From the sequence record LR745206.1: a stretch of 64,000 nucleotides of DNA; one strand, 5' to 3'. The position numbers were made by a program, and so were the translations under genes. Of the stretch, positions 1-64,000 are shown one piece after another. How positions within the stretch are numbered: the stretch's first letter is position 1; every line of letters begins with the position of its first letter. The notes under the pieces were generated by a model that saw nothing but the letters and a program-made list of their open reading frames with translations, ran no database searches and was not told the origin of the DNA.

Positions 1-11
1 ATATAAGAGAT

Positions 12-338
12 ATGTTGTACTATGTGACTGATGAATTTCCAAACCTCACATTCTCAGTAGAAGATTCATTACAATCTGGTATTATTGAGCAAGATGATAA
101 ATCATTTATTATAGAGCTTTATGACTCTGAGATTGAATTTCCAATGGATTTACCAGTTTTACATTATGTTGAACCAAAGATACATGATCTTATAAAGGAT
201 ATAGATTCTCAATTAAAGAAGTATGGTTTAGAAGTATTCTATTCAGATTTTGGTCAAAATGACGCTTATTATGAGTTGGTCGTTACCGAAATTGGTAATA
301 AACCAAATCTTAATAGACATAGATATCGAACAGATTAG
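12..338 (+). CDS. hypothetical acidic protein
   Basis: 108-aa ORF, no motif recognised. Confidence 0.6.
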   Translation: MLYYVTDEFPNLTFSVEDSLQSGIIEQDDKSFIIELYDSEIEFPMDLPVLHYVEPKIHDLIKDIDSQLKKYGLEVFYSDFGQNDAYYELVVTEIGNKPNLNRHRYRTD

Positions 339-374
339 TGATGTATGGAGACATGAAATGTTACTATATACTTT

Positions 375-1100
375 ATGTATAATATAGTAGCAGTTGACCC
401 AAGTTTAATATCCACAGGATTGGTAGTATCTAATAAAGATTCATTTAAAATGTTTAATTATTGTAGAGAATCATCTGTGTCCGGTAAAAAAGGTATGAAA
501 AAATGGTTCAAAATGGCTGAACAATTTATTGAATATAAATTCATTGAATATAGAGAATTTGAAGATTATTCAGAAGGTGAGTTAACTAAATTAAAAGATT
601 ATGATAGAATAACTGATGGTATAGTATCTGATATATTGGATAATATAGATCCATCAAAACCTACAAAAATAGGAATTGAGGGGTATTCTTTCTCAAGCAC
701 TGCGGGTGATATTATCGATTTGGTTACGTTTTCAACACTCCTAAGAAAGAAACTATTTGATAGGGTATCAGAAGACATATTTGTACTTTCACCCTCTACA
801 TTGAAGTTAGAATCGTGTAAATTAACCTATAAACCTATTGAGAAAATAATCGGTGGTAAGAATCCAAGAACAGAATACATCTATAAAAATGATATTGGTA
901 TATCTGGTGGTAATTTTAAGAAGCCAGAGATGTTAAGATCTATTATTGATAATAAGGATTTTAATGATTATTGGGCTACTCATTGTAAATTATCAAAAGT
1001 AGATCTATTATCTATATCTACTATACCTAAACCTTATGAGGATTGTAATGATGCTTATTTAATATACAAAGTATTAGAAAAACAAAATCCAACTAAATAG
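375..1100 (+). CDS. RuvC-like Holliday junction resolvase (RNase H fold)
   Basis: N-terminal IVAVDPSLISTG, central IGIEGYSF, C-terminal EDCNDAY give the D-E-D catalytic spacing of RuvC-like nucleases. Confidence 0.7.
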   Translation: MYNIVAVDPSLISTGLVVSNKDSFKMFNYCRESSVSGKKGMKKWFKMAEQFIEYKFIEYREFEDYSEGELTKLKDYDRITDGIVSDILDNIDPSKPTKIGIEGYSFSSTAGDIIDLVTFSTLLRKKLFDRVSEDIFVLSPSTLKLESCKLTYKPIEKIIGGKNPRTEYIYKNDIGISGGNFKKPEMLRSIIDNKDFNDYWATHCKLSKVDLLSISTIPKPYEDCNDAYLIYKVLEKQNPTK

Positions 1101-1110
1101 TTGGATTTTT
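1084..1110. terminator. bidirectional intrinsic terminator
   Basis: AAAATCCAACTA-AA-TAGTTGGATTTT hairpin with A/T tracts between convergent genes. Confidence 0.75.
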
Positions 1111-1112
1111 TA

Positions 1113-3038
1113 TTATTTTGTTTCTATTTCATTTTCTAGATATCTTATAACTACAGCTTTTTTCTCATCATTTATTTTTCTTGAATGACTTATCCAAACT
1201 ATGGCTTCTTTCCAATCACTATCTTTGAAGTCTTTAGAATATCCTTCTTCTTTCAAGAAAGAAAGTATATCTAATCTAGCGTATTCTGCTGACCATTTAA
1301 TTATCATGTTTCTACCTCTTTCGTCAGTTAATTTACCACCATATTTTAGAAGTAATTTAAATGCTCCGATATAGCTTTCACCGATCTCATCTCTACTTGA
1401 CCAACTACCTTTACAAACCCTTCTAAACGGTAAGAAATTGTTGAAGTTTGGATCAAGACCAGCTTTTAAACAGTATTCTAAAGCATCCATATCATGTAAT
1501 ATGTTATTAAATACATCACCAGTTATATCAGACCCATTACTAACAAGTAACTTAATCATCTCTAAGTTTTTAGCTTTTGATATAGGCGCGTCAGCTCCTT
1601 TTTTTAGATTTGGAGATGCCCCTAATTGTAGAATTGTTTTAACTTTCTCATAATCATCTTCTTCAACAGCATTTGTTAAACAAACACCACTATTTTTATT
1701 GATGTTAGCTCCATCTTCTTTTACATATCTAATTATCTCAGCAATTGTTAACCCTTTTCTAACAATTTCTCTTTCAGCTATCTTAGCTCTTTCCCTTCTC
1801 TCAATTTCTTCTCTAGTCATTGGTTTTAATTGAGCCCAAAGATCTTCTTTTATACCATATTCTCTTTGCCAATTACTCAATGTTCTTTGTATTGAACTAG
1901 AAACACCAGCATCATTCTTAGCATGTGCTGCCTTTATCCTTTGACCAGGTTCTATTGTTATACCAATAACTGACATATTATCATATTGTGGTATATTGAA
2001 GTTATAAATGTAATATTGTTTATTATTATGATTTGATACATAGTTTTCCCATTGACTATTATAATCTTTAATACAGTGTCTTGTATGTCCATTTAACATT
2101 TGGTTAGCTGGAAATGATTTAACTTCTATAATTAATACCCCATTTTCATCAAATACTATATCAGCACCAGCATATCCAAATTTTTCATTACAGTTATTTA
2201 TCTTATCATAAAATGCTAATATATCAGAGTTCTCTGATGCTTTTAAGAAGTTTTGTGCTGCTCTAATAAATTCACCAATAGTTGTATAACGTCTTAATTG
2301 ACCAACATATCTTTTTACACCCTCGATAGTTCTAACCTCACCAAAAAAAGATTTCCATAAACCATCTCTCTTTTCCTCATCAATTGTACCATCTTCTTTT
2401 TTACCCATCTCATTAAAGGCTCTAGCAACCTCAGCAAATTGTTCTTTAATACCTTCTGCTGCTCCACTATAATCTCTTTTCAGTTCACTTGTTAATTTAT
2501 CAACAATCTTTTTAACCTTTCTATAATCTTCTAACTTATCAAGACCATCTACTAAAACCTCGGAATTATTTGTGATATTTGGATCAATGAAATGTAAGTC
2601 AAATTTCTTAGGTAAGTGATTTAATAAATCTCTATATTCTACCATATTATTATACATGGATTGTATCTCTTCAATAGTTGTCATTTCAACGTAATACATA
2701 TAAGTGAAATTATACAACCAACCAATATTATCTTTAAGTATTTCTCTTATTTTTAGAAATTCTGGATCTCTTTCGATTTGATGAATTATCTCAGGTGATA
2801 TTTTCATACCCCTGATCATACCTTTTATTTCTTTTACTTGATCTTCGTTAAAATCATTAATAGTTATTGATCTTTTTTCACCATGTTCTAATTGAGCCGC
2901 CAACTCACCTTTGATAAATCCAAGTTCTTCTGCAGCTTTTCTTAATAGGTATCTTTCCTTTAGAAACTTTTTTGATTTATCTAAGTTTTCGTTTAATGGT
3001 TTAATTCCCAAAAAGTGATTATACTTATGTAACTTCAT
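1113..3038 (-). CDS. ankyrin-repeat protein with capsid-targeting-like N-terminus
   Basis: C-terminal repeats GANIN..CLTNAVEEDDYEKVKTILQLGASPN, LEMIKLLVSNGSDI, LEYCLKAGLDPN, FKLLLKYGG; N-terminus MKLHKYNHFLGIKPLNE. Confidence 0.75.
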   Translation of the reverse strand: MKLHKYNHFLGIKPLNENLDKSKKFLKERYLLRKAAEELGFIKGELAAQLEHGEKRSITINDFNEDQVKEIKGMIRGMKISPEIIHQIERDPEFLKIREILKDNIGWLYNFTYMYYVEMTTIEEIQSMYNNMVEYRDLLNHLPKKFDLHFIDPNITNNSEVLVDGLDKLEDYRKVKKIVDKLTSELKRDYSGAAEGIKEQFAEVARAFNEMGKKEDGTIDEEKRDGLWKSFFGEVRTIEGVKRYVGQLRRYTTIGEFIRAAQNFLKASENSDILAFYDKINNCNEKFGYAGADIVFDENGVLIIEVKSFPANQMLNGHTRHCIKDYNSQWENYVSNHNNKQYYIYNFNIPQYDNMSVIGITIEPGQRIKAAHAKNDAGVSSSIQRTLSNWQREYGIKEDLWAQLKPMTREEIERRERAKIAEREIVRKGLTIAEIIRYVKEDGANINKNSGVCLTNAVEEDDYEKVKTILQLGASPNLKKGADAPISKAKNLEMIKLLVSNGSDITGDVFNNILHDMDALEYCLKAGLDPNFNNFLPFRRVCKGSWSSRDEIGESYIGAFKLLLKYGGKLTDERGRNMIIKWSAEYARLDILSFLKEEGYSKDFKDSDWKEAIVWISHSRKINDEKKAVVIRYLENEIETK

Positions 3039-3043
3039 ATAAA

Positions 3044-4558
3044 TTATTTTTCTTTTCTTCCGTGGAATCTATGATTCTCGTTTATTCTTTCTATTTCTTT
3101 AAGGTAAATCTCTTTACCCTCTCCTAAAAATTCACTTAATTCTTTAACCTTGTCGAAATCACCTGCATCAAGTGCATCATCGATTAGACTTTGAATCTCT
3201 CTCTTTGATAATTGAGAATAATCTGATTCTCTTTCCATTGACTTTTGTCTCATTTCATCCTCGAATGAAAGTTCTTTTTCTTTCCCTGGTTCAACTGTAT
3301 CTCCTGATTCATCATCATTATATTCCTCTTCTGGCTCATTATAGTCAGAATTTGGTAAAGCTTCACCCAATTCATACTCATCTAGTGACTTTATTAACCC
3401 TTCAACCATCTCATTAACTTTTGTTCTAGCCTCTGGTGTTTCTAATAATATTTTCTTAACCAATGGTAAAAATTCATCTACTGGTAAAGCATGTAGCATA
3501 CCATAGAAATGCTCTCTTAGATTTGGGTATTTATCTATATCAGGAGCTTCATTAACGAAATCTCTTATATCTGCTGCTAGTTCAGGTCCATATCTAAATT
3601 CTTCTGCCTCATCATCCATTGATGATGTGTTCATCATTACCAACTCAGCAGTTCTTTTATCTTCTGGTATACCTGCCGCTGCTATTAATTCATAAATACC
3701 TTTTACTGTTTCGTGTAATAACATTGGAAAGTCAACACCTCTAGCTTTAATTATTGGATTTCCTGATGATAATAATTCTTGTATATCTTCATCTTCATTA
3801 TCTATATCAGCATCTTCATCTTCAAGTCCTTTTAGAACTTTGTCTGATAAATCCTCTTCTTCTTTAGCATCTGGCCATTTAACTGAACATGCTCCAGCCA
3901 TTCCTTCTGGTGCTTGCTCCATCATATCACCTTTAACATCAACTGGTATTAACCAATCCATTTTATCAGCTAATTCTGTCAACCTCATCCATATTCTATG
4001 TGCTTCTTCACCTTCTCTCTCACCAAGAATAGCTTTTAATTCATTCTTAACCTCAGGCATTGCTAATATCCTTTTTGTATTCTTAGCTTCTCCTTGTGTT
4101 ATATTGTTAATTATCTTTCTCTTATCAACTTCTTTTTTAATCTCTGGATCATTTAATAATTGGAAAGAAGGTGGTTCACAATCTTCACATTCTTCATCCA
4201 TAAAGTCTTTGACTGCTCCTGGTCTAACTATTTTAATATCCAAATCTACATTATCTAATATAGATCCATATTCTTGCATTATTATTCTTTCTGCTAATTC
4301 TTCTAAAGCATCTTCATTTCCTCTTACGAATTGCATAGATTGTTGCATTATCTCCATCATTTCCCTACCAACTTGCATAGTCTGTTGTGGACGACCTCTT
4401 CTAGGATCTTCTTCTCTTGGTACATTAAGTCTTTGTCTAGCTCTACGCTCAACATCACTTAGATATTTCTTCTCATCTCTATCAGAACCTTCACCAGGTA
4501 TACCTGAGCTACCTTTAAGAGATACTTCTTCATTCATAAAATCTTTGAAATTCTTCAT
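3044..4558 (-). CDS. acidic hypothetical protein, putative head-packaged
   Basis: 504-aa ORF starting MKNFKDFMNEE; LLHETVKGIYEL segment. Confidence 0.65.
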   Translation of the reverse strand: MKNFKDFMNEEVSLKGSSGIPGEGSDRDEKKYLSDVERRARQRLNVPREEDPRRGRPQQTMQVGREMMEIMQQSMQFVRGNEDALEELAERIIMQEYGSILDNVDLDIKIVRPGAVKDFMDEECEDCEPPSFQLLNDPEIKKEVDKRKIINNITQGEAKNTKRILAMPEVKNELKAILGEREGEEAHRIWMRLTELADKMDWLIPVDVKGDMMEQAPEGMAGACSVKWPDAKEEEDLSDKVLKGLEDEDADIDNEDEDIQELLSSGNPIIKARGVDFPMLLHETVKGIYELIAAAGIPEDKRTAELVMMNTSSMDDEAEEFRYGPELAADIRDFVNEAPDIDKYPNLREHFYGMLHALPVDEFLPLVKKILLETPEARTKVNEMVEGLIKSLDEYELGEALPNSDYNEPEEEYNDDESGDTVEPGKEKELSFEDEMRQKSMERESDYSQLSKREIQSLIDDALDAGDFDKVKELSEFLGEGKEIYLKEIERINENHRFHGRKEK

Positions 4559-4812
4559 TATTTATTGACATATTTTTTTATGTCTTCACCCTTATCATTA
4601 AGGAGACTTATGAATCTATCAACAACATCCTCAACGGTTGCCTTTGGTGCTGGATTTACTGATGGTTTATCTCTTCTTATTGGTGAAGGTCTACCAGGTC
4701 TTGTTCCTGGTTTCACACCAGGTGTTGTAGTAGGAGCTGGTTTAGTTTCAACTTCTTGACCACCCATCACAAATTCCTCATTGAATTTTTCAAACTTTTT
4801 TAGAAATCTCAT
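4558..4812 (-). CDS. Pro-rich small protein, putative head-packaged
   Basis: MRFLKKFEKFNEE start; late motif TTAATATATA on minus strand at 4837-4846. Confidence 0.7.
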   Translation of the reverse strand: MRFLKKFEKFNEEFVMGGQEVETKPAPTTTPGVKPGTRPGRPSPIRRDKPSVNPAPKATVEDVVDRFISLLNDKGEDIKKYVNK

Positions 4813-4836
4813 AAGATTAGTTATTTTTATATGATT

Positions 4837-4903
4837 TATATATTAAAATTATAATTCTATTTTTGTGATTATCTTAATTTATTACAATTGAATTTAATAT
4901 ATA
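4837..4903. promoter_or_regulatory. divergent pair of putative late promoters
   Basis: TTAATATATA on minus strand (4837-4846) and on plus strand (4894-4903), each just upstream of a start codon. Confidence 0.6.
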
Positions 4904-4908
4904 TCTAA

Positions 4909-5988
4909 ATGAAGTATATTAAACCATATAGTAATTTTTCTATAAATGAAGCGGTTGGTCTAGCTGAGGCTACACTCATCTATTCTGAATTTATACTAGA
5001 TAAAACAAAATTTTACTTTGATAAGTTTCTTAAAATTGGAGATAGAAAGTTCGAACAAAATAAATCTTATGATCTTTCAAAAAGAAATGATATCATTCTT
5101 AATGATTTGTGGGATAAATATCCTGTTTTGAAAATGAATATTACTTTTAATTTTGAAAAGCAAAGTGATGTTGATTTTAATGAAAGATTCCCAAAAACTT
5201 CTAAAATAAAGGGATTCACAACAACAGGAGCTTGCTATAATATAGTTGAGAATAGATCAAGAGATAAATCTTATCTATTACCAAATATAAACAAAAGAAC
5301 AAAGCATACAATTTTTTTAAAATTAGAAGTTGGTGGGATTATACGTGATAGTTTTGATGAAAACGAGGATTTCCTATTAGAAGTTGAGGGCGCTATAATA
5401 CATGAGTTAAATCATGCTTATGAGGGTTATATGAGGTTGATTAAAGGAAGTGGTCAAGTATCAACTGATTTAACATTCGCAACAGATAATAATCGAAGTA
5501 AAGTGAAGAATGAGATATGGAAAGTATGGAGGGATAAAATAGGATACTATCTATATACTAGTGAGAGACATGAGTTAAATGCCATGGCACAAGAAGCATT
5601 TCCTTATGTTAAGAAATATGATCCATCTGAGATGAGGAAAAAATGTCCATCTTGGAGAACCGCAGAAGAAATGTCTAAATTTAATGTTGTTGATTTTAAA
5701 AAAGAAATCACAAAAATGATAAATAAATATTACTCAGGTGTCTATCCAGAATTTATAGTTAGCATACTTAATAGACTAAAGAATGGGTTGGGTAATGAAT
5801 TAGGTGTTAATAGAGAAGAATCGGTTGATATGTTAGAAGATTCCCCTTCTTTGAATGGGCAAGAAATATATAATATGGATATAGATAGGTTTTTGTTATA
5901 TGTTCAAAAAAGGGTTAATAAGGCTGGTGATAATCTTAAAAAGAAAATAAATAGACTATACTCTATAAAAGATAAGGATTTAAAATGA
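4909..5988 (+). CDS. putative zinc metallopeptidase (HExxH), putative head-packaged
   Basis: IIHELNHAYE plus downstream ERHELNA; N-terminus MKYIKPYSNFSINE. Confidence 0.55.
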   Translation: MKYIKPYSNFSINEAVGLAEATLIYSEFILDKTKFYFDKFLKIGDRKFEQNKSYDLSKRNDIILNDLWDKYPVLKMNITFNFEKQSDVDFNERFPKTSKIKGFTTTGACYNIVENRSRDKSYLLPNINKRTKHTIFLKLEVGGIIRDSFDENEDFLLEVEGAIIHELNHAYEGYMRLIKGSGQVSTDLTFATDNNRSKVKNEIWKVWRDKIGYYLYTSERHELNAMAQEAFPYVKKYDPSEMRKKCPSWRTAEEMSKFNVVDFKKEITKMINKYYSGVYPEFIVSILNRLKNGLGNELGVNREESVDMLEDSPSLNGQEIYNMDIDRFLLYVQKRVNKAGDNLKKKINRLYSIKDKDLK

Positions 5989-6383
5989 GAAAATTTACTA
6001 AAATACTTGAAGAAATAGAAAATGGTAAATTCTATAAAGTTAATGCTGAGATAGAATTAATAATACCTGCTGATAATGAAGGTGAGGCTGGTTATTTATC
6101 TGACTCGATACTATCATCACTAGAGAATGGATCAAATTATCAAATTATCAATATTGATGAAACTGATGAAAGAATAACTGAGCACATGGAACTTTATAAA
6201 GGTAAACAAGGTCCTTTTCAAGAAGATAAAAAAACTCCAGAAGAAACTATTGAATTAACTTGGGAGGCTGAGTTCGGTGATAGTTTGCCTACTATGGATC
6301 AGAGAATGGAATTCTATCATGATATGAGAAAGGCTGGATATGATAGTCAATTGGTATTCAAAACCCTAAAAGGTAAATTTTGA
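5985..6383 (+). CDS. hypothetical protein, putative head-packaged
   Basis: MRKFTKILEE start; ATGA overlap with upstream stop. Confidence 0.65.
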   Translation: MRKFTKILEEIENGKFYKVNAEIELIIPADNEGEAGYLSDSILSSLENGSNYQIINIDETDERITEHMELYKGKQGPFQEDKKTPEETIELTWEAEFGDSLPTMDQRMEFYHDMRKAGYDSQLVFKTLKGKF

Positions 6384-6420
6384 TATTAATATATAATTAA
6401 GACAAAAACAAATTAAATAA

Positions 6421-6996
6421 ATGAAGAAGTTTTCAGATTTTGGTGGTAAAAAACCAGTTAAAAGAATAAATGAGGCTGATGAAACAGTAGATTTTCAACC
6501 TGTTTCGGGTCAAGATGGTGCTCCTGTTGTAGCTAACCTACCAGGAAATATACAAATGCCTGGTGAGGAACAAGAAGAAAAGGAACAAGAAGGAGAAATT
6601 GCTGGTACTGTTGAATCTACTGAATGTTCAAATTTCTTTTCTAAATTATTCGAAAGTAGAGAGATGGCTCATGTTTATCACTTACAAGTTAGGGGTGATG
6701 AAGGTTCTTATGCAAAACATATGGCTCTTGGTGGTTATTATGAAGGGGTTCTAGATTTTATTGATGAGATAATAGAAGTTTATCAAGGACAATATGGTAT
6801 CATTGATGGTTATGATATAATCGATACGAAAGATACTAAAACAAAAGATCCAGTTGCTTATTTTGAGGAGATGGCTGAATATATTAAAAATGCTAGAAAA
6901 TGTATTAATGAAGAAGATACACATTTACATAACATAGTTGATGAGATAGTAGCTCTTATTTATAAGACACTTTATAAATTAAAATTTAACAAATAA
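6421..6996 (+). CDS. ferritin/Dps-like four-helix protein (DUF5856-like)
   Basis: AHVYHLQ..SYAKHMALGGYYEGVLDFIDEIIEVYQGQYG pattern; late motif at 6386-6395. Confidence 0.6.
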   Translation: MKKFSDFGGKKPVKRINEADETVDFQPVSGQDGAPVVANLPGNIQMPGEEQEEKEQEGEIAGTVESTECSNFFSKLFESREMAHVYHLQVRGDEGSYAKHMALGGYYEGVLDFIDEIIEVYQGQYGIIDGYDIIDTKDTKTKDPVAYFEEMAEYIKNARKCINEEDTHLHNIVDEIVALIYKTLYKLKFNK

Positions 6997-6999
6997 TAA

Positions 7000-7026
7000 A
7001 AAACCCAACTTAATCAGTTGGGTTTT
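7000..7026. terminator. bidirectional intrinsic terminator
   Basis: AAAACCCAACT-TAATC-AGTTGGGTTTT between convergent genes. Confidence 0.75.
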
Positions 7027-7237
7027 CAATTTTAAATATATTTTCGATTTTTCGTTTCCTTATTAGATTTGTAGTTCTAACAAATCCATAATAACTATTA
7101 TTAACCATTTTTGTTGCATATCTACTCTTCATTGATAATGAATTGAAGCTACTTGATAATGTTGAAATACTTTCACTAACAACATAGGGCATCCAAACTA
7201 GACCAGCTTCCAATTTATTTGATTTCTTTCCCAACAT
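7010..7237 (-). CDS. small protein: major capsid C-terminal-like fragment plus RxxKIxxIF tag
   Basis: GKKSNKLEAGLVWMPYV..MKSRYA resembles gp23-family GYKGPNEMDAGIYYAPYV..FKTRYG; ends IRKRKIENIF. Confidence 0.7.
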   Translation of the reverse strand: MLGKKSNKLEAGLVWMPYVVSESISTLSSSFNSLSMKSRYATKMVNNSYYGFVRTTNLIRKRKIENIFKIENPTD

Positions 7238-7367
7238 TGAATATTTTTTCTATTTTTTCTTTCCTTATAAGTGGTCTGAACCAAAAATTTGGCATCCATA
7301 CGTCCCTACCATAGTTATTATTGGATGGTCCGAAAACTTTAATATTTGGATCTGGAGCTACAAACAT
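7215..7367 (-). CDS. 50-aa tagged micro-protein not in ORF track
   Basis: hand translation MFVAPDPNIKVFGPSNNNYGRDVWMPNFWFRPLIRKEKIEKIFNVGKEIK; fills the gap between co-oriented genes. Confidence 0.65.
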   Translation of the reverse strand: MFVAPDPNIKVFGPSNNNYGRDVWMPNFWFRPLIRKEKIEKIFNVGKEIK

Positions 7368-7388
7368 AACATTTATATAATATTTTTA

Positions 7389-7706
7389 TTATTTGTTTTC
7401 AGTGTATAAGTATTTTCTACCTTCATCATTATAATCCATTAAGTTATTTATGATAGTATCCGCTTTATCAATAGTATCATCTAAATTTTTCTTTATAACT
7501 TGTAAAGCAGCGATAGAATCATCTATTTGATCATTACCTTTTTTTGAATTATTCTTATAGTTATTTAATTCATTTATATATGATTCAGCCATCTTACTTT
7601 TATCTTCTATTGTGGAAGAGAAATCTCTTAGATCTTCAATTATTTCACCAACTCTTTCAGTAGAAATATTATTCTCATCATTTTCATATAGTCTTTTAAT
7701 TTTCAT
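7389..7706 (-). CDS. coiled-coil small protein, putative head-packaged
   Basis: MKIKRLYE start; heptad-rich. Confidence 0.65.
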   Translation of the reverse strand: MKIKRLYENDENNISTERVGEIIEDLRDFSSTIEDKSKMAESYINELNNYKNNSKKGNDQIDDSIAALQVIKKNLDDTIDKADTIINNLMDYNDEGRKYLYTENK

Positions 7707-7727
7707 ATGGATATGTAATTTTTATAT

Positions 7728-7743
7728 TTAATATATATATTAA
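7728..7743. promoter_or_regulatory. palindromic bidirectional late promoter
   Basis: perfect 16-bp palindrome TTAATATATATATTAA holding TTAATATATA on both strands between divergent starts 7706 and 7747. Confidence 0.6.
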
Positions 7744-7746
7744 GTT

Positions 7747-8424
7747 ATGAAAAGGAAGAATAAGCTAATTTTAGAATTCACGGAATTTAATCTACAAAGG
7801 TTTAATAGTGATTCAGTTGTTCCAGCAGCACCAAATGTTAATAATCCATCTTTATCAACAGATGGTATTAATAGACATGAAGATGGTATTAGACAAGCGA
7901 TGTCTAGAATTAATGATATTCTTTATAATTTAAAGGGTACAAATTCATATTCTCAATTGAGAAGTAAGTTAGCCCTAGAGGACCAGGATATACAAAGTCT
8001 TAAAATACTAAGAATGGTTAAATCAAATGTTAGTTATGATGTTTATTTAACATTAGTGGTTGATGGTGAGACATATTGGGGTAAAATTATTAACATAACT
8101 GGTATGGATCCTAAATTCGAATCAGAAATGTTTAAGGATTTTGATCTATATCAACCAAAAGAATGGGTTATTAAAATGAAAGGTCTTGTTATTAAGACTA
8201 TTAAGGCTTGGTTAAAACCTAAACCAGGTAATTATCAGTTATTGAATGATGAAGTTATATGTTATTCTGTTGATACTGGTAAACAATTAAGAATGGAAAA
8301 AGGTATTGAAGTTGAATTAATACGTTCTCATGATGATAAAATAATTGTTAAACATGAAGGTGAATATTATAATTTAGTTGGTGATAACTTTGTCTATTTC
8401 AATTGGTGGTTTGAATTAGTTTAA
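7747..8424 (+). CDS. hypothetical protein
   Basis: 225-aa ORF; N-terminus LILEFTEF resembles the targeting motif. Confidence 0.65.
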   Translation: MKRKNKLILEFTEFNLQRFNSDSVVPAAPNVNNPSLSTDGINRHEDGIRQAMSRINDILYNLKGTNSYSQLRSKLALEDQDIQSLKILRMVKSNVSYDVYLTLVVDGETYWGKIINITGMDPKFESEMFKDFDLYQPKEWVIKMKGLVIKTIKAWLKPKPGNYQLLNDEVICYSVDTGKQLRMEKGIEVELIRSHDDKIIVKHEGEYYNLVGDNFVYFNWWFELV

Positions 8425-8699
8425 ATATCCTTTATACACTTACCTATCAATTCACTTTTTTCTTCTAAAGTTATAATAATAGGGCTTATTTTATCAATAT
8501 CTAATAATTTACTATTTAAAGATACTTTTATTTCTGAATCAGTAGATGTGTTGTTTATATTAATATCATCAATCGTATATTGATTACCTGATTCATCTTC
8601 TACTATTATAGTTGTTTTAGAAAAAATATCATCCTCAAATATAAAATTCATCATCAGTATTTTACAATTGTCTATTTGTGATTTAGTAAATTTTGCCAT
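8421..8699 (-). CDS. hypothetical protein
   Basis: likely start MAKFTKSQ at 8699; the longer ORF overlaps the upstream gene. Confidence 0.55.
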   Translation of the reverse strand: MAKFTKSQIDNCKILMMNFIFEDDIFSKTTIIVEDESGNQYTIDDININNTSTDSEIKVSLNSKLLDIDKISPIIITLEEKSELIGKCIKDI

Positions 8700-8715
8700 A
8701 GTTAATAATAATTTT

Positions 8716-10227
8716 TTACCATAAAAATACGTTTCCGATCGCAGCATTTCTACCAGAGTTGAAATTGTAAATTCTTATTTGTGTTGATGTTAGTAGTGTT
8801 ATGTTTGGGTTAATATTACCATCTTGACATTGAACAACAGCAATCGGTATATATCCTAGATTATGGTTAAATGTTGATCCAGATGAACTAGCTATATTAA
8901 ATGATGTTGTGTATCTATAATCTAATCCATTTTGTATTTCTACACCACCTCTACCAGTTATTGTATTAGCGTTGAATCCACCTATTGTTAGTCTATTACT
9001 ACTAGTTATTGGTGTTTTATCAAGAGTAATGTATGTACCACCGCTATCATAAACGCTAAAGTAGAATCTAGAGCTACCAGCAATACCTCCACCTAATAAA
9101 GAATAAAACTCGAAATCGGTAGCTGCTCCTGTTCTCATTTGGAACCTTTTCTTACCTCCTGTTACAAATGATAAATTATTACTTGATCCAGTATCTCTAA
9201 ATATACCTGTATTTGATGCTCCTATTTTCAATGATAAATCAGATATAATACCTGAGTTTTGTAAAAAAACAGTACCGGATGAGCTAACACTAATATCATA
9301 TCCTGATTGTAGAGCCATTGTGGTTGCTGTGTATAAAATCTTAACTAATCCAGAATTAGAAAAAGCCATTACGTTAGTACCAAGTCTATAAAAACCCATG
9401 TTGCTTTGACTTTGAAATGATATTGATGGTTGTGATCCAGATCCATTACCTGCTAAGAAATAAGGAGCTTTAAGTACAGCACTTGATCTTATTTCTCCAG
9501 TATCTAATACTAATTGTGGTGATGTTGGTACAGCTGGATTAGCATTTGGGCTATTTTCTAATATAAGTTGTCTTCCATCTCCACCATCATATGAATAAAT
9601 TCTTGAGGGTGCTCCAAAATTTTTGAAATTAAGAACAGTAACTATACCTGCTACACCACCAACTCCTGGAAGTGTACTACCACCTGAATTACCTGGTGGT
9701 GTATCAACAGTCATGTTGAATGTATAAGTTGGTTGTGTTACATTACTAGTTAATATACTACCAACTTGTGCTGTATTTTGTAATCTTGTTAGTGTTAATG
9801 TTCCAGAAGTTATATTTGTAGCATTTATATTAGTTATATTACTACCTATTCCATAAAAACCACCAGCTCCAGATGATCTTATATCACCATTCACGGTTAA
9901 CTTTTTATCAGGAGTTATTGTTGATATACCAACATTTGTTGCATTATCAAATATTAAACTGTTTTGTATAACATTTCCAGGCGCTACGAATTTAGGTACA
10001 TAATTTGGTGTTCCTGATCCAGAAACACTACTTGCGGATTCTGTTGAGAATGTTGTTCCAGTCCAAACATATGGTATACTAACATTTAAATCCCAAACAC
10101 GCATTCCTGGGTATTTATATGGTAAATTATCTTTATTTGTATAAAATTGACCAGGTCCAACAACAAGTCTATTATCAATAGCCTTAGCTATGTTTACCTC
10201 AAAATTATCTATTATTTGTATTGCCAT
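8716..10227 (-). CDS. tail fibre-like structural protein
   Basis: Gly/Ser/Thr-rich beta-strand composition; SGSGTPNYVPKF..NSLIFDNATNVGISTITPDKKLTVNGDI and ITSGTL repeats typical of fibres. Confidence 0.6.
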   Translation of the reverse strand: MAIQIIDNFEVNIAKAIDNRLVVGPGQFYTNKDNLPYKYPGMRVWDLNVSIPYVWTGTTFSTESASSVSGSGTPNYVPKFVAPGNVIQNSLIFDNATNVGISTITPDKKLTVNGDIRSSGAGGFYGIGSNITNINATNITSGTLTLTRLQNTAQVGSILTSNVTQPTYTFNMTVDTPPGNSGGSTLPGVGGVAGIVTVLNFKNFGAPSRIYSYDGGDGRQLILENSPNANPAVPTSPQLVLDTGEIRSSAVLKAPYFLAGNGSGSQPSISFQSQSNMGFYRLGTNVMAFSNSGLVKILYTATTMALQSGYDISVSSSGTVFLQNSGIISDLSLKIGASNTGIFRDTGSSNNLSFVTGGKKRFQMRTGAATDFEFYSLLGGGIAGSSRFYFSVYDSGGTYITLDKTPITSSNRLTIGGFNANTITGRGGVEIQNGLDYRYTTSFNIASSSGSTFNHNLGYIPIAVVQCQDGNINPNITLLTSTQIRIYNFNSGRNAAIGNVFLW

Positions 10228-10245
10228 AATCTATATATAAAATTT

Positions 10246-11748
10246 TTAATATTTGAATTGATAATTAACTGATGGTGGTCCAATTTGAGGAACACCATTC
10301 CATTGATAAACATAAAATTCTTTTGCCGCCCATAATCCTGATGGTGATGATAGAACTATTGGTGTGTATGAAAATGATCCAGAAGATGTATTTCCATATT
10401 CATCATATATATTTGATAATGTTCCATAATTAGAATCATATATAAAATATAAATTACCTGTTCCTATAACATCAATTGTTTTATCACCGAAAGATTCAAC
10501 CAATTTTGATAACCCAGCCAAACCAATACTATTCATTGTTAGGTTAGGACTAAATCCATAAAAATATGGATATATACCAGTTATTGTAGTACTTGCAGAT
10601 GCTATTTGCATTCCATCACCAAGTGTTACTTTAAATTCTGTACTTGTTGCTGTTATTGGTGATATAACAACACCACTTGAACTACCGGTTATTGTAACAT
10701 AAGATGTGTTTATTATAGGAGGATAAGCTCCTGGTATCATGTTACTTAATCCAGCAATTTGTGTATTTAATGTTTTTTTGTTTAATGTATATTGTAGGGT
10801 TGGTGTTGGATAAGTTCCAACCTCAGCATACCCAACTGAATAAACACCCGTTATTTCAATTGAACAAGTTGGTGGTAGATAATCATATATAACTCTTCTT
10901 AATGTTTCTGATAAAGGCATATTATTAAATGTATCACCATATAATATATCACCTATTTGAACAGGACATCTTCTACTATCAGCAAATTCTAATGAATATC
11001 CATTAACATTTGTTGGGGTTCCGTATATATCAAGTTCTGATCCGGTAACTCCAATATAATCTAGTGTTGGTAATTGTATAATATCCCATACCAATTCACC
11101 ATCCTCTATGAACAGTACTTTTTCATTTGATGCTGATAATCCACTTTCATCTATTGTAGGGAATATTATATTATTTACAATTACACTACCAGTATATCCA
11201 CTATTTATACTTTGAATATTAATGTTCCCTCCTAATAGAGATGGATTTACTACATCTAGTGATACTGATTGTGTACTTCCTGATATTAACTGACTTTGTA
11301 TATATGGTGATTTGGTGTGTAATGATAGATTTGTTCCAGCTATTATAGCAACTCTTGTTGATGTTTGACTTTGTGTATCTATTTTTGTATTGTATAGAAA
11401 TATATCAACATCACTAGTTAGTAAACTATCATTCATTATATTATCAAATTCGGTATAAGAATATGTTCCCGAATAAGCTCTTTTACCTAAATAAATTTTA
11501 CTTTTGATATCTCTATTTGATGGATTATTTGAATCTAATCCAACATATGATATAGATGATCCAGATGCAGTTGTTTGTTTAAATGGTACACTTGTCCATA
11601 AAGAAAAAACAGCATCTCTAACATCAACTGGGTTAACCAATTTATCTTTATTATCTTGTAGGTTATCCAAAATATTATCTAAATAATCCTGGATAGGATA
11701 ACTCGTAGCCTCTGTCGTAAGTCCTATATTAACACTAAATGTCATCAT
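10246..11748 (-). CDS. virion structural protein (paralogue of 11751-13328)
   Basis: shares DVRDA..PSNRDIK..GKR, NGYSLEF and PLSE.LR blocks with its neighbour; Thr/Ser-rich. Confidence 0.6.
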   Translation of the reverse strand: MMTFSVNIGLTTEATSYPIQDYLDNILDNLQDNKDKLVNPVDVRDAVFSLWTSVPFKQTTASGSSISYVGLDSNNPSNRDIKSKIYLGKRAYSGTYSYTEFDNIMNDSLLTSDVDIFLYNTKIDTQSQTSTRVAIIAGTNLSLHTKSPYIQSQLISGSTQSVSLDVVNPSLLGGNINIQSINSGYTGSVIVNNIIFPTIDESGLSASNEKVLFIEDGELVWDIIQLPTLDYIGVTGSELDIYGTPTNVNGYSLEFADSRRCPVQIGDILYGDTFNNMPLSETLRRVIYDYLPPTCSIEITGVYSVGYAEVGTYPTPTLQYTLNKKTLNTQIAGLSNMIPGAYPPIINTSYVTITGSSSGVVISPITATSTEFKVTLGDGMQIASASTTITGIYPYFYGFSPNLTMNSIGLAGLSKLVESFGDKTIDVIGTGNLYFIYDSNYGTLSNIYDEYGNTSSGSFSYTPIVLSSPSGLWAAKEFYVYQWNGVPQIGPPSVNYQFKY

Positions 11749-11750
11749 AA

Positions 11751-13328
11751 TTAAAATATAAATTCAAATTCTCCTGATCCTGTATAACTACTAGTCGCAG
11801 TTGTTCTCCAAACTTTAAATGGTCCTGTATAATCTGGATGTGTTATACTAGAATATGTAAATATGGAATACGTTGGTGAAATTGAACTATATAAAATAAA
11901 TCCATTAGGGTCTTTAATATATTGTATATCGGTTGTAAATGTACCTGGGTATATAAAGTATAAATATCCATTTCCGTTATAAGGAACAGAATATGAATGT
12001 GAAACTCCCATATAAGGTTCAATCAATTTCGGTGATCCGGTTGTTACTGTTTTTAATGTTGTTCCATTTATAGCTATTGTTGTGTCATAATCATAAAAAA
12101 TTGGATTTATAAATCCAATACTTTCGTCAGAACTGAATGAATATCCAGTTGGGAAAGAAAAACTAGTAGCACCTACAACTGTTGATACATATAAACTAAA
12201 ATTTAAAGTACCTAATCCACTGAATGTTGCATAATTAAATGTTGAAAATGTTGAACTTCCAGGTATTTCGCTAAATGATGCTCCATAATTAAATCTAGTA
12301 TCTGAGTTATTTTCTCTAAAAAAGAAATCGGATATATATTCGTTTTGATCTCTAGCATATGATGTTATTGACCAATCAAATCCTAATGATGGTGTTGTTC
12401 CTGCTTCAGCATATGTTGTTCCGGTTATTGGATTTGTTATACTTAACTCAAGAACTGGCTCTATATAAGGGTAAAGTATTTGTCTTAATACTTCACTTAA
12501 TGGCCAATCTTGACCAGCAAACGAACCTGTTGGAAATGATGCTCCTTGTGTTATACCACCAATTTCTTGTGGTACTAAACTAGTATCTACAAATTCCAAC
12601 GAGTATCCATTTAAATTAACTGGACTACCATATATGTTTGTTGGTGATCCAGGAGTTCCTATATCTGATATCGTTACTGTTGAATCATCCCACTTTAATG
12701 AACCATAAGGATATGTACCAAAATATCTTAATATTTTACCATTTGAGGCTGAAGCTGATGTTTCTGCTGATGTCGGGAATACTATTCCATTTATAGCAAC
12801 TCTACCGGTTGATGAGAATATATTTATATCACCACCAAATAAAGATGGATTTGTTAAATATAAATCAATTGCATCTCCCGTAGGATTCATAATAGATTCT
12901 AAATATGGTGCATATTGATGTAATGTTGAATCTGTTCCTGCTAAAATAGCAACTTTTGTTGAACTTTGTGATACACCATCTGGTTTTGTATTATAAAGGA
13001 ATATATCAGCATTTGAATTATTTAATAATGAATTATTCATTATGTCCAAATTACCAAAGCTTCTTTTACCAATTAAAATTCTTTGTTTAATATCCCTATT
13101 TGATGGGTCACCAGAATCTATACCGATATACTCATATGATGAGTATGTGGCTCCTGTTGTTACACGAAATGAGGAATTAGCCCAAGTTGTTAGAAACGCA
13201 TCTCTAACATCTCTTGGAGATATTAATTTTTGTGTGTTATTAGGTAATTCTTCTAATACACTAAAAATATCTGGTTTCCTTGTAGATTCGGTTATTTGAC
13301 CTACATTTATACTATAAGTAGAAGGCAT
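11751..13328 (-). CDS. virion structural protein (paralogue of 10246-11748)
   Basis: same shared blocks; late motif on minus strand at 13349-13358. Confidence 0.6.
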   Translation of the reverse strand: MPSTYSINVGQITESTRKPDIFSVLEELPNNTQKLISPRDVRDAFLTTWANSSFRVTTGATYSSYEYIGIDSGDPSNRDIKQRILIGKRSFGNLDIMNNSLLNNSNADIFLYNTKPDGVSQSSTKVAILAGTDSTLHQYAPYLESIMNPTGDAIDLYLTNPSLFGGDINIFSSTGRVAINGIVFPTSAETSASASNGKILRYFGTYPYGSLKWDDSTVTISDIGTPGSPTNIYGSPVNLNGYSLEFVDTSLVPQEIGGITQGASFPTGSFAGQDWPLSEVLRQILYPYIEPVLELSITNPITGTTYAEAGTTPSLGFDWSITSYARDQNEYISDFFFRENNSDTRFNYGASFSEIPGSSTFSTFNYATFSGLGTLNFSLYVSTVVGATSFSFPTGYSFSSDESIGFINPIFYDYDTTIAINGTTLKTVTTGSPKLIEPYMGVSHSYSVPYNGNGYLYFIYPGTFTTDIQYIKDPNGFILYSSISPTYSIFTYSSITHPDYTGPFKVWRTTATSSYTGSGEFEFIF

Positions 13329-13382
13329 CTAATTGATCACTTTTTTAGTATATATTAAAAAGTGGTTCCAACTATTAATAAA

Positions 13383-13408
13383 AAATCCGATAATTACTTA
13401 TCGGATTT
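13383..13408 (-). terminator. intrinsic terminator
   Basis: AAATCCGATAA-TTAC-TTATCGGATTT hairpin with a T-tract on the minus strand. Confidence 0.7.
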
Positions 13409-13501
13409 AAAAATATTTTTTATTTTATCTTTTCTTATATCGTTCTTATAGATTGGTTCATATGAAAATTTTGGTAGACTTGTGAGTAATGGTAGTGGCA
13501 T
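13394..13501 (-). CDS. 35-aa tagged micro-protein not in ORF track
   Basis: MPLPLLTSLPKFSYEPIYKNDIRKDKIKNIFKSDK; TAATG stop/start overlap with upstream gene. Confidence 0.6.
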   Translation of the reverse strand: MPLPLLTSLPKFSYEPIYKNDIRKDKIKNIFKSDK

Positions 13502-13902
13502 TAGTCAAAAAGAAAATCTAATTTTATTAAATCTTTTATCTTAGCTGTTTGAAGATTTAGATCTTCGAATTTGATTTTATCAAAAGGAATTTCACTCTCA
13601 ACTGACATCAAAGAGCTCATTTCTTTACTAAATTCCTCTACGTTAGTTATATTAACAGCATCTTCAACAATATTTCCACCTTCATCTTTAGGTCTAACAA
13701 CTTGACCATTCTCATCCTTTTCAACCCACTTATCAAGAATCTTTTTTTCTGTTGCTAATTTATCTTCAACAATAGAAGAAACTTCTTTTATTATTCTAGT
13801 TAATCTGAATGCAGCTATTGCATTAATATCTAATTCAATTAGATTATTTAGTGCTTCTATTGTTTCGTTGTTTAGTTGTGAATTTTTTACAATAAATGAC
13901 AT
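13501..13902 (-). CDS. tail-associated helical protein (DUF1617-like)
   Basis: AFRLTRIIKEV..EKKILDKWVEKDENG pattern seen in small proteins next to tail fibre genes. Confidence 0.45.
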   Translation of the reverse strand: MSFIVKNSQLNNETIEALNNLIELDINAIAAFRLTRIIKEVSSIVEDKLATEKKILDKWVEKDENGQVVRPKDEGGNIVEDAVNITNVEEFSKEMSSLMSVESEIPFDKIKFEDLNLQTAKIKDLIKLDFLFD

Positions 13903-13926
13903 AGTTATTTACTTTTATTTTTTATA

Positions 13927-14637
13927 TTAAACTATATATAATTTGTTTAATCTATCCTTTATAATATTAAAATATTCTTCTTCCTTTTCAATCATTATAA
14001 ATTTCCTATCTAGAAGAATGCAAGCATGAGCTGTTGTTCCTGTTCCAGCAAATGAATCTAAAACAATATCACCTGGATTAGAATGTTTTTTGATTAAATC
14101 TTTAATTAGTTCTAATGGCTTTTGTGTTGGGTGTTGATATCTCTCTTTACCATGACAAATTGGATATTGGTATAAAGCATTATCATAAGATGAATTGAAT
14201 GTTGGTTTACTTTTTTTAGTGAAGGTGAAAAAATATTCGGTTGAATTAGAAAGATAGTTTATTTTAGAGTTTATAGGAACAGGATTATTTTTAACCCAAA
14301 GACCAACTCTTGGTTGTTTAAATTTGTACTTCTCTGCTGATTCTTTTATCTCACTTGATTTCCATATGTCGTAAAATACTATTATGGTTCCTCCATTTTT
14401 AAGTATCCTGTAATACTCTTTGAATAGATTATCCCAATCCAATTCCTTTTTATCCCAATCACCAAAATCTATTGATAATTTACCATATTTGTTAACCAAC
14501 TCATCACTAGCACTGTCAGAGTAATTTTTAAAATTTGATTCTCTTGATATGAGGTAAGGTGGATCTATCAAAACTAAATCCACTGAATTACTTTCCAACT
14601 TTAACAATTCCTCTATACAATCACCAAAAATTAACAT
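13927..14637 (-). CDS. N6/N4 DNA methyltransferase (beta class)
   Basis: IDPPY motif IV precedes HPTQKP and DSFAGTGTT motif I. Confidence 0.9.
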   Translation of the reverse strand: MLIFGDCIEELLKLESNSVDLVLIDPPYLISRESNFKNYSDSASDELVNKYGKLSIDFGDWDKKELDWDNLFKEYYRILKNGGTIIVFYDIWKSSEIKESAEKYKFKQPRVGLWVKNNPVPINSKINYLSNSTEYFFTFTKKSKPTFNSSYDNALYQYPICHGKERYQHPTQKPLELIKDLIKKHSNPGDIVLDSFAGTGTTAHACILLDRKFIMIEKEEEYFNIIKDRLNKLYIV

Positions 14638-14700
14638 ATTTCTATATATTAACCATCATGTACTTCCTAAAAAATAATATATAAAAGAAATAACTAAATT

Positions 14701-15471
14701 ATGAATCTAATCAGTCTAGTTAAAAACCTACTAAATTTACAGAAAAAAATTAATACTAAGATATTACCATCACAAGGTCTTTTCTATAAAGATGACTTTG
14801 AGATATGGATAAAGAAAGCTGATATGGATGATATTATCGAGTATGAGTATGATTATGTTAAGGATGATATTGGTGTGATTATACACAAAGTTAAAAAAGC
14901 AGCTCAAAAGAATATTGTGCTTTCTTATGGATATACATTTGATGATATAAAAAGTATTGATATTATATTTTTATTCCTAGAGATAGTTAAATTTACAAAG
15001 GGTGAGTCTATAAAACTATCTTATGTAGATGAGAATACTGGTAAAGATAATATTATAGAATTTGGACATAATAATTTTAATTATTTTAGGATAGATGATA
15101 GTATAATGAAATATTATGATAATGAGAAAAAACTATTTTTAATAGATGGTTATAAGTATTCATTACCATCAATTGGTGTTGAGAATAGTTTAACTAATTT
15201 CCTAATATCTAAATCTGATAGTCCAGATGCTATTTTATATAATGACTATTTTTATGACTTTACTTATTTTTTAGATGATAAAAGTGAGTTATCATTTTCT
15301 GAGATAGATAATCTTATACAAATATTTAATTCTGACTTGGATAAAAATGAGATGTTTAAGATTAATAATATAATGAAAACCTTTTTACCAATCCAAAGTT
15401 ACTCTCTGAAAAGAGATGGTAAGGTTATAGAAATAAGTTCAAAAATAGATCTTGAAAAGATTTGGAAATAA
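14701..15471 (+). CDS. putative baseplate hub assembly protein (T4 gp26-like)
   Basis: ILPSQGLFY N-terminal motif. Confidence 0.4.
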   Translation: MNLISLVKNLLNLQKKINTKILPSQGLFYKDDFEIWIKKADMDDIIEYEYDYVKDDIGVIIHKVKKAAQKNIVLSYGYTFDDIKSIDIIFLFLEIVKFTKGESIKLSYVDENTGKDNIIEFGHNNFNYFRIDDSIMKYYDNEKKLFLIDGYKYSLPSIGVENSLTNFLISKSDSPDAILYNDYFYDFTYFLDDKSELSFSEIDNLIQIFNSDLDKNEMFKINNIMKTFLPIQSYSLKRDGKVIEISSKIDLEKIWK

Positions 15472-15486
15472 TTTAATATATATCTT

Positions 15487-16326
15487 ATGAATATATTGAA
15501 TTGGCAATTATTTTTAGAAGAATTTGTTGGTGATAAACCAATATCAGACTTACAATCATATATAGATGGTATGAGTTTATCTATAAAAGATAAACTTTTC
15601 TTTGTTGATATGATCAACTTTGATGTTATTGTTGATTTTGGGTGTGCTGATGGTACATTCTTAGAAAATATCTTGAGAATAAAACCAGATGTTAAGGTTG
15701 TTGGGTATGATTTGGATGAGGCGATGTTATCCAAAGCTAAGAGCAAATTAGGTAATAGAGCTTTATTAACTAGTAATTGGGATGAAGCTATAAATGCCAC
15801 AAATCAATATAAAAATCCATTACTTAATCTAAGTTCTGTTATACATGAGGTTTATTCATATTCACATGGTACAATTGTTAAAAAATTCTGGGATAATCAA
15901 GTTTTTGGTGGTGATTTTAAATGGATATCCATAAGAGATATGATACCATCAATTGAATTAGGAAGAGAGGAGATAACAAGTTTCAAGGATGATGTTAGGA
16001 AAGTTAAATCAAAAACTGATAAACATTATTTAAACTCATTTGAGGATAGATGGGGATCAATCAATGATAATTATAGAACATTTATGCACTATTTATTGAA
16101 ATATAGATATATAGATAACTGGGATAGAGAAGTTAATGAAGATTATTTACCAGTTTCATTAGAAACAGTTAAATTAAAGATACCAAACAGTTATAAGATT
16201 GTTTATGAAAGAGATTTCCTTTTACAATTTCTTAAAGATCAAGTGAAGAAAGATTTTAATGTAGATTTGATACACTCAACACACACCAAGATGATTATTA
16301 AAAATAATAATTTTAGGAAAATATAA
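15487..16326 (+). CDS. class I SAM-dependent methyltransferase, putative head-packaged
   Basis: IVDFGCADG motif I, VVGYD motif II, LSSVIHE; start MNILNWQLFLEE; late motif 15473-15482. Confidence 0.75.
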   Translation: MNILNWQLFLEEFVGDKPISDLQSYIDGMSLSIKDKLFFVDMINFDVIVDFGCADGTFLENILRIKPDVKVVGYDLDEAMLSKAKSKLGNRALLTSNWDEAINATNQYKNPLLNLSSVIHEVYSYSHGTIVKKFWDNQVFGGDFKWISIRDMIPSIELGREEITSFKDDVRKVKSKTDKHYLNSFEDRWGSINDNYRTFMHYLLKYRYIDNWDREVNEDYLPVSLETVKLKIPNSYKIVYERDFLLQFLKDQVKKDFNVDLIHSTHTKMIIKNNNFRKI

Positions 16327-16328
16327 TA

Positions 16329-17201
16329 CTAAAGACAAGATAAATATCTTTCGCCCCTATCACATAATACTGTAATAATATCGCCCTTCATGTCTGGATA
16401 CTTTTCGAGTAATCTTTCAGCCGCTAGTATATTGGCTCCTGAACTTATACCAACAAACAATCCTTGTTCTTTTGCTAGAGTTCTAGATCTTAATTTAGCA
16501 TCTTCTGTTGATATAACTATGATATCATCCACTTCTTCTAGATTAACAAGAAACTTACTACCATCACCAATACCTTGTATTCCATGTAATCCTGGTTCTC
16601 CTCCACTCATAACTGGTGATTCTGCTGGTTCAACAGCAACAACTTTCATATTCTCATAAACCCTTTTAAGTCTTCTTGAAACACCTATTAGTGTACCTCC
16701 TGTTCCGGTTCCATCTATGAAGGCTCCTATTTGGTCATAATGTTGTTCAAGTATTTCTGTTCCAGTTCCATTATAATGTGCTTCTATGTTCAATATATTA
16801 CTAAATTGTCTTGGGTTGAAATATCCAAATTCTTCAGCCATTTCATCCCTCAATCGTATAGCTTCATCAAAATTACCATCAGAAACTTCAATCAACTCAG
16901 CTCCATATAATCTTAACATCTGTTTTCGCTCTTCACTCATATTAGAAGGCATTATTATTTTAACTTTATATCCTCTTTCTGCTCCGATGAAGGCAAATGC
17001 TATCCCAGAATTACCGGATGTAGCCTCAATTATTGTATCTCCTTTTTTTATAAGACCATTTTCCTCAGCATCATTTATTATATAAGCAGCCATCCTATCT
17101 TTTATTGATCCACTTGGATTTTGCCCTTCAAATTTTGCCCATATTCTTTCGGATATTTGAATTAATGGTGTTTTCCCTATATTATCAGATAATCTTTCCA
17201 T
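16329..17201 (-). CDS. cysK: cysteine synthase (O-acetylserine sulfhydrylase)
   Basis: IGKTPL, KFEGQNPSGSIKDR (PLP lysine), EATSGNSGIA, GTGTGGT, GISSGA. Confidence 0.92.
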   Translation of the reverse strand: MERLSDNIGKTPLIQISERIWAKFEGQNPSGSIKDRMAAYIINDAEENGLIKKGDTIIEATSGNSGIAFAFIGAERGYKVKIIMPSNMSEERKQMLRLYGAELIEVSDGNFDEAIRLRDEMAEEFGYFNPRQFSNILNIEAHYNGTGTEILEQHYDQIGAFIDGTGTGGTLIGVSRRLKRVYENMKVVAVEPAESPVMSGGEPGLHGIQGIGDGSKFLVNLEEVDDIIVISTEDAKLRSRTLAKEQGLFVGISSGANILAAERLLEKYPDMKGDIITVLCDRGERYLSCL

Positions 17202-17244
17202 TGTATAATTTAGTTTAATTATATATTATATAAACATCATTTGA

Positions 17245-17275
17245 TTTGATAATTTATAAATTATTTGTATATTTG
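17245..17275 (+). promoter_or_regulatory. Bacteroidota-type -33/-7 promoter
   Basis: TTTG(17245)-N19-TATATTTG(17268-17275), just upstream of ATG 17283. Confidence 0.7.
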
Positions 17276-17282
17276 TAGTAAT

Positions 17283-17897
17283 ATGAAATACGAAAAACAA
17301 AATATTTACTTTATATCAGACTTCCACGTTGGTCACAAAAACGTATTGAAGTTTGATGGTCGTCCTTTTCAGGACACAGAGGAAATGCACACTGAGTTAA
17401 TCAAGAGATGGAACTCAGTTATTGGTGATGATGATATTGTTTATTACTTAGGTGATTTAGCATTTTGTCGAGATGAACTAGCGAAATGGTTCGCTTATTC
17501 ACTAAAAGGTAAAATACATTTCATAAAAGGAAACCATGACAAAATGAAAACTTTACGTAAGTTTGGTCGATGGGAGGAAATTTATGAATATGGTACAGAA
17601 ATTTTTATCAAGGATGATGATTTGAAAAGTGCTCGAGGAATGCACGGATATCAACAAATTATAATGTCACACTACCCAATCTTGAGTTGGAACAGAGTAC
17701 ACTATGGTAGTTGGCATTTACATGGTCATTGTCATGGTAGCTTGATGAAAAGTAACCAAGATTATTACAAAAGAAAGGTGATGGATGTTGGGTGTAACGT
17801 AATTGATTATACTCCAATTTCTTATGAGGAAGTAAAAGGTGTGATGGTTAAAAAAGGAATCATTTCTGTTGATCATCATGGTGATGCTGATATGTAA
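17283..17897 (+). CDS. calcineurin-like metallophosphoesterase
   Basis: SDFHVGH, LGD, GNHD, SHYP, HGHCH motifs. Confidence 0.9.
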   Translation: MKYEKQNIYFISDFHVGHKNVLKFDGRPFQDTEEMHTELIKRWNSVIGDDDIVYYLGDLAFCRDELAKWFAYSLKGKIHFIKGNHDKMKTLRKFGRWEEIYEYGTEIFIKDDDLKSARGMHGYQQIIMSHYPILSWNRVHYGSWHLHGHCHGSLMKSNQDYYKRKVMDVGCNVIDYTPISYEEVKGVMVKKGIISVDHHGDADM

Positions 17898-18055
17898 TGG
17901 ATAAAAGTTGGATAAAAATATCAATTAATAGCTACTACGGTACTTATAATTCTGGTAAATCAAACTTTGATATGAAACCACTTTGGGTTAAATATCGTAG
18001 TGGTAAAAGGAAGTCAAAGATAAAAAATATATGGAAGATAGATGGGATGTTATAA
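17897..18055 (+). CDS. 52-aa tagged micro-protein with PolB motif-B-like segment, not in ORF track
   Basis: MDKSWIKISINSYYGTYNSGKSNFDMKPLWVKYRSGKRKSKIKNIWKIDGML; TAATG coupling. Confidence 0.6.
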   Translation: MDKSWIKISINSYYGTYNSGKSNFDMKPLWVKYRSGKRKSKIKNIWKIDGML

Positions 18056-18363
18056 ATGTTGTTTGTATAAAGGGATATAAAACATTGAAAGTTGGTTCCT
18101 CTTATCAGATAAAGGGTCGTGGAAATCTAACATATAATGCTGATCCAGAAGTTGGTGGTAAAAAAGGTCAAGGATATTGTATAGAGGATGGTATGTATGG
18201 GTCTTATAGTGGTAGAACCGATTGGTACCGATTGCCTTATAATGAAAGGATTAAGTGGTATTATTTTACCGAAAAAGAAATGGGTGATTACTTTATAACA
18301 GATAATGAAAATCATATAATATATTTAAGAGATAGAAAAATTAATAGTATAATAAATGATTGA
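18031..18363 (+). CDS. tagged hypothetical protein
   Basis: ends YLRDRKINSIIND. Confidence 0.7.
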   Translation: MEDRWDVINVVCIKGYKTLKVGSSYQIKGRGNLTYNADPEVGGKKGQGYCIEDGMYGSYSGRTDWYRLPYNERIKWYYFTEKEMGDYFITDNENHIIYLRDRKINSIIND

Positions 18364-18976
18364 TACTTTTGGAATAAAGCCTTTGGACTTAAACAACGTT
18401 GTTTGTCATTCTGGTGGTGCAGAGGGATCTGATACCCATTGGGAGAATATTGGAGAAGAGTTTGGTGTTATAACCAAAGCCTATTCACATAAAACACCAA
18501 AACACCAATCAAAAAATAAAGTTGAAATATCTGATGAAGATTATCGAGAAGGTGTTGTTGAGGTTAATAAGGCAAATAAATTTCTTAATAGATATGGTAT
18601 ACATAAATATATGAATATGTTAGCTCGTAATTGGGCTCAAGTTAAATATTCTAATGAGATATTCGCAATAGGATATATTGTTAAAGTTGGTGAAAGAAAT
18701 ACTAAGGGGTACTATAACAGAGGTAAATATGATATGGTTGATGGTGGAACTGGATATGCTGTACAGATGGCTATAAATAATCAAAAACCAGTTTATGTTT
18801 TTGACCAAAAACAAGATAATTGGTTTAGATGGTCATATGCTTCGTTTTCATTTATTGAAATGGAGAATACACCAAAAATAAATTTTCAAAATTTTGCTGG
18901 TATTGGTACACGACAAATTGGTAAAAATGGAATAGAATCTATAAGAAAGGTATATAATAAAACATTTGTGATATGA
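18356..18976 (+). CDS. SLOG-superfamily (YspA/DprA-related) protein
   Basis: HSGGAEGSD, GGTGYAV..A, KPVYVFD, FAGIGTR. Confidence 0.6.
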   Translation: MIDTFGIKPLDLNNVVCHSGGAEGSDTHWENIGEEFGVITKAYSHKTPKHQSKNKVEISDEDYREGVVEVNKANKFLNRYGIHKYMNMLARNWAQVKYSNEIFAIGYIVKVGERNTKGYYNRGKYDMVDGGTGYAVQMAINNQKPVYVFDQKQDNWFRWSYASFSFIEMENTPKINFQNFAGIGTRQIGKNGIESIRKVYNKTFVI

Positions 18977-19371
18977 TAATAAGTTTTGATTTTGATGGTA
19001 CGTTAGATGATGAATTTGGTGGAGTGCCAATTAATTTTCAAAAAAAGGATATTCAGTTATTAGCCAAACAATATATAGAAGAAGGACATGATGTGATGAT
19101 ACTCACTAAGCGATTTGGGCCTGATCATTCTGATAAAGGTCTTGGTAATGAGCATCTAATTGTATTTGAATTGGCAAAAGAATTAGGAATAGAAAAGGTT
19201 TATTTCACTAACCGTGTGATGAAATTTTCTTATATAATCAGGTTATCAATAGATATGCACTTTGAGAATGATGATTATGAAGTTGAGTTGATAAATCAAG
19301 CTTGTGTAGAAAGGGGGCATAATTGTTTAGTAATACCAGTAGAGGAAAAAAATTGGAGAAGTTTATTATGA
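18973..19371 (+). CDS. HAD-superfamily phosphatase
   Basis: ISFDFDGTLD motif I, LTKR motif II, HFEND motif IV. Confidence 0.75.
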   Translation: MIISFDFDGTLDDEFGGVPINFQKKDIQLLAKQYIEEGHDVMILTKRFGPDHSDKGLGNEHLIVFELAKELGIEKVYFTNRVMKFSYIIRLSIDMHFENDDYEVELINQACVERGHNCLVIPVEEKNWRSLL

Positions 19372-19949
19372 ATAGATCGGATTTAATTAAGATAATTAGA
19401 AGGTCACAAACCTTTATATCAATTATGCTTTTCTTTGGTGTTTTTTTCTTTTCCTGGGATGTTACTGGTTTTGAATTAACCGAAATACAACTATCTAAGT
19501 GGGGAGAAACTGGTTCTATTGTAGAATCAATATGGAACTCGGCTGTTTGTTTATTGTCTATATCAATATTGTTCAATTCTATATATTATCTAAAAAATAA
19601 TAATAGAATTAAATATAAAACAACATCATATGTTTTATTCTCACTGATTTCGATTTGTCTATTTGTTATAGGTTTTTTTAATGTTAATCATAACTTTATA
19701 CATAATCTAGCTGCTTATTTATACTTTTTCATATATCCATTTTCAATTTTCATCTTTGCTCACTTAAACAGAAAGACTTTACATTATAAGGATTGGATAC
19801 AACATGTTGTTATATCGATATCCATGATGGTTTTACCGCTTATTTTTATATCTTTGTTTAATGGTATGGCTTTGGCTGAAATGACACACATTTTATTTGT
19901 TGTTATTTGGAATTTAAAAATAGCATTTAAGTCAATAAATGATGAATGA
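19368..19949 (+). CDS. multi-pass membrane protein (DUF998-like)
   Basis: about five hydrophobic helices; FIHNLAA segment. Confidence 0.6.
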   Translation: MNRSDLIKIIRRSQTFISIMLFFGVFFFSWDVTGFELTEIQLSKWGETGSIVESIWNSAVCLLSISILFNSIYYLKNNNRIKYKTTSYVLFSLISICLFVIGFFNVNHNFIHNLAAYLYFFIYPFSIFIFAHLNRKTLHYKDWIQHVVISISMMVLPLIFISLFNGMALAEMTHILFVVIWNLKIAFKSINDE

Positions 19950-20292
19950 GAATGAATTCATAGATTGGATAAAGGAATTGGGATTTTCTAAAACTTGGGA
20001 AACATATGATGGTGAGTATTCAATAAAACCTGGTGGTGATGGTATATTTGATCCTAAGATTTATTTTACTACTTCTTATGAAGAATCAGAAATTAAAATT
20101 GGTATACATTATGCTAAAATGAATGGTACGATGTCATATGGATCTAATATAGGATATTTCAATATTAGTCAAATAGGTGAATTTGAAAAAATAATTATAG
20201 TGCATAAACTTATTGAATATTTTGATGAAGTTCCAATTGGATTCAAAAAGTATTTAAGAGATTCTAAAATTAAAGACATTTTAGGGTATTAA
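19939..20292 (+). CDS. tagged hypothetical protein
   Basis: ends YLRDSKIKDILGY. Confidence 0.7.
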   Translation: MMNENEFIDWIKELGFSKTWETYDGEYSIKPGGDGIFDPKIYFTTSYEESEIKIGIHYAKMNGTMSYGSNIGYFNISQIGEFEKIIIVHKLIEYFDEVPIGFKKYLRDSKIKDILGY

Positions 20293-20302
20293 TATATAAA
20301 TA

Positions 20303-20785
20303 ATGATTAGTAAATTTAGTGATATGGTAAATGAAAATATATCTTCAAAATTCAAATTGGGTATTGATGTGCATGGTGTTGTAGATGCTATGCCAGAGTT
20401 TTTTGCATTCTTGACGAATGCTTTTATTAAAAATGGTGGTGAGGTTCATATAATTACTGGTGGATCTTGGACTAAACAAATGGAATCAGAGATAATTTCT
20501 TATGGTATAAAATTCACACATGTTTTCTCTGTTTATGATCATCTTGTTGAATCTGATGCTGAATCTACTGGTAAAGTACAATTTCCTGATGGTACTATAC
20601 AAAATAAATTTAAGGATGGTGATTGGGACTTGGTTAAAGCTAACTATTGTCGAGATAATGGTATAACATTCCATATTGATGATACCTTGGCTTATAATGA
20701 GTTTTTCACAACCCCTTTTGCTAGACTTTGGACTCACAGTAATAAACCAAAAGCATCTCATAAGGATGTTCGACATATGGATTAA
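20303..20785 (+). CDS. HAD-like protein, putative head-packaged
   Basis: IDVHGVVD, ITG, K, HIDD motifs; start MISKFSDMVNE; late motif 20289-20298. Confidence 0.65.
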   Translation: MISKFSDMVNENISSKFKLGIDVHGVVDAMPEFFAFLTNAFIKNGGEVHIITGGSWTKQMESEIISYGIKFTHVFSVYDHLVESDAESTGKVQFPDGTIQNKFKDGDWDLVKANYCRDNGITFHIDDTLAYNEFFTTPFARLWTHSNKPKASHKDVRHMD

Positions 20786-20829
20786 ACAATCCAAATATTT
20801 TAAGTATAATTATAAATTATACTTTTTTT

Positions 20830-21189
20830 ATGCAAGAAAAAACCGAATTAGACTTAAATAACCCTATCTTTGCCGTTTATGTAAATGTTGGTGGTTTATC
20901 TAGACAGAGAGCTGAGGAAACAATCCAACACTTATCTAAAACTATGGATTGTCATAGTAATGTAACTATGTGGTTTTTCGGATGTGGTAATCTTGGTGAA
21001 AATCAAGAGACAAAAGTGGAGTGTGTTTATGATGGGATGTTGAGAAATAGAAATTCAGAATTAGTTGACTTAATAAAAGAAATAAATACAAGAGTTGATA
21101 TTTTATCAAATTCTAAAGATTTTGAAGATTTTAAATTAAATGTGAGAAATTGGAGATTGGGAGAATTACTAAAAAATGGCGATAACTAA
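20830..21189 (+). CDS. portal clip-like fragment plus tag
   Basis: YVNVGGLSRQRAEETIQHLSKTM versus T4 gp20 [23 protein letters not shown]; ends VRNWRLGELL. Confidence 0.7.
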   Translation: MQEKTELDLNNPIFAVYVNVGGLSRQRAEETIQHLSKTMDCHSNVTMWFFGCGNLGENQETKVECVYDGMLRNRNSELVDLIKEINTRVDILSNSKDFEDFKLNVRNWRLGELLKNGDN

Positions 21190-21556
21190 GAACAAAATAC
21201 AATTATTAGATAATATTCTATCTGTTGAAAAAGAGATGGAAATTGACTATTATTCCTATTGGGATAGTTACGGGTATGATGATTATTATGAAAATGATTA
21301 TTACGAAGATGATAGAGATCCTTGTTGGGGCTATGTTGAATCAATAGAACCTAGTTATGATTTGATAACCAAAGGTCGTGGTAGATTTACATACCAAAAC
21401 CATGCTAGAGTTCTTGGTAAGATGATAGATATGGATACTATTTATTCTAGAGAAGTGTTGAGAGAGAGAAAAATAGATCAAATTCTTGGATTATTGGCAC
21501 CAACTTATATACCGAAAGCAACTATTGGTGATTTTTTTCCAAAAAATAATAATTAA
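21176..21556 (+). CDS. Tyr/Asp-rich tagged protein
   Basis: YDDYYENDYYEDD tract; LRERKIDQILG. Confidence 0.7.
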   Translation: MAITKNKIQLLDNILSVEKEMEIDYYSYWDSYGYDDYYENDYYEDDRDPCWGYVESIEPSYDLITKGRGRFTYQNHARVLGKMIDMDTIYSREVLRERKIDQILGLLAPTYIPKATIGDFFPKNNN

Positions 21557-22774
21557 ATGAAAGTAGAAATATTTAAAGGTAATTGGACACTTGATGATGT
21601 AAGAAACAACACTGATAAGATTTTTATCTTTGGTGATAATAATGCTAGAATAGGAAAAGGTGGTCAAGCTATAATAAGAGATTTACCGAATACTATTGGT
21701 ATAAGGACCAAAAAAGGACCAAGTAAAAAAGCAGCTGCTTTTTACAAAGATTCTGAATTTGAATCAAACTCCAAGAATATATTAGAGGATATATTAGATA
21801 TTAAAAAAGAAGCTGTTGATGGATCAACTATTGTTTTTTCTAATGGTGGATATGGTACAGGGTTGGCTTCTTTGAGAGAGAAGGCACCTAAGACATTTGA
21901 ATATCTTTGTTTTTTATTAAGAGAACACTTCAACTTTAATAATGAAACTGGTAAAAAATGGCATAAGATACCTGGTCATAGAGAAATAAAAGAGGGGAAG
22001 TATGTTGATTTTGATAATAACAACACAAACATATTAAAACCAATTAATAATAGTTATTTTAAATCAGATTTCTTAGAGAAAGGATTAAATACAACATATG
22101 AATTAATTAAGAGTGAGTGTAAAGTCGCATTTACCTCTGATAAAAAGTATAAAAATAATGATATATTGATATTTACTTTTATTGGTAAGAACTATTTGGT
22201 TTGTAGAGTAATTGATTCATATGATATAGATTTGATGTTAAATGATTATAAGTGGTATTCATTTGAGGGTTATGATAAGAGTTTTAATATAGCTGGTCCT
22301 GATAATTTGCTAACTAATGAGAAAGAATATAAACAACAAACACATTTTCAATACATTTGTACACTAGATGATAGGGGTAATATGGTATATAAGAATGATA
22401 TATTTGCTGGTGAGGATAAACCAAAGGTAGATATTGATAAAATTAAAAAAAAAGTAGTTGGTGAAACTATACAAAATAAAAATCAAGATGATATGAGTGA
22501 AGTTACTAATAGTGAAATACTTGAGATTCTAAAAAGAATAGAATCTAAAATGGATAAGAAAAGATTCAAAAATCCATTCCGTAGAAAAACAATCGAAGAA
22601 TTATTATCAGAAAAAGGGTTGGTTGGTAGTTTTAATAAAATAGATTCCCCACTATCTAATAATAAATATGTATTAATTAGTGATAATGGATCATTTTATT
22701 ATTTCAATTTTAATAAAGGTTTATTATTTAATAATATTGAAATAATTTTGATATCCGATAAAAGTCTGATATAA
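21557..22774 (+). CDS. protein with N-terminal macro-like domain
   Basis: FIFGDN..GKGGQA.IR..PN.IGIRTK and GYGTGLA resemble macro-fold phage domains. Confidence 0.4.
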   Translation: MKVEIFKGNWTLDDVRNNTDKIFIFGDNNARIGKGGQAIIRDLPNTIGIRTKKGPSKKAAAFYKDSEFESNSKNILEDILDIKKEAVDGSTIVFSNGGYGTGLASLREKAPKTFEYLCFLLREHFNFNNETGKKWHKIPGHREIKEGKYVDFDNNNTNILKPINNSYFKSDFLEKGLNTTYELIKSECKVAFTSDKKYKNNDILIFTFIGKNYLVCRVIDSYDIDLMLNDYKWYSFEGYDKSFNIAGPDNLLTNEKEYKQQTHFQYICTLDDRGNMVYKNDIFAGEDKPKVDIDKIKKKVVGETIQNKNQDDMSEVTNSEILEILKRIESKMDKKRFKNPFRRKTIEELLSEKGLVGSFNKIDSPLSNNKYVLISDNGSFYYFNFNKGLLFNNIEIILISDKSLI

Positions 22775-22780
22775 TTTCAT

Positions 22781-22788
22781 TATATTTG
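22781..22788 (+). promoter_or_regulatory. Bacteroidota-type -7 element
   Basis: TATATTTG just upstream of ATG 22804; -33 box not evident. Confidence 0.5.
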
Positions 22789-22803
22789 TTAAAAATAATA
22801 ATT

Positions 22804-22983
22804 ATGTATATAGAGTCAATTATAAATGATTATTTCGAAAGAAATGATTTTGAAGTTTCCAGTTTTGGATATCTAATGAGTATATCAGAGGATTATAAGA
22901 ATAAGCTTGAAATGGAATCAATGAGTGATGAAATTGGAGTCATTATTAACACAAAAGAAGAAATAAACGATTTACCGTTTTAA
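22804..22983 (+). CDS. small acidic protein ending in an SSB-like tail
   Basis: C-terminus EEINDLPF-stop. Confidence 0.65.
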   Translation: MYIESIINDYFERNDFEVSSFGYLMSISEDYKNKLEMESMSDEIGVIINTKEEINDLPF

Positions 22984-22988
22984 CATAA

Positions 22989-23058
22989 GGTTGGGTGACC
23001 GAGAGATAGGTGGAGACTCGCAAAGTCTTTTACGGTGGTTCAAATCCATCCCCAACCT
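22989..23058 (+). tRNA. tRNA-Cys(GCA), non-canonical
   Basis: acceptor GGTTGGG/CCCAACC, D stem ACC/GGT, anticodon stem GAGAC/GTCTT with loop TCGCAAA, T arm GGTGG-TTCAAAT-CCATC, U73 discriminator, no encoded CCA. Confidence 0.85.
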
Positions 23059-23071
23059 CTAATTTATATTT

Positions 23072-23620
23072 ATGCAGATACCAAGAGAAATTTATGAACA
23101 AGAATTAAAAACCAGTTTTAGAGATCTAAAATTGAGTGTTATTGGTGGTTATGATTTTTCTTTTTCTGTTGAGAGAATTAACATATCTCGTAGAGAATTG
23201 GAATTTATATCTGAAAGATTTCCAAATGATATTATATCAGGATCATTAGCATTAAAAATTTATGGATTATTGGATAGAGATATTAATGATATTGATATTT
23301 TGATTGATGATAAGTATAGATTTGATAGTTATATAAATGATTATTATGGTAGCTACAAAACACATAAAAATCAAAATAAGATAGAACGTAGATTAGGATA
23401 TAAAAGATTCGACTATAAACCTGGATTTTTTACTAAAAAAAGAACATATAAAGTAGATTTTTTTGAAAATGATGGGTCTAAATATAATGATTTAGAATTT
23501 AATGGTAAAAAATTAAAAATTCATAACCCAATGGAACTAATAGATTTCAAAATGTCTTTATCTGATGATAATAAACATCTTCGTGATTTGTTCATGATTT
23601 TTCAAAGAACAAGTTTGTGA
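23072..23620 (+). CDS. Pol-beta-superfamily nucleotidyltransferase
   Basis: ISGSLAL..RDINDIDILI (GS..DxD). Confidence 0.65.
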   Translation: MQIPREIYEQELKTSFRDLKLSVIGGYDFSFSVERINISRRELEFISERFPNDIISGSLALKIYGLLDRDINDIDILIDDKYRFDSYINDYYGSYKTHKNQNKIERRLGYKRFDYKPGFFTKKRTYKVDFFENDGSKYNDLEFNGKKLKIHNPMELIDFKMSLSDDNKHLRDLFMIFQRTSL

Positions 23621-23644
23621 TTTGATTATTTTTCCTTATATTTG
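23614..23644 (+). promoter_or_regulatory. Bacteroidota-type -33/-7 promoter
   Basis: TTTG(23614)-N19-TATATTTG(23637-23644). Confidence 0.7.
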
Positions 23645-23647
23645 TGT

Positions 23648-24286
23648 ATGGCAAAATACGACACATACAGATATATTTATCCTCCACGCCCAAAAAATGC
23701 GATACCAACTACTGACCTAGATTTCTGGGATGGTGGTTCTTTGATTGCTCAGCCAAAACTAAATGGTTCCAATTGTGTTATTTTCACTAATGGTGATAAA
23801 CATGTTGTTATGAATCGCCACAACCAGAGATTAACCAATTTTAGATTAACCGATCTAGAAATTAAAGATATGTACCGTGGTACAGGTGAGTGGATGGTTA
23901 TTAATGGTGAGTATATGAATAAAAATAAATCAGACGAGACTAATCAACCATTTAATCACAAGTTTGTGATTTTTGATATACTTACTTATGATGGTGAATA
24001 TTTAGTTGGTAAAACCTTCCAAGAAAGAGTAGAAGTGCTCGATGTGTTATATGGTCAAGTTAAGTGTGAGAAGGACTATTTATATAAAATTTCCGAAAAT
24101 ATCTATCGTGTTAAATCTTATGATGTAGGATTTACTGATCTATTTAATGAGTTAACACCTATTGATATGATAGAAGGTCTTGTCATGAAACGTAAGAATG
24201 CTCGACTTGAACTTGGAACATCTGAGTTAAATAATGTGAAGAGCCAGATTAAGTGTAGAAAGGCTACTAAAAACTATAAATTCTAA
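23648..24286 (+). CDS. minimal ATP-dependent DNA/RNA ligase (adenylation domain only)
   Basis: QPKLNG motif I, GEYM III, FVIFDIL IIIa, EGLVMK IV, KCRK V; no OB domain. Confidence 0.75.
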   Translation: MAKYDTYRYIYPPRPKNAIPTTDLDFWDGGSLIAQPKLNGSNCVIFTNGDKHVVMNRHNQRLTNFRLTDLEIKDMYRGTGEWMVINGEYMNKNKSDETNQPFNHKFVIFDILTYDGEYLVGKTFQERVEVLDVLYGQVKCEKDYLYKISENIYRVKSYDVGFTDLFNELTPIDMIEGLVMKRKNARLELGTSELNNVKSQIKCRKATKNYKF

Positions 24287-24325
24287 AATTATATTTTAAT
24301 ATATAAGAAAAACTCATATTTCAAT

Positions 24326-24895
24326 ATGGAAAAGTTCTCCAAACTAAAACCAAAAGATGAATTTGCTGATTCTAAAGATAAAGTTCTTTATGATGGTGAA
24401 CATTATAGTATAGTTGAGTATGAAGATTGGAGTATAATATTAGAAAAGGATGCTGTTGTTTGTATTCCTTATCTGATTGAAACCAATCAATTTATCATAA
24501 GACATGAATACATACCCCCATTTAAATATGCTGATGGTCAAGAATATCACATAACTGTCTTGAGTGGTGGTATAGAAAGAGGAGAAACAGTAGAAAAGGC
24601 TTTGGTTAGAGAACTTGAAGAAGAAGCTGGTATTGTTTTGAGAGAAGATTATCAAATAGATGATGATTTAAAACCATTATTTATCAGTAAGAGTAACACA
24701 AATAAATACCATCCATTTATTTTACCATTGAATGAGAAGGACTATCATGAGGTAGTTGCTAAAGGTGATGGTTCTAAAGCTGAATCTTTGAGTAAGTCAG
24801 TTAAAGTAGATGCTAAATATATAGATTCTTTGAATGTTTCTGATTTGATTACTGATTACATGCTACTTAAATTAAAAGAATACCTTAATGTATGA
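24326..24895 (+). CDS. NUDIX hydrolase
   Basis: Nudix box GGIERGETVEKALVRELEEEAGI; late motif 24296-24305. Confidence 0.9.
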   Translation: MEKFSKLKPKDEFADSKDKVLYDGEHYSIVEYEDWSIILEKDAVVCIPYLIETNQFIIRHEYIPPFKYADGQEYHITVLSGGIERGETVEKALVRELEEEAGIVLREDYQIDDDLKPLFISKSNTNKYHPFILPLNEKDYHEVVAKGDGSKAESLSKSVKVDAKYIDSLNVSDLITDYMLLKLKEYLNV

Positions 24896-25437
24896 TAAAA
24901 ACATTTGAATCTTTTAATAAAGGAGACAACTTTCTTGAGATATTGGATGGTATAAGGTTACTTTATAATGATTCATATCCTGGTATTGGTAACCAACTAG
25001 AGGGTATTGATGATGTTTTATATTACACCATCATGGATGATGATAATCTTTTTAGAGAATCATCGGATATTAATATTGATAGTATTGAAAAGAGTGATAA
25101 ATATATGTTAACTACTCTTTATAATGAATTATATAATCAATATGAATTAGATAGGTTTCCTGATTTTAATAAAATCAATGAGATATTACTACACATAACT
25201 GACATCACAGAAGTTGATTTTTGTATTTTATTAGAAAGTAAATCAATTACATATGATATTGATACAATACCTGGTGTTAAAACATTTCCTGATAGAGATA
25301 AGATTGAATTTGATATTGATGAATGGGATAGTATAGTAAATGAAATAAAACCTAGTGTTAAAAGAATTGAGGATTTAGGTTATAAAGTAATAACTACAAT
25401 GGGTTCAAGTGGTAAAATAAAATTAACTATTACCTAA
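24892..25437 (+). CDS. acidic hypothetical protein, putative head-packaged
   Basis: MIKTFESFN start. Confidence 0.6.
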   Translation: MIKTFESFNKGDNFLEILDGIRLLYNDSYPGIGNQLEGIDDVLYYTIMDDDNLFRESSDINIDSIEKSDKYMLTTLYNELYNQYELDRFPDFNKINEILLHITDITEVDFCILLESKSITYDIDTIPGVKTFPDRDKIEFDIDEWDSIVNEIKPSVKRIEDLGYKVITTMGSSGKIKLTIT

Positions 25438-26772
25438 ATATCTATTTAGTGTAATTTTAATATCCGTATTTATACCCTTATCATCAGCATTTCCATAATC
25501 TGGTATTCTTGGATTCAAAGTTTCAGTAAACCATTGTTGTCCACACCACTCATCCCATATATTTCTTATTGATGATTCTCTGAATAAATCATCTGAATCA
25601 AAATCCTCCATCCACTTTGAATCAAACTCAACTTCATAGTATGTTATACTTTGTGTATATCCATTTGTAACCTTATTACCATCACTATCTGATGTATGAT
25701 AAGTTTTCCAACTATCAATATCAACCTTTTGGTAGTTAAATACATCACTTACCTTCTTATCAAAGTCACTAATAATACTATCATAAATATCATCAACATG
25801 AGCTCCCATTTCCCAATCAGCTACTATCTGTCTGCATTCTTGTGTTATTTCTGAATCATGACATAGTTGTTTTAATGTATCATAGAATCTCTCTTTTAAT
25901 AAGTATTCAATTACTTCTGATTCTGATTTACCTTTAACACTTTCGTATGATTCATCGGAACATTCATCACCTATATGATTGATAGTTTCTTCCAAACCAC
26001 CCATTTCTTTAATAATTGACCTAACCATCAAGACTTCGTTTTCATTATCCAATGAATATTGAAAAAATGATTGTATATCTGGTTCATAATAATGAGATTC
26101 ATAATGATCCCACATATGTTCAGTACCACCAATCAAAGTTTTCTTATAATCATCATTCTTGTCTAATAAGCAATCAGCCATATCTTCCAAATCAATATGT
26201 ATATAAATATCACCTGATTTACTTTCAGAGTCATATTCTAGACCATAGTATTCAGCTACTTGTTTTTGTGTAAACTCAACAGTATTTTTCTGTTTAACAA
26301 AGAGTGCTATATATTCCTCAGCTTCCAATTGTTCTGATTCATCATTTCCTATCCATAATCCACCTTTCAGTTTTATATTTCTTATATCTAGTTTCCCATC
26401 TTTATCATGTATAGATATTTCACCATCAACCTTCTCCTTTATTATATCATTTGTGAAAATAACGGAATCTGTTACATCAACATTTGATGTATTTCTATTT
26501 GATTCTATTTTTATCCAATAAGCCGGTACAACATCTTCACCTGGTAATACCTTTTCTGTGAAAACCTCCTTTATAGTGGAACTACCATTAGAATAATTGA
26601 TACCCTCTTCCTTATCAACAAATCCAAAAATTACTTCCAGAATATATCCCTCATCTGTTAAATCTATTAAAAATTCACGTATATCATCCTCATCTAACTT
26701 CCAGAATTTACCATCGTCTATATCTTCCTTTATAGACTCTTTTATGAACTCTAAATACTTTTTTAACCTCAT
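25423..26772 (-). CDS. acidic hypothetical protein, putative head-packaged
   Basis: likely start MRLKKYLEFIKES at 26772; TTTATATATA variant upstream. Confidence 0.65.
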   Translation of the reverse strand: MRLKKYLEFIKESIKEDIDDGKFWKLDEDDIREFLIDLTDEGYILEVIFGFVDKEEGINYSNGSSTIKEVFTEKVLPGEDVVPAYWIKIESNRNTSNVDVTDSVIFTNDIIKEKVDGEISIHDKDGKLDIRNIKLKGGLWIGNDESEQLEAEEYIALFVKQKNTVEFTQKQVAEYYGLEYDSESKSGDIYIHIDLEDMADCLLDKNDDYKKTLIGGTEHMWDHYESHYYEPDIQSFFQYSLDNENEVLMVRSIIKEMGGLEETINHIGDECSDESYESVKGKSESEVIEYLLKERFYDTLKQLCHDSEITQECRQIVADWEMGAHVDDIYDSIISDFDKKVSDVFNYQKVDIDSWKTYHTSDSDGNKVTNGYTQSITYYEVEFDSKWMEDFDSDDLFRESSIRNIWDEWCGQQWFTETLNPRIPDYGNADDKGINTDIKITLNRYLGNS

Positions 26773-26785
26773 ATTGTATATATAA

Positions 26786-26814
26786 AAAAAGAGAGTCAAA
26801 TTGACTCTCTTTTT
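26786..26814 (-). terminator. intrinsic terminator
   Basis: AAAAAGAGAGTCAA-A-TTGACTCTCTTTTT hairpin. Confidence 0.75.
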
Positions 26815-26834
26815 AGGCTGTTCGTTATTTTAAA

Positions 26835-27857
26835 TTATATTTTAGATAATAATTCTGATTTTTTATCTGAGAACTCTTCATCTGTTAATATACCAGCTGA
26901 GTGTAATTCAGATAGTTTTTTTATCAAATCAATAATTTCATCAGACTCATTTTTTAAGATATCTTTAGCTCTTACTGATGTTAGTGTTCCTTTGATGTTA
27001 TCAAATAGTATATCCTTTGTCTCAATTGGTTTAACACTCTCTGGGAAGATTTGTATAATAGTTGAGCTAATATAGTTATCTTCAAACTCCATATCAATTT
27101 CGGTGAATTTTTGAGAAGAAGCTGAACCTTTTTCTACTCTTCCTGTTTCCATACTTGAATTGATTGGTGTCATATCACCACTAGTAAGACTAGTTGGATT
27201 TAATAATGTACCAGTCAAATTACTTACATTAAAATTACCAGCAATAGTATTTGTAGTTGTTCCATAAACTGCTCCGGTTGTTGATGATCCACTATTAAAT
27301 GTTGCGGTTCCGGATGAAACAACAGCATTTAATGATCCATATCCTCCAGTTCCGATAGTTGTTGTACCACCATATACTATTGTATTTGGGTAGTAAGGTT
27401 GATACCAATTTGGATACCAATTTGGATAATAAGTAGGATACCATCTTTCGACTATAACTCTATCAAATCGTTTTTTCCAGTTATCGAGTGTGATAACATC
27501 TTCTTTATAAAAGAAGACTTCTAATAAACCATTTTTCTGAGTTGCTTCTATTGATTCAAGATTAGCTTCAATTTCATATGTACTGAATATGAATTTCTTT
27601 TTGTCATCAACAAAGCAGTCAAGATAGAACCTTTGTCCTGGTTTTAATACTAATCCTGTTTTTGAGATTGATTGACCATTTAATTTGATGTCAGCTAAGA
27701 CACATTCTGTTAGTGGATTAAATAGTTCGATTTCGAATTCGTCTCCATTATTTAAGAAGACTTTTCCTTTTTTAATTGATTTTCTTCCCTTATCTTTGGG
27801 GGAAACAATCCATGCGCTTGGTTTTTTGGCACGGGTACTTGTAGTTTTTGCTACCAT
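26835..27857 (-). CDS. protein with beta-sandwich-like N-terminus and C-terminal SHOCT domain
   Basis: FEIELFNP..IKLNG..LVLKPGQRFYL; ends IKKLSELHSAGILTDEEFSDKKSELLSKI. Confidence 0.7.
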   Translation of the reverse strand: MVAKTTSTRAKKPSAWIVSPKDKGRKSIKKGKVFLNNGDEFEIELFNPLTECVLADIKLNGQSISKTGLVLKPGQRFYLDCFVDDKKKFIFSTYEIEANLESIEATQKNGLLEVFFYKEDVITLDNWKKRFDRVIVERWYPTYYPNWYPNWYQPYYPNTIVYGGTTTIGTGGYGSLNAVVSSGTATFNSGSSTTGAVYGTTTNTIAGNFNVSNLTGTLLNPTSLTSGDMTPINSSMETGRVEKGSASSQKFTEIDMEFEDNYISSTIIQIFPESVKPIETKDILFDNIKGTLTSVRAKDILKNESDEIIDLIKKLSELHSAGILTDEEFSDKKSELLSKI

Positions 27858-27994
27858 AGTTATTCATTTTATTTTTAGACCTATATCTTTGATTCTTTTC
27901 AAAATCTCAACGATATCCAAATGATACCCGACATAAGTTAGCGAACAGCTTATTATTATATATTAAAATATTAGGCTTTCTCCTAAAAAATTCG

Positions 27995-28002
27995 TATATT
28001 TG
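27995..28002 (+). promoter_or_regulatory. Bacteroidota-type -7 element
   Basis: TATATTTG just upstream of ATG 28022. Confidence 0.55.
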
Positions 28003-28021
28003 TATAAATTAAACTAAAATA

Positions 28022-29188
28022 ATGACAGAAGTAAAAGATTTTGTATTCGAAACGTTTTTAAGATTAACCTCCAAGACTGTTCCTTATGGTCATGAGGATA
28101 ATTTTATGAGACAAGTTAGAAAACTATTCCCGAAAAGAATGGATCAAGATAAGCATGGTAATTATTTTTATAAGGTTGGTGAATCCAAAACAGTTTTTGC
28201 TTCACACCTCGATACCGTTTCCAAAGAATATATTTCAGTTACGCACGTTTTTGATGGTGATACAATAAAAACTGATGGGAAAACAACATTAGGTGCTGAT
28301 GATAAAGCTGGTGTTACAGTTATGTTATGGATGATACAAAATAATGTTCCTGGTTTATACTACTTTTTTATTGGTGAGGAAGTTGGTTGTATTGGATCTG
28401 GATTTGCATCAAAAGATAGTGATTTTGAAAACTATGATAGAATGATTTCATTTGATAGAAGAGGAACTGGTTCTATTATAACTTACCAATCTTCTGGTAG
28501 ATGTTGTTCTGATGATTTTGCTGACGCATTATGTGCTGAGTTGAATATGTTAGGACTAGATTATTCAAAAGATATGGGTGGTGTTTATACTGACTCTGCT
28601 GAGTTTGTTGATGTTATTCCTGAATGTACAAATGTTTCTGTTGGATATTATAAAGAACACACCACAACAGAGAACCAAGATATCAAACACTTAACTGAAT
28701 TAGCCGATGCTTGTGTTCGTGTTAATTGGGAGAATTTACCAACAAAGAGAAATCCAAAGATATATGAGGCAAAACCTTATTCTTCATATAGAAACTATGC
28801 AAGTTCATATAACCCTCCAACTAAGACTTATGGTCTTACTGATGATTGGTATGAGGAAGATGATGATGATTTTGGTGGATTAGAACTTGGTGATGATGGT
28901 GAGTGGGGATATCCGAGACGTGATAAAAGAAAAAGAACAAGACGAGGTAATAATAGAAAATCTAAAACCTTTTATGATACTGGTAATGGGTTGATGGAAA
29001 TTACTTCTTTTAATGAAAAAGAATATAACTCTGATACTGGTGGTGATAAATACAGCTGGATTACAGATAAATTTTTAGATCACGTATTAACAATTGCTGA
29101 TTTGGAAATTATTAAGGAACAATATTTGGATATGGATGTCCAATATGATAAATACTTTTACAACTATTTACTAGAACAAGTTGTTTAA
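28022..29188 (+). CDS. M28/M20-family metallopeptidase
   Basis: SHLDTV, GADDKAG, GEEVG, SFDR, GYYKEH zinc ligands. Confidence 0.8.
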   Translation: MTEVKDFVFETFLRLTSKTVPYGHEDNFMRQVRKLFPKRMDQDKHGNYFYKVGESKTVFASHLDTVSKEYISVTHVFDGDTIKTDGKTTLGADDKAGVTVMLWMIQNNVPGLYYFFIGEEVGCIGSGFASKDSDFENYDRMISFDRRGTGSIITYQSSGRCCSDDFADALCAELNMLGLDYSKDMGGVYTDSAEFVDVIPECTNVSVGYYKEHTTTENQDIKHLTELADACVRVNWENLPTKRNPKIYEAKPYSSYRNYASSYNPPTKTYGLTDDWYEEDDDDFGGLELGDDGEWGYPRRDKRKRTRRGNNRKSKTFYDTGNGLMEITSFNEKEYNSDTGGDKYSWITDKFLDHVLTIADLEIIKEQYLDMDVQYDKYFYNYLLEQVV

Positions 29189-29404
29189 TTAAATACGAGC
29201 GTTATCAATAATATCGCTCGTTTTGATTATTTCATCTGGTGCATTAAAAATTTTAGATTGAGATATGTTATGTGTTATTTTAAAAGATCTATTTGATACT
29301 TTCTCAAGTATCTTAACTGGTGTAATCATGTCATTATACCAATATTCGATTAATACAATATCTCCTTCTTTATAAAACGATTTATACTCATTTAAAAATT
29401 TCAT
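29189..29404 (-). CDS. small SH3-like protein
   Basis: YKEGDIVLIEY..VKILEK; start MKFLNEYKSF. Confidence 0.55.
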   Translation of the reverse strand: MKFLNEYKSFYKEGDIVLIEYWYNDMITPVKILEKVSNRSFKITHNISQSKIFNAPDEIIKTSDIIDNARI

Positions 29405-29416
29405 ATACTATATATT

Positions 29417-30409
29417 ATGTTTGGTAGACTCTTTTTTGATAACGATTTAATGAACTTCTTACAAGTAAGCTCAAATTCTAAAATATCCATGATATTACTG
29501 AATGGTGGTATGAATGCTATTTGTGAGGAAGGTAATTTTATTAAAAGAGATAGAGAAGAAATTGATATACTTAATTTTATACCAAAGGGTAAAATAATTG
29601 TTGGTGATGATTCATCAATTGATACATTTTTTTCACAGAATAGTAATAGAACTAGAATTAAAGTTGGTAGATTTGTTAGGAAGTTTGTTTCAAAACAATC
29701 ATTCGTTGATTTTAGTATAACTGATAAGGATATTGAGGATTTTGTTAATCTATTTAAATCCTATTTTACACCTAATAAAGAAAATTTAAAAATCGTAGAG
29801 GGTGAGGAAATACTGAAATGGTACTTGGAAGAAAACTACGCAACAACTTGTGATTTGAGAACTGGTAGCCTCTGGAAGTCTTGTATGAGACAACCAGAAA
29901 GAAACAAATTCATGGATATTTATGCTAAAAATATATCATTGTGTAAAATGTTAATTTTTCTAAATGATGATGGTAAATTAAGAGCTAGAGCTCTTTTATG
30001 GGAAGGTGTTTCTGATAAAAATGGTAATGTTTATAGGGTTATGGATAGAATCTATACTATATATGATCATGATACATTTTTATTCAAATCTTGGGCTAAA
30101 GAGAATGGTTATATTATGAAACTTGAACAAAGCTCTAAATCAGAATCATTGTTTGATGTTGGTGGACAACCTATGAATATTGAATTAAAAATTAAATTAG
30201 GTAAGTGGGATCTTAATCATTATCCTTATTTAGACACATTTAAGTATTTTGATCTTTATGGTGGTTATTTATCCAATACCCCTAACTTCGTACATCAATA
30301 TAAACTTGTTCAAAGTGATGGATCTGTTGAGAGAGAAGAGAGATTATTATCAGAAGATGATTATGATGAAGGTGAATATGATGAAGGTGAACATGATGAT
30401 GGATGGTAA
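29417..30409 (+). CDS. conserved phage hypothetical protein
   Basis: SCM..YAKN..RALLW..MDRIY..YPYLDTF motif series; acidic tail. Confidence 0.65.
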   Translation: MFGRLFFDNDLMNFLQVSSNSKISMILLNGGMNAICEEGNFIKRDREEIDILNFIPKGKIIVGDDSSIDTFFSQNSNRTRIKVGRFVRKFVSKQSFVDFSITDKDIEDFVNLFKSYFTPNKENLKIVEGEEILKWYLEENYATTCDLRTGSLWKSCMRQPERNKFMDIYAKNISLCKMLIFLNDDGKLRARALLWEGVSDKNGNVYRVMDRIYTIYDHDTFLFKSWAKENGYIMKLEQSSKSESLFDVGGQPMNIELKIKLGKWDLNHYPYLDTFKYFDLYGGYLSNTPNFVHQYKLVQSDGSVEREERLLSEDDYDEGEYDEGEHDDGW

Positions 30410-30410
30410 T

Positions 30411-30439
30411 AAAAAAACCCACTATTAAGTGGGTTTTTT
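30411..30439. terminator. bidirectional intrinsic terminator
   Basis: AAAAAACCCACT-ATTA-AGTGGGTTTTTT between convergent genes. Confidence 0.8.
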
Positions 30440-30442
30440 ATT

Positions 30443-31198
30443 TTAAGCATTTGGGTTATCTGCTCTGTATTTATCATATCTATTAGCTATCTCGATAAGG
30501 AATTTATTTCTTACGATATCAGTATTATCGAATTCAAACAATTCTAAAGTTGACATACCATCAACCATTGATATAAAGTCATTATATCCAGAATCTTTTT
30601 TTCTAACATCATATTGTGATGTATCACCCATCATAACAGCTTTTGACTCCTTACCTAATCTAGTTACCCATAACATCAATTGTTTGATTGAGGCATTTTG
30701 ACATTCATCTAATAACATAACACAATCATCATAAGTAGAACCTCTCATATAAGCTAATGGTTCAAATATTATTTCTTCTGTTGCGAATAAAATATCAGTA
30801 GATTGTTTACCTATAATTTTACAAAAGGTGTTATAGTATGATCTCTTATATGGATCTAACTTCTCTTGAATATCACCTGGTAAAAATCCAAGATTCTCTC
30901 CACTTTCTTGAACTGGTTTAGTTATTATTATCCTTTCAACTTTCTTATCTGCTAATAAAGCTAATGCTGTATAGCAAGTTGTGAATGTTTTTGATGTACC
31001 AGCCGGGCCGTGAACAACAGTTAATGTGTTGTTTCTTATTCCTTTGTATAATTTGTGTTGTTTTGGTGTTAACTGAACATTGTTTTTCTCAAATTCAGCT
31101 TTGGATAAAGAGTTTTTCTTTCTTATGTTTTTCTGAAATTCAAAATCTTTTATACCTTGTTGTATCTCTTCATTCTGTTCTTGCTTTTGCTTACTCAT
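30443..31198 (-). CDS. phoH: PhoH-like ATPase
   Basis: GPAGTSKT, LGFLPG, EPLAYMRG, LDECQN, GDTSQYD, DIVRN. Confidence 0.92.
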   Translation of the reverse strand: MSKQKQEQNEEIQQGIKDFEFQKNIRKKNSLSKAEFEKNNVQLTPKQHKLYKGIRNNTLTVVHGPAGTSKTFTTCYTALALLADKKVERIIITKPVQESGENLGFLPGDIQEKLDPYKRSYYNTFCKIIGKQSTDILFATEEIIFEPLAYMRGSTYDDCVMLLDECQNASIKQLMLWVTRLGKESKAVMMGDTSQYDVRKKDSGYNDFISMVDGMSTLELFEFDNTDIVRNKFLIEIANRYDKYRADNPNA

Positions 31199-31288
31199 TC
31201 AGTAGATTATTTTTTAGTATATATTATATATCTCTTATTATCTTATATCTCTTTAAGAACTCAAAAGTTTTAATATATATACCGAAAA

Positions 31289-31519
31289 ATGTTTTTTTTT
31301 ATTGTGAGGGATAAGAATGATTTAATATATGAGTTGATTTTTAATGAAGAAACTGAATTTGAAATAGATGTATCAGAGTATATACCTGATATATACCAAT
31401 ATGAAGATTTTGTTTCAGAATTGAAAGATGTTTTGAAGAAATCAAAAGTTAAGATAATTGATAGTCAAGTTAATCTTGATAGTAAGACTGTTATTTGGGA
31501 ATTAAAAGTAAAGAAATAA
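31289..31519 (+). CDS. hypothetical protein
   Basis: 76-aa ORF after late motif 31270-31279. Confidence 0.55.
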   Translation: MFFFIVRDKNDLIYELIFNEETEFEIDVSEYIPDIYQYEDFVSELKDVLKKSKVKIIDSQVNLDSKTVIWELKVKK

Positions 31520-31523
31520 AAAT

Positions 31524-34500
31524 ATGTGGGTATTTAATAATGATTATAATAAATGGTCTTCTTCTGATGATAGTCTTTTGAAAGATAATTATGACTTTTT
31601 AAAACAAGAATTATCATCTGTTAGATTCTATTCAAAATGTTTGAGTGGTGCTACCTATTTACCGATGAATAGCTTAGATAATATCTATGATATATTGGGA
31701 GAGTATGAGCCAAGAAATTGGTATATTGGATTGATTGGATCTCCTTATAGTAATTCACTTATACCACCACAGAATGCAACAGAGATTACAGAATCCTCAT
31801 CATATGATTACTATAACAAATATCTAACAGAGTATGGATTAACTCTAAAGAATCTATTTACACCTGATAGATTGATAAAAGATTCTATTAAAAATTATAT
31901 CTATGTTGATGTAGCAACAACAGAACAGTTATTTGATTTATATCAACCAGTTATTAATAGAGTTATAGATGGTTTTAGATTGAAGGATGGTCACAGGATT
32001 TTGATAAAAGATCAAAAATCAACTGAGGTATTACCAAATACTACTAATCCAGATACTTATTTTCAGGGTAATTATACTGTTATCCAAAATTTAGGAACAA
32101 CAATAGAATATGAATACTTCAATAATGAAAATGGTATATATGTCTATAATAATAAATTACTTACTAAAGAAACCGATCTAAATGAATATGTTGATTGTGT
32201 TAGGTTTAGTGTTGTTGTTAAGATAGGAACTAGTAATAGAGAGAAACAATTTCACTTATCTAGGTTGTTGAATGGATATTATCCAACATCTTCCTTAAAT
32301 CAGCCTATGGAGTTTGTCGAGAAGCATAATTGGTTATTAAGAAACAGAGTAGATTATAATAATCTATTTGAAATAAATTATTATGATGTTATAAAACATG
32401 GTACTCAATCGTATAATCTTAATGGTATCACATATAGTGTTCCAGAGAGAACTATATCCGTTGGTGAGTTTGGTGTGATATTAAATAACCAAGAAGATGT
32501 TTCTAATATTATTAGTAATAAATACAAAGTTAATTTGAGAGGTATATCACAAACTTCTAAATATTATTGGGTTTGTGGAGATAGTGGTGTTTTATTGAAG
32601 GTAAGAAAACATGATTTCAATATAGAAAGAATAGAGATTGATTGTAATTGCCCAAGAAATTTAACAATAACAAACCTTAACTCAATATCATTCTTTAATG
32701 ATCAAAGAGGTGTCGCTGTTGGAGATTTAAATACCATTTTAATAACAATAGATGGTGGTAATACATGGGATAAAATTGGTATACCTGATTTTGATGCTTA
32801 TTATTATAATAAGGTTACTTATTATAATCCTAATAGCTTTTTTATCGGTGGTAATTCTGGTGTATTCATAGAATTTAAAAATGATATTTCTGGATGGACA
32901 GCTTATAAAAGAAGGATATCTAGATTTATTGATGATGAGGATGAATATTTATTAGTTGATAATATTAATGATATTTTTTATACAAATATTAATACTTGGG
33001 GATTAAGTTTCTCTTATGGTACACAATCTATAGCTACAGAGAAAGAGTTATTGTTTATTGTAACTGATGATAGTAAAATAATAGCACATGATATTAATGA
33101 TTCAATACCGGGCTTTGATTTCGTCTATTTGGAACTACCAAATAATTATGGTGATATAAGAAATATAGTTAGAAGAGAATCTACAAATGATTTCTATTTC
33201 ACTGGTATAGATGAGAGTAATGGGGATGTTGGTTTATTTTCTACAACACTTAATAATTTTAATAATTTGGGTGTTGATAATGAATATTCAAACACTATAA
33301 TATCAATTTTTCCGGCCACACATGAATCTGATAATTATCCAAATGAGACATTTGATTATTTGGGACAGGATATTATTATATGCGGTAATGAATCTTTATT
33401 AAAAAGTTCAACATATAGCACAACATTTAATTTTGAGTCTCTTGATGATAATTTTGAGTCAAGATTGAAGTCTAAGATGTTATTTTTGGATTATGATATG
33501 GGATCAAAATTGAATTTCTTTACTGATTCTGGTCAATATAGATTACCAAATTCATTAGAGTTTAATGGTGGTAGTTTCTCAGTTGGATCATATTTGGAAT
33601 TTGAACCATTAATATATGGAGCAACTTCACCAAGTTTCATGACACAATCAGAAGTTAGTTGGTTTGATTATTGGTCAGATAGATACAAAACATTTGAGTT
33701 TTATACAAACACATCACCATTAGATGAATCAACAAAAGTTTTATTATCTTCTAATTTTTCCTATTCTGCTACACAATCAGAATTAATAATATCATCAATC
33801 ACATCCAATCTGTATGATATACAGAATTTGGCTCCTAATATTTATGACTCAAGTTTGAGTAGATTTAATGGGGTTGGTATGACAGCTATATCAGCGCCAT
33901 CATCATCATATGATTTATATTTGTATGATTATTTAATGATAGCTAAAGTACCAATAGGATATGTTACCGAAGTTGGTGATGTTATGAATTTGGAAAGCTC
34001 TGTTGTTAATGGTGAATTTGTGATTAATAAAATAGCTACAATAAGTGGTAGTAAATACCTATATATGTTTAGTGAGTTTAATCAAAATATTATAACCGAA
34101 TTATCAACAACAACATATTCTGTTACTTTAACAAATTTGAATAATTATTTAGATATATATGAATTGGTTGATAGATTTAATATACATCCAATTTCTAATG
34201 GATATGAATTATCTGCTGTTGATAATTTTAATTATTTCTTATATCTAGATTTTTTAAATGGAGCAGTTAACACTTATAATAATTGGGATGTTGATACATC
34301 ATTTATAAATAGCTCTCCTGTTATACATTTTGATATTACATCCTCATCATCTCCCTATTCTGCTAGAACAAGTCTTGGTGACAATTTAATAGAAAGTCCA
34401 ATTGTTTATGGTGTTGATGTTATTAAATTTAGTTATCAAGCTAGAAAATCAGGACCATCTTTTCCAATAATAACCGATCCGGGAAATTCAATTGAGGGAG

Positions 34501-37274
34501 GTTATTCAAATGGTACATACTCTACTATAAAGGTACAGGGTTACTCTTTGAATACATTATCTTGGGTGGATATACAGAATTATACAATGCCTTTGAGTGG
34601 ATTTTTAACAGCTAATACCGGAGTTCAAGCTACAATTCCGATTAGTGGTAATTATAACCAATTTAGATTCAATTTATTTGAGGGTACTGGTACATATTCA
34701 TACAATACTACTAGTGGTCCCCCATTCTTTGTACCAATTGTTGCTACAGCATCAAATTCGGTCTATATTAAAATAGATGATATAAAATTGATTAGTAGTA
34801 GTCCATTAACTATTGAACCAAACTCTTATGGTTTATCTTATAGTAATACTATTACTTATGAATTAAATCCATTGTTTAATAATCTAACATCATATTATAA
34901 CTTAGCAACCAATGTTATTGTTAATGGTGATTATAAAACTATGTCATATACTGACGGATTCCTAAAATTTGGATATACCCCAACTTATAATATTCTTGAT
35001 TACCTAGAATCTATAAATGTTATTGGTGATCCTAACCCAGTTTTTTATGGTGATAAAGAATATTATGCAATGCCTGATTATAGAGGAATACCTTTACAGG
35101 GTGTTGGTAGTATAAATGATAGCATTGCTTATATCGATTATAATGGTGTTACTTATTCTAACACAACTGGTAATAAACTACTATTTGGTAAAGATTTGAA
35201 ATTGGAATGGGAAAGTATATTTATCAATACATTTGTTGATATTAACCTATATGATTCGGTGACATATTCTATACCTTCTTCATCAACAGAGAGGTTATTA
35301 GTTATGAAAAAATATTATAATGAAAAAGATGATGTTTATGTTATAGAGTTTCATAAAAAATTAAATTTCACACTTGGTAATCCATTGTATTTTATTGATA
35401 TAATATCTAGAAGAAAGTTACATCAAATAAGTAGTGATTTACAAGAGTTGAATAATATACAAAGAGATAAATTAAAAGTAACTGATGGTATCATTATAGG
35501 GTCATCTTTTAATAGTTATGAACCAGAGTTAAACTTTAAAATACCTACTGATTCATACTCCAAGGTATTACTTTCTGATGTTGATACTTTACAGGAGTTA
35601 AGTGCAATATTCTATATTGATTATAAGAATGAATTAGCTATGAATATTACTAGATTGGAAAGAGAGTATAACATACCTATTTTAAATACTTCTAATTTTG
35701 GTGGTAAGTTATTTATTTCTTGTACTGAGAAGCACGATCTTAGAACTGGTGATGGTGTTGTGTTAGATTTTAATGGTGCTACTGGATCATCACAAGAATT
35801 AAATCAACAATATTTTGGTTATCATCCGGTTATTGTTGTTAACCAATATAATTTTTATTTGGATATTCCTTATGGAACAACACCATTTGTTGGTAATGAT
35901 ACTGGATTTGTTAGATATACCAAAAAGGATCCATTCTTAAATTACCAACCAATTGATATAATTGATGTTGGTGTTGATAAGAAGGGTAAAAAATCAATTG
36001 AGTTATCCATTGATAATTTAAAATTAACAGATGATGTTTATAGTTTAACTGATGTTGATTTTAATAAATTTAGATTTAGGTTAGTTGATGGGTTAAATGT
36101 TGAACAATTAGCTATTCAATTCCCTTGGATACTTGAAGCTGAAATATCTGGAGCTGTATTAGGATTGAATAATGATGGATTGGTCTGGTATAAAGGTATT
36201 TGGGAATGTGGTAGATGGTTTGGTGGTAGTTGGATATCAGGTAGTTGGATATCAGGGGATTGGTATGATGGTAAGTGGTTCTCAAAAACCATTAAGGATA
36301 ATTACATCTCAGTAGAAATTGATGATAAATCATCAAATAGTTTACAATCAACTTGGTTTGGTGGTAGGTGGTATAAAGGTACCTGGGATAATGGATTGTG
36401 GGTTAATGGTAGATGGTATGATGGTGATTGGAACAATGGTACGTGGTTCAAGGGTATTTGGAATGATGGTACATGGAATGATGGTGTATTTGGTGGTGGT
36501 GTTTGGGTACTTGGTACTTGGAATAATGGTATATTTAATACTGATAATGAGCCAGCTTATTGGTTAGATGGTACTTGGTATGGTGGTGATTTTGAAAATG
36601 GTATGTGGTATGATGGTTCTTTTGAGTCTAAGAATACAGAGTCTAGATTTGGTGTTAAGTCATATAACAGCAGAACTTCTACTTGGCATGGTGGTAAGTG
36701 GATAAGTGGTAGTTTCCACTCTAAACTTAATATAAATGATGATGGTGAGTATGATGTATCTGATGTACATAAATACTCAATTTGGAAAACAGGTTCTTGG
36801 TTTAGTGGTGATTTTTATGGTGGTATAGCTTATAATATGGACTTTAAATCAGGTATTTGGCATGGTGGTATATTAGAGGATATTCAAGTAATTGGGTTTG
36901 GATCTGATGGTGTTGGTGAGAACTTCTTCGCTTTGAATGGTATATTTAAATTTAATCTTGGTGATGAAATTAATATAATTGATAATCAAATAGGTAATAC
37001 ATACTCTAATGACTTTGGTAGTAATTCAGAACCAGGTAGATATACTATTCTATATACAGTTGAGGATAATATCAATAATTGGACAAAAGTTTATGTAAAT
37101 AGAACAATAACTTATGATGTTAATGCTCCAGTTGATTTAGGTTTGAGATTGGTTAGTAGATTTAGATTCTGTAATTGGAAATCAGGTATTTGGACAAATG
37201 GTCTTTTTGATAGTGGATTATGGGAAGGTGGTATCTGGTACAATGGTGTATTTGGTGATGCTACTTGGATGTAA
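31524..37274 (+). CDS. 1916-aa virion/tail protein with BNR-like propeller and W/G pentapeptide repeats
   Basis: GVAVGDLNTILITIDGGNTW BNR-like motif; long GxWxx repeat tract from about 36180. Confidence 0.7.
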   Translation: MWVFNNDYNKWSSSDDSLLKDNYDFLKQELSSVRFYSKCLSGATYLPMNSLDNIYDILGEYEPRNWYIGLIGSPYSNSLIPPQNATEITESSSYDYYNKYLTEYGLTLKNLFTPDRLIKDSIKNYIYVDVATTEQLFDLYQPVINRVIDGFRLKDGHRILIKDQKSTEVLPNTTNPDTYFQGNYTVIQNLGTTIEYEYFNNENGIYVYNNKLLTKETDLNEYVDCVRFSVVVKIGTSNREKQFHLSRLLNGYYPTSSLNQPMEFVEKHNWLLRNRVDYNNLFEINYYDVIKHGTQSYNLNGITYSVPERTISVGEFGVILNNQEDVSNIISNKYKVNLRGISQTSKYYWVCGDSGVLLKVRKHDFNIERIEIDCNCPRNLTITNLNSISFFNDQRGVAVGDLNTILITIDGGNTWDKIGIPDFDAYYYNKVTYYNPNSFFIGGNSGVFIEFKNDISGWTAYKRRISRFIDDEDEYLLVDNINDIFYTNINTWGLSFSYGTQSIATEKELLFIVTDDSKIIAHDINDSIPGFDFVYLELPNNYGDIRNIVRRESTNDFYFTGIDESNGDVGLFSTTLNNFNNLGVDNEYSNTIISIFPATHESDNYPNETFDYLGQDIIICGNESLLKSSTYSTTFNFESLDDNFESRLKSKMLFLDYDMGSKLNFFTDSGQYRLPNSLEFNGGSFSVGSYLEFEPLIYGATSPSFMTQSEVSWFDYWSDRYKTFEFYTNTSPLDESTKVLLSSNFSYSATQSELIISSITSNLYDIQNLAPNIYDSSLSRFNGVGMTAISAPSSSYDLYLYDYLMIAKVPIGYVTEVGDVMNLESSVVNGEFVINKIATISGSKYLYMFSEFNQNIITELSTTTYSVTLTNLNNYLDIYELVDRFNIHPISNGYELSAVDNFNYFLYLDFLNGAVNTYNNWDVDTSFINSSPVIHFDITSSSSPYSARTSLGDNLIESPIVYGVDVIKFSYQARKSGPSFPIITDPGNSIEGGYSNGTYSTIKVQGYSLNTLSWVDIQNYTMPLSGFLTANTGVQATIPISGNYNQFRFNLFEGTGTYSYNTTSGPPFFVPIVATASNSVYIKIDDIKLISSSPLTIEPNSYGLSYSNTITYELNPLFNNLTSYYNLATNVIVNGDYKTMSYTDGFLKFGYTPTYNILDYLESINVIGDPNPVFYGDKEYYAMPDYRGIPLQGVGSINDSIAYIDYNGVTYSNTTGNKLLFGKDLKLEWESIFINTFVDINLYDSVTYSIPSSSTERLLVMKKYYNEKDDVYVIEFHKKLNFTLGNPLYFIDIISRRKLHQISSDLQELNNIQRDKLKVTDGIIIGSSFNSYEPELNFKIPTDSYSKVLLSDVDTLQELSAIFYIDYKNELAMNITRLEREYNIPILNTSNFGGKLFISCTEKHDLRTGDGVVLDFNGATGSSQELNQQYFGYHPVIVVNQYNFYLDIPYGTTPFVGNDTGFVRYTKKDPFLNYQPIDIIDVGVDKKGKKSIELSIDNLKLTDDVYSLTDVDFNKFRFRLVDGLNVEQLAIQFPWILEAEISGAVLGLNNDGLVWYKGIWECGRWFGGSWISGSWISGDWYDGKWFSKTIKDNYISVEIDDKSSNSLQSTWFGGRWYKGTWDNGLWVNGRWYDGDWNNGTWFKGIWNDGTWNDGVFGGGVWVLGTWNNGIFNTDNEPAYWLDGTWYGGDFENGMWYDGSFESKNTESRFGVKSYNSRTSTWHGGKWISGSFHSKLNINDDGEYDVSDVHKYSIWKTGSWFSGDFYGGIAYNMDFKSGIWHGGILEDIQVIGFGSDGVGENFFALNGIFKFNLGDEINIIDNQIGNTYSNDFGSNSEPGRYTILYTVEDNINNWTKVYVNRTITYDVNAPVDLGLRLVSRFRFCNWKSGIWTNGLFDSGLWEGGIWYNGVFGDATWM

Positions 37275-37302
37275 TTTGATTTTATAAATTAATATATAGA
37301 CT

Positions 37303-37713
37303 ATGATTAAAAAGTATTTACAATTCATAAAAGAAGCTGATGAGGTTGAGGAAATAACTGATACTGAAACTAAAGATGATAACTCTGATATATCTCATGA
37401 TTCTAAATTTACCGAAATTAAAGATGAGGTTAAATTAATGATAGAGAATACAATAGAGAAAAGTGGTGGTGAATTTGAATCATTTGTTGATTCCTTTATT
37501 AAAAATCCAGAAGATGTTAAGGTCGAGGGATTCATAAACGACTCGGATATATATGATTTCTATTTAAAATGGAGAAATGATATTGATGAGGTTTTAAATG
37601 ATGTTAAGTTTTTTGATGAAGTGCCAACTGAGATGAATGCTTTTGGTTTATACGAATATGTTATAAAAGGAACTGAAAAAGCTTTTAGTGAAATAGTTAA
37701 AACAATCGGTTAA
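37303..37713 (+). CDS. acidic protein, putative head-packaged
   Basis: MIKKYLQFIKE start; late motif 37289-37298. Confidence 0.7.
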   Translation: MIKKYLQFIKEADEVEEITDTETKDDNSDISHDSKFTEIKDEVKLMIENTIEKSGGEFESFVDSFIKNPEDVKVEGFINDSDIYDFYLKWRNDIDEVLNDVKFFDEVPTEMNAFGLYEYVIKGTEKAFSEIVKTIG

Positions 37714-38131
37714 TATACTCCACTAAATCAATGTGTAAATAAAAGTGATTTGTTATCATTAATAGGTATAGTAAAGTCCTTACTATTAGAAATTTAAATG
37801 AAATTATTTTTCCAACTAGTGAGAATTTTATTTTACTAAAAATAACATTTAACATAACACCAGATGTCAATATCAATAAGAATATAGTCCAGTTACTACT
37901 AGCTAGACCTAATATAACCCAAATCAATTCTATTGATGTTAATATATTTCTATTTGTGTGTAGTGTTAAATCCTTTTTACTTCTAAAGTCAGAAGCTTTT
38001 GGAACTTTACCAGTTACTTCTTTATACTTAATAAACCATTCCTTAACAAAGGAAAACCTTTTAAAGTTTATTATTCCCATAAAACATGACAATAAAATAA
38101 GTATTCCGAAGCCATAAAAAATATTACCCAT
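37697..38131 (-). CDS. membrane protein
   Basis: likely start MGNIFYGFG at 38131; about four hydrophobic helices. Confidence 0.6.
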   Translation of the reverse strand: MGNIFYGFGILILLSCFMGIINFKRFSFVKEWFIKYKEVTGKVPKASDFRSKKDLTLHTNRNILTSIELIWVILGLASSNWTIFLLILTSGVMLNVIFSKIKFSLVGKIISFKFLIVRTLLYLLMITNHFYLHIDLVEYINRLF

Positions 38132-38229
38132 AGTTTTTATTTTTCTCTTTATAGTTAATATATAGTTTTTTGTTTTTACAGAAGATAGGAATAAATATAT
38201 ATAGTATAACTTAAAATAAAATAAAGTAA

Positions 38230-40923
38230 ATGGCATCTACCCCACTTTTTAAATCACTTAAACCGAATGGTACATCATTTTATGCTTTTCCTGGTGCGGC
38301 AGAGGATATTTCAGCGGCATATCAGAATTCAAATTATAAAATGTATTTTTCTAAATATGTTTTGATGAATTTACCAAAGCAAAATACAACATTAGGAACA
38401 CAATCAAATCCGATATATTTTGATTTTGAGAATTCGTTTGAAAACTCAGTAAATGCTACACCTGCTTTTAACTATTCTGATGCTATTATAGAATCATTAA
38501 GGAGTTATGTGGCTAACCAAGAAGTTGTTATTAGAGAGAGTAGATTGAATAATACTAAATATTATTACGATACAAATGCTTTAGAAACAACATCTGAAAA
38601 GATATTTTTTAAATGGTGTAAGAAATTAAATATTCTTGATTTCGAACCAGCTATTCCAGAGGATGAATATTTTAGTAATTTACAAGATTTTCAATCAAAT
38701 AATATAAATGATGATGAGTATTTCCCTGAATTTTTATGGAAGGAAAGAGAAGTATCTCCTTGGAACACAAGAATATTTTATGAGACTGCATCTGGTGATC
38801 CATCTCTAATTGGTAAATTAGAGGTTGAATTTGGAGGAACTACAAACTTTAGAGTTGGTGATATTGTTAATATTTATAATGTTAGTAATTCTACAATATA
38901 TACTGACCCATTTCTTGTTGGTTCAGAAACCGAAGATGGGATAAACACAACTATACTTTCTATTATACCATCAGGAGCTACTCAAGGTCAAAGAATTATA
39001 TTTGATATTGATACAAATCTTGGTGCTACAAATGAATTAGATGGGAAAGCTAAATTAGTTTATCATAAATTGATACAATATATTGGTGAGGTAAATGGTA
39101 TTAGTAATGTACAAGAGGCTAATAGATCTTATACCGAAGTTTTTGCTAATATACCAGACCATACAGGACAAACACCTGACATTCTTTTTAGAACATTGGT
39201 TGATGTTAATTATAAACCAAATTTAACATTCCCTATTTTACCTAGTCAATATCAACCAGAGATATTAGGAGCTGAATTGTTTAATTCTCCGATAGTTAGT
39301 ACTCCACAAAATTATCCAGGTTCTTATTTTGGACAATTTGATACACTTGACTTTACATATGTAACCGAAACTGGAGATGATATAAGAAGGAGTGGTGATT
39401 ATTATGGTGTTAATGGTGATATAAATAATCCAGTTGTTGATGGATCTACTATTGATGGTATTACATTAGACTTTAATACAAGTCACTATGTTAAGATGAA
39501 TATACCAAATAGAGTTGTTACTAATTTTGATCAATTTAATGCACTTGAAGTTAATAATGAACCACCTAAAGATTTTGAATACAATGCTATATTATGGTAT
39601 TATACAGTTGAGGATTCTGCTGGTGATTCAAGAACAAATTTATATGGTATTTCATTTCTAGATCACCCTGATAATAATCTAAAAGATGAAGAGGTTAGTT
39701 TGAGGTTCCCTACAATTAAAAAATTGGTTGCTAATGGTGAGCAGGATGGTACATCTTATTCATATAATTTGAATCTTAATTTTAATATAATAAATGAAAA
39801 TACAATTGATGCTTATAATCCGGAAGCTATAAATTCATTATTTAGTATGAACTTATTTAATGATGCTATGAAAAGATTATCATCCACAAATGATAGCTTT
39901 ATCAATATATTAGCTGAGCATTCAGAAATAACTGATGAGATTAATAATATTAGAGGGTTGGTATATACCCAAACAGATATAAGTGTATTGACTGCTAAGA
40001 TTAAAAGTCTTGAAGATTTATTGAGATTATACTCAACTAATCAAATGCAATCAAGTGATACTATTACTGTTAATCAAATACCTGGTAATCCACCAATACT
40101 CACACTAAATAGTATTGATACTCAATATTCTAGAGTTGATAATTACAAATCTACTGATTTATATAATGCTCAAGGTATAATTCCAATAAATGTATCTATT
40201 CCACAGAATAAAAACTTCTTTATCAATTTTATTAATAATGATGAAGTTGAACTTGATTTAGGTAATGATAGATTAACACTTATTTTAGATAGAGATTTAT
40301 ATTATAAGCAGTCTGTTGATGTTTTAATTACTGCTAGTGAATTTTCATCTGAGAATAAGAAATTAGATATTTATATGTCAAGTGATATTGGATCGGTTGA
40401 TGGTTCTACAACAGAAGTTTTAGTAATCGGTGATATTGATTTACCTGTTTACTACAACACATCTTCTCAATTACCAAACTCAGCAGCTGTTTGGAAAGAC
40501 TTTAAATTTGATATTGATTTTGATCAATCACTTAGTTTGATAACTGGTGATAGGATAGAAGTTCCATTTGTTGGAAATACATCAATTATAAGTAATTCGA
40601 TTAAGGTTGGTGATACATTACATATGAATAACTTTTTTGTTGGTACTAGCTCTATATATGATTTCTCTGGTCAATATAAAGTTGATTCTGTTGCTGGTGG
40701 TACTAGTTCTTATGTAACTTTTGATATTAGTACGAATGATGATTTGGTAGCCTATGGAGCATCGACTTCATTACCATTAGAAATACATGGTACATCATCA
40801 ACACTTTTATCAAACATACCATATTTTTCATTAAATAAAGGTAAAAAAATTAGAATTACTAGAGGTAGTAATTCGGATATACTAAACGAGAGATATATTG
40901 TAGAGGTTGACGATATTATATAA
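38230..40923 (+). CDS. 897-aa putative virion structural (baseplate/tail) protein
   Basis: large beta-rich ORF in a structural block. Confidence 0.55.
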   Translation: MASTPLFKSLKPNGTSFYAFPGAAEDISAAYQNSNYKMYFSKYVLMNLPKQNTTLGTQSNPIYFDFENSFENSVNATPAFNYSDAIIESLRSYVANQEVVIRESRLNNTKYYYDTNALETTSEKIFFKWCKKLNILDFEPAIPEDEYFSNLQDFQSNNINDDEYFPEFLWKEREVSPWNTRIFYETASGDPSLIGKLEVEFGGTTNFRVGDIVNIYNVSNSTIYTDPFLVGSETEDGINTTILSIIPSGATQGQRIIFDIDTNLGATNELDGKAKLVYHKLIQYIGEVNGISNVQEANRSYTEVFANIPDHTGQTPDILFRTLVDVNYKPNLTFPILPSQYQPEILGAELFNSPIVSTPQNYPGSYFGQFDTLDFTYVTETGDDIRRSGDYYGVNGDINNPVVDGSTIDGITLDFNTSHYVKMNIPNRVVTNFDQFNALEVNNEPPKDFEYNAILWYYTVEDSAGDSRTNLYGISFLDHPDNNLKDEEVSLRFPTIKKLVANGEQDGTSYSYNLNLNFNIINENTIDAYNPEAINSLFSMNLFNDAMKRLSSTNDSFINILAEHSEITDEINNIRGLVYTQTDISVLTAKIKSLEDLLRLYSTNQMQSSDTITVNQIPGNPPILTLNSIDTQYSRVDNYKSTDLYNAQGIIPINVSIPQNKNFFINFINNDEVELDLGNDRLTLILDRDLYYKQSVDVLITASEFSSENKKLDIYMSSDIGSVDGSTTEVLVIGDIDLPVYYNTSSQLPNSAAVWKDFKFDIDFDQSLSLITGDRIEVPFVGNTSIISNSIKVGDTLHMNNFFVGTSSIYDFSGQYKVDSVAGGTSSYVTFDISTNDDLVAYGASTSLPLEIHGTSSTLLSNIPYFSLNKGKKIRITRGSNSDILNERYIVEVDDII

Positions 40924-40965
40924 CTTTGGAATTTTAATATATAATTAAAATAAAAAATTTGTTAT

Positions 40966-42123
40966 ATGTCAGTTTGTGGACAATCATTATTCGGAAGTGG
41001 TAGTAATTACATAAAAGTAGCGAATGGATCTTTTTTAGCTATAGAAGGATCTACGATAGCTGAATCATTATTATTATCTGATTTGAGAATGCCTTATAAG
41101 CAATTATTAAAGGGTAGAATAATATTAAAAGCTGGTCAAGAAGATTTTCTATTAAATCATCTAGGTTTAGGTGATAATGCAACATTTTTAGCTATTAAAG
41201 TAACTTATAATCCAAAATCTGTAATTGAAGAGGATAATTATATACAGTGGTCTTTTTATGATGATGTTGAGAGAGTTAATACAATAGCTCAATTATTGGT
41301 ATTAACTGGTAATTCATCTAATAGAATACCTCAACTTTGGCTAACAAATCCAAATAGTAAATATCCAGTAACACTAGATGTTATGGTTGCTGTAATTGAT
41401 GATAATACATTCTTTGAATATAGACCAGTTGTTTATTTTACTGCTCCGGTTACATTAGAAAATGCTGTTTATTCAGGTCCTTATAATACTTCACTTGGTA
41501 CTAATTTTGGTATAACCATACCAAGTATTAATAACTTTGTTGGATATGATATTAATGATTTGAGAACAGAGATTGTCGATCATGTTGTTGAGTCAAATGG
41601 TTTATTATTGAGTACAACTGCTAGTAATTATTTACTTTATGATATTGATAGTAATCCAATTAATTCATTTACACTATCTGGCACATATTCTATGTTATTT
41701 GATATAACAGATTCATTGAATAATTCAATTGATCCAGCTGATAATGTTGAAATAATATACAATGCAACATACACACCGGTTGTTTTCTTTACTCCTGATG
41801 TTTATTTGATAGGTTCTACTGCATCACCAGTTAATACATTATTAGGTGATACATTTGGTGCAACAATATCATTAACTATGTCAGTTTATGGTGGTACTGT
41901 TAGTGTGTTGGATTTAGCTGGTGTTTTAGTTGACCATGTTGAAGAAGCTAATGGTGTTACTTTCTCAGCTACAGCTAGTAATTATATATTATACGATTAT
42001 TCAAATCTAGTTATTAATGGTATAACAATATCGGGTACTTATTCATTAGGATTTAATATAACAGATTCATTTGGTACACTTGATCCGAATAAAATAGTAG
42101 GCGTGTCATTCACAGGAGTATGA
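40966..42123 (+). CDS. putative structural protein with duplicated C-terminal domain
   Basis: two copies of PVV.FT..VDHV.E.NG..TASNY.LYD..SGTYS..F.ITDS; late motif 40934-40943. Confidence 0.6.
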   Translation: MSVCGQSLFGSGSNYIKVANGSFLAIEGSTIAESLLLSDLRMPYKQLLKGRIILKAGQEDFLLNHLGLGDNATFLAIKVTYNPKSVIEEDNYIQWSFYDDVERVNTIAQLLVLTGNSSNRIPQLWLTNPNSKYPVTLDVMVAVIDDNTFFEYRPVVYFTAPVTLENAVYSGPYNTSLGTNFGITIPSINNFVGYDINDLRTEIVDHVVESNGLLLSTTASNYLLYDIDSNPINSFTLSGTYSMLFDITDSLNNSIDPADNVEIIYNATYTPVVFFTPDVYLIGSTASPVNTLLGDTFGATISLTMSVYGGTVSVLDLAGVLVDHVEEANGVTFSATASNYILYDYSNLVINGITISGTYSLGFNITDSFGTLDPNKIVGVSFTGV

Positions 42124-43082
42124 TAATTAAAAAGTATATAAAATTTATTAAAGAAAATTTAATGCAATTTAATTCATTAGGTGAATGGGTTGACTCATTA
42201 TCTGATGATGATTATGTTATGAATATTGTTAATAGATATTTGAAAGATATTGATCCGGATATTGAATTGGAAAATGCGGTAAATCTTTTGGATGATAATG
42301 AACAAGCTGATATTAGATCACAGATATCTGAATATTTAGAAAAAGGTATTCAGGAAAAAGATCCAAATGTATTAGCATCCACTGAAACTGATATATTAGA
42401 AAATGTTCAAGAAATAACTGTTGCTGGTAAAGGAGTATTTAACTCTTTTCTTAAATCACTAACTGCCCTTGGTCAAAAAGAATCTAAGCCAAATTATGAT
42501 AGATGTCCAGAAGATTTTTTAGTATTTTATCACTATCAAAATCTAAATTCTAATGATGTTAAGGTTGTTTTTAGTAGATTTAAATCACTTTTGAGATATT
42601 CTGATATGATTGATTATGGTAAGAATGAAGTTAGTCTTTATTTTGGTATTAAATGTGATGGTCAGTTTGAATATGGTATATCTTATGATAGTTTATCACC
42701 AATGGGTCAATTTAAATTATCACAATCATCTATTAAGTGGTTAGTTCAATTGGAATCTAAATCATCTAGATCACTTAAAAAGGAATTGGTTAACTTAACA
42801 TACAATGATATATTATTATTTGGTAAGATTAAAATGGATATGAAGGATTTTAATCCTGGTTATCATGAGAAGAGATCTTATCCTACTATAACTGATAGAG
42901 TTATCTCATTTGGGTATTATGGTGTTGGTAGATGGGATAATGGTAAATTGGATGAGGGTGAATATATGAATATTAAAAATAATTTTACTACTTGGATTCT
43001 TACTAAGAAATGGGGAAGTAAAGTTTTGATAAGTGTTAAGCCTCAATCATTTTGGTTATACATACATATAAAATTGAAATAA
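42120..43082 (+). CDS. hypothetical protein, putative head-packaged
   Basis: MIIKKYIKFIKEN start. Confidence 0.65.
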   Translation: MIIKKYIKFIKENLMQFNSLGEWVDSLSDDDYVMNIVNRYLKDIDPDIELENAVNLLDDNEQADIRSQISEYLEKGIQEKDPNVLASTETDILENVQEITVAGKGVFNSFLKSLTALGQKESKPNYDRCPEDFLVFYHYQNLNSNDVKVVFSRFKSLLRYSDMIDYGKNEVSLYFGIKCDGQFEYGISYDSLSPMGQFKLSQSSIKWLVQLESKSSRSLKKELVNLTYNDILLFGKIKMDMKDFNPGYHEKRSYPTITDRVISFGYYGVGRWDNGKLDEGEYMNIKNNFTTWILTKKWGSKVLISVKPQSFWLYIHIKLK

Positions 43083-43083
43083 T

Positions 43084-43374
43084 ATGAAATATTTAAGAAA
43101 ATATAATGAATCAAATGGAGAGCAAGATTTAGATTTTGTTTTAGCTAAGATTAAGGAAGAATTTCCTATTGATAAGGTTAAAGAAACTTATGATAAAGAA
43201 GTTGATGAGTGGTCAGAAGATTACACTAATAGTGGTAATGGTGAGGCACAAGACGTTATCTTAAATCAAATGATTGGATGGTTCGAGTTGAAACATTCTA
43301 GCCTTAGTGATGAGTTATTTGAAGAAGTTTATAATAAACTACAAGAGGAATATGAATTCCTAAACATTGATTAA
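43084..43374 (+). CDS. acidic small protein, putative head-packaged
   Basis: MKYLRKYNES start. Confidence 0.65.
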   Translation: MKYLRKYNESNGEQDLDFVLAKIKEEFPIDKVKETYDKEVDEWSEDYTNSGNGEAQDVILNQMIGWFELKHSSLSDELFEEVYNKLQEEYEFLNID

Positions 43375-43406
43375 TTTTTTTCTATAATAAGAAAAAAATT
43401 AACTTA

Positions 43407-43880
43407 ATGACTCAAAGTTCTAAAGAAGATATTTTTAAAAAATGGGCACCTATTATAGAATCTATGGGTGTTACTGGATCAAAAGCAGATTGGATGTCTC
43501 ATTATGCTGAAATGCACTCTATCAATGAGAATAATATACAAATATCATCAACACAATCTACTTCTAATTTTCCAAATTTGTTACCAATCGCTAAAAAGAT
43601 TGCAGCTCAAACAGTTGGACTAAATTTAGTAGCTGTTAAACCAATTGGTGGTAATTCAACTGATGAGTTAGAAAGAATAAAAAGTGAGATTAAATCTGAA
43701 AACCGCGATAGAAAAATCGATTCTATTACAGATGATAAAGAATTTGAGGAAATGAAGGTTGAGGATCATCCAGACTATGAAACTGGTTTACCTAGTGGTA
43801 AATTATTTTACATGGATTATCAATATGGATCTACACCAACACATAAGAAGACAAGAAGAAGTAAAAAGAAGAAGAAATGA
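43407..43880 (+). CDS. major capsid N-terminal-like fragment with internal tag
   Basis: MTQSSKEDIFKKWAPIIE versus T4 gp23 MTIKTKAELLNKWKPLLE; LVAVKPIGG..PSGKLFYMDYQYG; NRDRKIDSI inserted. Confidence 0.75.
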   Translation: MTQSSKEDIFKKWAPIIESMGVTGSKADWMSHYAEMHSINENNIQISSTQSTSNFPNLLPIAKKIAAQTVGLNLVAVKPIGGNSTDELERIKSEIKSENRDRKIDSITDDKEFEEMKVEDHPDYETGLPSGKLFYMDYQYGSTPTHKKTRRSKKKKK

Positions 43881-44131
43881 AGAAACTTAAAATGCAAAAA
43901 GATTATTGGTTTCCTAGTCCAGATTATGTTAATAGATTTGGTCGTAAAAGAAGTATTGCTAAAATATTTGACCTTGAGTATGACGAATCTGATTTAGTAA
44001 ATTCCTCACAAATTCATTGGAGTAGTACCACTGCTCAACCAAGAATGAAATTTGTAATACCTATTGGTGATATGAAAGATAAACCAAGTATTGCTAAAAG
44101 AATCAAGGATTTGATAAAAAAATTCAAATAA
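43877..44131 (+). CDS. portal-like fragments flanking a tag
   Basis: QKDYWFPS, GRKRSIAKIF, RMKFVIPIGDM..KDLIKKFK. Confidence 0.6.
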   Translation: MKKLKMQKDYWFPSPDYVNRFGRKRSIAKIFDLEYDESDLVNSSQIHWSSTTAQPRMKFVIPIGDMKDKPSIAKRIKDLIKKFK

Positions 44132-44160
44132 GGTAGTCATGTGGGTATAATATATACCCT

Positions 44161-44490
44161 ATGATTAAGATTTATTTAATTTGTGCTGAAATAGGTGGTG
44201 AGAAGATGTATAAAATAGGTTATACAAAAAGAACAATTGAACAAAGAATAAAGGAATTTAAGACTGGTAATGCGTCCGAGTTCACTATAATAGATTCTTT
44301 TCAATCAGATTGGGGTACTAAAATAGAGGCACAATTACATAAGAGATTTAATCATAAAAAGGTTAATGGTGAGTGGTTTAAGTTAGATGAATCTGATATA
44401 AATAAGTTTCAAGATATGTGTAGTTTAATACATAATAATTTAGAAATTGTCTCTAAAACGACATATTATTTAGATAGAGGAGACTTTTAA
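44161..44490 (+). CDS. GIY-YIG-like T5orf172/MUG113 nuclease
   Basis: YKIGYTK..RIKE..IEAQLHKRF..GEWF. Confidence 0.8.
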   Translation: MIKIYLICAEIGGEKMYKIGYTKRTIEQRIKEFKTGNASEFTIIDSFQSDWGTKIEAQLHKRFNHKKVNGEWFKLDESDINKFQDMCSLIHNNLEIVSKTTYYLDRGDF

Positions 44491-44529
44491 ACTTATTTAG
44501 ATAAATAAATATAAAAAATAAAAGATATA

Positions 44530-44802
44530 ATGGGATCAATGAAAGAAATTAGTATTAGAGAATATATTTCTAATATAGACTTCAAACGAGATGATTGGAA
44601 ACTTTCAGTTATGAAAGAAGATATGAGAAAATTCTTAGGTGAAGAACCAGGTATCGATATCATTTACAAAAAAGATGTAATGATAAACGAAACAACACAA
44701 GAAGCTCAAGAATATGTTGATATCAATAAAGTTCAAATAGTTTTTTTTGATACTGATGAAAAATTTAAGAAACTAGAGTTTCTGATAGATGATAATGTTT
44801 AA
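44530..44802 (+). CDS. hypothetical protein
   Basis: 90-aa ORF in operon. Confidence 0.6.
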   Translation: MGSMKEISIREYISNIDFKRDDWKLSVMKEDMRKFLGEEPGIDIIYKKDVMINETTQEAQEYVDINKVQIVFFDTDEKFKKLEFLIDDNV

Positions 44803-45016
44803 AATGGACTTAAAAAATTACTACCTAGATCTTAAAAAAGTTTCTGAATTGGAATTAGAAGAAGATAGAAAAATTATACATGACTATTATAGGGATATGT
44901 TGAGTTATAATTATGAAAAAAGAGAAGAAATCGCAATTTCTATGTTTAATACACTATATAGTGGTGACTATTTAAAAGAAGTTCGTGATGAAAAAATTGA
45001 TCAAATACTTTCTTAA
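44789..45016 (+). CDS. tagged hypothetical protein
   Basis: ends VRDEKIDQILS; start may be a few codons later. Confidence 0.65.
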   Translation: MIMFKMDLKNYYLDLKKVSELELEEDRKIIHDYYRDMLSYNYEKREEIAISMFNTLYSGDYLKEVRDEKIDQILS

Positions 45017-45333
45017 TGGAAATAAAAGCTGATATATTAGATTACTTGGGTAAAATAGATGATGGTATTATTGTTTTACTTTCATTATCATATGATGGTG
45101 TGTATTATGAGGGAACACTATATTATAAGGATAAGTTAGTTGCTTTAACACCAGATGAAGTTCTTGAAGAGAAATTGGGATCTGTTATAGAAGATTGGGA
45201 AGGTTATAATGATTTAATGTTAGAAATACTTAAAAAAGTTGTTCCTTATGATGAGATGATTACTAGGGTTGATGATATTGATATGAATCAATATGGTATT
45301 GAACTAGGTAATAGTGACGAATCAATCGATTAA
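45016..45333 (+). CDS. acidic hypothetical protein
   Basis: 105-aa ORF, TAATG coupling. Confidence 0.6.
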   Translation: MEIKADILDYLGKIDDGIIVLLSLSYDGVYYEGTLYYKDKLVALTPDEVLEEKLGSVIEDWEGYNDLMLEILKKVVPYDEMITRVDDIDMNQYGIELGNSDESID

Positions 45334-45663
45334 TTCATTAAGTTTAATATTTCGATTAACCATTTTAAATTCATCAATCAAATCTCCCCAATATTTAAAC
45401 TTAATTCTATACTTACAACTCTTACCTAATTTAATATTAGACCAAGATTTTCCATCAGTTTTAAAATCCTTACTTATTGGAAATTGATATAAGTACATAA
45501 ACCAATAATTTCTATCTCTACTTTTTAAGAAATCTTTATTGTCTTTCAGATGATATGTATAATAAGCTTTTATAGCTTCATCATAATAATCACATATATA
45601 GTGTATTTCTGGCAATCCTTGTCCTCTTTGACAGGACATAATATAAATAAATTTCTCTTCCAT
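45322..45663 (-). CDS. tagged hypothetical protein
   Basis: ends VNRNIKLNELID. Confidence 0.65.
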   Translation of the reverse strand: MEEKFIYIMSCQRGQGLPEIHYICDYYDEAIKAYYTYHLKDNKDFLKSRDRNYWFMYLYQFPISKDFKTDGKSWSNIKLGKSCKYRIKFKYWGDLIDEFKMVNRNIKLNELID

Positions 45664-45697
45664 ATAGATTTTTATTAAAAAAGAGTATAAAGTTGTA

Positions 45698-46336
45698 TTA
45701 GATATTGATAAATCTCAATGTCATACCAAAAGCCTCTTCTTCATCAAAAGAAATAGACTCATTTTTTAGATTTAACTGGTCTTTTATCCTTGCACATAGT
45801 GGAGTTAATTCATCACTTAGAACACCTAATGATTCTACATTTAGTTGATTATCCGAACCTAATCTAACAAATATATAATTTGAATTTTCATAAACTTCAT
45901 AGAATTCAATATTATCTAAAGTTGAGACAGCTATTAACTCAACATCTTTAGATATCTGTGATATCTTTGGATACCCAATCATTTCACCATCTGTTTCAAA
46001 CTCATCTCTTATTTGGTTGTAAAAATCAATAGATTTAGATATAATTACTGATTTATCACCATAACTCTTTCTTCGTAATTTACTTTCCCAATTACTACCA
46101 ACCCAACTAGGATCATCATTAAATTCTTTTTTATACCAAGTGTATATTTCTTTTGATATTTTATCATATCTCCATTCAGTATATTTTAATATACCTCCCA
46201 TAATATCTTTAAAAATATCTGATGATATCAAATCATTTATTTCTTTTTCTCCCATGAAATCACCAACTTTATCTTTTATTTCGGATAATTGTTCATCAGT
46301 ATAAGATTCTAGAAATTTAACCCACTTTTTAATCAT
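45698..46336 (-). CDS. hypothetical protein, putative head-packaged
   Basis: likely start MIKKWVKFLES at 46336, directly after late motif 46341-46350. Confidence 0.7.
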   Translation of the reverse strand: MIKKWVKFLESYTDEQLSEIKDKVGDFMGEKEINDLISSDIFKDIMGGILKYTEWRYDKISKEIYTWYKKEFNDDPSWVGSNWESKLRRKSYGDKSVIISKSIDFYNQIRDEFETDGEMIGYPKISQISKDVELIAVSTLDNIEFYEVYENSNYIFVRLGSDNQLNVESLGVLSDELTPLCARIKDQLNLKNESISFDEEEAFGMTLRFINI

Positions 46337-46394
46337 ATAATATATATTAAACTTACATTGTAAAAATGATATAAATAAAAAATAATAATATTGA

Positions 46395-48092
46395 ATGCTT
46401 ATAAGTGAAATAGGAATTAGAGGATATAAATCATTTGGAAATAACGAACAAATATTAAAACTAAATACCGAAAGAGGTGAACTATTACTTCTTGTTGGTA
46501 ACAATGGTAATGGTAAATCTTCATTACTAGAATCTTTTGAATACGTATTATACGGTAAAGTTAAATCAGGTAAAACAAAAAAATGGCATAAATTATCCAC
46601 GTTACCTAATAGGATAAATGGTGAGATGTTAAATCGAATAAAATTTGTTGCTAGTGGAACTGATGTTGAGATTAAAAGAGGTATATCACCTGGTATATTG
46701 GAGTTAACTGAAAATGGTCTTGTTAATGAAAGAGCTGGTAAATCCAACTTAGATGATCATATTGAAAAATATATTGGATTGGATATCGAAACATTCAAAT
46801 CTTTTATATCAATGTCTATAAATGATTTCAAAAACTTTATATCATTAACAAATGAGGAGAAAAAATTATTACTTGATAAGCTATTTAACCTAGAAGTCAT
46901 TAATATTCTAAACGGTATATTAAAAGACATCAATAAAAATAATAAAATTAGATTAGCCTCTTTGGATTCTGAGATAAGAACACTCGAAGAATCAATTGAT
47001 TCTATAAAAAGATCTATTGCTAATGCTATCGAAAGAGAAAAGGAAAATCTTCAACAAGAAATAGATGTTCTTGTAGAAGATATGAATTCTAAAAAAGAAG
47101 ATTATGCAGCATTAAAAGACAAGGTTGAGAAGATAAAGGAAAAAGAGAAAATATTATCCGATGAAATGGATAATGAAAAGAAACAATATATCAATACACA
47201 GAATGATATCAGAAATGTACAAAAGGAGATAGATCTTTATGATTCTGGTAAATGTCCAACTTGTTCAACTGATTTTAAATCAACACATTTTGCTGATTTA
47301 AGAACATCATTAATTGAAAAGAAACAAGGATATGAAAATATTAAAATTGAAATTGAAGAAAATATTAAATCTGTTAAATCTAAACAAGTTAAATTAAAGG
47401 AAATTGGTGATGGTACCACTTCCTCTTTTACGGATTTGAGTTATCTATTGAGAAACTATAAAACTAAGATAGATGAGTTATCAAGAAAGAAGAGTAAAGA
47501 AAATGGTAAAGAATCAGTTAATGTTCAAGAGTTTCAAAAAACAATTGAAGAATTAGAGGGTAAGAAATCATTTAGTCATGATAATATTTCTATCAGTAAA
47601 GAGAAAGAACTTTATTATAAAGAGTTAAATAGAATTTTTGGTGAAGATGGTGTTAAGAAAGCAATCATTGCTGGTATTATAAAACCAATAAACCACTTCA
47701 TAAGAGAAAATATTAAAACGATGGGTTTACCTTTTGGTGTTCAATTAGATGAGACTTTCACTGCTGAGATTAAAATGTTGGGAACACCTATTGAACACGA
47801 TTCATTATCAACTGGTGAGACAAAGAAGATTAATATAGCTATATTAATAGCTTACTTGAAATTAATTAGAACTAAAAAACACATCAATATACTCTTCTTA
47901 GATGAGGTCTTTGCCTCAATTGATATCGAGGGTATAGATTCTATATTGGGTCTCTTAAAATCATTTGCAAATGACTACAATATCAATATATTTGTTGTTC
48001 ACCACGCAATTCTTAGTCAGGAGATGTTTGATAGAATTATAAAAATAAACAAAGATGTTTTTTCATCAATAGAGGAAGTAGAATATGAATGA
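46395..48092 (+). CDS. SbcC/Rad50/T4 gp46-like recombination ATPase
   Basis: GNNGNGKS Walker A, coiled coil with CPTC hook, LSTGE signature, LFLDE Walker B. Confidence 0.9.
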   Translation: MLISEIGIRGYKSFGNNEQILKLNTERGELLLLVGNNGNGKSSLLESFEYVLYGKVKSGKTKKWHKLSTLPNRINGEMLNRIKFVASGTDVEIKRGISPGILELTENGLVNERAGKSNLDDHIEKYIGLDIETFKSFISMSINDFKNFISLTNEEKKLLLDKLFNLEVINILNGILKDINKNNKIRLASLDSEIRTLEESIDSIKRSIANAIEREKENLQQEIDVLVEDMNSKKEDYAALKDKVEKIKEKEKILSDEMDNEKKQYINTQNDIRNVQKEIDLYDSGKCPTCSTDFKSTHFADLRTSLIEKKQGYENIKIEIEENIKSVKSKQVKLKEIGDGTTSSFTDLSYLLRNYKTKIDELSRKKSKENGKESVNVQEFQKTIEELEGKKSFSHDNISISKEKELYYKELNRIFGEDGVKKAIIAGIIKPINHFIRENIKTMGLPFGVQLDETFTAEIKMLGTPIEHDSLSTGETKKINIAILIAYLKLIRTKKHINILFLDEVFASIDIEGIDSILGLLKSFANDYNINIFVVHHAILSQEMFDRIIKINKDVFSSIEEVEYE

Positions 48093-48384
48093 GATAGACA
48101 ATTTATTATGTGATTTGTTTGAGATTAGGAATAGTAAACATTCTGTTATCAAAAAACAAAAGTATGAGAAAGCTGCTGAATTGAGAGATTCTGAGAGACA
48201 ATTAGAAGTTAAAATCTATAAGATTCTCTATTCGGAAGAATTATATGATTGGGAAAAATTATCAGAAGGTATAAGTAAGTATTGCTTTGACACATATGGT
48301 TTTATATATGATAATAAAGATTATGATTCTAATTTTAGAGAAACAATTCGAGAAATAAAATTAAAACAACTGGGTATAAAATAA
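48085..48384 (+). CDS. UVR-domain (ClpC middle domain-like) protein plus tag
   Basis: KHSVIKKQKYEKAAELRDSERQL; ends IREIKLKQLGIK. Confidence 0.7.
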   Translation: MNEIDNLLCDLFEIRNSKHSVIKKQKYEKAAELRDSERQLEVKIYKILYSEELYDWEKLSEGISKYCFDTYGFIYDNKDYDSNFRETIREIKLKQLGIK

Positions 48385-48394
48385 TACATATATT

Positions 48395-48664
48395 ATGGCA
48401 AATCAGAAATTATCAACAAAACAACTTTCATCTACTGGTATTCCATCAGGTAGTGTTTTAATATCGGATGGGACTGGTAATGTTACTTGGAATGATACCA
48501 TATCAATGAATTCTGATATGATAGACTTTTTTGAGTTGGTATTAGTAGCACTTGGATATGATATAACTTATGATGAGTTTAGTAAGATGAGTGGTGAAGA
48601 GAAAAAAGCAATCATTCGTGATATAAAAATTAAAAGGGTATTAGATGTTAATAATAAAGATTAA
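48395..48664 (+). CDS. tail-fibre-repeat-like fragment plus tag
   Basis: GSVLISDGTGNVTW; ends IRDIKIKRVL. Confidence 0.6.
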   Translation: MANQKLSTKQLSSTGIPSGSVLISDGTGNVTWNDTISMNSDMIDFFELVLVALGYDITYDEFSKMSGEEKKAIIRDIKIKRVLDVNNKD

Positions 48665-48839
48665 AGAAGGAGAGAAAATAGATAGAGCTCTAAAGAGATA
48701 CAAGGCTAAATACAATAAAACTAAAATTGGTAAAGAATTGAGAGATAGAAAAAATTTCAAGAAGAAAAGTGTTAAACGTAGAGAGGAATTAAGTAAAGCT
48801 ATCTATATTCAAAATATTAAAGATTCAGAACAAGATTAA
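48645..48839 (+). CDS. rpsU: 30S ribosomal protein bS21
   Basis: MLIIKIKEGEKIDRALKRYK..ELRDRKNFKKKSVKRR..KAIY. Confidence 0.88.
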   Translation: MLIIKIKEGEKIDRALKRYKAKYNKTKIGKELRDRKNFKKKSVKRREELSKAIYIQNIKDSEQD

Positions 48840-48840
48840 T

Positions 48841-49275
48841 ATGGGTTTCAATAAGAGATATATTAAAAAGGAAATGATATTGGATAATGTTAATAACATT
48901 TCTTATATAAAAGGATTAGTTAAGGCTGATGCTTTGATAATGGATAATTGGTCTGTGAAATTCTTTGATAACTTCAATTTTAAATATGAAACATATAATA
49001 AAATAAGAGAAGGTATAAAAGAAGATACAATATTTGATTCACATCATAATAATGTCCTTAATCATGAAAATTATAAAGAATTATTTAATTTATCAAATGT
49101 CCTTTTGAACCTTAAAACAGATCCAGCTTGGATTGATATTTTATTAACAAGTGATATTTTAAAAGAACTCGATATGGATTTTGTAGAAAAACAAAACCCA
49201 CCAGAAGATATAAGAGGTAGATTTAACGAATTGGTACCTTATTTTATTAAAGTAATAGAAGATTATTATGGATAA
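48841..49275 (+). CDS. hypothetical protein
   Basis: 144-aa ORF starting MGFNKRYI. Confidence 0.6.
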   Translation: MGFNKRYIKKEMILDNVNNISYIKGLVKADALIMDNWSVKFFDNFNFKYETYNKIREGIKEDTIFDSHHNNVLNHENYKELFNLSNVLLNLKTDPAWIDILLTSDILKELDMDFVEKQNPPEDIRGRFNELVPYFIKVIEDYYG

Positions 49276-49987
49276 GAATAAAAATTATTATGATATACTT
49301 GGTGTTATACATAAATCAGAACCAAATCAAATAAAAAAAGCTTATTATAAATTATCATTTATACACCATCCTGATAAAGGAGGAGATCCTGTTGTATTTG
49401 GTGAAATGACCGAAGCTTATGATGTTCTTTGTGATGAAAAATCAAGAGAAGAATATGACTCAAAAAGTAAATATGGTAAAAACTATGATGAATATTTTGA
49501 GTTGTTTGATATAAAGGTTGATTTCACATATGAAGATAGTAAAGATCATTTAGAAAAATTCAAAAAAAATGAAATAAATAATATTCAATTAGAAATTGAC
49601 GAAACATTTAATGGTAAAATCGAGTATGAAAGATGGGTAAAGTGTAAATCTTGTGATGGTAGTGGAAAAGATATGTCTGGAAAGATAGTTATCAGGGATA
49701 ATGATGGAAATGTTGTTAAGACATTTGATGCTGAGGATGGTTGTGATTTCTGTGAAGGAAGTGGTAAGAGTTATGATGGTTCTGATTGTTCATTTTGTGT
49801 TGGTCAGGGAAAAGTTGGACTAAAACCATGTGATAATTGTATTGGTAATGGTAGAATTATGGGTAAACAAAAATTATCTGGTATTAAATTAGTTGGTGAT
49901 GAAACTAAACTAGACACAATGGGTCATTTTTCTAAGAATGGTGTTGGATATTTACTTTTATTAAAAAAATCTGAAAAAAATTCATAA
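49268..49987 (+). CDS. dnaJ: DnaJ-family co-chaperone, C-terminally short
   Basis: NYYDILGV..HHPDKGG J-domain; four CxxCxGxG repeats. Confidence 0.85.
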   Translation: MDKNKNYYDILGVIHKSEPNQIKKAYYKLSFIHHPDKGGDPVVFGEMTEAYDVLCDEKSREEYDSKSKYGKNYDEYFELFDIKVDFTYEDSKDHLEKFKKNEINNIQLEIDETFNGKIEYERWVKCKSCDGSGKDMSGKIVIRDNDGNVVKTFDAEDGCDFCEGSGKSYDGSDCSFCVGQGKVGLKPCDNCIGNGRIMGKQKLSGIKLVGDETKLDTMGHFSKNGVGYLLLLKKSEKNS

Positions 49988-49991
49988 TAAT

Positions 49992-50022
49992 TTTGGATAT
50001 CAAATATATTTTTGTATATTTG
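49992..50022 (+). promoter_or_regulatory. Bacteroidota-type -33/-7 promoter
   Basis: TTTG(49992)-N19-TATATTTG(50015-50022). Confidence 0.7.
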
Positions 50023-50053
50023 TATTATTAATCACTAAAAACAAAAATATATT

Positions 50054-50653
50054 ATGAAAACATTAAAAAACTTACTAGTCGCTATTGTGACTCTTTTCAC
50101 GTTGAGTTCTTACTCACAAACAACATATACTTATTATGTTGATAATACTCCATTTGGTTTTACTGGAACACAAAATGTCCAAGTCGGTGACGTTGTTGAG
50201 TTCGTAAATAGTTATGCTAGTGGAACACAATTTATTGCAAAAAGAGATGGTGTTGGTCTTGTTGGATATAACCCAACAAATACTACTAATATGGGAGCTG
50301 TTATTTACTCCTACACGATATTATCATCTGATGTTAATTTTGATATTCAAGTTGGTGTCGCTTCAGCATTTACTGCCTACTTTCAAAGAATTTATTTCAC
50401 TGTTTCTGCAACTACTGGTGTTGATGAAGTATCTAATACGAATTTCACTGTATATCCTAACCCAACAACTGATTTCTTAAATCTAAAGGGTGATAATATC
50501 GAATCTGTGAAGGTATTTGATATGAGTGGTAAACTTGTGTTATCAGATACATATAACACATCAAATGTTAAATTAGATGTAACATCATTAGTCAATGGTT
50601 ACTACACAGTATTAGTAAATGATGTTAAACCAATCAAGTTTATTAAGAACTAA
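50054..50653 (+). CDS. secreted protein with T9SS type A C-terminal sorting domain
   Basis: signal peptide MKTLKNLLVAIVTLFTLSSYS then Q; C-terminal VYPNPTT..VKVFDMSGKLV..LDVTSLVNGYY..KFIKN. Confidence 0.88.
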   Translation: MKTLKNLLVAIVTLFTLSSYSQTTYTYYVDNTPFGFTGTQNVQVGDVVEFVNSYASGTQFIAKRDGVGLVGYNPTNTTNMGAVIYSYTILSSDVNFDIQVGVASAFTAYFQRIYFTVSATTGVDEVSNTNFTVYPNPTTDFLNLKGDNIESVKVFDMSGKLVLSDTYNTSNVKLDVTSLVNGYYTVLVNDVKPIKFIKN

Positions 50654-50669
50654 AAATAAAGATTAATAG

Positions 50670-50696
50670 AAAACCCACTTTAGAGTGGGTTTTTTT
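50670..50696. terminator. bidirectional intrinsic terminator
   Basis: AAAACCCACT-TTAG-AGTGGGTTTTTTT. Confidence 0.8.
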
Positions 50697-50699
50697 ATG

Positions 50700-53663
50700 C
50701 TATAGAATGAAAAGTCCCTCTCCACTATTACCACCACCGCCACTTGGAGGTTCGGTTGATTGTTCGGTAGATAGACTATCCAATCCTATTGTTATATTGT
50801 CTATAAATGAAAAATCACTATCTGTATAATCTATGAATGGTGCTATTCCTTGGTAAGGTATTTGTATAGATTTATTTACATACTCTTCTGTTGTGTACTG
50901 GAAGAATGGTATCATATCTAATTCATATAATTTTATATTATCAAATGATGCTGTTAATCCACCAAGATTTAATAATAAAATATCTAATCCTCTTCTGTTA
51001 TAAAAATATTCATATTTTTTTATATTATTGGTTAAGGCATGATATACATAATCAGATATTGGAAATGCTGGATCTGCTAATCCTGGTATGTTTGTATTAT
51101 TCAGTAGGTATATGCTCGGTAGTGAGTTAATTGGAAATGTATCATTTATAGTGGAATACTCGGTTAAATCAAACTCAACAACTGAATATCTTTTTTTAGA
51201 AATATTAATATTTGTATTATCTAATGTTAATATTGAAAATGGATCAGTTAATTTTATTTGAATAGATTCATCACTTTTCCTATTTATTTCACTATTGGTA
51301 CCACCAAATAATCCTATACTGAATGTCCATCCGTTATCATAGAAATTATCCATGGTTCCGTTAGCTGGTATGGTGCTAAATGGTTCATTAAATTCAGATA
51401 CTTCACCAAGAAAATCTTCATATATTTTATGTTTTGTTCCCAATGAATATATAGACTTACCAAGAGAGTGGCTATTTCTAAATGATGATATACTAGATAA
51501 TACATCATTTGTTATATATCCATATAGATTGTTTTCGGAAAATTCTCCATATTGTGGACTATAAGAAACTAAACTTCTTCCTAAATTTGATGCTGATTGT
51601 GTTAAGTATTTAACATCAATCCATGAATTATATTTATATATAAGTGATAGATTAGTAGATTCTACTGATGTTACATTAGTACCAACATTATTATCATAAA
51701 ATTCGAAATTTTGAATAACTCCTGTTCCTGTTCTTCTTGATATTTGTCCACCTTCTGCTGTTGTTGATGATCCAAATTGTTTATCAAGTAGTATTAAATA
51801 ATCATTAATAACATCAACTACCGTAGCATCTCCATCATATTGTGGATTTAAAAGCTTATTTGTCTTATCAACATAAACTAAATCACCAACTTTAAATCCA
51901 TGTTGTGTTGAGAATGTAAGACCTAATGTATATTGATTTCCTGAAATATAATATGTATCATAGAATGTATATTCTGGGTATTCACCATAGAAGTGACCAC
52001 CATCATATTTACCATCAATCCAATGACTATCATACATTTCTGTTATATAAGGGAATCCTTTAAATAGACCAGCATTCCATATACCCTCAAAATATCCATT
52101 AAGGAATCCACCGTTTAGCCAAACATTTTTGGTCATTTTTATTTTATGATTATCTGAATCTTTTTCTATTCTCCTAAGTGGGAATGTATTTACAAAATCA
52201 ACAATTATGCTATTTGTGGTAACTGATAATACAGTAAAATAGTTTTTCATTAATTTCCTATTCTCATTTATATCAATACCTACAATATTACCAATTGATA
52301 CTTTATCACCTATATTAAAATTAGATGTTGATGATTGTGGACCAGTTATTTTAATCCTCCATCTTGTATTTTTAGTTTCCATTAATAATGATATTTCGAT
52401 ATCATCAAACTCATATACCTCTGTATCAACTCTCCAACCACTATTCCATACTCCATTTTCCCAAACACCAGCTTTGAATGTTCCATTACCAACTTTTGCT
52501 CTAAGAAAATTTAAGTTTACAACATCACCATACAGATTAGAAAAGAATCCTGGGAAACCAGTAGCTCCTAAAAAGGTTGAAGATGTTGGATTATGTAGTG
52601 TATCATCACCTATTACAACAACACTATAAGTTGCATCTGGTGATCCACCAATAACACCTAATGGTGTCGGTTCGTAATAATTACCAGAGTTTGTAAATAA
52701 AAATTGTTCATTATTATCAATTTCTTGATATGATCCTTCTATTATTATATTTGATATTGTTAGTGTTGCGTTTGATTCAAAATAATTAGCTACAAATAGA
52801 ACATATTGATCACCTATTAGATTATAAAAATTATAACTACCACTTTCTTCTATCTTACCTAGAAATTGTCCATTTTGTAATACCGAATTGAATGTTGCTG
52901 TATTTGTTGTTTTCAATGAAGATAGATAGATATCATCTATTAAATACATATTAACATATGATTGTGTTGTTGATCCACTTACTGCTATATCAAAAGATAT
53001 ATTGAATATTGGATATTCAATAAGCTTTGTTATATAGTTACTAGCGGTATATCCTAATTGTGTTATACCACTATTATTTGTACCAGCTGGATATCTCCTC
53101 GTTGATGATATTGTTGTGTTTGATTTCCACTTAAAAGATTCTGATGCTGTAGCATACTCCCACCCTAGATTTAAGGAGCTTGATGTTATAGACCAACCTT
53201 GTATAAACCAATCAAACTCAACAACTTCAAATCCATTTATTGTAGGTATTCCAAATGTATCAGATGCTGGATTACCGAATCCATTATAAGTTGATTTATA
53301 TTCCACCATATCACTTGATACTTTAGGGGCTGCTGGTTTTGAATACATATATACTTTTTCTGCAATAGGTAGTGATGGTCTGCTATCATATAATGGATTT
53401 GCATTCTGTATATATGAGAATGTTGCATCCCAAGGAGTTTCTATTTCTAAAAATTTTGAAAAAGTCGGTGATCCATCGAAATTAGAAAAATCATCAACTG
53501 TTGTTATAAATTGATAGTTCTTGTTTGGGCTAAAGGTTTTGGTTGTTGAAACATACCATAAACTATATGTGGTCGAAGCTCCAGAGCTTGATCTGGTCAT
53601 ACCACCTTCCGATGCGTTATATACCCATTTACTACCACCTGTTGTACTTGTCTGCCAACCCAT
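50700..53663 (-). CDS. 987-aa virion/tail protein with W/G repeats
   Basis: GTFKAGVWENGVWNSGW, GYFEGIWNAGLF; beta-rich. Confidence 0.65.
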   Translation of the reverse strand: MGWQTSTTGGSKWVYNASEGGMTRSSSGASTTYSLWYVSTTKTFSPNKNYQFITTVDDFSNFDGSPTFSKFLEIETPWDATFSYIQNANPLYDSRPSLPIAEKVYMYSKPAAPKVSSDMVEYKSTYNGFGNPASDTFGIPTINGFEVVEFDWFIQGWSITSSSLNLGWEYATASESFKWKSNTTISSTRRYPAGTNNSGITQLGYTASNYITKLIEYPIFNISFDIAVSGSTTQSYVNMYLIDDIYLSSLKTTNTATFNSVLQNGQFLGKIEESGSYNFYNLIGDQYVLFVANYFESNATLTISNIIIEGSYQEIDNNEQFLFTNSGNYYEPTPLGVIGGSPDATYSVVVIGDDTLHNPTSSTFLGATGFPGFFSNLYGDVVNLNFLRAKVGNGTFKAGVWENGVWNSGWRVDTEVYEFDDIEISLLMETKNTRWRIKITGPQSSTSNFNIGDKVSIGNIVGIDINENRKLMKNYFTVLSVTTNSIIVDFVNTFPLRRIEKDSDNHKIKMTKNVWLNGGFLNGYFEGIWNAGLFKGFPYITEMYDSHWIDGKYDGGHFYGEYPEYTFYDTYYISGNQYTLGLTFSTQHGFKVGDLVYVDKTNKLLNPQYDGDATVVDVINDYLILLDKQFGSSTTAEGGQISRRTGTGVIQNFEFYDNNVGTNVTSVESTNLSLIYKYNSWIDVKYLTQSASNLGRSLVSYSPQYGEFSENNLYGYITNDVLSSISSFRNSHSLGKSIYSLGTKHKIYEDFLGEVSEFNEPFSTIPANGTMDNFYDNGWTFSIGLFGGTNSEINRKSDESIQIKLTDPFSILTLDNTNINISKKRYSVVEFDLTEYSTINDTFPINSLPSIYLLNNTNIPGLADPAFPISDYVYHALTNNIKKYEYFYNRRGLDILLLNLGGLTASFDNIKLYELDMIPFFQYTTEEYVNKSIQIPYQGIAPFIDYTDSDFSFIDNITIGLDSLSTEQSTEPPSGGGGNSGEGLFIL

Positions 53664-53696
53664 TATTTATATATTATTTAATATTATATTCATATC

Positions 53697-56600
53697 TTAA
53701 AATGATGGTAGTGCTGGTGCTGATGGTAATATTCTACTTGTTGGTGTAGATCCAGTTGCGAAAATTATTCTATCACTATCAACAGTATTCTCATATTTGA
53801 AAATATTCCATATATGACAAGATGAAGTTCCAGACCAAGACATACCCCTAAACAACATTTGTTTATTAAAGTCATTTAACACACTACCATCAAATTGGTA
53901 ATAGGAACCTTGCCAGTTACCATTTCTCCAAGTACCATTCTCCCAGAATACATTATAAGCATTCATATAGTTTGATATACCATTTTTCCATACCATACCA
54001 AATGCTGTTCCTGTTAACCATTTACCTTGATTCCATCGTGATATATAAAAATCACTATCACTTAGTATACCATTATACCAAACACAAGAACCACTCCCTG
54101 TTGATAAATTATCATTTACATTAAATGATGCTGATAGTCCACCATTTCTTATTACGTATGGATTAAATGAACTTGAATTAAATTTACCCGTTTCGAATCC
54201 ACCATTTAACCAAACACTATTATTAAATTCACCTGATGGATGGCTAAATGTTCCAGCTATCCAAAGTGCATTTTTAACAGTAGTTATCTTTTCCTTTATT
54301 CTTGTTACAGATCTTTCAATATCTGTGTATAATTTTTTATCCTTTATGAATTTATCTTTAACATTTGTTACATATCCATCATTCCACATACCATAATATG
54401 ATTGTGTATATGATTGTACAAAATTATAAGCATTTGACACGGTCATAGCATCAACTTTATATCCACCTACCGCTGAATAGGTTGAGCTTCCCTCAAATTG
54501 CCCAGATGTAAATACTCCACTATTCCAATATCTTCCTGTGAATTTACCTCCATTGAATTCTCCGGTATACCAAACAGAGTTTGTTCCTAAATTAGCATTA
54601 CCAAACTCACCTCCATTAAATACACCATCTTCCCAACCATAATCTGTTTGTGTCGTGGATCCGGATACTGTCCATCCGTATCCTGATATAAATTTACCAC
54701 CGTTAAATGTTCCATTTTTCCATCTAGCGTTTGTTATAAATTGACCACCATTGAACATACCAGTATACCAAATAGCAGTATTCGATGCGGTTGTTTGTAT
54801 TATATCTGATCCAAATACACCTCCATTAAATACACCATCATTCCAATATATTGTTGAATTGGATAATCCAGAATAACTTGTATCTAATGCGTATAGTGTT
54901 GCATTCTCTACCGTGGCATAATTAATAACACCATTATAGAATAAAGTATCAGATACAGATACTACAATATCACCAATTGTTCCATTATTAAATATACCAT
55001 CATACCATTTAGAATAGTATATCTTTCCGTTGTTAAACACCCCATCTTCCCAATCACTTTTATAAAACTCACCATTATTGAACTCACCATTTTGCCAAGT
55101 GTATCTATCATTGTATGTAGTAAGTGTTGTTAACCCATCTTTATAATAAGATCTAATGTTTTCGGTGTAATAGTTAGGTGTATTTACTGTTGAATTAGCA
55201 TCAAAGCTTCTTGAATCATAGAATGTTCCAGTTCTAAATACACCATCAATCCATCTACTTTTTTTAATTGTTCCTTTATTAAAGGTACCACCATTCCATA
55301 TTAAAAATTGACCTAATCCATCATTCCAAATGTCACTACCATTAACTATACTACCATTCATATATAATGCTTTTGATAAAATATTGTTATTGTTAGTGAA
55401 TAATGGATCTGATATAACTAAGCTTCTAATTTTCTCTATGTTATTAAAATCTTTATCTTCAACATCAAATGAATCATTCTCTATAAATGATTCTGTCATA
55501 TATGATCTTCTGAATAAACCAGCTTTTATCTTAGATTTATTAAATTTTGTTTTATAGATATATCCATATCTATTATAAGCATCTGTTGTATAAAATAACC
55601 CATCATCTAATAATGTTGATAAAATACTATAAGTTCCAGTTACTACTTCTTCCAATTCTATAACACCGCTTATGTTAGATAATACTTTATATGTATCTGG
55701 TAATCTTATAACCGAACCAGTTGTTGAGATAACTTGTACCTTAGCATTTATATTACCATCATTTATTGTTATTAAATCACCGACAGTATATCCAATTCCT
55801 GATGTGCTTATTGTTGCACTTAAAACCTCACCGTTTGTTATTGATGTTACCGTGACTGATGCTGATGGTGATCCACCTGGTATATCCAATACATCACCTA
55901 TTAGATATCCAGTACCCTGGTTTGATATAGTTGCTGATATAACTACACTACCAGAAACGGTATAATCTAATGTGAATCCTATTCCAGCACCACCAACTGT
56001 ACTAACACCAAAGTAATTATTATCAGCGTACCCACTACCAGGTACTAATGAGCCAATTGATAATACAGATCCGATTGTGTCAGCCGTATAATCTAATGTG
56101 AATCCTGTACCAGATCCGTTTATTGTTGATACTCCTGTTGCTGATTGTGTATATCCAGAACCAGAAGCTGATATTGTTATCGATAATATTTTACCAGAAG
56201 TGTCATAATCAACACCATTTAAGAAAACTACATCACCCTCTTTCAAATAATCTTCTGATGATTCTGGGTATTCAAAATTATAGTTGGTAATTGCTGTTAA
56301 AACAGAACTCATAGTAGCTATTGATAAATCATAATAACCACCCTCAATTGATGGTATTGTGATATTTGAATCATTATTATAATTTATATGTCTACCACTA
56401 TTCCAATTTGATGTTTCAAATAATCCACTATCAAAATCAGAGTCTATTATATAAGCTTTTGTAAAATCAATATTATTACCTAGTGATGGTGGCATTATTA
56501 CTGATGCTGTTGGACTAGGATGTGATCTATTGAAATCTATACCATATACTTCCGTTGATGGGCTATGTATATCAGAAATCGATGTAACTATATCAATAGA

Positions 56601-58472
56601 ATATCCTTTTTTTGGATTTGGATCTACTAATCCAGTATATCCACCAACAATTGAGGTGTGTCTCCATTCATTATCACCAGGTGTTGATAAAAATGCAGAG
56701 TATTCAATACCTCTTTTGTAAAAAGAATATGTAGCTACAATATTTGGTTGCACTATTGGAACCATTTTTGGTATTAAAGATGCTGGTATTGTATCATCAA
56801 CAAAATCATCGATATATTCTGACCAAGATCCAACTCTAAACTTTCTATCAAAAAATTTAATTACATCTTTTGTGTTATTATTAATTTTAATTCCTTTTAT
56901 ATAAAAAGAATCTTTTAATTTTAATCTATCAAAGCTACTTTTACTTACATAAAATTTATAAACCTTATGTGATACAGGTCTTGAGCTACTAGTAGTTGCT
57001 CCTATAAATTCAGAAATATTAAACTCATCATAATCTAGTATTTTAATAATTTCATCACTTAGATAATTAGAATCTTTTATTATAGAATTCTTATAATGTG
57101 AATTAATAGATTTTATATTATTGAATTTTGTATTTTCTGATTTAGAATTTTTAATTTCTGAATTTCTAACATAAGCATTTTTAAATTCACACTTTTCGAA
57201 AAATGCTTTATTAATAATATTATTAAATATTTGTGTTGTTGATAATATGAAGTTCTCAACAATAGAATAAGTACTAGCATCTAATCCAAGTTCTGTGTTT
57301 ATAATAGTCCCGTTATTTATTACCGATTTTTCTATTTCTGAATCAATTATATAATTGAAACCTTTTCCATTATTGTCAGGTCCATTTACCTTTTGATAAG
57401 GAATTCCATTTTCATCAAATTCTGACAAATAGCTTTCTGGTAATGTATATTTTGAATCGATAGTTCCATCCTCCCATAATACATTTAACATTGTACCATT
57501 ATTCCAATCACCTTCTCCTTCCCATTTTATCTTCTTATCTTGCCTACCATAAACACCAGTATTCCAATCACCTTTGAAATTACCATCTCTAAAGTTACCT
57601 TTAGTTAATATAGGATTGTTATATCTAACATCAACAATCCATTGTGATTGTGTTCCTGGTTGAGCATCTGGTTCTGGTCCAATACCCCATTCATAGATAA
57701 AATCTTCTTTGAATTCAAATCCACTAAAAGTGAATGTATCATTTATTATCTTAACTCTATTGTTATTAGTGTATGTTGTTGATAAAGCATATGAGAATGT
57801 TCCTGACATGAATGCTGATGTTATATTAGTCCATCCATTTATACCATCTCTAACAAAGAATCCTGGTCCACCACTTAACCCAGCGTTTTTACCCCAATCA
57901 CTTATAGGATCAAAATTTTCTTCGGTATAAATTATATTATTTTGGTAATAATTGAATTTATAATCAAAATTTCCACCTCTTGTAGTTATTTGTCTATTTG
58001 CATGTAAAAAGTCTTCTACTGTTTTAATATTATATACTTTTATGAAATTATCTAAATCTTCATCTATCCAAGGTAAATCACCGGTATAATTAATATCTAA
58101 GACAACTTGACAATTATCAATATAGAGTATCTTATAACCATCTCTACCTTTCTTATATTTGTTTGCTTTTATTAATAAATCATTATCATAATTACCATTT
58201 ATGATAAATACTCTATCTCCAACTTTTAATCCAGAATTTACCTCTGTGTAAAATAAGGTTTTTGTAAATCCCTTTATTAAATAAGGTTCTACCCAATTTA
58301 ATAATCTTGGACTGAATGGTTTTTCCTCAGTAGAAACCAATCCTTTTAATGCGTCAACTCCAACTAATTTTATTTGATTACCAACTAATGCTAACTCATC
58401 AGATGTTATTAAAAATGGTTTAGTGGAAATTAATTTCCCAATCGTATTAGATAATGATGAAAATGATGCCAT
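53697..58472 (-). CDS. 1591-aa virion/tail protein with W/F-G pentapeptide repeats and GSGY repeats
   Basis: NGEFNNGEF..WEDGVFNNG tracts; ISxxGxGYxxGD repeats. Confidence 0.7.
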   Translation of the reverse strand: MASFSSLSNTIGKLISTKPFLITSDELALVGNQIKLVGVDALKGLVSTEEKPFSPRLLNWVEPYLIKGFTKTLFYTEVNSGLKVGDRVFIINGNYDNDLLIKANKYKKGRDGYKILYIDNCQVVLDINYTGDLPWIDEDLDNFIKVYNIKTVEDFLHANRQITTRGGNFDYKFNYYQNNIIYTEENFDPISDWGKNAGLSGGPGFFVRDGINGWTNITSAFMSGTFSYALSTTYTNNNRVKIINDTFTFSGFEFKEDFIYEWGIGPEPDAQPGTQSQWIVDVRYNNPILTKGNFRDGNFKGDWNTGVYGRQDKKIKWEGEGDWNNGTMLNVLWEDGTIDSKYTLPESYLSEFDENGIPYQKVNGPDNNGKGFNYIIDSEIEKSVINNGTIINTELGLDASTYSIVENFILSTTQIFNNIINKAFFEKCEFKNAYVRNSEIKNSKSENTKFNNIKSINSHYKNSIIKDSNYLSDEIIKILDYDEFNISEFIGATTSSSRPVSHKVYKFYVSKSSFDRLKLKDSFYIKGIKINNNTKDVIKFFDRKFRVGSWSEYIDDFVDDTIPASLIPKMVPIVQPNIVATYSFYKRGIEYSAFLSTPGDNEWRHTSIVGGYTGLVDPNPKKGYSIDIVTSISDIHSPSTEVYGIDFNRSHPSPTASVIMPPSLGNNIDFTKAYIIDSDFDSGLFETSNWNSGRHINYNNDSNITIPSIEGGYYDLSIATMSSVLTAITNYNFEYPESSEDYLKEGDVVFLNGVDYDTSGKILSITISASGSGYTQSATGVSTINGSGTGFTLDYTADTIGSVLSIGSLVPGSGYADNNYFGVSTVGGAGIGFTLDYTVSGSVVISATISNQGTGYLIGDVLDIPGGSPSASVTVTSITNGEVLSATISTSGIGYTVGDLITINDGNINAKVQVISTTGSVIRLPDTYKVLSNISGVIELEEVVTGTYSILSTLLDDGLFYTTDAYNRYGYIYKTKFNKSKIKAGLFRRSYMTESFIENDSFDVEDKDFNNIEKIRSLVISDPLFTNNNNILSKALYMNGSIVNGSDIWNDGLGQFLIWNGGTFNKGTIKKSRWIDGVFRTGTFYDSRSFDANSTVNTPNYYTENIRSYYKDGLTTLTTYNDRYTWQNGEFNNGEFYKSDWEDGVFNNGKIYYSKWYDGIFNNGTIGDIVVSVSDTLFYNGVINYATVENATLYALDTSYSGLSNSTIYWNDGVFNGGVFGSDIIQTTASNTAIWYTGMFNGGQFITNARWKNGTFNGGKFISGYGWTVSGSTTQTDYGWEDGVFNGGEFGNANLGTNSVWYTGEFNGGKFTGRYWNSGVFTSGQFEGSSTYSAVGGYKVDAMTVSNAYNFVQSYTQSYYGMWNDGYVTNVKDKFIKDKKLYTDIERSVTRIKEKITTVKNALWIAGTFSHPSGEFNNSVWLNGGFETGKFNSSSFNPYVIRNGGLSASFNVNDNLSTGSGSCVWYNGILSDSDFYISRWNQGKWLTGTAFGMVWKNGISNYMNAYNVFWENGTWRNGNWQGSYYQFDGSVLNDFNKQMLFRGMSWSGTSSCHIWNIFKYENTVDSDRIIFATGSTPTSRILPSAPALPSF

Positions 58473-58544
58473 TAATAGTTTTATTAACTTTTCAGTATAT
58501 ATAAATATGTTAATAGTTTCTATATGTTATTAAACATTTTTTCA

Positions 58545-58552
58545 TATATTTG
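58545..58552 (+). promoter_or_regulatory. Bacteroidota-type -7 element
   Basis: TATATTTG just upstream of ATG 58563. Confidence 0.55.
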
Positions 58553-58562
58553 TATAATTAAT

Positions 58563-59297
58563 ATGAGGAAAAAGATTTTAGTATTTACGGGAGCTGGTGT
58601 ATCCGCTGAAAGTGGTGTAGAAACTTTCAGAGATACTGGTGGTTTATGGTGTAATCATAAAATAGAAGATGTTGCTACTCCTAGTGGATGGAAAAAAAAT
58701 AGACAAATAGTATTAGACTTCTATAATCAAAGAAGAAGTCAGTTAGAGACTGTTGAGCCGAATAAAGCACATAAACTAATCGCTGAGTTAGAAGAGTATT
58801 TTGATGTAACCATTGTTACTCAGAATGTAGATAATTTACACGAAAGAGCTGGATCTACAAATGTTATACATTTACATGGTGAATTAACTAAGGTTAGGGG
58901 ATGTATGTATGATCATAAAACATCACCATTTGATGTCATTTATGATATTGGGTATAAACCTACTAAAATAGGTGATATGTGTGAAAAAACAGGATCACAA
59001 TTAAGACCACATATTGTTTGGTTTGGTGAATCTCTCTCAACTTTAGATATAGATAATGCGGTTATAGCAGCGGAACAAGCTAATGTTTGTATTGTTGTTG
59101 GTACTTCTATGCAAGTTTCTCCAGCAAATACTATTCCATTTCTAACTAAAGAAAGTTCATTGATTTATTATGTTGATCCGGGTGAGGAATTTGATGTTCC
59201 TAGAATTAGAAAAGAATTTTTCACACACTTTCAAGAAGGTGCTGTTAGTGGCATGGAAAAAGTTAAAAATGAATTAATTGATTTATTATTGATATGA
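58563..59297 (+). CDS. cobB: Sir2/CobB NAD-dependent deacylase
   Basis: TGAGVSAESG..TFRD, TQNVD.LHERAG, HLHG, RPHIVWFGE, VGTS. Confidence 0.9.
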   Translation: MRKKILVFTGAGVSAESGVETFRDTGGLWCNHKIEDVATPSGWKKNRQIVLDFYNQRRSQLETVEPNKAHKLIAELEEYFDVTIVTQNVDNLHERAGSTNVIHLHGELTKVRGCMYDHKTSPFDVIYDIGYKPTKIGDMCEKTGSQLRPHIVWFGESLSTLDIDNAVIAAEQANVCIVVGTSMQVSPANTIPFLTKESSLIYYVDPGEEFDVPRIRKEFFTHFQEGAVSGMEKVKNELIDLLLI

Positions 59298-59524
59298 AAG
59301 AATATAAAGTAATTAACTGTGGTGATTATTATGTTGTTAGATATGATAATTTCAACCATGGATATGGTAATGATAGAAAATATAGAACATATGAACAGGC
59401 TATGTCTGATATTTATAGATATTATAAAGATATAAAAACTGTGGATTATGAGTCAAAGTCGGAGCGAGAAGCTCGTATTCTATCCGAAAAGAGAAATAGT
59501 GTAATTGATAAAATTTTAGGATAA
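59294..59524 (+). CDS. tagged hypothetical protein
   Basis: ends KRNSVIDKILG. Confidence 0.65.
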   Translation: MKEYKVINCGDYYVVRYDNFNHGYGNDRKYRTYEQAMSDIYRYYKDIKTVDYESKSEREARILSEKRNSVIDKILG

Positions 59525-60078
59525 TGCTTTGGTATCATTGGGTCATTGGTTTTTCTATAGCGTTATCCCTTTTATCGGTTATATTATCTATACCATCAAT
59601 TATAACTATTTATAGAATTGGTTTAAAAGACTATGTTAGAAACATAAAACTACTTTATAATCTTAGAAAAAGGCTAAGTCTATGTTATCAACTAAATACC
59701 AATAGAACTTATAATTATCAAGTTAATGGAAGTTCTGTAAAAACCACAAATCAGATAGACATTGATTATTATTTTCCAATATATCTTAATGATAAAAATG
59801 TTGTTATTGTTAATAAGAGAGGTAAAGGTTTGTGGTATAACCTAATAATAAATGATGCGAGTTATGATGGTAAGGATTGGGTAACTAATATTATTGAAAT
59901 AAAAACATCTACTTGTATGCTAACACAAATTCTTAATGATAGATTTCAATCAAAATTAGATAAATTTACAAAGAACAAAATTTTATTAGAGGATATTAAA
60001 GATTTAAATGAATTAATTAATAGTGAGATAGTGAGTATTAGAAGAGATAGTAAATTAAATTTATTAATAAATGAATAG
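59524..60078 (+). CDS. membrane-anchored tagged protein
   Basis: N-terminal hydrophobic helix; ends RRDSKLNLLINE. Confidence 0.65.
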   Translation: MLWYHWVIGFSIALSLLSVILSIPSIITIYRIGLKDYVRNIKLLYNLRKRLSLCYQLNTNRTYNYQVNGSSVKTTNQIDIDYYFPIYLNDKNVVIVNKRGKGLWYNLIINDASYDGKDWVTNIIEIKTSTCMLTQILNDRFQSKLDKFTKNKILLEDIKDLNELINSEIVSIRRDSKLNLLINE

Positions 60079-60196
60079 TTATAATTGGTTAATGGGTAAC
60101 TTACAAGCTGCTTTAAGAGCAGCCAGACCTAATATGAAATCAAAGGTGAGGAAGAATAAAATAAAAAAACTATTATATGAACTTATCGGAAATTAG
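60071..60196 (+). CDS. 41-aa tagged micro-protein not in ORF track
   Basis: MNSYNWLMGNLQAALRAARPNMKSKVRKNKIKKLLYELIGN; fills operon gap. Confidence 0.6.
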   Translation: MNSYNWLMGNLQAALRAARPNMKSKVRKNKIKKLLYELIGN

Positions 60197-60380
60197 AACT
60201 TATGATTATGATAGAAAATCACCGAATGTGTTTTATATTTTAGATTATCCAAATTTGATAAAAATTAATGAGTTAACTAAAGAAAAGCGTGATATTATAA
60301 ATAAAATGAGTAATAACATTAGGTTTTTAAGAATACGTATGAATCGTAGAAATAAAATAAATAGAATTTTTGAAAAATAA
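60177..60380 (+). CDS. tagged hypothetical protein
   Basis: ends NRRNKINRIFEK. Confidence 0.65.
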   Translation: MNLSEIRTYDYDRKSPNVFYILDYPNLIKINELTKEKRDIINKMSNNIRFLRIRMNRRNKINRIFEK

Positions 60381-60522
60381 ACAAATCATATTACTTAAAG
60401 CTAGACAAACTGGTAAATCTTATTCTACATTGCATGAAATGATTAGGAGATACAAGGAAGTTGATACCGAAATGAGAAGAGCATTTAGAATACAAAGTGT
60501 AAAAAAGATATTTAATATATAA
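60370..60522 (+). CDS. 50-aa terminase Walker-A-like fragment plus degenerate tag, not in ORF track
   Basis: TTG start; MKNKQIILLKARQTGKSYSTLHEMIRRYKEVDTEMRRAFRIQSVKKIFNI. Confidence 0.6.
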   Translation: MKNKQIILLKARQTGKSYSTLHEMIRRYKEVDTEMRRAFRIQSVKKIFNI

Positions 60523-60545
60523 TACAACTAAAAATTAGAAATTTT

Positions 60546-61106
60546 ATGGATTTACAACAATTATTAAATAAATGGAATATCAAATGTGATATTAACACAG
60601 TCTTAGCTATGTGGAATGAATCACATAGAGCTTACCATACATTGAATCATTTGAATGATCTTATTGATCAAATAAATGAAAATAAATCAAAATTCTCTAA
60701 TAAAGAGTATGAGAAGTTAATGATAACTTCCATTTTCCATGATTGTGTTTATGATCCTATGTCTTCTGATAATGAAGAGAAATCAGCAGATTTCTTCATG
60801 GAGTGTGCTATTGATAAATCAAATCCTGATATTATCGAAATAAAACAAATGATTCTTGATACAAAAACACATCAAGCTAATACAATGTTATCTGAATCTT
60901 TCAACAATTATGATATGAATATAGTTGAAAGAGATTTCGATCAACTTTTGGAGTGGGAACAAGGTATCCACGAAGAGTTTAAGGGGTATGGTGATGAAAT
61001 GTATAAGATGGGTAGATTGAAGTTCTTAGAATCGATATTAGATAAGTATCCACAAAATACAGAGAATCTACTTAAACTTGTAGATTGGGTCAAAGAAAAT
61101 TACTAA
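60546..61106 (+). CDS. HD-superfamily metal-dependent phosphohydrolase
   Basis: RAYHTLNHL, FHDCVYD, NEEKSA; late motif 60512-60521. Confidence 0.75.
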   Translation: MDLQQLLNKWNIKCDINTVLAMWNESHRAYHTLNHLNDLIDQINENKSKFSNKEYEKLMITSIFHDCVYDPMSSDNEEKSADFFMECAIDKSNPDIIEIKQMILDTKTHQANTMLSESFNNYDMNIVERDFDQLLEWEQGIHEEFKGYGDEMYKMGRLKFLESILDKYPQNTENLLKLVDWVKENY

Positions 61107-61108
61107 TA

Positions 61109-61525
61109 ATGGATTACGGTGTTATTTATATTAAAATTTGTCCTTCTGGTGTCGGAGAGTGGATAAAGTATTGTCATATACTATCATCAACTCCTACATC
61201 ATTCCAACAAAATGTCAGAGATATTGCTAATAATATTAATTCAAAATATTCAGATGATATTATAATACCTATGGATATAACTGTTCACCCAGGATGTACA
61301 ACTACATCAGAGAAAGTTGAAGAAATAGCAACTGATATTTATAATCAATATTTGGAGTTAGCTGATAAACAAGGAATACCTAATTCAATTAGGTGTGTTT
61401 ATTCAATAGGTGAGTTATCTAATATAGATTTTCCTTCCACTCACCGTTTAGGAAATGATGAGGTTATGGTTAAACTTGGTAGATATTTAGACTCATCTTA
61501 TGATGCTGGGTTATTCTTTATCTAA
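61109..61525 (+). CDS. hypothetical protein
   Basis: likely start MDYGV at 61109. Confidence 0.55.
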   Translation: MDYGVIYIKICPSGVGEWIKYCHILSSTPTSFQQNVRDIANNINSKYSDDIIIPMDITVHPGCTTTSEKVEEIATDIYNQYLELADKQGIPNSIRCVYSIGELSNIDFPSTHRLGNDEVMVKLGRYLDSSYDAGLFFI

Positions 61526-62029
61526 TTCTGGATAGGAATATCCATTTCTTCTAATTTTACTCATTAATTTTTTGGTATTTTTATCCCACTTATTTAAAAC
61601 TTTATATGCTTTATTGGAATTTTTGAACATTATACCTCTTTTACTATGTTTTAGTCCAAACCAATGCCCCAGTTCATGATACAATGTTAATTGAAAAATA
61701 GAATAATCAAATAACAAATCACTGTTTATTAGAATAATACCTCTGATTCCTGTTATTGATAAAGAATCACTAACATAAATTGTGACTCCAAATTTACTAG
61801 AGTCAAATTTCTCAACATATATAGCATCTAAGCTTTTTATATGGTCTATAACTTTTGTAGAATCTAGACCATATTTAATAGCATCTGCAACAAAATTATC
61901 TAAAATAAGTTCGGTTAGTGTATTATCAATATTAACACTTGATGTATCAAGTTCTATATATGTTGTTTTATTTTGTGATTTTGATACAAATGGTAATAAA
62001 ACCATAAGTAAAAGATATATGTATTTCAT
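61511..62029 (-). CDS. secreted metzincin (matrixin-like) metalloprotease
   Basis: signal peptide MKYIYLLLMVLLPFVSKS then Q; HELGHWFGLKH and GIM Met-turn; late motif 62034-62043. Confidence 0.8.
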   Translation of the reverse strand: MKYIYLLLMVLLPFVSKSQNKTTYIELDTSSVNIDNTLTELILDNFVADAIKYGLDSTKVIDHIKSLDAIYVEKFDSSKFGVTIYVSDSLSITGIRGIILINSDLLFDYSIFQLTLYHELGHWFGLKHSKRGIMFKNSNKAYKVLNKWDKNTKKLMSKIRRNGYSYPELDKE

Positions 62030-62039
62030 TAAGTATATA

Positions 62040-62765
62040 TTAATAATTGGATATTATATACTCTGTGCCTGTAAAAGTATTCTTGGATTCAAATTTACAC
62101 TTTGGGTATAATTCTTCAATACCATCAAAATAAAAATAGCTTAATATAAATCTACCTTTTATATTATTTAATACCTCTGATAATTCTTTATGAGATTCCC
62201 TGTTAAAGTTATGATTAATATGATAACATTCTCTACCCATGTATGGTGGATCTAAATAAAAGAAAGTGGATTCAGAATCGTGTATATTTATCACTTCTCT
62301 GTAATCTAAATTAGATATCTCAGATATTTTATCTACTAGGTAATGATAAGCTTTCCACTTCATTTTAAATATCTCAAATTCTTTATCACCTCTCCAAGAG
62401 TCTTTACCTATTTCATTTGGTGCTGAACAGTTTAATATTACTAACCAATCTAGTGCTAGTAGTTCATCATCCTTCTCTTTGAAAATTTCTTTTAATGATT
62501 GTTGATAAAATTCTTTATCAACTGTTGTTGATTTTACCAAATCTATGAAATAATCATTATTCCTTAATTGATTGAATAAGTTATAGTTAAGATAATTGAT
62601 ATCATTATAAATAAACTTAGTTTCTTTATATTTTGAGAAGTTTAGTGAAAAATAAACACCAAACATACCTCCGAATGGCTCTACGTATGTAGATATATCT
62701 CGTGGGATGTTTGGTGTTATGAAGGTTGAAACCTTCGACTTTTCTCCAAAATAGGGGATCAGCAT
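62040..62765 (-). CDS. Dam-like (D12 class) N6-adenine DNA methyltransferase
   Basis: YFGEKS, YVEPFGG, YNDIN, FYLDPPY. Confidence 0.88.
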   Translation of the reverse strand: MLIPYFGEKSKVSTFITPNIPRDISTYVEPFGGMFGVYFSLNFSKYKETKFIYNDINYLNYNLFNQLRNNDYFIDLVKSTTVDKEFYQQSLKEIFKEKDDELLALDWLVILNCSAPNEIGKDSWRGDKEFEIFKMKWKAYHYLVDKISEISNLDYREVINIHDSESTFFYLDPPYMGRECYHINHNFNRESHKELSEVLNNIKGRFILSYFYFDGIEELYPKCKFESKNTFTGTEYIISNY

Positions 62766-63875
62766 TTATTTTTTAAATTCTTTTTTATCATTTGATATGT
62801 AGAAATTATCAAAATTAAAATATTTCTTATATACTTCTTTTATTTTTTTAAGATTCACTTCATCTAAAATCTCATATACTGACCAACCTTCTGGTTGAAT
62901 CCATTGATTGACATTTTTATATCTAAGTATTTCATCTTTTTGCATTCTAACTTTATAAAAATCTTTAACTAGATTAAGTCTTTCTTTTGTTAAGTATTTA
63001 TCTGGTTTAGATAAAACCTCTTTAACAGAATCAATAACAGCTTTGAAATTCTTATTTGATGTTAGTGTAGATATTGTAGATATTCCTTGGTTATTTATTC
63101 TACTTTGATAACAATGTATATAATAAACCAATCCTTTCTTTTCTCTTATTTCTTGATAAAGTGGTGACATCAAACCTAATGAAAGCATCGCATTTATAAA
63201 ATTAACATAAGCAAAATCCTCATCAATTACTGGTGATAATAAAACAATTGATGTCTTATCCTTGAACTCATTATTCAACTCTAGTGTAGTTTCATAATTC
63301 CCAAAAGTTACTGGTTTAATAATCTCTCTTTTAGCAAAATCAATAGTATTGTTTTTATAGTCTTTAGCTTTGGATACATTGATTATCTTTGTTGGTTTTG
63401 AATATTGTAATTCAAAATAATTAAGACAGTCCATGAATTTCAATTTCTCTAAATCTTCTTTTAAACCAATAGGATCAAAGTCATTGAATAATTTACGAGA
63501 AAGATTTAAGCTATGTGATTCTGTTTGGTTATTGAAGCAATCCATATATTCTTCAAGAACAATATTTCTCTCATTCTCAAACTGTTCTTTTGTTACATTA
63601 AATTGACCAAGTAATTTTATAAATTCATGTTTCCATTTATCTACTTTTTCTTCAAGACCTTGTATGTAGAAAACTATCTCATTTGATGATGTGTAAGCAT
63701 TCCAATCAATACCATCTCTATCAAAATCCTCTTGTAGGTGGTCGAAATTTTTACACATTAGGTGTTCCATCAAATGTGATATTCCGTACCATCCTGGCTT
63801 CTCTAAGTTAGTTGATCCTTCATATACTACATAGAAACTAGATAGTTCGGTTTGAGATTTTAAATTTATTATCAT
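62766..63875 (-). CDS. M16 (insulinase) zinc peptidase
   Basis: HLMEH inverted zinc motif, NAYTS, ERNIVLEE. Confidence 0.88.
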   Translation of the reverse strand: MIINLKSQTELSSFYVVYEGSTNLEKPGWYGISHLMEHLMCKNFDHLQEDFDRDGIDWNAYTSSNEIVFYIQGLEEKVDKWKHEFIKLLGQFNVTKEQFENERNIVLEEYMDCFNNQTESHSLNLSRKLFNDFDPIGLKEDLEKLKFMDCLNYFELQYSKPTKIINVSKAKDYKNNTIDFAKREIIKPVTFGNYETTLELNNEFKDKTSIVLLSPVIDEDFAYVNFINAMLSLGLMSPLYQEIREKKGLVYYIHCYQSRINNQGISTISTLTSNKNFKAVIDSVKEVLSKPDKYLTKERLNLVKDFYKVRMQKDEILRYKNVNQWIQPEGWSVYEILDEVNLKKIKEVYKKYFNFDNFYISNDKKEFKK

Positions 63876-63926
63876 AATTAAAAATTAGTTTATTTATTAA
63901 GTATATCAAAAAACGATATGTTTGTT

Positions 63927-64000
63927 TTAATTTAAATCCCATGGATCAAATGTGTCAAATTCAACATCCGGATAAGCTTCTTCAATTCTATTATAGATAT
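63927..64000 (-). CDS. 3-prime end of an ORF running off the window
   Basis: ..YNRIEEAYPDVEFDTFDPWDLN-stop. Confidence 0.4.
   Translation of the reverse strand, partial: IYNRIEEAYPDVEFDTFDPWDLN

Follow-up and report, generated by a model that had tools for sequence, protein, structure and literature searches.

A small tagged protein of a huge phage resembles the terminase-docking tip of the phage's own portal

The window analysed here, the whole stretch of 64,000 nucleotides, is identical in sequence to bases 248001-312000 of LR745206.1, a 634,780-bp unannotated "uncultured phage" genome that places its owner among the huge phages. The window is AT-rich (~29% GC) and coding-dense, carries one tRNA-Cys and contains no N. 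At positions 20830-21189, which correspond to 268.8 kb of the record, an uninterrupted frame encodes a stand-alone protein that appears to combine a portal-clip-like domain with a tag-like C-terminal helix. The features of this ORF and of the gene that follows it are these:

20830-21189, plus strand: ORF, ATG to TAA, 119 aa (coordinates with the stop)
20845-20871, plus strand: ELDLNNPIF, residues 6-14, the best-conserved stretch in the family, leading into strand beta1
20872-20946, plus strand: clip-like strand, tip and helix, residues 15-39, AVYVNVGGLSRQRAEETIQHLSKTM
20893-20919, plus strand: GLSRQRAEE, residues 22-30, identical to residues 287-295 of the phage's own portal
20965-21030, plus strand: beta2-beta3 hairpin, residues 46-67, NVTMWFF...TKVECVY, predicted by AF2 and lying in the part aligned by Foldseek over ~80 columns to gp20-type portals
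21037-21108, plus strand: helix alpha2, residues 70-93, variable in sequence, placed by AF2 and element order
21121-21180, plus strand: helix alpha3, residues 98-117, FEDFKLNVRNWRLGELL, with the tag-like RNWRLGELL at 21145-21171
21176-21556, plus strand: next ORF, 126 aa, overlapping the first by 14 nt, with the tag RERKIDQIL and syntenic in relatives

The protein has no Pfam, PHROG or NCBIfam family (all three were scanned), and scans of 105 of its relatives against Pfam and PHROGs revealed no recurrent family. Its own family comprises 49 close and at least 220 distant clusters (50% identity), with proteins of ~110 aa, nearly all of them 100-140 aa long. The distant clusters came from a deep profile search of 1.84 billion representatives, in which the best 150 matches were all 49-190 aa in length, and there were no full-length portals among the 150 matches listed. 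The longer members were considered as domain fusions, an idea that we rejected because they look like frameshifted or chimeric gene calls. In the collection of phage records, a family member is present only in LR745206.1 and in its 642-kb sister, and none was detectable in other huge phages or in the Lak phages. The N-terminal motif contains P12, which is invariant in the family, and I13 and F14, which are conserved in more than 90% of the members. In alpha3, residues F98, D100, F101, K102, R106 and R109 are invariant in the close relatives, and R106 is kept in more than 90% of the broad family.

The gene sits in a syntenic block composed of PALP, small ORFs, a HAD-like ORF, the 119-aa ORF itself, a tagged ORF of ~120 aa, DUF7831, a ligase and NUDIX. 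This non-structural block is kept in ~50%-identical relatives, and distant family members are found in similar contexts. Since the family is both conserved (at least 220 clusters) and syntenic, we consider it to be under selection. The sequence box AATATATA, which is enriched in the genome and found upstream of head and packaging genes, is absent from the spacer upstream of the ORF.

LR745206.1 encodes elsewhere a T4-type module that includes the sheath (168066-171953), TerL (178254-180386; E 5e-50 against gp17), the portal (193127-194860) and the major capsid protein, MCP (200752-202434). The portal, ~75 kb distant from the ORF, is a 577-aa protein that matches the gp20 profile with an E-value of 9e-36. 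PF07230 is present in it (P0316) and in all its relatives, of which the nearest are the portals of other huge phages with genomes of 462-735 kb; the remoter ones belong to Lak megaphages of Prevotella, phage PAU, Tenacibaculum phage PTm1 and cyanomyoviruses. As the T4-type packaging and head module is complete, the partner that a clip mimic is presumed to need exists in this phage. The small ORF itself is not a portal. It fails the HMM tests, it is only 119 aa long and it lies in a non-structural block: PF07230 was absent at E<=1 from the ORF and from all 105 family members, and the family HMMs gave noise and no portal against the PDB sequences. Portals have the full wing-stem-clip-crown architecture in ~500-600 aa, which the ORF does not, and they are encoded in the head and packaging module, here at 178-202 kb and not at 268.8 kb. 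A split or interrupted portal gene was also rejected, because the intact 577-aa portal is present in the genome.

In all tailed phages and in the herpesviruses, packaging of the genome begins when the terminase docks on the portal clip. To our knowledge, this interaction has so far been probed only by mutants and synthetic peptides. In T4, the clip of the portal protein gp20 comprises residues 279-358, arranged as three beta-strands plus helix alpha6 (Sun et al. 2015, PMC4493910); it protrudes outside the capsid, where it attaches gp17 and later the neck, and its tip residues N291, M292, R295 and K296 touch gp17, their mutation abolishing packaging (PMC4493910). A synthetic peptide with residues 288-311 of gp20, as cited in that paper, binds gp17 and inhibits T4 DNA packaging in vitro (PMC4493910). 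The beta-sheet of the clip is formed in the T4 dodecamer by strands from adjacent subunits, and it is the sole region of the portal with inter-subunit main-chain hydrogen bonds (PMC4493910).

The original prediction, made from the letters of the sequence, was that the ORF contains a segment aligning without gaps to a 23-residue stretch given for T4 gp20. Translation of gene 20 from AF158101.6 showed this stretch to be exact, as residues 286-308, and residues 17-39 of the ORF align to it ungapped with the nine identities that had been listed (Y, V, G, A, E, Q, H, T and M). BLASTP independently picked the same register between the ORF and gp20 (28.1 bits, pairwise E 5e-5), and the gp20 domain map (clip 279-358; PMC4493910) agrees that this is the clip region, where terminase docks. 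At the level of single sequences, the match to gp20 appears only marginal. When the family profile was compared by hhalign with ~330 unrelated or reversed phage ORFs, gp20 ranked first with a score of 28.6, near which came one reversed decoy with 26.7. The same program, with profiles on both sides, gave these results:

49 close relatives against T4-like portals: probability 39-50%, score 35.5
105 diverse relatives against T4-like portals: probability 65%, score 37.2
105 diverse relatives against T4-like and megaphage portals: probability 93%, E 3.4e-7, score 51.5

The register was constant in these alignments, with residues 15-39 of the ORF equivalent to residues 280-304 of the phage's own portal and 284-308 of T4 gp20, and the reversed-profile nulls scored 11-17 with probabilities below 1%. 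Comparison of the sequence profiles therefore indicates a clip match that is clearly non-random. A portal hit was obtained when profiles were compared with profiles (93%); the single-sequence comparison was borderline, and HMM searches of Pfam, of the PDB sequences and, among the 150 matches listed, of the 1.84 billion representatives gave no portal, which counts against a clip mimic. Significant sequence similarity to portals is limited to 25 columns. After masking of the motif, the residual hhalign probability was at most 3.4%, so that the similarity does not extend past these columns, and the best remaining match, to the non-collinear portal residues 146-191 or 162-191, was barely above noise. 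The ORF nevertheless carries the conserved strand-tip-helix motif at the terminase-docking site that characterises a clip, and we consider its clip-like nature very probable.

The resemblance is most evident at the tip, where the portal of the same phage reads FTIPIK-GLSRQRAEE-QIGQL and the ORF VYVNVG-GLSRQRAEE-TIQHL. Our genome-wide searches covered the 1,213 ORFs of at least 50 aa in LR745206.1, and GLSRQRAEE is the longest exact peptide that the ORF shares with any of the other 1,212; the next longest has 6 residues. With 150 control ORFs, exact peptides of at least 9 residues were shared only by true paralogs or as parts of shared tags. Four of the nine codons for GLSRQRAEE differ synonymously between the ORF and the portal gene, which argues for an identity maintained by selection at the protein level and against a recent copy; recent gene conversion with the portal gene was rejected on the same grounds. 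In an hmmsearch of the 1,213 ORFs with the family HMM, the phage's own portal was the top non-self match (E 1e-4), and MAFFT aligned the megaphage and T4 portal motifs column for column with the ORF left out. The shared peptide covers the positions equivalent to T4 N291, M292, R295 and K296, and the residues at these gp17-contact equivalents, G22-L23 and Q26-R27 of the ORF, are identical to G287-L288 and Q291-R292 of the own portal. Judged by sequence, the ORF resembles the portal of its own phage more strongly than it does T4 gp20.

Across the family (n=105), the tip positions are occupied by G/N (63/28), L/M (36/30) and S/P (55/21), followed by R, Q, R/K, A, E and E, so the variants span both the megaphage (G-L-S) and the T4 (N-M-P) versions of the motif. 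The tip residues are 50-60% conserved, below the N-terminal NPIF motif, which counts against a clip mimic. In the sister genome, an S-to-P change is seen both in the portal (GLPRQRAEE) and in the small protein (NLPRQQVDQ). This single usable pair, with one change in one sister genome, is no more than suggestive of co-variation between the tip of the small protein and the portal. The corresponding docking patch of TerL was not alignable to T4 gp17, the alignment breaking at an insertion.

The AF2 models obtained from the 105-sequence alignment (pLDDT 87.6) and from the 49-sequence alignment (pLDDT 80) have the same fold, composed of beta1 (residues 13-19), alpha1 (25-39), beta2 (46-52), beta3 (62-67), alpha2 (70-93) and alpha3 (98-117). 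The predicted three strands and one helix agree with the published clip architecture, and two further helices follow. Within the single chain that was modelled, beta1, beta2 and beta3 already make up a closed sheet. The beta2-beta3 hairpin may be the counterpart of the remaining clip strands; at the sequence level, the two could be aligned collinearly only with zero confidence. From the order of the elements and the alignment length, alpha2 would possibly correspond to the portal stem helix alpha7, and alpha3 may be the counterpart of the wing helix alpha8.

Foldseek searches of viral structures with the two AF2 models placed gp20-type portals among the top matches. With the better model, the portals matched with a probability of 1.00 and an RMSD of 3.5-5.3 A over 78-84 columns, and they included those of Salmonella phage 38, Serratia phage phiMAM1, Escherichia phage Bp7 and Bacillus phage SP-15, with entries named "portal vertex" or "capsid assembly". 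They ranked just under an uncharacterised 324-aa protein of a marine phage. The E-values of the portal matches were modest (3e-3 to 0.1), and their query-normalised TM-scores were ~0.4, both of which speak against a clip mimic. Against the PDB, Foldseek returned no portal among the top 50 and gave weak generic alpha/beta matches, such as thioredoxins. A thioredoxin-like fold was rejected, as the protein has no CxxC, only C65 is conserved, the TM-score was ~0.25 and the probabilities were 0.1-0.7.

In the original prediction, the clip segment was described as fused to a C-terminal tag, and the ORF was said to end in VRNWRLGELL. The actual end lies five residues further, at ...VRNWRLGELLKNGDN. 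We defined the tag as R-[DEN]-x-[KR]-[ILV]-x-x-[ILV]-[ILV] located within 25 residues of the C-terminus. The window contains 10 matches to this motif, compared with 1.4 +/- 1.3 in shuffles, and 9 of the 10 are on real ORFs, 8 of those lying at most 6 residues from the stop. The whole genome has 98 matches, 88 of them within 25 residues of a C-terminus and 60 at 0-2 residues from it. The tagged ORFs are otherwise unrelated small ORFs with a median of 110 aa, and related metagenomic loci are likewise enriched in the tag. RNWRLGELL, which ends 5 residues before the C-terminus, makes the 119-aa protein one of these 88 ORFs, as a divergent variant with W at an x position and R in place of K. The C-terminal helix is conserved throughout the family, and in hhalign alpha3 aligned with the C-terminal ends of tagged ORFs nearby. 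At the conserved positions of the tag, codons are used as in the genome at large, and the substitutions are conservative (I/L/V, K/R, D/E/N). On the basis of this codon usage we conclude that the tag is selected as a peptide, and the alternative of a DNA or RNA element was rejected. The tag is real and found genome-wide; the protein is not a portal fragment joined to it but belongs to an old, conserved family of which both parts are integral elements.

Two further ORFs of the window concern head proteins:

43407-43880, plus strand: 157-aa paralog of the phage's own MCP, matching the N-terminal ~118 residues of the latter and containing an internal, tag-like RDRKIDSI
43877-44131, plus strand: 84-aa orphan ORF, of which residues 44-80 (...RMKFVIPIGDMKDKPSIAKRIKDLI) align weakly to portal residues 266-301, the same clip site

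The second of these ORFs had been put forward as another portal piece. The ORF is present, but it is an orphan that resembles the portal only weakly: hhalign with the combined portal profile gave a probability of 11% (E 0.003; KFVIPIGDM in the ORF, KFTIPIKGL in the portal), and BLASTP against the own portal gave an E-value of 0.035. Comparisons with T4 gp20 (E 11) and with the clip-like family showed no similarity, and no homologs were present in IMG/VR or in the phage records, the sister genome included. For the 157-aa ORF, BLASTP against the own MCP gave 41% identity (E 7e-22), the MCP was the top genome-wide phmmer match (E 9e-20), and there was a weak match to the N-terminus of T4 gp23. 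By these comparisons it is unambiguously a paralog of the N-terminus of the phage's own capsid protein, and it is kept in LR756502.1 at 55% identity. An all-against-all comparison revealed more ORFs with MCP fragments, including one at 7010-7237 of the window (minus strand), and one with a fragment of the scaffold region. The presence of several such ORFs indicates that small ORFs copying pieces of head proteins recur in LR745206.1.

We propose, with a probability of about 0.45, that the 119-aa protein is a free-standing clip mimic that engages the TerL of its phage, binding included. In this model, the first 70-90 residues (strand, tip loop, helix, beta-hairpin and helix) would reproduce a gp20-type clip domain, and the protein would present the portal tip epitope as a soluble monomer or small oligomer. 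It could then bind the T4-type TerL, or possibly another ligand of the clip such as a neck protein, and so might hold TerL back from proheads or DNA until the proper moment, or carry it to some particular place. The C-terminal helix would tie the protein to a partner common to the tagged proteins. The location of the gene in a non-structural block, away from the packaging genes, counts against this reading.

An unlikely alternative, though the least improbable of those considered, is that the ORF encodes an unrelated small alpha/beta protein whose tip motif arose by convergence or chance, and whose function, for instance as an adaptor, is set by the NPIF motif and the tag, with no role in packaging. 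The restriction of the similarity to 25 columns, the reversed decoy that nearly equals the gp20 score of the single sequence, the thioredoxin-like folds among the Foldseek matches, the non-structural context and the position of the most conserved residues outside the tip all fit such a protein. It would have to explain, however, an exact 9-mer of the own portal at the homologous site, unique in the genome, profile scores 3-4 times those of the reversed nulls, and a portal as the top non-self match in an unbiased genome-wide search. Moreover, the portal matches recur with both models at a probability of 1.0, against 0.1-0.7 for the thioredoxins, whose CxxC is missing here.

Two other roles would keep the mimicry, and we regard both as quite improbable. 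A soluble clip mimic might serve as an immune decoy that occupies or mis-assembles portal sensors (Avs4, Avs11 or SpbK-like), shielding the real portal; this follows the original prediction, which suggested baits for several portal lineages or sensor alleles. Portal clips are genuine immune triggers, since SpbK binds the clip of the SPbeta portal YonE (PMC11984713), and portals are sensed by Avs4 and Avs11 (bioRxiv 10.64898/2026.01.04.697583); the genome also has small ORFs copying the capsid protein, another common trigger. However, Avs-type sensors recognise extended folds and not a 25-residue tip (bioRxiv 10.64898/2026.01.04.697583), a portal-like ligand would be expected to activate sensors rather than block them, the neighbourhood of the ORF contains no anti-defence-like locus, and this uncultured phage has no known host, sensor or interaction. 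The protein could instead be a portal-assembly factor or cap that pairs with the strand edge of the clip, and in this way chaperones monomers, limits premature rings or plugs the clip. This would suit a clip sheet that alone provides main-chain hydrogen bonds between subunits (PMC4493910), and a small protein predicted to have the same strand elements; yet in the model the three strands are already closed within the molecule, and the parts that match best are the tip and the helix, which face the solvent, rather than the strands that are exchanged.

If the clip mimic does engage TerL, it would be a packaging regulator of a kind not described before, offering a handle on the timing of packaging in phages with genomes >600 kb, a ready-made design for probes or inhibitors of the terminase-portal interface, and a case in which a virus mimics part of one of its structural proteins. 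Were it an immune decoy instead, a phage would for the first time be seen to encode a mimic of a portal trigger. The finding also links to two larger unexplained features of the genome, namely the C-terminal tag with its 88 members and the capsid-protein fragments scattered through the sequence. A broader and more doubtful idea is that this megaphage clade encodes small proteins that copy interaction epitopes of its own virion, namely the portal tip and pieces of the capsid (at least 4 ORFs), many of them sharing a C-terminal address peptide (88 ORFs), with the clip mimic acting as a regulator or inhibitor of terminase-portal docking.

Several known systems can be compared with this protein. 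Satellite packaging-interference proteins offer a functional parallel: Ppi of the SaPIs binds the small terminase of the helper phage. Like the protein proposed here, these proteins are small, bind a terminase subunit and redirect or block packaging; unlike it, they involve no portal mimicry, are encoded by satellites and target a helper phage, and there is no sequence or fold kinship. In the SpbK-YonE and Avs4/Avs11 systems the same portal surface is recognised, but by host sensors. Our literature searches found no description of a clip decoy, or of a clip domain that stands alone, encoded by a phage; for the latter, the 288-311 peptide of gp20 comes nearest as a precedent. This peptide has the same epitope as residues 19-42 of the ORF and, as cited in PMC4493910, provides direct experimental precedent for terminase binding and packaging block by the isolated segment; it is a laboratory reagent, whereas here the epitope lies in a conserved, genome-encoded protein that is predicted to be folded. 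With the gp20-type clip itself (PF07230; T4 gp20 279-358, PDB 3JA7), the protein shares the motif, with 9 residues identical to the own portal and 9 of 23 to T4, and the succession of three strands and a helix, then a helix, the predicted structures superposing over ~80 residues. It differs from gp20-type portals, which have 520-580 aa, in its 119 aa and in having no wing, crown or tunnel loop, and it is ~15-20 residues shorter than the gp20 clip between the helix and the hairpin; it carries in turn the tag helix and the N-terminal NPIF, both of which the portals lack. Compared with these systems, the protein is a known domain, the clip, in a new stand-alone, tagged and conserved form.

Many small ORFs of LR745206.1 share terminal sequences. 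Across the whole genome, 88 ORFs, mostly of about 110 aa and, apart from this motif, unrelated to one another, end in the C-terminal peptide motif that we call the tag (pattern R-[DEN]-x-[KR]-[ILV]-x-x-[ILV]-[ILV], consensus RDxKI[ND]xIL), usually placed 0-2 residues ahead of the stop codon. Codon usage shows that the tag is under peptide-level selection, and it is also present in related metagenomic loci. Examples matching the pattern lie at window 18328, 20257, 21145, 21461, 43704, 44984, 45354 (-), 48617 and 60043. An N-terminal sequence, MK[YH]LK[TK][FY]E.., common to several small ORFs of the genome (record 231845-232201, 624701-624997, 37041-37391 (-), 450900-451175 (-) and 364363-364824; window 43084-43374), is a second recurrent terminal motif or else a paralog family.

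When small ORFs of LR745206.1 were paired with larger paralogs, the list consisted mostly of head-protein fragments:

Window 43407-43880, +, 157-aa paralog matching the phage's own major capsid protein (MCP) over the MCP's N-terminal ~118 residues (E 7e-22)
Window 7010-7237, -, head-fragment ORF
Record 93266-93520, head-fragment ORF
Record 554784-555284, -, head-fragment ORF
Record 460435-460686, -, head-fragment ORF

The 157-aa paralog retains the conserved MCP stretch ...LLPxAxKIAAQTxGLxLVAVKP, carries the tag-like RDRKIDSI after its MCP-like part, and has a counterpart in LR756502.1 (55% identity). Among the other head-fragment ORFs, the MCP pieces matched were C-terminal 494-539 and N-terminal 32-85 and 54-147. 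One ORF matches the repeats in a 707-aa protein whose gene lies between those for the portal and the MCP. Directly 3' of the 157-aa paralog and the ORF at 43877 is a 109-aa ORF (window 44161-44490, +) with a T5orf172/MUG113 (GIY-YIG-related) domain, which may be the remnant of a mobile endonuclease.

Upstream, the octamer AATATATA lies within 60 nt of 151 of the 707 ORFs genome-wide, against 9 expected. Because it stands ~20-35 nt ahead of the sheath, large terminase (TerL), portal, scaffold-like and MCP genes (sites before record 168066 (-), 178254, 193127, 198546 and 200752), AATATATA probably serves as a phage promoter box; another site lies at window ~20291-20298. The TAnnTTTG-like box TATATTTG is enriched ~8-fold in upstream regions.

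The portal clip-like ORF (window 20830-21189, +) lies among the following genes:

18356-18976, DprA-like or SLOG-like neighbour
18973-19371 and 20303-20785, two HAD-like small neighbours
21557-22774, +, neighbour with a DUF7831 domain (E 1e-37)
22989-23059, +, tRNA-Cys (GCA), flanked by the DUF7831 gene and the following ORF
23642-24286, RNA/DNA ligase-like ORF
24326-24895, NUDIX ORF

The DUF7831, DprA/SLOG-like and HAD-like neighbours, taken with the ligase-like and NUDIX ORFs, point to a block of the nucleotide or RNA-repair type. Elsewhere in the window are two very large ORFs, 31524-37274 (+, 1,916 aa) and 53697-58472 (-, 1,591 aa).

The profile built from the clip-like ORF's relatives scored highest, within the phage's own portal, at residues 146-191 (record ~193562-193699), opposite clip-like residues 26-66. 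This match, KYQEYFEKIYNKFGFADNITAWNMM...IAIEIIYDD vs ...F.Y.NIT.W...TKIECIY.G, is non-collinear, a second segment, and in masked hhalign its probability was 3.4%, barely above noise. The best structural match to the clip-like ORF model was BFVD entry A0A8D9FQH8 (E 2e-5, 23% identity, ~117-123 columns), an uncharacterised 324-aa protein from an uncultured marine phage, for which a truncated portal and a larger relative of the clip-like family are both candidate readings.

Follow-up and report, generated by a model that had tools for sequence, protein, structure and literature searches.

The analysis presented here shows that a huge uncultured phage carries a conserved 84-residue gene built from two pieces of its own type of portal protein, arranged in swapped order around a short peptide tag and translationally coupled to a paralogue of the N-terminus of the capsid protein. 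The gene lies within a 64,000-nucleotide window of LR745206.1, an unannotated 634,780-bp uncultured phage assembly in which window position 1 corresponds to record position 248,001. The GC content is about 28%, and a 642-kb sister genome, LR756502.1, is syntenic in this region at about 72% DNA identity; both are among the very large metagenomic phages with T4-type head genes. A first-pass annotation had proposed from the sequence alone that two portal segments lie in reversed order around a tag, and that the ORF overlaps a capsid-like gene by ATGA to form a two-gene head-protein-mimic unit. Each of these structural statements survived testing, whereas any functional mimicry, in the sense of binding what the portal or capsid protein binds, is inferred only. 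The features discussed below are collected in the following table.

Table. Coordinates of the coupled gene pair, its constituent segments, and related features of the genome. Positions are those of the window unless marked as record positions of LR745206.1.
Feature	Position	Strand	Description
Upstream partner gene	43407-43880	+	157 aa; paralogue of the N-terminal ~118 residues (propeptide plus N-arm) of the phage's own Gp23-type major capsid protein (MCP), with an inserted charged segment (ENRDRKIDSI...) and a basic tail (HKKTRRSKKKKK)
Permuted portal-derived ORF	43877-44131	+	84 aa, pI 9.9; segment A - tag - segment C; MKKLKMQKDYWFPSPDYVNRFGRKRSIAKIFDLEYDESDLVNSSQIHWSSTTAQPRMKFVIPIGDMKDKPSIAKRIKDLIKKFK
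Start/stop overlap	43877-43880	+	ATGA shared with the upstream gene (translational coupling)
Segment A	43886-43915	+	Residues 4-13, LKMQKDYWFP; own portal 325-334 (LPYNKQIWFP), about T4 gp20 328-337, just before the inner clip loop
Tag	43943-43969	+	Residues 23-31, RKRSIAKIF; S26-F31 invariant in orthologues; predicted helix spans residues 20-30
Segment C	43976-44128	+	Residues 34-84; own portal 256-305, about T4 gp20 260-309: end of stem helix alpha5, first clip beta-strand (KFVIPIG) and clip helix alpha6
C-terminal 23 residues	44060-44128	+	Residues 62-84 (PIGDMKDKPSIAKRIKDLIKKFK); positional equivalent of T4 gp20 288-311
T5orf172/MUG113-domain gene	44161-44490	+	Downstream neighbour (Pfam 2.8e-19)
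Own portal (L006:1715-3448)	record 193127-194860		577 aa; PF07230 at 2.7e-57 over model positions 6-431
Tag carrier	7013-7237	-	Capsid protein C-terminus, matching MCP 494-539 (E 1.9e-5)
ORF overlapping the preceding carrier	7218-7367	-	Looks similar to the capsid protein C-terminus by eye only
Tag carrier	record 460438-460686		Scaffold 14-residue repeats (E 5e-15)
Tag carrier	record 83154-83390		PolB motif A, DFASLYPS (E 1e-3)
Tag carrier	record 482039-482176		Sheath N-terminus

The 84-aa ORF is a real protein-coding gene under purifying selection. Overall, about a dozen orthologue clusters were recovered; a search of 5.8 billion proteins returned ten of these, comprising the window's own protein and nine orthologues of 82-99 aa at 54-81% identity, and their alignment has 27 invariant columns concentrated in KDYWF.S, R..SIAKIF..YD, W.S.T.QP and IP.G. 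Orthologues occupy the same place on a 44-kb ENA contig, on 312-483-kb IMG/VR contigs, on a 355-kb contig and on a 17-kb JGI contig, although a scan of IMG/VR aimed at expanding the family returned only 2 loci. Pairwise dN/dS is 0.23-0.86 and mostly below 0.6 (mostly 0.23-0.59), compared with 0.11-0.39 for the upstream partner, and the gene evolves faster than that partner, with 81% versus 96% identity to the closest relative (locus L002; L numbers denote loci).

Single-sequence scans of Pfam and PHROGs found nothing for either the target, which gave no Pfam hit at E<=1, or its partner, and a PDB profile search with the target family found only non-significant cofilin hits and no portal. Profile-based comparisons nevertheless place the portal resemblance beyond chance. 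A profile search of 1.84 billion representatives recovered three proteins (P0145, P0142 and P0144; E 6e-4 to 2e-5) that match Pfam Portal_T4 (PF07230), with P0145 (3e-16) and P0142 (4.7e-10) scoring above the family cut-off and P0144 (0.0026, 17 bits) scoring below it. P0145 is simply a fragment of a true portal, and the large repeat proteins P0134, P0137, P0143 and P0146 found by the same search were judged on inspection to be spurious repeat-summed matches. We then aligned eight T4-type portals, from five huge phages, Tenacibaculum phage PTm1, Chryseobacterium phage MA9V-1 and Salmonella phage Melville, and compared this alignment with a profile of 10 orthologues by hhalign. Segment C matched the portal at E 3.6e-7 (probability 93%), or 5.2e-8 when the C-half was searched alone, while segment A was recovered as a separate hit at E 1.3e-3, or 4.1e-4 when the N-half was searched alone. 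Because segment A follows segment C in a portal, the order of the two in the target is reversed, and placing the C-half before the N-half gave one collinear alignment to portal 268-334 in which the score rose from 50 to 66 and E fell to 5.6e-10. The match of segment A rests on only 10 residues, and its hhalign probability is low on its own (19-35%); it is credible mainly because, in HMM searches against each portal separately, it always falls at the YW(F/L)P site after the main match, and because a native-order relative links the two segments. Among 2,911 ORFs of at least 35 aa from the whole phage, read piecewise, the portal is the best non-self hit of the family HMM (E 5.5e-5).

The native-order relative is a 153-aa ORF in the sister genome (locus L001), two genes downstream of the equivalent slot, which matches the portal core with 44% identity to portal 280-338 (E 7e-17). 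This ORF matches the target in two pieces in swapped order, with target 21-66 aligning to its residues 43-88 (E 3e-6) and target 2-13 aligning to its residues 133-144 (E 0.003), such that the portal reads C-hairpin-A, the L001 153-aa protein reads tag-C-hairpin-A, and the target reads A-tag-C. Only 3 clusters of the L001 153-aa type were found. The 156-aa P0142, a free-standing gene between unrelated genes in another huge-phage contig (L010), reads C-hairpin-A-C with YWLP in segment A, and looks like the tandem-duplicate intermediate expected for circular permutation by duplication and truncation.

The phage's own portal aligns to T4 gp20 with an offset of about +4 in this region, which allowed us to interpret the segments using the T4 gp20 cryo-EM structure (PMC4493910). 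In that structure the stem comprises residues 255-278 and 359-377, and the clip comprises residues 279-358, made of three strands and helix alpha6, forming the exposed site where terminase gp17 and later neck protein gp13 attach. N291, M292, R295 and K296 at the clip tip face gp17, R338 and K342 form the inner clip loop, and a 24-residue peptide, 288-311, is reported to bind gp17 and inhibit packaging (PMC4493910). The target protein ends where alpha6 ends, and the two-stranded hairpin that separates segments C and A in the portal is missing. The region equivalent to the inhibitory peptide is, however, the least conserved part of the protein.

The tag between segments A and C is helical in the AlphaFold2 model and did not align significantly to the portal's second stem helix (portal 359-377; BLASTP E 2.0, with hhalign placing it elsewhere at E 0.19), so that an origin of all three modules from the portal is not supported. 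In relatives the tag recurs in other arrangements as KRRRRKISNIF, DRMRSIAKIF, SRKRKINQIF, SRRRKICKIF, DRKNKIKKIF and SRRMKISKIF. An HMM built only from instances in other genomes found 6 ORFs in this genome at >=10 bits, compared with 0 in the reversed set and 0, 0 and 0 in three shuffled sets, and 14 ORFs at >=8 bits, compared with 0 reversed and 1, 3 and 0 shuffled. A few of the 14 carry no recognizable tag on inspection, leaving roughly ten genuine carriers. Nearly all of these are ORFs of 36-93 aa with the tag within a few residues of the C-terminus, whereas in the target the tag is internal. The two larger tag-bearing proteins (187 and 319 aa) have no Pfam domain. Codons differ freely among 15 tag copies while the peptide pattern is kept, indicating conservation at the peptide level and not in a DNA repeat. 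Some carriers also hold recognizable fragments of capsid protein, scaffold, sheath or PolB, and an 81-aa ORF of locus L012 likewise matches the sheath N-terminus at E 1e-5. By tblastn, neither this sheath-like ORF nor the carrier at window 7013-7237 had relatives in the phage collection searched.

The upstream 157-aa product aligns with residues 8-118 of the phage's own capsid protein (41% identity, E 7e-22), which itself matches Pfam Gp23 at 1.8e-26, and the shared motifs are KKW.P..E.MGV.G...DWMS.YAE.HSINEN ... NLLP.A.KIAAQT.GL.LVAVKP. A PDB profile search with the partner family had found T4 gp23, N-terminus to N-terminus, at only E 0.31, and was superseded by this direct comparison. The partner belongs to a very widespread family of 364 clusters, mostly above 55% identity and without annotation. 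In all four loci where the target family is present, the partner ends in a basic tail (HKKTRRSKKK...) and the two genes overlap, by ATGA or by 14 nt. An overlap is kept in relatives but in different frames, with an offset of -1 in the window, L002 and L021 (ATGA) and +1 in L003, L008 and L022 (14 nt), which favors termination-reinitiation coupling over a programmed-frameshift fusion. Where the partner lacks the basic tail, the slot holds other mosaics: 76 aa with a sheath-like N-terminus, NYWLP, tag and collagen-like tail in L021; 65 aa with a sheath-like N-terminus and tag in L001; 123 aa with YadA-like repeats in L004; and P0139 in L012, followed by an ORF with sheath N-terminus and tag.

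Together, these data establish the ORF as an expressed-type, conserved gene of 'Mahaphage'-like huge phages that arose from a T4-type portal gene, retaining the stem end, clip strand, clip helix alpha6 and YWFP strand in circularly permuted order, with the hairpin lost and a family-wide tag inserted. The function of the pair can only be inferred in the absence of binding, expression or virion data. Our best-supported guess, which is tentative, is that the pair acts at the portal vertex as a microProtein-like competitor or adaptor. In this model the product is largely unfolded alone and would present the clip strand and helix to a clip partner (terminase or neck adaptor) or to portal subunits, folding upon them by strand addition, while the tag helix would dock it to a partner shared by the other tag-bearing mini-proteins. 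The effect would be to time or block packaging or neck attachment, either in the phage's own assembly line or in that of a co-infecting relative. Compatible with folding on binding, the low-confidence AlphaFold2 model (pLDDT 65, pTM 0.26) shows only two helices, the tag and the alpha6-like helix, with no autonomous fold, and Foldseek against the PDB found no match. Several results speak against this reading: the poorly conserved alpha6-like helix and clip tip, which form the terminase-contact region in T4, resemble the phage's own portal tip poorly (IGDMKDKPS versus IKGLSRQRA); the family HMM scores higher on portals of other huge-phage lineages (21-33 bits) than on its own portal (9-18 bits); and the slot variants without the clip piece suggest that the A-plus-tag module may matter more. 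Considered as a whole, this explanation carries somewhat less than even confidence, and part of the likelihood remains unassigned to it or to any of the alternatives below.

Among the alternatives, a packaged head protein is possible but unlikely. The two products could be carried into the prohead by their capsid-like and portal-like segments, or by the tag acting as a capsid-targeting signal, to end up as basic internal or DNA-associated proteins like the T4 internal proteins. Both products are basic or have basic tails, the partner keeps the capsid propeptide region that contacts the scaffold in T4-type heads, and other small ORFs of the genome carry the capsid propeptide segment GMGAV...GSGDV, which also occurs in a protein next to the portal of Tenacibaculum phage PTm1. 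Conversely, judged from sequence alone and without proteomic evidence, no protease-site pattern is conserved, as the partner's INE is KNE in most homologues, and the tag shows no similarity to T4-type gp67/gp68.

A more speculative and improbable possibility is that huge phages encode a system of mosaic mini-proteins, each stitched from the most conserved peptide segments of essential proteins (portal clip, capsid N- and C-termini, sheath N-terminus, scaffold repeats, PolB motif A) and carrying a common docking tag (IRKxKIxxIF), which would work as molecular mimics, either as decoys against host immune sensors or as dominant-negative poisons of the assembly and replication machines of co-infecting rival phages. 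The narrower anti-defense decoy reading, in which the mini-proteins soak up or mis-assemble sensors that recognize portal, capsid or polymerase while the tag recruits a common helper, is somewhat less likely still and purely inferential. It is consistent with the mosaic strings of conserved segments, with the faster evolution of the target than of its partner, and with its greater likeness to foreign portals; however, the portal and terminase sensors of the Avs family probably recognize whole folds rather than 30-50-residue pieces, and no defense-related neighbor was found, albeit without a PADLOC run. A decaying duplicate without function of its own is very unlikely. Several other tag-bearing fragments do look lineage-specific, as with window 7013-7237, which has no homologue in the 642-kb sister phage, and the orthologue in L003, L008 and L009 has its C-terminal helix in another frame, but the invariant columns across clusters down to 54% identity, the intact ORF of constant length, dN/dS below 1 and the conserved coupling all argue against decay. 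Chance resemblance of a lysine/isoleucine-rich ORF in an AT-rich genome, suggested by the empty single-sequence searches and the spurious repeat-protein hits, is largely refuted by the profile-profile scores and their improvement on re-ordering, the rank of the portal in the proteome, the transitive links to PF07230 and the L001 153-aa paralogue.

To our knowledge such proteins are new, as neither gene matches a Pfam or PHROG family and literature searches found no description of them. Relative to T4-type portal proteins, only about 60 of 433 family positions are present; the clip hairpin, wing, crown and tunnel loop are absent, the protein cannot form a portal, and the phage has a separate intact one. 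The synthetic gp20 288-311 peptide is equivalent in position to the last 23 residues, but the target is a natural gene product in which the sequence at the clip tip is not conserved. As with microProteins and dominant-negative paralogues, the protein is small and derived from an interaction region of a larger oligomeric protein encoded in the same genome, although that concept comes from eukaryotic regulators and no titration of the parent has been shown here. Classical circular permutants such as saposin/swaposin or DNA methyltransferases share the cyclically shifted order, but here a fragment of about 60 residues rather than a whole domain is affected, in combination with insertion of a tag. 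None of these covers a natural, permuted, tag-bearing portal fragment coupled to a capsid-protein fragment. If the product does bind what the portal clip binds, it would be the first natural, phage-encoded portal-clip mimic, a built-in regulator or weapon aimed at the packaging motor or neck attachment, as well as a clean example of circular permutation of a protein fragment. The recurrence of the tag further suggests an unrecognized class of small phage proteins, with the tag as a handle on their common partner, and our results give an evolutionary origin to two ORFan families.

Finally, the T5orf172/MUG113-domain gene immediately downstream is a fixed neighbor in all relatives examined (L001-L004, L008, L021 and L022). 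Its role as a mobile homing endonuclease that scattered gene fragments is unlikely, because its position is fixed across distant relatives.

Further instances of the same peptide tag were found within the window and elsewhere in LR745206.1. Two overlapping small ORFs in the window end in LIRKRKIENIF and LIRKEKIEKIF, and the longer of the two matches the C-terminus of the phage's capsid protein (MCP 494-539, E 1.9e-5), whereas the shorter looks similar by eye only. No homologue of the longer ORF was found in the 642-kb sister phage. A third ORF in the window, ending in ...RMNRRNKINRIFEK, is a weaker candidate tag carrier (7.3 bits). Outside the window we identified additional tag-bearing mini-ORFs, three of which carry recognisable fragments, namely PolB motif A (DFASLYPS), scaffold 14-residue repeats, and a sheath-like N-terminus.

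Coordinates of additional features in the window, in the remainder of LR745206.1 and in related loci
Sequence	Coordinates	Strand	Feature
Window	7013-7237	-	Tag-bearing ORF, 75 aa
Window	7218-7367	-	Tag-bearing ORF, 50 aa
Window	60177-60377	+	Weaker candidate tag carrier, 67 aa
Window	42120-43082, 43084-43374		Neighbouring genes with similar N-termini (also relatives)
Window	44132-44160		Spacer before the T5orf172 gene
Window	49268-49987		DnaJ homologue, 239 aa
LR745206.1 record (outside the window)	83154-83390, 460438-460686, 460628-460831, 482039-482176, 598645-598755, 608318-608455, 440158-440358		Further tag-bearing mini-ORFs
LR745206.1 record	93266-93517, 554787-555284		Small ORFs with capsid propeptide segment
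LR745206.1 record	129209-129580	-	ORF similar to the middle part of the partner, 124 aa
LR745206.1 record	232803-234341		Family-B DNA polymerase ORF, 513 aa
L007 (locus containing the capsid gene)	3747-5870 (record 198546-200666)		Protease- and scaffold-like ORF, 707 aa
L003 (related locus)	6479-6700		Orthologue with early stop
L008 (related locus; also L009)	2923-3238		Orthologue with early stop
L003	10409-12184		DnaJ-domain gene with intein
L019 (Prevotella phage Lak-B5)			Portal region

Two small ORFs of LR745206.1 contain the capsid propeptide segment GMGAV..AQP..LAG...GSGDV, and the same segment occurs in PTm1 ORF299, next to that phage's portal. It may be a shared prohead-targeting or processing signal. 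A further ORF is similar to the charged middle part of the 157-aa partner (HRESKIDSIL...EYKEF, HMM E 2.8e-5) and is a second paralogue of that segment. Next to the capsid gene, a large ORF has an N-terminus weakly similar to the prohead protease (Peptidase_S77, below the cut-off) and contains many copies of a 14-residue repeat (YSEYLAENLDKNI), an arrangement that looks like a protease-scaffold fusion.

In the lineage represented by L003, L008 and L009, the orthologue stops after ...IPVGEKSKKNYVG, and the expected C-terminal helix (SIKSLLRKYK) lies in another reading frame, next to an A-rich stretch, which could reflect a real frameshift, recoding, or an assembly error. Closer to the gene itself, the short spacer before the T5orf172 gene holds a 7-bp inverted repeat (GGGTATA/TATACCC) that overlaps a TATAAT-type promoter-like match (TTCAAA-17-TATAAT). 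Neighbouring genes in the window and in relatives start with similar N-termini (MIIKKYIKFIKEN and MKYLRKYNES, with MRYLKPYKKFIEN elsewhere).

The family-B DNA polymerase of LR745206.1 appears split, with one ORF holding the exonuclease domain and the start of the polymerase domain through motif A, and with a helicase as the next gene. Under genetic code 11, the portal ORF of Prevotella phage Lak-B5 is broken into short pieces. In the relative L003 the DnaJ-domain gene carries an intein (Intein_splicing, Hom_end), which is absent from the DnaJ homologue of the window.

What the first reader, a model, noticed from the sequence alone, without database searches (positions are those of the whole stretch)
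43407..43880. Major capsid N-terminal fragment with the tag inserted inside a conserved capsid motif
It begins like T4 gp23 (MTQSSKEDIFKKWAPIIE versus MTIKTKAELLNKWKPLLE) and keeps a SINE protease-like site. The gp23-type stretch LVAVKPIGG / PSGKLFYMDYQYG (T4 ICGVQPMNS-PTGQVFALRAVYG) is split by an insert of about 45 aa carrying NRDRKIDSI, then the protein stops with a basic tail. Insertion at a loop, keeping both flanks, suggests selection to preserve the capsid-like fold while displaying the tag: the strongest single argument that these are purposeful mimics rather than debris.
Basis: partly seen in the sequence, partly recalled or inferred. Interest (0 to 1): 0.87.

Follow-up and report, generated by a model that had tools for sequence, protein, structure and literature searches.

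The report
Small capsid-protein paralogue with conserved insert
A 157-residue protein of a 635-kb "megaphage" is an intact, selected copy of only the first ~125 residues of the phage's own T4-type major capsid protein, split by a 46-residue helical insertion that is the best-conserved part of a family with hundreds of relatives. It is real and not debris, but its role (most likely a head-assembly accessory) is inferred, not shown.

Summary
ORF 43407-43880 (+) encodes 157 aa homologous to residues 6-127 of the same phage's gp23-family major capsid protein (MCP; LR745206.1, about 89 kb upstream): BLASTP E 7e-22, profile-profile 99.7% probability. Relative to the MCP it has a 46-aa insertion at the turn between two conserved strands, with both flanks kept. 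It stops just before the MCP's E-loop-equivalent linker, so it lacks the HK97-fold body.

It is not debris. There are 364 protein clusters of similar length, the ORFs in relatives are intact, dN/dS is 0.11-0.28, and the gene order around it is conserved.

The insert is not an add-on. It is the most conserved and most widely kept module. Some relatives lack the propeptide-like part, some lack the N-arm-like part, and two phages join an insert-like module to a scaffold-repeat-like tail.

A short core motif of the insert recurs in three other small ORFs of the window, against 0.006 expected.

Best reading (0.45): a head-assembly accessory that docks through MCP-derived N-terminal elements and is trimmed by the prohead protease. 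The immune-decoy idea is untested and gets little support. Both structure models were too poor to use. Direct likeness to T4 gp23 is weak (E 0.88).

The parts
43407..43880 (+). Whole gene: 157-aa small paralogue of the MCP N-terminus (stop codon included)
   Evidence: ORF list and sequence. 364 homologous clusters of about 140-170 aa. dN/dS 0.11-0.28.
43407..43529 (+). Residues 1-41: propeptide-like segment homologous to MCP residues ~6-44, ending in S-I-N-E
   Evidence: BLASTP and hhalign to the own MCP. Two helices in the AF2 model, at low confidence. Sites with a hydrophobic residue two positions before Glu fall at three positions homologous to invariant MCP sites E20, E35 and E44. Weak N-terminus-to-N-terminus match to T4 gp23, E 0.88.
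43530..43574 (+). Residues 42-56: short Ser/Thr-rich linker replacing the MCP's longer Gly/Ala/Pro-rich stretch and its GSGD motif
   Evidence: Alignment A2. Highest dN/dS of all segments.
43575..43649 (+). Residues 57-81: N-arm-like segment plus first strand (NLLPIAKKIAAQTVGLNLVAVKPIG), equivalent to MCP 87-111
   Evidence: hhalign. The MCP profile aligns this stretch to T4 gp23 ~94-117. T4 N-arm and Met98 literature. It lies in the most conserved part of the MCP's first quarter.
43650..43787 (+). Residues 82-127: family-defining 46-aa insertion, a predicted long helix
   Evidence: Gap of 46 columns in hhalign. Helix 85-109 has the best pLDDT, 76-81. Lowest dN/dS, 0.02-0.29. Detected in 127 of 150 representatives by a segment profile. 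Absent from every full-length MCP examined.
43701..43727 (+). Residues 99-107, NRDRKIDSI: the 'tag' core within the insert
   Evidence: N99, R100, K103 and I104 are invariant in alignment A1. The motif pattern occurs 4 times in 74 window ORFs against 0.0055 expected.
43788..43832 (+). Residues 128-142: second strand (LPSGKLFYMDYQYGS), equivalent to MCP 112-127
   Evidence: hhalign. P129, D137 and Y140 match MCP-invariant P113, D121 and Y124.
43833..43877 (+). Residues 143-157: basic C-terminal tail (TPTHKKTRRSKKKKK)
   Evidence: Present in the window clade and in several distant relatives; replaced by a neutral tail in others.
43371..43402 (+). Hairpin (13-bp stem, 6-nt loop) ending 4 nt before the start codon, in the spacer after the upstream gene
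   Evidence: RNA fold -9.3 kcal/mol, z -5.6, 0 of 200 shuffles as stable. A hairpin sits at the same place in 16 of 21 related loci, with different stem letters. RNAalifold on a MAFFT alignment found no consensus structure.
43084..43374 (+). Upstream neighbour: 96-aa acidic protein, conserved next to the target
   Evidence: Synteny in most related loci. No family hits.
43877..44131 (+). Downstream 84-aa ORF whose ATG overlaps the target's stop (ATGA)
   Evidence: Sequence. Homologues in close relatives and in LR756502.

Best explanation
It is a head-assembly accessory protein that arose by duplication of the 5' end of the phage's gp23-type major capsid protein gene.

Shown: it keeps the MCP's propeptide-like helices, the N-arm-like segment and the first beta-hairpin. 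It has a strongly conserved 46-residue insertion, predicted to be helical, at the hairpin turn. It is under purifying selection.

Inferred: in T4 gp23 these N-terminal elements lie inside the prohead against the scaffolding core, and later lace neighbouring subunits together. The small protein is therefore likely to dock on the scaffold core or on the MCP lattice through the same contacts. The prohead protease would remove its propeptide at the site homologous to the MCP's. That would leave a mature product (N-arm, hairpin, helical insert) matching the naturally short relatives. The product would stay as a minor head component. The insert would be the working surface, and the basic tail would contact DNA or the acidic scaffold.
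For: - Homology is to exactly MCP 6-127.
- The own MCP is a Pfam Gp23 member. Its profile aligns this region to T4 gp23 5-134.
- T4 literature: the first 65 residues are cleaved off. Residues 66-105 lie inside the prohead at the scaffold and later form the N-fist and N-arm. Residues 132-160 are the E-loop-equivalent linker.
- Nine of ten MCP-invariant residues in the N-arm and hairpin are retained.
- Protease-type sites fall at the three positions homologous to invariant sites in the MCP propeptide.
- The gene upstream of the MCP is a protease-scaffold fusion with weak S77/S80 protease matches, strongest in the LR756504 homologue.
- Short relatives inside long contigs start about where a cleaved long form would.
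- In two other phages an insert-like module is joined to a scaffold-repeat-like tail (BLASTP E 1e-5). It may also be joined to pieces resembling MCP 475-520, but that evidence is weak. Where the module's partners can be recognised, they are head-assembly parts.
- The scaffold protein has a long acidic stretch that a poly-basic tail could bind.
- Purifying selection and hundreds of intact relatives.
Against: - There is no virion proteome, no expression data and no usable structure model: pLDDT 57 for the protein and 43 for the MCP.
- The gene lies about 89 kb from the protease-scaffold-MCP module. It sits in a conserved block with unknown genes, a T5orf172-domain gene and an SbcC-like ATPase.
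- It lacks the AATATATA motif found upstream of the MCP, protease and about 30 window genes.
- The MCP-like parts are dispensable in many relatives.
- Sister megaphages (LR756501/03/04, LR756500, Lak) have gp23-type MCPs but no such protein. It is therefore not needed to build such capsids.
- Only 10 of 22 members keep a hydrophobic residue two positions before the Glu at the SINE position.
Confidence: 0.45

Rival explanations
1. It is a non-structural regulator of head assembly. The free N-terminal fragment competes with the MCP for scaffold sites, for neighbouring-subunit contacts or for the prohead protease. In this way it would tune the timing, size or processing of the head, and it would not end up in the virion.
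For: It shares the same homology to the scaffold-contacting and subunit-lacing MCP elements, and the same protease-type sites. T4 mutations in the gp23 N-terminal region alter head length, according to PMC9546572. The gene lies outside the head module and has a different upstream element with a hairpin at the start codon, which would suit tightly dosed expression.
Against: The insert, not the competing MCP-like surface, is the most constrained part. Relatives that lack the propeptide-like or the N-arm-like part would be poor competitors. The conserved basic tail is not explained.
Confidence: 0.2
2. The protein works outside the capsid. The insert plus the last strand is an autonomous module, for example for binding nucleic acid or another protein. 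The MCP-derived pieces are evolutionary raw material with no capsid-related role today.
For: The insert is the most widely kept and most constrained module. A 74-aa relative consists of the insert alone. The invariant polar residues N99, R100 and K103 lie on one predicted helix. The neighbours include DNA-metabolism-type genes: a T5orf172-domain gene and an SbcC-like ATPase.
Against: Nine of ten MCP-invariant residues are retained in the N-arm and hairpin, and dN/dS there is 0.17-0.37. This argues that those segments are still used. An insert-like module is fused to a scaffold-repeat-like tail in other phages.
Confidence: 0.2
3. It is a decoy or modulator aimed at host factors that recognise the MCP's conserved N-terminal quarter. 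The known example is the T4 Gol region, which binds EF-Tu and triggers the Lit protease. The fragment would bind the sensor or EF-Tu, and the insertion would prevent activation.
For: The retained N-arm and strand stretch is the most conserved part of the MCP's first quarter. [quoted passage not shown] The insertion interrupts this stretch.
Against: A decoy should conserve the mimicked epitope best. Here the epitope-like part is less conserved than in the MCP and is lost in some relatives, while the insert is conserved. There is no defence-related family hit and no host is known. The exact Gol residue numbers are from my memory only, so the mapping is approximate.
Confidence: 0.1
4. It is debris: a decaying remnant of a partial MCP gene duplication, perhaps carried by the neighbouring nuclease-like gene.
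For: It is a truncated copy lying next to a T5orf172/MUG113-domain gene.
Against: - There are 364 clusters at 90% identity and 514 representatives at 50% identity.
- The ORF is intact in all 23 viral-contig loci.
- dN/dS is 0.11-0.28.
- Synteny is conserved, including the T5orf172-domain gene.
- There is no recent gene conversion with the MCP.
Confidence: 0.02

Closest known systems
T4 gp23 / gp24 (major capsid protein and its vertex paralogue; Pfam Gp23 PF07068)
   Same: It derives from a gp23-family MCP gene by duplication within a phage genome. It shares the propeptide-like N-terminus, the N-arm-like segment and the first hairpin with its parent MCP.
   Different: gp24 is a full-length HK97-fold paralogue that forms pentons. 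This protein covers only the first ~127 MCP residues, carries a 46-aa insertion, gives no Pfam Gp23 hit of its own, and cannot form a shell subunit.
T4 capsid-targeted core and internal proteins (IPI-III, Alt, gp67, gp68), which are loaded through an N-terminal targeting peptide and trimmed by the gp21 protease
   Same: It is a small protein with an N-terminal segment that plausibly addresses it to the scaffold core. That segment is followed by a protease-type site at a position homologous to the MCP's. A basic tail would suit contact with DNA or the core.
   Different: Here the putative address is a copy of the MCP's own propeptide, not a short dedicated peptide. No sequence relation to the T4 core proteins came back from any search. 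Packaging and cleavage are not shown.
N-terminal delta/scaffolding domains of HK97- and T5-type capsid proteins
   Same: It is an MCP N-terminal region whose job, in the parent protein, is to contact the assembly core and be removed.
   Different: Those domains are part of the MCP chain. This one is a separate gene product that also keeps mature-protein elements (N-arm, hairpin) and a new insertion.
T4 Gol peptide (the gp23 segment that binds EF-Tu and activates the Lit protease)
   Same: It contains the equivalent of the most conserved stretch of the MCP's first quarter.
   Different: It is a free-standing gene product and the stretch is interrupted by the insertion. No EF-Tu or Lit link has been tested. 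Conservation is lower than in the MCP.
Paralogue families of processed head proteins in giant phages (phiKZ, SPN3US)
   Same: Giant-phage heads contain many extra proteins that are cleaved by the prohead protease, and some of them form paralogue families (titles and abstracts of PMC5694885 and PMC10052503).
   Different: Those families are not reported as fragments of the MCP. No sequence relation was found here.

Membership tests
Gp23-type major capsid protein family (Pfam PF07068) | The protein itself matches the family profile | tested here: not met
   0 Pfam families at E <= 10. 0 PHROGs. T4 gp23 only at E 0.88 in a PDB profile search.
Gp23-type major capsid protein family (Pfam PF07068) | Significant homology to a bona fide member | tested here: met
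   The own MCP hits PF07068 at E 1.8e-26. The small protein against that MCP gives BLASTP E 7e-22 and hhalign 99.66%, E 2.3e-25.
Gp23-type major capsid protein family (Pfam PF07068) | Complete HK97-fold body (E-loop or I-domain linkers, P-domain spine helix, A domain) | tested here: not met
   The alignment ends at MCP residue 127 of 560. This corresponds to T4 gp23 ~134, the start of the I-domain linker at 132-160.
T4-type capsid-targeted, protease-trimmed core/internal proteins | N-terminal targeting segment followed by a prohead-protease site | tested here: inconclusive
   The propeptide-like segment and the Glu sites are homologous to invariant MCP sites. The motif at the SINE position is complete in only 10 of 22 members. 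Protease specificity in this phage is unknown.
T4-type capsid-targeted, protease-trimmed core/internal proteins | Physically present in proheads or virions, and cleaved | not testable with these tools
   No proteomic or structural data exist for these uncultured phages.
Gol-type EF-Tu-binding capsid segment | Equivalent of the most conserved N-terminal-quarter stretch of gp23 | tested here: met
   Residues 57-81 and 128-142 align to MCP 87-127, which holds 10 of the 46 columns invariant among 8 diverse MCPs; 14 of the 46 lie in MCP 80-124. These residues align to T4 gp23 ~94-134. The exact Gol coordinates are from memory only.
Gol-type EF-Tu-binding capsid segment | Binds EF-Tu or triggers a Lit-type protease | not testable with these tools
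   No host and no binding data. No PADLOC hit for the protein or its neighbours other than the T5orf172-domain gene.
Pseudogene / decaying duplicate | Stops or frameshifts in relatives, with dN/dS near 1 | tested here: not met
   The ORF is intact in 23 of 23 viral-contig loci. 364 clusters of similar length. dN/dS 0.11-0.28 in the window's clade.

The most novel reading that the evidence does not exclude
Megaphages of this clade may have a modular head-loading system.

The proposal is that one conserved helical module, with the core NRDRKIDSI in the window's protein, is grafted onto pieces of head-assembly proteins. In the window's family the piece is the MCP N-terminus. In two other phages it is a scaffold repeat. 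MCP C-terminal strands may also be used, but that evidence is weak. These grafted proteins would act as adaptors anchored in the prohead.

Unrelated small proteins that end in the short version of the motif would then be cargo, recruited to the adaptors by helix-helix pairing and packaged with the DNA. Three such ORFs are in the window and more are in related loci.

This would be a second, independently evolved capsid-targeting code besides the N-terminal targeting peptide of T4.
Probability: 0.15. Interest if true: 0.85.

Novelty: new variant of a known kind. Interest (0 to 1): 0.6.

Why it matters
Nothing is known about how phages with genomes above 600 kb build and fill their heads, and none has been cultured.

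This is a widespread, selected gene made from the scaffold-contacting and subunit-lacing end of the capsid protein plus a new conserved module. It gives a concrete, sequence-defined handle on accessory head components in these phages.

It also shows that capsid and scaffold genes are being broken into reusable pieces. If the recurring short motif proves to be a docking code, it would explain how many small orphan proteins of megaphages are addressed.

If instead the fragment acts on host factors that read the conserved capsid N-terminus, it would be a new kind of counter-defence.

Either way, the family can now be annotated as "MCP N-terminal paralogue with conserved insertion" instead of "hypothetical".

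Tried and rejected
- **Direct family searches of the small protein.** Pfam, PHROGs, NCBIfam and PADLOC gave nothing.
- **PDB profile search.** Only non-significant hits came back, among them T4 gp23 at E 0.88.
- **Structure prediction of the small protein (22 sequences).** pLDDT was 57; only the insert helix was moderately confident. A Foldseek search of it was meaningless.
- **Structure prediction of the MCP (21 sequences, 76-87% identical).** pLDDT was 42.7, so the insertion point could not be placed in 3D. The Foldseek search was meaningless. I relied instead on a weak profile alignment to T4 gp23 (conditional E 2.8e-4) together with published T4 residue ranges.
- **Gene conversion with the own MCP.** Rejected. 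Nucleotide matches are short and no better to the own MCP than to a foreign one.
- **Insert derived from the prohead protease N-terminal motif.** The window-like letters NRNERI in the protease looked similar to the insert core. Rejected: hhalign probability 0.27%.
- **The other three tag-bearing window ORFs as fragments of larger structural proteins.** There is no evidence for this. Two have no relatives in the phage collection. The insert profile matches all three only over 9-11 residues.
- **SHOCT-like nature of the tag.** No Pfam hit.
- **Covariation in the upstream hairpin.** RNAalifold found no consensus on the MAFFT alignment, which is out of register. Only single-sequence folds support the hairpin.
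- **Bacterial and archaeal genomes.** No relatives found.
- **Neighbouring genes.** No known function apart from the T5orf172-domain gene and the SbcC-like ATPase.

Full report
**1. What is there**

ORF 43407-43880 (+) runs from ATG to TGA and encodes 157 aa. The window has no N and is 28.8% G+C. It is bases 248001-312000 of LR745206.1, a 634,780-bp uncultured phage. This is one of the "Mahaphage" megaphages of Al-Shayeb et al. 2020, which are predicted to infect Bacteroidetes (PMC7162821). According to PMC9723777 it came from a subsurface sample in Japan.

**2. It is a paralogue of the phage's own major capsid protein**

A tblastn search of the phage collection found full-length relatives only in LR745206 itself and in LR756502 (55% identity). 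In LR756501/03, LR756504 and LR756500 only the N-terminal ~80-115 residues matched, at 34-36% identity. Those partial matches are the starts of 550-608-aa proteins that follow a protease-scaffold fusion gene. Those tested hit Pfam Gp23, so they are the major capsid proteins (MCPs).

The window phage's own MCP is L004:3992-5674, which is LR745206.1 200752-202434, about 89 kb upstream of the window gene. It is 560 aa and hits Pfam Gp23 at E 1.8e-26, with MCP 86-538 matching profile positions 6-350.

The small protein against its own MCP gives BLASTP E 7e-22, with 41% identity over residues 6-88. A 22-member family alignment against an 8-member MCP alignment gives 99.66% probability and E 2.3e-25, with small-protein residues 5-142 aligned to MCP 6-127.

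Relative to the MCP, the small protein differs in three ways:
- It lacks about 28 residues of a Gly/Ala/Pro-rich linker, including a GSGD motif that is invariant in MCPs.
- It has 46 extra residues (82-127) between MCP P111 and G112.
- It ends 15 residues after the equivalent of MCP 127.

Nine of the ten MCP-invariant columns between MCP L89 and Y124 are identical in the small protein.

The direct likeness to T4 gp23 is much weaker. The family profile finds T4 gp23 in the PDB only at E 0.88, with residues 1-44 against 1-47. The small protein has no Pfam or PHROG hit.

**3. Which parts of the capsid protein are kept**

The MCP profile matches T4 gp23 at E 1.1e-5 overall. Its weak N-terminal domain alignment (conditional E 2.8e-4) puts MCP profile positions 7-127 on gp23 residues 5-134. 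Published T4 structures give these ranges:
- Residues 1-65 are cleaved off by the prohead protease.
- Residues 66-91 form the N-fist.
- The N-arm follows, and Met98 lies in it.
- Residues 66-105 are disordered and lie inside the unexpanded head at the scaffold. They later move outside and lace subunits together.
- L106 is the first ordered residue.
- Residues 132-160 are an I-domain linker that stands in for the HK97 E-loop (PMC9546572, PMC9958956, PMC7136217).

By this mapping the small protein equals the propeptide, the N-arm and the first hairpin, without the N-fist-like linker. It stops where the E-loop-equivalent linker begins. It cannot have the HK97-fold body.

My attempt to check this in 3D failed. 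The MCP model had pLDDT 42.7 and the small-protein model 56.9. In the latter only the insert helix (85-109) reached 76-81. Fold searches with both models were meaningless.

**4. It is not debris**

- There are 364 clusters (at 90% identity) of about 140-170 aa with E <= 0.01.
- There are 514 representatives (at 50% identity) with E <= 0.001, and 235 with E <= 1e-10.
- No relatives were found in 185,579 bacterial and archaeal species genomes.
- All 23 loci found in viral contigs (27-483 kb) have intact ORFs.
- Whole-gene dN/dS is 0.11-0.28 in the window's clade. The insert has the lowest values (0.02-0.29) and the linker the highest. A second clade gives 0.4-0.75 on few substitutions.
- There is no sign of recent gene conversion with the MCP gene.
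- Gene order is conserved in most loci. In window coordinates it runs: 38230-40923, 40966-42123, 42120-43082, 43084-43374, the target, (43877-44131), a T5orf172-domain gene at 44161-44490, 44530-44802, 44789-45016, 45016-45333, and an SbcC-like ATPase at 46395-48092.

**5. The insert is the core of the family**

In the 22-member alignment the invariant columns N99, R100, K103, I104, K111 and E115 lie in the insert. Relatives are modular:
- Some lack the propeptide-like part. Three examples sit inside long contigs. Among the 150 best representatives, 79 show N-arm plus insert without the propeptide, against 41 with it. Some of these short sequences may be contig-end fragments.
- Some lack the N-arm-like part.
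- Some have the insert before rather than after the V-x-P strand.
- One is a tandem duplicate of 250 aa.
- One is the insert alone, at 74 aa.

A segment profile detected the insert in 127 of the 150 representatives. No protein longer than 250 aa appears among those 150, so no full-length MCP carries the insert. The basic tail occurs in the window's clade and in several distant members, and is replaced in others.

**6. The 'tag'**

I searched with the pattern R-[DE]-[RKE]-K-I-[DENQ]-x-[IL], which was derived after seeing the hits. It occurs four times in 74 window ORFs (20,477 aa). Within-protein shuffling gives 0.0055 expected, and 0 of 2000 shuffles reach four.

The four sites are:
- the target, where the motif is internal;
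- 18031-18363, at the C-terminus;
- 21176-21556, near the C-terminus;
- 44789-45016, at the C-terminus.

In the family of 44789-45016 the C-terminal motif is kept in seven divergent syntenic homologues. A profile of the whole insert matches the other three ORFs only over 9-11 residues, at E 0.008, 0.75 and 1.1. What is shared is therefore a short motif, not the whole module.

Related loci hold more small proteins that end in the motif. Two of them (L019 9944-10324 and L022 9112-9447) join an insert-like module to a tail that resembles the repeats of the scaffold protein. L022 9112-9447 matches the L004 scaffold at BLASTP E 1e-5.

Two further proteins have pieces next to the module that weakly resemble MCP 475-520. 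BLASTP gives E 0.002 and 0.021. hhalign gives E 0.006 and 1.3e-4, with probabilities of 6% and 54%. This is suggestive only.

**7. Protease site**

Sites with a hydrophobic residue two positions before a Glu are the specificity I recall for the T4 gp21 protease. This rests on established knowledge and was not tested here. Such sites occur in all 21 MCPs at E20, E35 and E44. They occur at the homologous positions E18, E32 and E41 in 16, 13 and 10 of 22 small proteins.

The gene before the MCP is a 707-aa protease-scaffold fusion. Its match to Pfam Peptidase_S77 is weak (E 0.005). The LR756504 homologue scores better, with S80 at the gathering threshold and S77 at E 1e-4. The Tenacibaculum phage PTm1 homologue is annotated "prohead core scaffolding protein and protease".

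**8. Regulatory context**

A motif AATATATA sits 11-35 nt upstream of about 30 window genes and of the MCP and protease-scaffold genes. It does not sit upstream of the target.

The target instead has a hairpin that ends 4 nt before its ATG (43371-43402). It folds at -9.3 kcal/mol with z -5.6. A hairpin with other stem letters is found at the same place in 16 of 21 related loci. RNAalifold on a MAFFT alignment did not recover it.

**9. Interpretation**

- **Best supported (0.45).** It is a head-assembly accessory that uses MCP-derived N-terminal elements to dock on the scaffold core or the MCP lattice. It would be trimmed like the MCP and would present the conserved helical insert. Paralogy, the retained elements, selection and modularity are shown. 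Docking, cleavage and location in the virion are inferred.
- **Rivals.** A non-incorporated assembly regulator (0.2). A non-capsid function of the insert module (0.2). A decoy or modulator for host factors that read the conserved capsid N-terminus, such as the T4 Gol/EF-Tu/Lit case (0.1; PMC3014915). Debris (0.02).
- **Against the decoy idea.** The mimicked stretch is less conserved than the insert and is lost in some relatives.
- **Against any essential structural role.** Sister megaphages with gp23-type MCPs lack the gene.

**10. Novelty**

I found no description of a free-standing, conserved MCP N-terminal paralogue in the literature searches I ran. No family library holds it. I rate it a new variant of a known kind: a capsid-protein paralogue or minor head protein.

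**11. Slips**

Noticed in passing
window 18031-18363, 21176-21556, 44789-45016 (all + strand): Three other small ORFs carry the same short motif as the target's insert core, at or near their C-termini. That makes 4 hits against 0.0055 expected. In the 44789-45016 family the C-terminal motif is conserved in 7 divergent homologues. The first two ORFs have no relatives in the phage collection.
   Followed up: partly
L019 9944-10324; L022 9112-9447: In two distant relatives' loci, small proteins of 126 and 111 aa join an insert-like module to a tail resembling the repeats of the prohead scaffold protein (BLASTP of L022 9112-9447 against the L004 scaffold, E 1e-5). Both lie 3-4 kb downstream of the target homologue.
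   Followed up: partly
L019 5893-6645; protein P0268: Two composite relatives exist: a 250-aa tandem form and a 236-aa form. Their first halves put an insert-like module next to a piece that weakly resembles MCP residues 475-520 (E 0.002-0.02 by BLASTP; hhalign probability 6% and 54%). P0268 also holds a stretch weakly like the window's 84-aa downstream ORF (E 0.002).
   Followed up: partly
window 43371-43402: A stable A/U-rich hairpin ends 4 nt before the target's start codon (z -5.6). Hairpins with different stem letters sit at the same place in 16 of 21 related loci. Whether it is a terminator of the upstream genes or a translational or stability element is unknown.
   Followed up: partly
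window, e.g. 4897, 14677, 24299, 37292, 40937, 44150, 53674(-), 58502(-); also L004 upstream of 1786 and 3992: The motif AATATATA lies 11-35 nt upstream of about 30 genes on both strands, and of the MCP and protease-scaffold genes. It is a candidate phage promoter element and is absent upstream of the target.
   Followed up: partly
window 43407-43538 versus L033 and L036: Synonymous divergence in the first 44 codons (dS 0.04-0.09) is several-fold lower than in the rest of the gene (0.2-1.0) between close relatives. This hints at a nucleotide-level constraint or at recent recombination of the 5' end.
   Followed up: no
window 43877-44131: An 84-aa ORF starts at an ATG overlapping the target's stop (ATGA). 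It has a homologue in LR756502, displaced to after the T5orf172-domain gene (E 3e-6).
   Followed up: partly
window 44161-44490; 46395-48092; 26835-27857(-); 28022-29188: Recognisable neighbours: a T5orf172/MUG113-domain protein (it also matches PADLOC models PDC-S57 and PD-Lambda-1), an SbcC/Rad50-like ATPase, a protein with a C-terminal SHOCT domain, and an M28-peptidase-like protein.
   Followed up: no
L004 5748-6137 (LR745206.1, just after the MCP gene): A 129-aa protein with an NFACT-R RNA-binding domain (E 1.5e-16) is encoded immediately downstream of the major capsid protein gene.
   Followed up: no
LR745206.1, outside the window: A tblastn search with a related MCP reports three matching places in this genome: the MCP, the small protein and a third place that I did not locate. 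The third may be a vertex-protein paralogue.
   Followed up: no

What the first reader, a model, noticed from the sequence alone, without database searches (positions are those of the whole stretch)
48085..48384. ClpC middle-domain (UVR) mimic carrying the tag
KHSVIKKQKYEKAAELRDSERQL matches the UVR coiled coil of ClpC (B. subtilis KDAAVQSQEFEKAASLRDTEQRL, recalled). In ClpC this helix binds adaptors and controls the resting state. As a stand-alone piece with IREIKLKQL it could hijack or block Clp proteolysis, and it links the tag family to protein degradation, next to bS21 and DnaJ (inference).
Basis: partly seen in the sequence, partly recalled or inferred. Interest (0 to 1): 0.7.

Follow-up and report, generated by a model that had tools for sequence, protein, structure and literature searches.

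The report
Stand-alone ClpC M-domain hairpin protein
A 99-residue protein of a 635-kb phage of Bacteroidota copies the regulatory coiled coil of the ClpC unfoldase and ends in a C-terminal motif shared by about 12% of the phage's genes, so it probably tunes a Clp protease, but nothing has been tested at the bench.

Summary
ORF 48085-48384 (+) is a real 99-aa gene, with at least 54 homologue clusters of 95-105 aa. Residues 1-49 form a UVR helical hairpin (Pfam UVR, just above the curated cut-off). The hairpin is ClpC-like, not UvrB/UvrC-like. The family profile hits only ClpC/ClpC1 M-domains in the PDB (E 1e-5 to 3e-3) and no UvrB or UvrC. It is 61-68% identical over 31 residues to chromosomal ClpC of Flavobacteriales, the likely host group. 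Y27, R34 and D35 align with ClpC F436, R443 and D444, the residues of the resting-state and adaptor contacts.

The window is part of huge phage LR745206.1. That phage encodes its own ClpC-like ATPase without an N-domain, two ClpP and two more UVR proteins. The target may therefore be the phage's own Clp machine, not only the host's.

The "tag" is real and large. R-[DEN]-x-[KR]-[LI]-x-x-[LIVM] lies within 10 residues of the C-terminus in 111 of 948 genes, about 80 times the internal rate. This protein is the only tagged one tested whose head matches a known family.

My best reading is an M-domain decoy or regulator of a ClpC-type unfoldase (confidence about 0.45). No link between the tag and degradation is shown.

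The parts
48085..48384 (+). Gene for the 99-aa protein (M-domain-like hairpin, two further helices and the C-terminal tag); the stop TAA is at 48382-48384
   Evidence: ORF list and sequence. 54 homologue clusters, nearly all 95-105 aa and full length. AlphaFold2 model with pLDDT 86.6 and pTM 0.76 has four helices: 3-23, 27-49, 56-71 and 80-95.
48085..48231 (+). Residues 1-49: UVR / ClpC M-domain-like helical hairpin with tip residues Q25, Y27, R34 and D35
   Evidence: Pfam UVR 22.6 bits. The family profile hits only ClpC/ClpC1 M-domains in the PDB, E 1e-5 to 3e-3. 61-68% identity over residues 11-41 to Flavobacteriales ClpC. 40.1 bits to the phage's own ClpC M-domain. The family's conserved columns coincide with the conserved ClpC M-domain core.
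48250..48297 (+). Residues 56-71: predicted helix 3 with near-invariant Y66. It is absent from the 71-aa version in phage LR756502.1.
48349..48378 (+). Residues 89-98, REIKLKQLGI: the C-terminal tag core. It lies within predicted helix 4 (80-95) and is followed by K99 and the stop.
   Evidence: R89 is invariant, and IRxIKLKxLGI-COOH is conserved in the family. The same motif ends 111 of 948 genes of the phage. All 92 IMG/VR pattern matches translate in frame to the motif.
46395..48092 (+). SbcC/Rad50-like ATPase (565 aa, CxxC hook); its stop overlaps the start of the 99-aa gene by 8 nt
   Evidence: PHROG 77 with 243 bits; Pfam SMC_N and SbcC_Walker_B. The SbcC-then-hairpin order is conserved in L001, L002, L015-L017, L254, L255 and LR756502.1.
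48395..48664 (+). 89-aa neighbour with a tag-like C-terminus (IIRDIKIKRVLDVNNKD) and no known family
   Evidence: A homologue sits at the same place in L001 and LR756502.1.
48645..48839 (+). Phage-encoded ribosomal protein bS21
   Evidence: Pfam Ribosomal_S21, 46.8 bits.
49268..49987 (+). DnaJ-like protein (J domain plus part of the CXXCXGXG zinc region)
   Evidence: Pfam DnaJ 63.2 bits; DnaJ_CXXCXGXG 22.8 bits, below its cut-off.
45322..45663 (-). 113-aa tagged protein (ends VNRNIKLNELID)
44789..45016 (+). 75-aa tagged protein (ends VRDEKIDQILS)
18031..18363 (+). 110-aa tagged protein (ends LRDRKINSIIND)
19939..20292 (+). 117-aa tagged protein (ends LRDSKIKDILGY)
59524..60078 (+). 184-aa tagged protein (ends IRRDSKLNLLINE)

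Best explanation
The gene encodes a small phage protein whose first ~50 residues are a free-standing copy of the ClpC middle-domain coiled coil (a UVR helical hairpin).

In ClpC the tip of this hairpin (F436, R443, D444) binds the tip of another M-domain. That contact holds ClpC in an inactive resting state, and the same tip is also the docking site for the adaptor MecA.

The phage protein keeps the equivalent residues (Y27, R34, D35). It therefore most likely docks tip-to-tip on the M-domain of a ClpC-type unfoldase. The candidates are the phage's own N-domain-less ClpC-like ATPase, which has a VGF ClpP-binding loop and comes with two phage ClpP genes, and/or the ClpC of the Flavobacteriales host.

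By capping M-domain tips it would compete with ClpC-ClpC contacts and shift the unfoldase from the repressed assembly to active hexamers. In that case it is a de-repressor or regulator rather than a blocker. It might also occupy the adaptor site.

The C-terminal helix carries the clade-wide tag R-[DE]-x-K-L-x-x-L-G-I. I read this as a common address or partner-binding label of unknown receptor.

Shown: the homology, the conservation, and the Clp genes in the same genome. Inferred: the binding, its direction and the target.
For: - Pfam UVR scores above its cut-off, and 39 of 53 members match it.
- The family profile against the PDB hits 14 ClpC/ClpC1 sequences at E 1e-5 to 3e-3, over profile positions 8-53. 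McsA scores E 0.93. No UvrB or UvrC appears at E<=10.
- In the phage's own ORF set the hairpin profile scores 40.1 bits (E 2.4e-11) on the ClpC-like M-domain. The two other UVR proteins score 13.7 and 10.4 bits.
- The best 80 matches in bacterial genomes are ClpC of Flavobacteriales. 76 of the 80 ORFs are 800-899 aa; the twelve printed are 843-864 aa. Identity is 61-68% over residues 11-41.
- The best 80 matches in IMG/VR are phage-encoded ClpC-like ATPases.
- Y27, R34 and D35 align with F436, R443 and D444. These are the residues of the head-to-head contacts. Mutating them gives adaptor-independent activity, and MecA binding breaks the contacts (PMC5699869).
- The conserved family columns equal the conserved ClpC M-domain core.
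- The phage encodes a 701-aa ClpC-like protein with AAA, AAA_lid_9, UVR, AAA_2 and ClpB_D2-small domains and the sequence GVGF. It has no room for Clp_N. It also encodes two ClpP (183 and 228 bits).
- The related 642-kb phage has the same pairing: a ClpC-like gene plus a 71-aa hairpin+tag protein after SbcC.
- There are precedents. UVR-domain proteins are enriched in CLPC1 traps in plastids, and the adaptor CLPF has a UVR domain (PMC8889267). Phage SPO1 Gp53 binds ClpC and competes with MecA (PMC6873191).
Against: - There is no interaction data of any kind, and co-folding was not possible with these tools.
- The residues shared with ClpC are also the general UVR signature ([FY]E-AA-LRD). Their conservation alone does not prove a ClpC partner.
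- The hairpin is about equally similar to host-type ClpC (45-47% over 49 aa), to other phages' ClpC (41-47%) and to the phage's own ClpC (39%). The target cannot be assigned.
- The gene is not near the phage clpC or clpP genes, which lie 127-221 kb away. Instead it is translationally coupled to an SbcC-like gene in most relatives.
- Foldseek gave no significant whole-fold match. The best PDB hits are ClpC, but at E 0.3-1.
- The direction of the effect (activation or inhibition) is extrapolated from Firmicute ClpC.
Confidence: 0.45

Rival explanations
1. Adaptor for the tag family. The hairpin docks on the (phage) ClpC M-domain while the C-terminal tag helix pairs with the same helix on other tagged proteins, or shares their receptor. 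The ~110 tagged small proteins would thereby be delivered to ClpC-ClpP for timed removal.
For: - The protein combines the only Clp-related module with the tag.
- The tag is on 111 of 948 genes, mostly small (median 105 aa).
- The phage has a complete ClpC/ClpP set.
- The phage ClpC lacks the N-domain that normally takes adaptors and substrates, which leaves the M-domain as a docking site.
- The 71-aa version in LR756502.1 is just hairpin plus tag.
Against: - No evidence shows that tags bind each other or that tagged proteins are unstable.
- A ten-residue motif with fixed R, D, K, L, L, G and I is longer than the short C-terminal degrons I know of, which are a few residues long (my own knowledge).
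- Phages with ClpC-like genes outside this clade carry no tags (3 weak hits in 879 kb). ClpC and the tag are therefore not generally coupled.
Confidence: 0.15
2. Accessory factor of DNA metabolism. UVR hairpins also mediate the UvrB-UvrC contact. Here the hairpin could couple the protein to the SbcC/Rad50-like ATPase encoded just upstream, or to the phage's BFN-nuclease+UVR protein.
For: - There is an 8-nt start/stop overlap with the SbcC-like gene.
- The SbcC-then-hairpin order is conserved down to ~41% identity of the hairpin protein: P0011, P0016, P0013 and LR756502.1.
- Nucleases lie nearby in relatives (Exo_endo_phos, Endonuclease_NS).
- The phage has a BFN_dom+UVR protein.
Against: - The hairpin profile finds no UvrB or UvrC in the PDB and scores the BFN-UVR hairpin at only 10.4 bits.
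- The SbcC-like protein has no UVR motif.
- Three more distant family members (P0022, P0038, P0069) are not next to SbcC. The linkage may be inherited gene order only.
Confidence: 0.15
3. An ordinary tagged small protein. The captured hairpin serves only as a stable dimerising scaffold for the tag, as the UvrB C-terminal hairpin dimerises. It has no functional relation to Clp.
For: - UVR hairpins self-associate in several contexts (established knowledge).
- All other tagged proteins tested have unrelated heads of unknown function.
- The gene lies in a tag-rich block.
Against: - The family's nearly invariant columns in the hairpin are the tip and the ClpC-type core (Q25, Y27, A30, R34, D35, E37).
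- Similarity to ClpC M-domains stays high (up to 68% over 31 aa) across a family that is otherwise only ~30-55% identical.
Confidence: 0.2

Closest known systems
M-domain (middle / linker coiled coil, UVR motif) of ClpC, ClpE and ClpL Hsp100 unfoldases
   Same: It has the same two-helix hairpin of about 45-50 residues and the same core, K-x6-Q-x-[YF]-E-x-A-A-x-L-R-D-x-E. The tip residues match F436, R443 and D444. It is up to 68% identical over 31 residues to Flavobacteriales ClpC.
   Different: It is not inserted in an AAA+ D1 domain. It is a free 99-aa protein with two extra helices and a C-terminal tag that ClpC lacks.
Phage SPO1 Gp53, an adaptor-like modulator of B. subtilis ClpCP (PMC6873191)
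   Same: It is a small phage protein proposed to act on a ClpC unfoldase at the surface used by adaptors.
   Different: My searches (Pfam, PHROGs, PDB sequences) returned no Gp53-like match, but I did not compare the two sequences directly. Gp53's binding surface on ClpC overlaps MecA's; the N-terminal domain and linker region are the known adaptor sites. Gp53 is not reported there as an M-domain copy. Gp53 has biochemical proof; this protein has none. Here the phage also brings its own ClpC and ClpP.
Plastid UVR-domain Clp partners: adaptor CLPF, and EXE1/2 and UVR2-4 (DUF151+UVR) trapped on CLPC1 (PMC8889267)
   Same: These are non-ATPase proteins that carry a UVR hairpin and associate with a ClpC-type chaperone. 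The phage also encodes a BFN(DUF151)+UVR protein of that architecture.
   Different: They have different partner domains (YccV, DUF151, EXECUTER). None is a minimal hairpin protein. The UVR-to-M-domain contact is not proven there either.
McsA, activator of the arginine kinase McsB (zinc fingers plus UVR)
   Same: It is a small Clp-pathway protein with a UVR motif.
   Different: The profile match is only E 0.93, and this protein has no zinc-finger cysteines.
UvrB C-terminal and UvrC internal UVR domains
   Same: The Pfam family (PF02151) and the hairpin fold are the same.
   Different: The profile gives no match to UvrB or UvrC chains in the PDB at E<=10. There is no helicase or nuclease domain.

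Membership tests
Pfam UVR (PF02151) domain | HMM score at or above the curated gathering cut-off | tested here: met
   22.6 bits against 21.5 for residues 19-41. 39 of 53 homologues match at E<=0.01, best 2.1e-7.
Pfam UVR (PF02151) domain | Antiparallel two-helix hairpin | tested here: met
   The AlphaFold2 model has helices 3-23 and 27-49 with block pLDDT 87-96. This is a prediction, not a solved structure.
ClpC-type M-domain (as a sequence class within UVR) | Closer to ClpC M-domains than to other UVR classes | tested here: met
   In the PDB the profile hits ClpC/ClpC1 only, with McsA at 0.93 and no UvrB/C. In the same genome it scores 40.1 bits on ClpC against 13.7 and 10.4 bits on the other UVR proteins. 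Identity to Flavobacteriales ClpC is 61-68% over 31 aa.
ClpC-type M-domain (as a sequence class within UVR) | Tip residues equivalent to F436, R443 and D444 | tested here: met
   Y27, R34 and D35 by alignment. All three are at least 90% conserved in the family. ClpE has Tyr at the F436 position (PMC5699869).
Clp/Hsp100 AAA+ unfoldase (ClpC itself) | AAA+ D1 and D2 modules flanking the M-domain | tested here: not met
   The protein is 99 aa with no AAA Pfam hit. It is not a Clp ATPase and not a remnant of one: its length and its non-Clp C-terminal half are conserved in the family alignment of 53 clusters.
ClpC regulators and adaptors (functional class: MecA, McsB, ClpF, Gp53) | Physical binding to ClpC and a change in its ATPase or proteolysis | not testable with these tools
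   This needs a pull-down, ATPase and degradation assays, or a co-fold. Only single-chain prediction was available.
ClpC regulators and adaptors (functional class: MecA, McsB, ClpF, Gp53) | Sequence homology to a known adaptor family | tested here: not met
   Pfam, PHROGs and PDB sequence searches gave no MecA, ClpS, McsB or YccV match.
UvrB / UvrC nucleotide-excision repair proteins | Helicase (UvrB) or GIY-YIG/Endo V nuclease (UvrC) domains with a UVR hairpin of that type | tested here: not met
   No such domains were found, and no UvrB or UvrC chain appears at E<=10.
Clade-wide C-terminal tag family (defined here) | R-[DEN]-x-[KR]-[LI]-x-x-[LIVM] ending within 10 residues of the C-terminus | tested here: met
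   REIKLKQL ends 3 residues from the C-terminus. 111 of 948 genes share the feature, about 80 times the internal rate.

The most novel reading that the evidence does not exclude
Huge phages of this clade may run their own address-label proteostasis system. About one gene in eight ends in the peptide R-D-x-K-L-x-x-L-G-I. The hairpin+tag protein would be the link between that label and a phage-encoded, N-domain-less ClpC with two ClpP. Tagged early or host-takeover proteins would then be unfolded or destroyed on schedule by a virus-encoded tag-adaptor-protease circuit.
Probability: 0.12. Interest if true: 0.9.

Novelty: new variant of a known kind. Interest (0 to 1): 0.62.

Why it matters
ClpC is kept off by M-domain contacts, and forcing it on is lethal to bacteria. 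A natural, free-standing M-domain would be a new kind of Clp regulator and a ready-made probe of the resting state.

It also matters for huge-phage biology. This phage carries its own ClpC-like unfoldase, two ClpP, a DnaJ-like protein and bS21. About 12% of its genes share a C-terminal motif that matches nothing known. This 99-aa protein is the only tagged protein found so far whose other half has a recognisable homologue, so it is the best entry point for finding out what the tag is for.

If the Clp link fails, the result is still a clean family definition and a clade marker.

Tried and rejected
- Foldseek of the AF2 model against the PDB and BFVD gave nothing significant (best E 0.3, although the top PDB hits are ClpC).
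- Pfam on 17 other tagged proteins and PHROGs on 4 of them gave no usable family; the only matches were two weak PHROGs of unknown function.
- PHROGs has no family for the 99-aa protein.
- The full 53-sequence alignment was too diverse for the locus finder. The 4-sequence alignment worked.
- A text search of the literature for the tag peptides found no paper.
- I tested whether the tag is a translated DNA signal, such as a promoter or a coupling element. I rejected this as the main cause. Codons for R, D, K and L vary synonymously, and all 92 IMG/VR pattern matches are in frame at ORF ends. However, the LGI ends often read GGN-ATA-TGA with an ATGA overlap, and tagged genes overlap the next gene in 47% of cases against 23%.
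- The tag is not a tmRNA-type tag. The genome has no tmRNA and no suppressor tRNA.
- The gene is not a pseudogene remnant of clpC. Its length and non-Clp half are conserved.
- P0024, a 2356-aa repeat protein in the homologue list, is a spurious coiled-coil match.
- Origin of the hairpin from host or from phage ClpC could not be resolved. The identities are alike.
Full report
**Where the window comes from.** Window 44000-52000 is 100% identical to LR745206.1 292000-300000. LR745206.1 is a 634,780-bp "uncultured phage", so the window is record positions 248001-312000. Al-Shayeb et al. 2020 (PMC7162821) describe complete 634-735 kb genomes. They place them in the Mahaphage clade and predict that they replicate in Bacteroidetes. 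The window is 28.8% G+C and has no N.

**The observation.**
- Its ATG overlaps the stop of the upstream 565-aa SbcC/Rad50-like gene by 8 nt. That gene scores 243 bits on PHROG 77.
- Pfam UVR matches residues 19-41 at 22.6 bits, against a cut-off of 21.5.
- An exhaustive HMMER search of 1.84 billion representatives found 54 clusters with E<=1e-3. Nearly all are 95-105 aa and match end to end.
- In the alignment, K18 and R89 are invariant. M1, Q25, Y27, A30, R34, D35, E37 and Y66 are at least 90% conserved. The C-terminus reads IRxIKLKxLGI-COOH.
- 39 of 53 members hit Pfam UVR.
- AlphaFold2 on this alignment gives pLDDT 86.6 and pTM 0.76, with helices 3-23, 27-49, 56-71 and 80-95.
- This is a real, conserved gene. 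It is not a chance ORF and not a decayed clpC fragment.

I ran that test in four ways.
- The family profile against all PDB sequences hits 14 distinct ClpC/ClpC1 sequences, one of them deposited under another name. E-values run from 1.1e-5 to 3e-3 over profile positions 8-53, which cover both helices. McsA scores E 0.93. No UvrB or UvrC chain appears at E<=10.
- I scored a profile of the hairpin on all ORFs of the phage itself. The phage's ClpC-like M-domain gets 40.1 bits (E 2.4e-11). The phage's two other UVR proteins get 13.7 and 10.4 bits.
- A pattern scan of 185,579 bacterial and archaeal species genomes, confirmed by tblastn, returned 80 best hits. All but one carry Flavobacteriales or Bacteroidota titles, with 61-68% identity over residues 11-41. 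The ORFs are ClpC-length: 76 of 80 are 800-899 aa, and the twelve printed are 843-864 aa. Their M-domain reads LEEVRESKNSVVKKQKYEEAAKLRDDEKNLEKEL.
- The same scan of IMG/VR returned phage-encoded ClpC-like ATPases of 670-830 aa, with 42-60% identity over residues 4-44(58).

The family's conserved columns coincide with the conserved ClpC M-domain core. One caveat applies: both scans were seeded with patterns taken from the family, so they show where such hairpins occur, not a complete ranking.

**What the M-domain does.** These points come from Carroni et al. 2017 (PMC5699869).
- F436, R443 and D444 at the M-domain tip make head-to-head contacts that build an inactive ClpC resting state.
- F436A, R443A, D444A and deletion of the M-domain give adaptor-independent proteolysis, and the M-domain mutants are toxic.
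- F436 is needed for MecA binding, and MecA binding breaks the tip contacts.
- ClpC without its N-domain is still repressed.
- ClpE has Tyr at the F436 position.

By the alignments, query residue 10 pairs with ClpC 419. F436, R443 and D444 therefore correspond to Y27, R34 and D35, all nearly invariant in the family. The same residues are the general UVR signature, so this fits ClpC-type contacts but does not prove them.

**The phage has its own Clp system.** I stitched the record from 12 fetched pieces plus the window and found four relevant things.
- A 701-aa ClpC-like ATPase lies at 423224-425329. It has AAA, AAA_lid_9, UVR (residues 297-329), AAA_2 and ClpB_D2-small domains. It aligns to other phages' ClpC from their residue 141-172 onward, which leaves no room for a Clp_N domain. 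It contains GVGF where ClpC has its ClpP-binding loop; I read this from the sequence, and the role of the loop is established knowledge.
- Two ClpP genes lie at 75119-75859 and 123556-124221 (183 and 228 bits).
- A 202-aa BFN_dom+UVR protein and a 129-aa protein with a C-terminal UVR are also present.
- The 642-kb relative LR756502.1 has a 707-aa ClpC-like gene of the same kind.

Directly after its SbcC-like gene, LR756502.1 also has a 71-aa protein that is just hairpin plus tag: MIELPNVKDLMYLIEIFDRKKLAIYSQKYQDAAKLRDIERDFLKRFGMSFSSTRQDIVILIRELKLNDVIG. The two constant modules are therefore the hairpin and the tag.

In plastids, UVR-domain proteins are enriched on a CLPC1 trap, including some with the DUF151+UVR architecture, and the adaptor CLPF has a UVR domain (PMC8889267). 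Phage SPO1 Gp53 is a proven phage modulator of ClpC (PMC6873191).

**The tag.**
- A 16-residue profile of the family's C-terminus hits 69 ORFs of the phage. 60 of those hits lie within 10 residues of the ORF's end.
- The regex R[DEN].[KR][LI]..[LIVM] ends within 10 residues of the C-terminus in 111 of 948 non-overlapping ORFs (11.7%). There are only 24 internal matches, a per-position ratio of about 80.
- Eight tagged genes lie in the window.
- The heads of the tagged proteins look unrelated to one another. None of the 17 others tested matched a Pfam family, and the 4 of them also run against PHROGs gave only two weak matches of unknown function.
- Codons vary synonymously.
- The strict DNA pattern for RDxKLxxLGI-stop has 92 matches in IMG/VR. 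All translate in frame to the motif, and 89 end an ORF of at least 40 codons. They are concentrated in contigs of 170-480 kb.
- Controls: 879 kb of other ClpC-encoding phage loci gave 3 weak hits, and 470 kb of Flavobacteriales DNA gave none.
- In LR756502.1, three 50-kb pieces carry 21, 37 and 5 C-terminal tags.
- Tagged genes are small (median 105 aa). They cluster, with 28 adjacent pairs against 13 expected. They overlap the next gene more often, 47% against 23%.
- The genome has no tmRNA and no suppressor tRNA.
- The tag is therefore a peptide-level hallmark of this clade. Its receptor and function are unknown.

**Gene context.** The order SbcC-like, hairpin protein, ~90-100-aa tagged protein..., bS21..., DnaJ-like is kept in L001 (54% identity), L254 (P0011), L255 (P0016) and LR756502.1. 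Short contigs of P0013 also show the SbcC-like gene upstream. Three more distant members sit in other contexts. This keeps a DNA-metabolism role alive as a rival, but it may simply be inherited gene order.

**Verdict.**
- The mechanism I favour is an M-domain decoy that docks on ClpC-type M-domains and shifts the unfoldase out of its repressed state or occupies its adaptor site. The phage's own ClpC-ClpP is as likely a target as the host's. My confidence is about 0.45.
- The link between the tag and degradation is an attractive hypothesis with no direct support.
- I found no described stand-alone M-domain protein in Pfam, PHROGs, PDB sequences or the paper library. I rate the finding a new variant of a known kind, namely Clp regulators and phage modulators of Clp.

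Noticed in passing
whole genome LR745206.1 (window coordinate + 248000); in the window, tagged genes start at 18031, 19939, 20830, 44789, 45322(-), 48085, 48395 and 59524: A C-terminal motif R-[DEN]-x-[KR]-[LI]-x-x-[LIVM], often ending ...LGI-COOH, closes 111 of 948 genes (11.7%). That is about 80 times its internal rate. The heads of these proteins look unrelated. It is also abundant in LR756502.1 (63 tags in 150 kb sampled) and in many IMG/VR contigs of 170-480 kb. It is absent from Flavobacteriales DNA and from other ClpC-encoding phages.
   Followed up: partly
outside the window: LR745206.1 423224-425329 (+), 75119-75859 (-), 123556-124221 (-): The phage encodes its own ClpC-like unfoldase and two ClpP paralogues. 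The unfoldase is 701 aa, has no N-domain, and has a UVR M-domain and a GVGF loop. LR756502.1 has the same kind of ClpC-like gene.
   Followed up: partly
outside the window: LR745206.1 525460-526068 (+) and 316859-317248 (-): There are two more small UVR proteins. One is a 202-aa bifunctional-nuclease (BFN/DUF151) + UVR protein, the architecture trapped on plant CLPC1. The other is a 129-aa protein with a C-terminal UVR.
   Followed up: partly
L260 20919-21134 (LR756502.1 320919-321134): A 71-aa minimal version of the family, just hairpin plus tag, sits directly after the SbcC-like gene of the 642-kb phage. tblastn at E<=0.01 had missed it.
   Followed up: yes
IMG/VR loci L021-L100: Many smaller phages (contigs of 18-245 kb) encode ClpC-like ATPases. 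About half lack the N-domain (~670-690 aa). A few ORFs (743, 750 and 1168 aa) carry extra N-terminal or internal sequence that may be inteins; I did not check this.
   Followed up: no
outside the window: LR745206.1 597241-597891 (+): A 216-aa tagged ORF shows, by eye, family-B DNA polymerase palm motifs (IDFNSLYPN, NSYW, YIDADM) and ends HIREDKLIELGI. Pfam found nothing.
   Followed up: no
window 48645-48839 and 48395-48664: The phage bS21 gene starts 20 nt before the end of the tagged 89-aa gene. The order 89-aa gene then bS21 is conserved in L001 and LR756502.1.
   Followed up: partly
window 50054-50653: A 199-aa protein with an N-terminal hydrophobic leader and a type IX secretion C-terminal sorting domain (47.7 bits) is encoded by the phage. 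This fits a Bacteroidota host.
   Followed up: no
window 45698-46747 (-): The mechanical 349-aa TTG ORF overlaps the SbcC-like gene start. The called gene in the relative L001 is 212 aa, so the real gene is probably 45698-46336. It matches no family.
   Followed up: partly
window 22989-23059, and LR745206.1 342-408 kb: The window holds a tRNA-Cys. The genome holds about 59 tRNA genes, mostly in three arrays. It has no tmRNA and no suppressor anticodon, so the standard genetic code applies.
   Followed up: yes
window 44161-44490: A small GIY-YIG-type (T5orf172/MUG113) protein is conserved at the same place in L001, L254 and L255.
   Followed up: no
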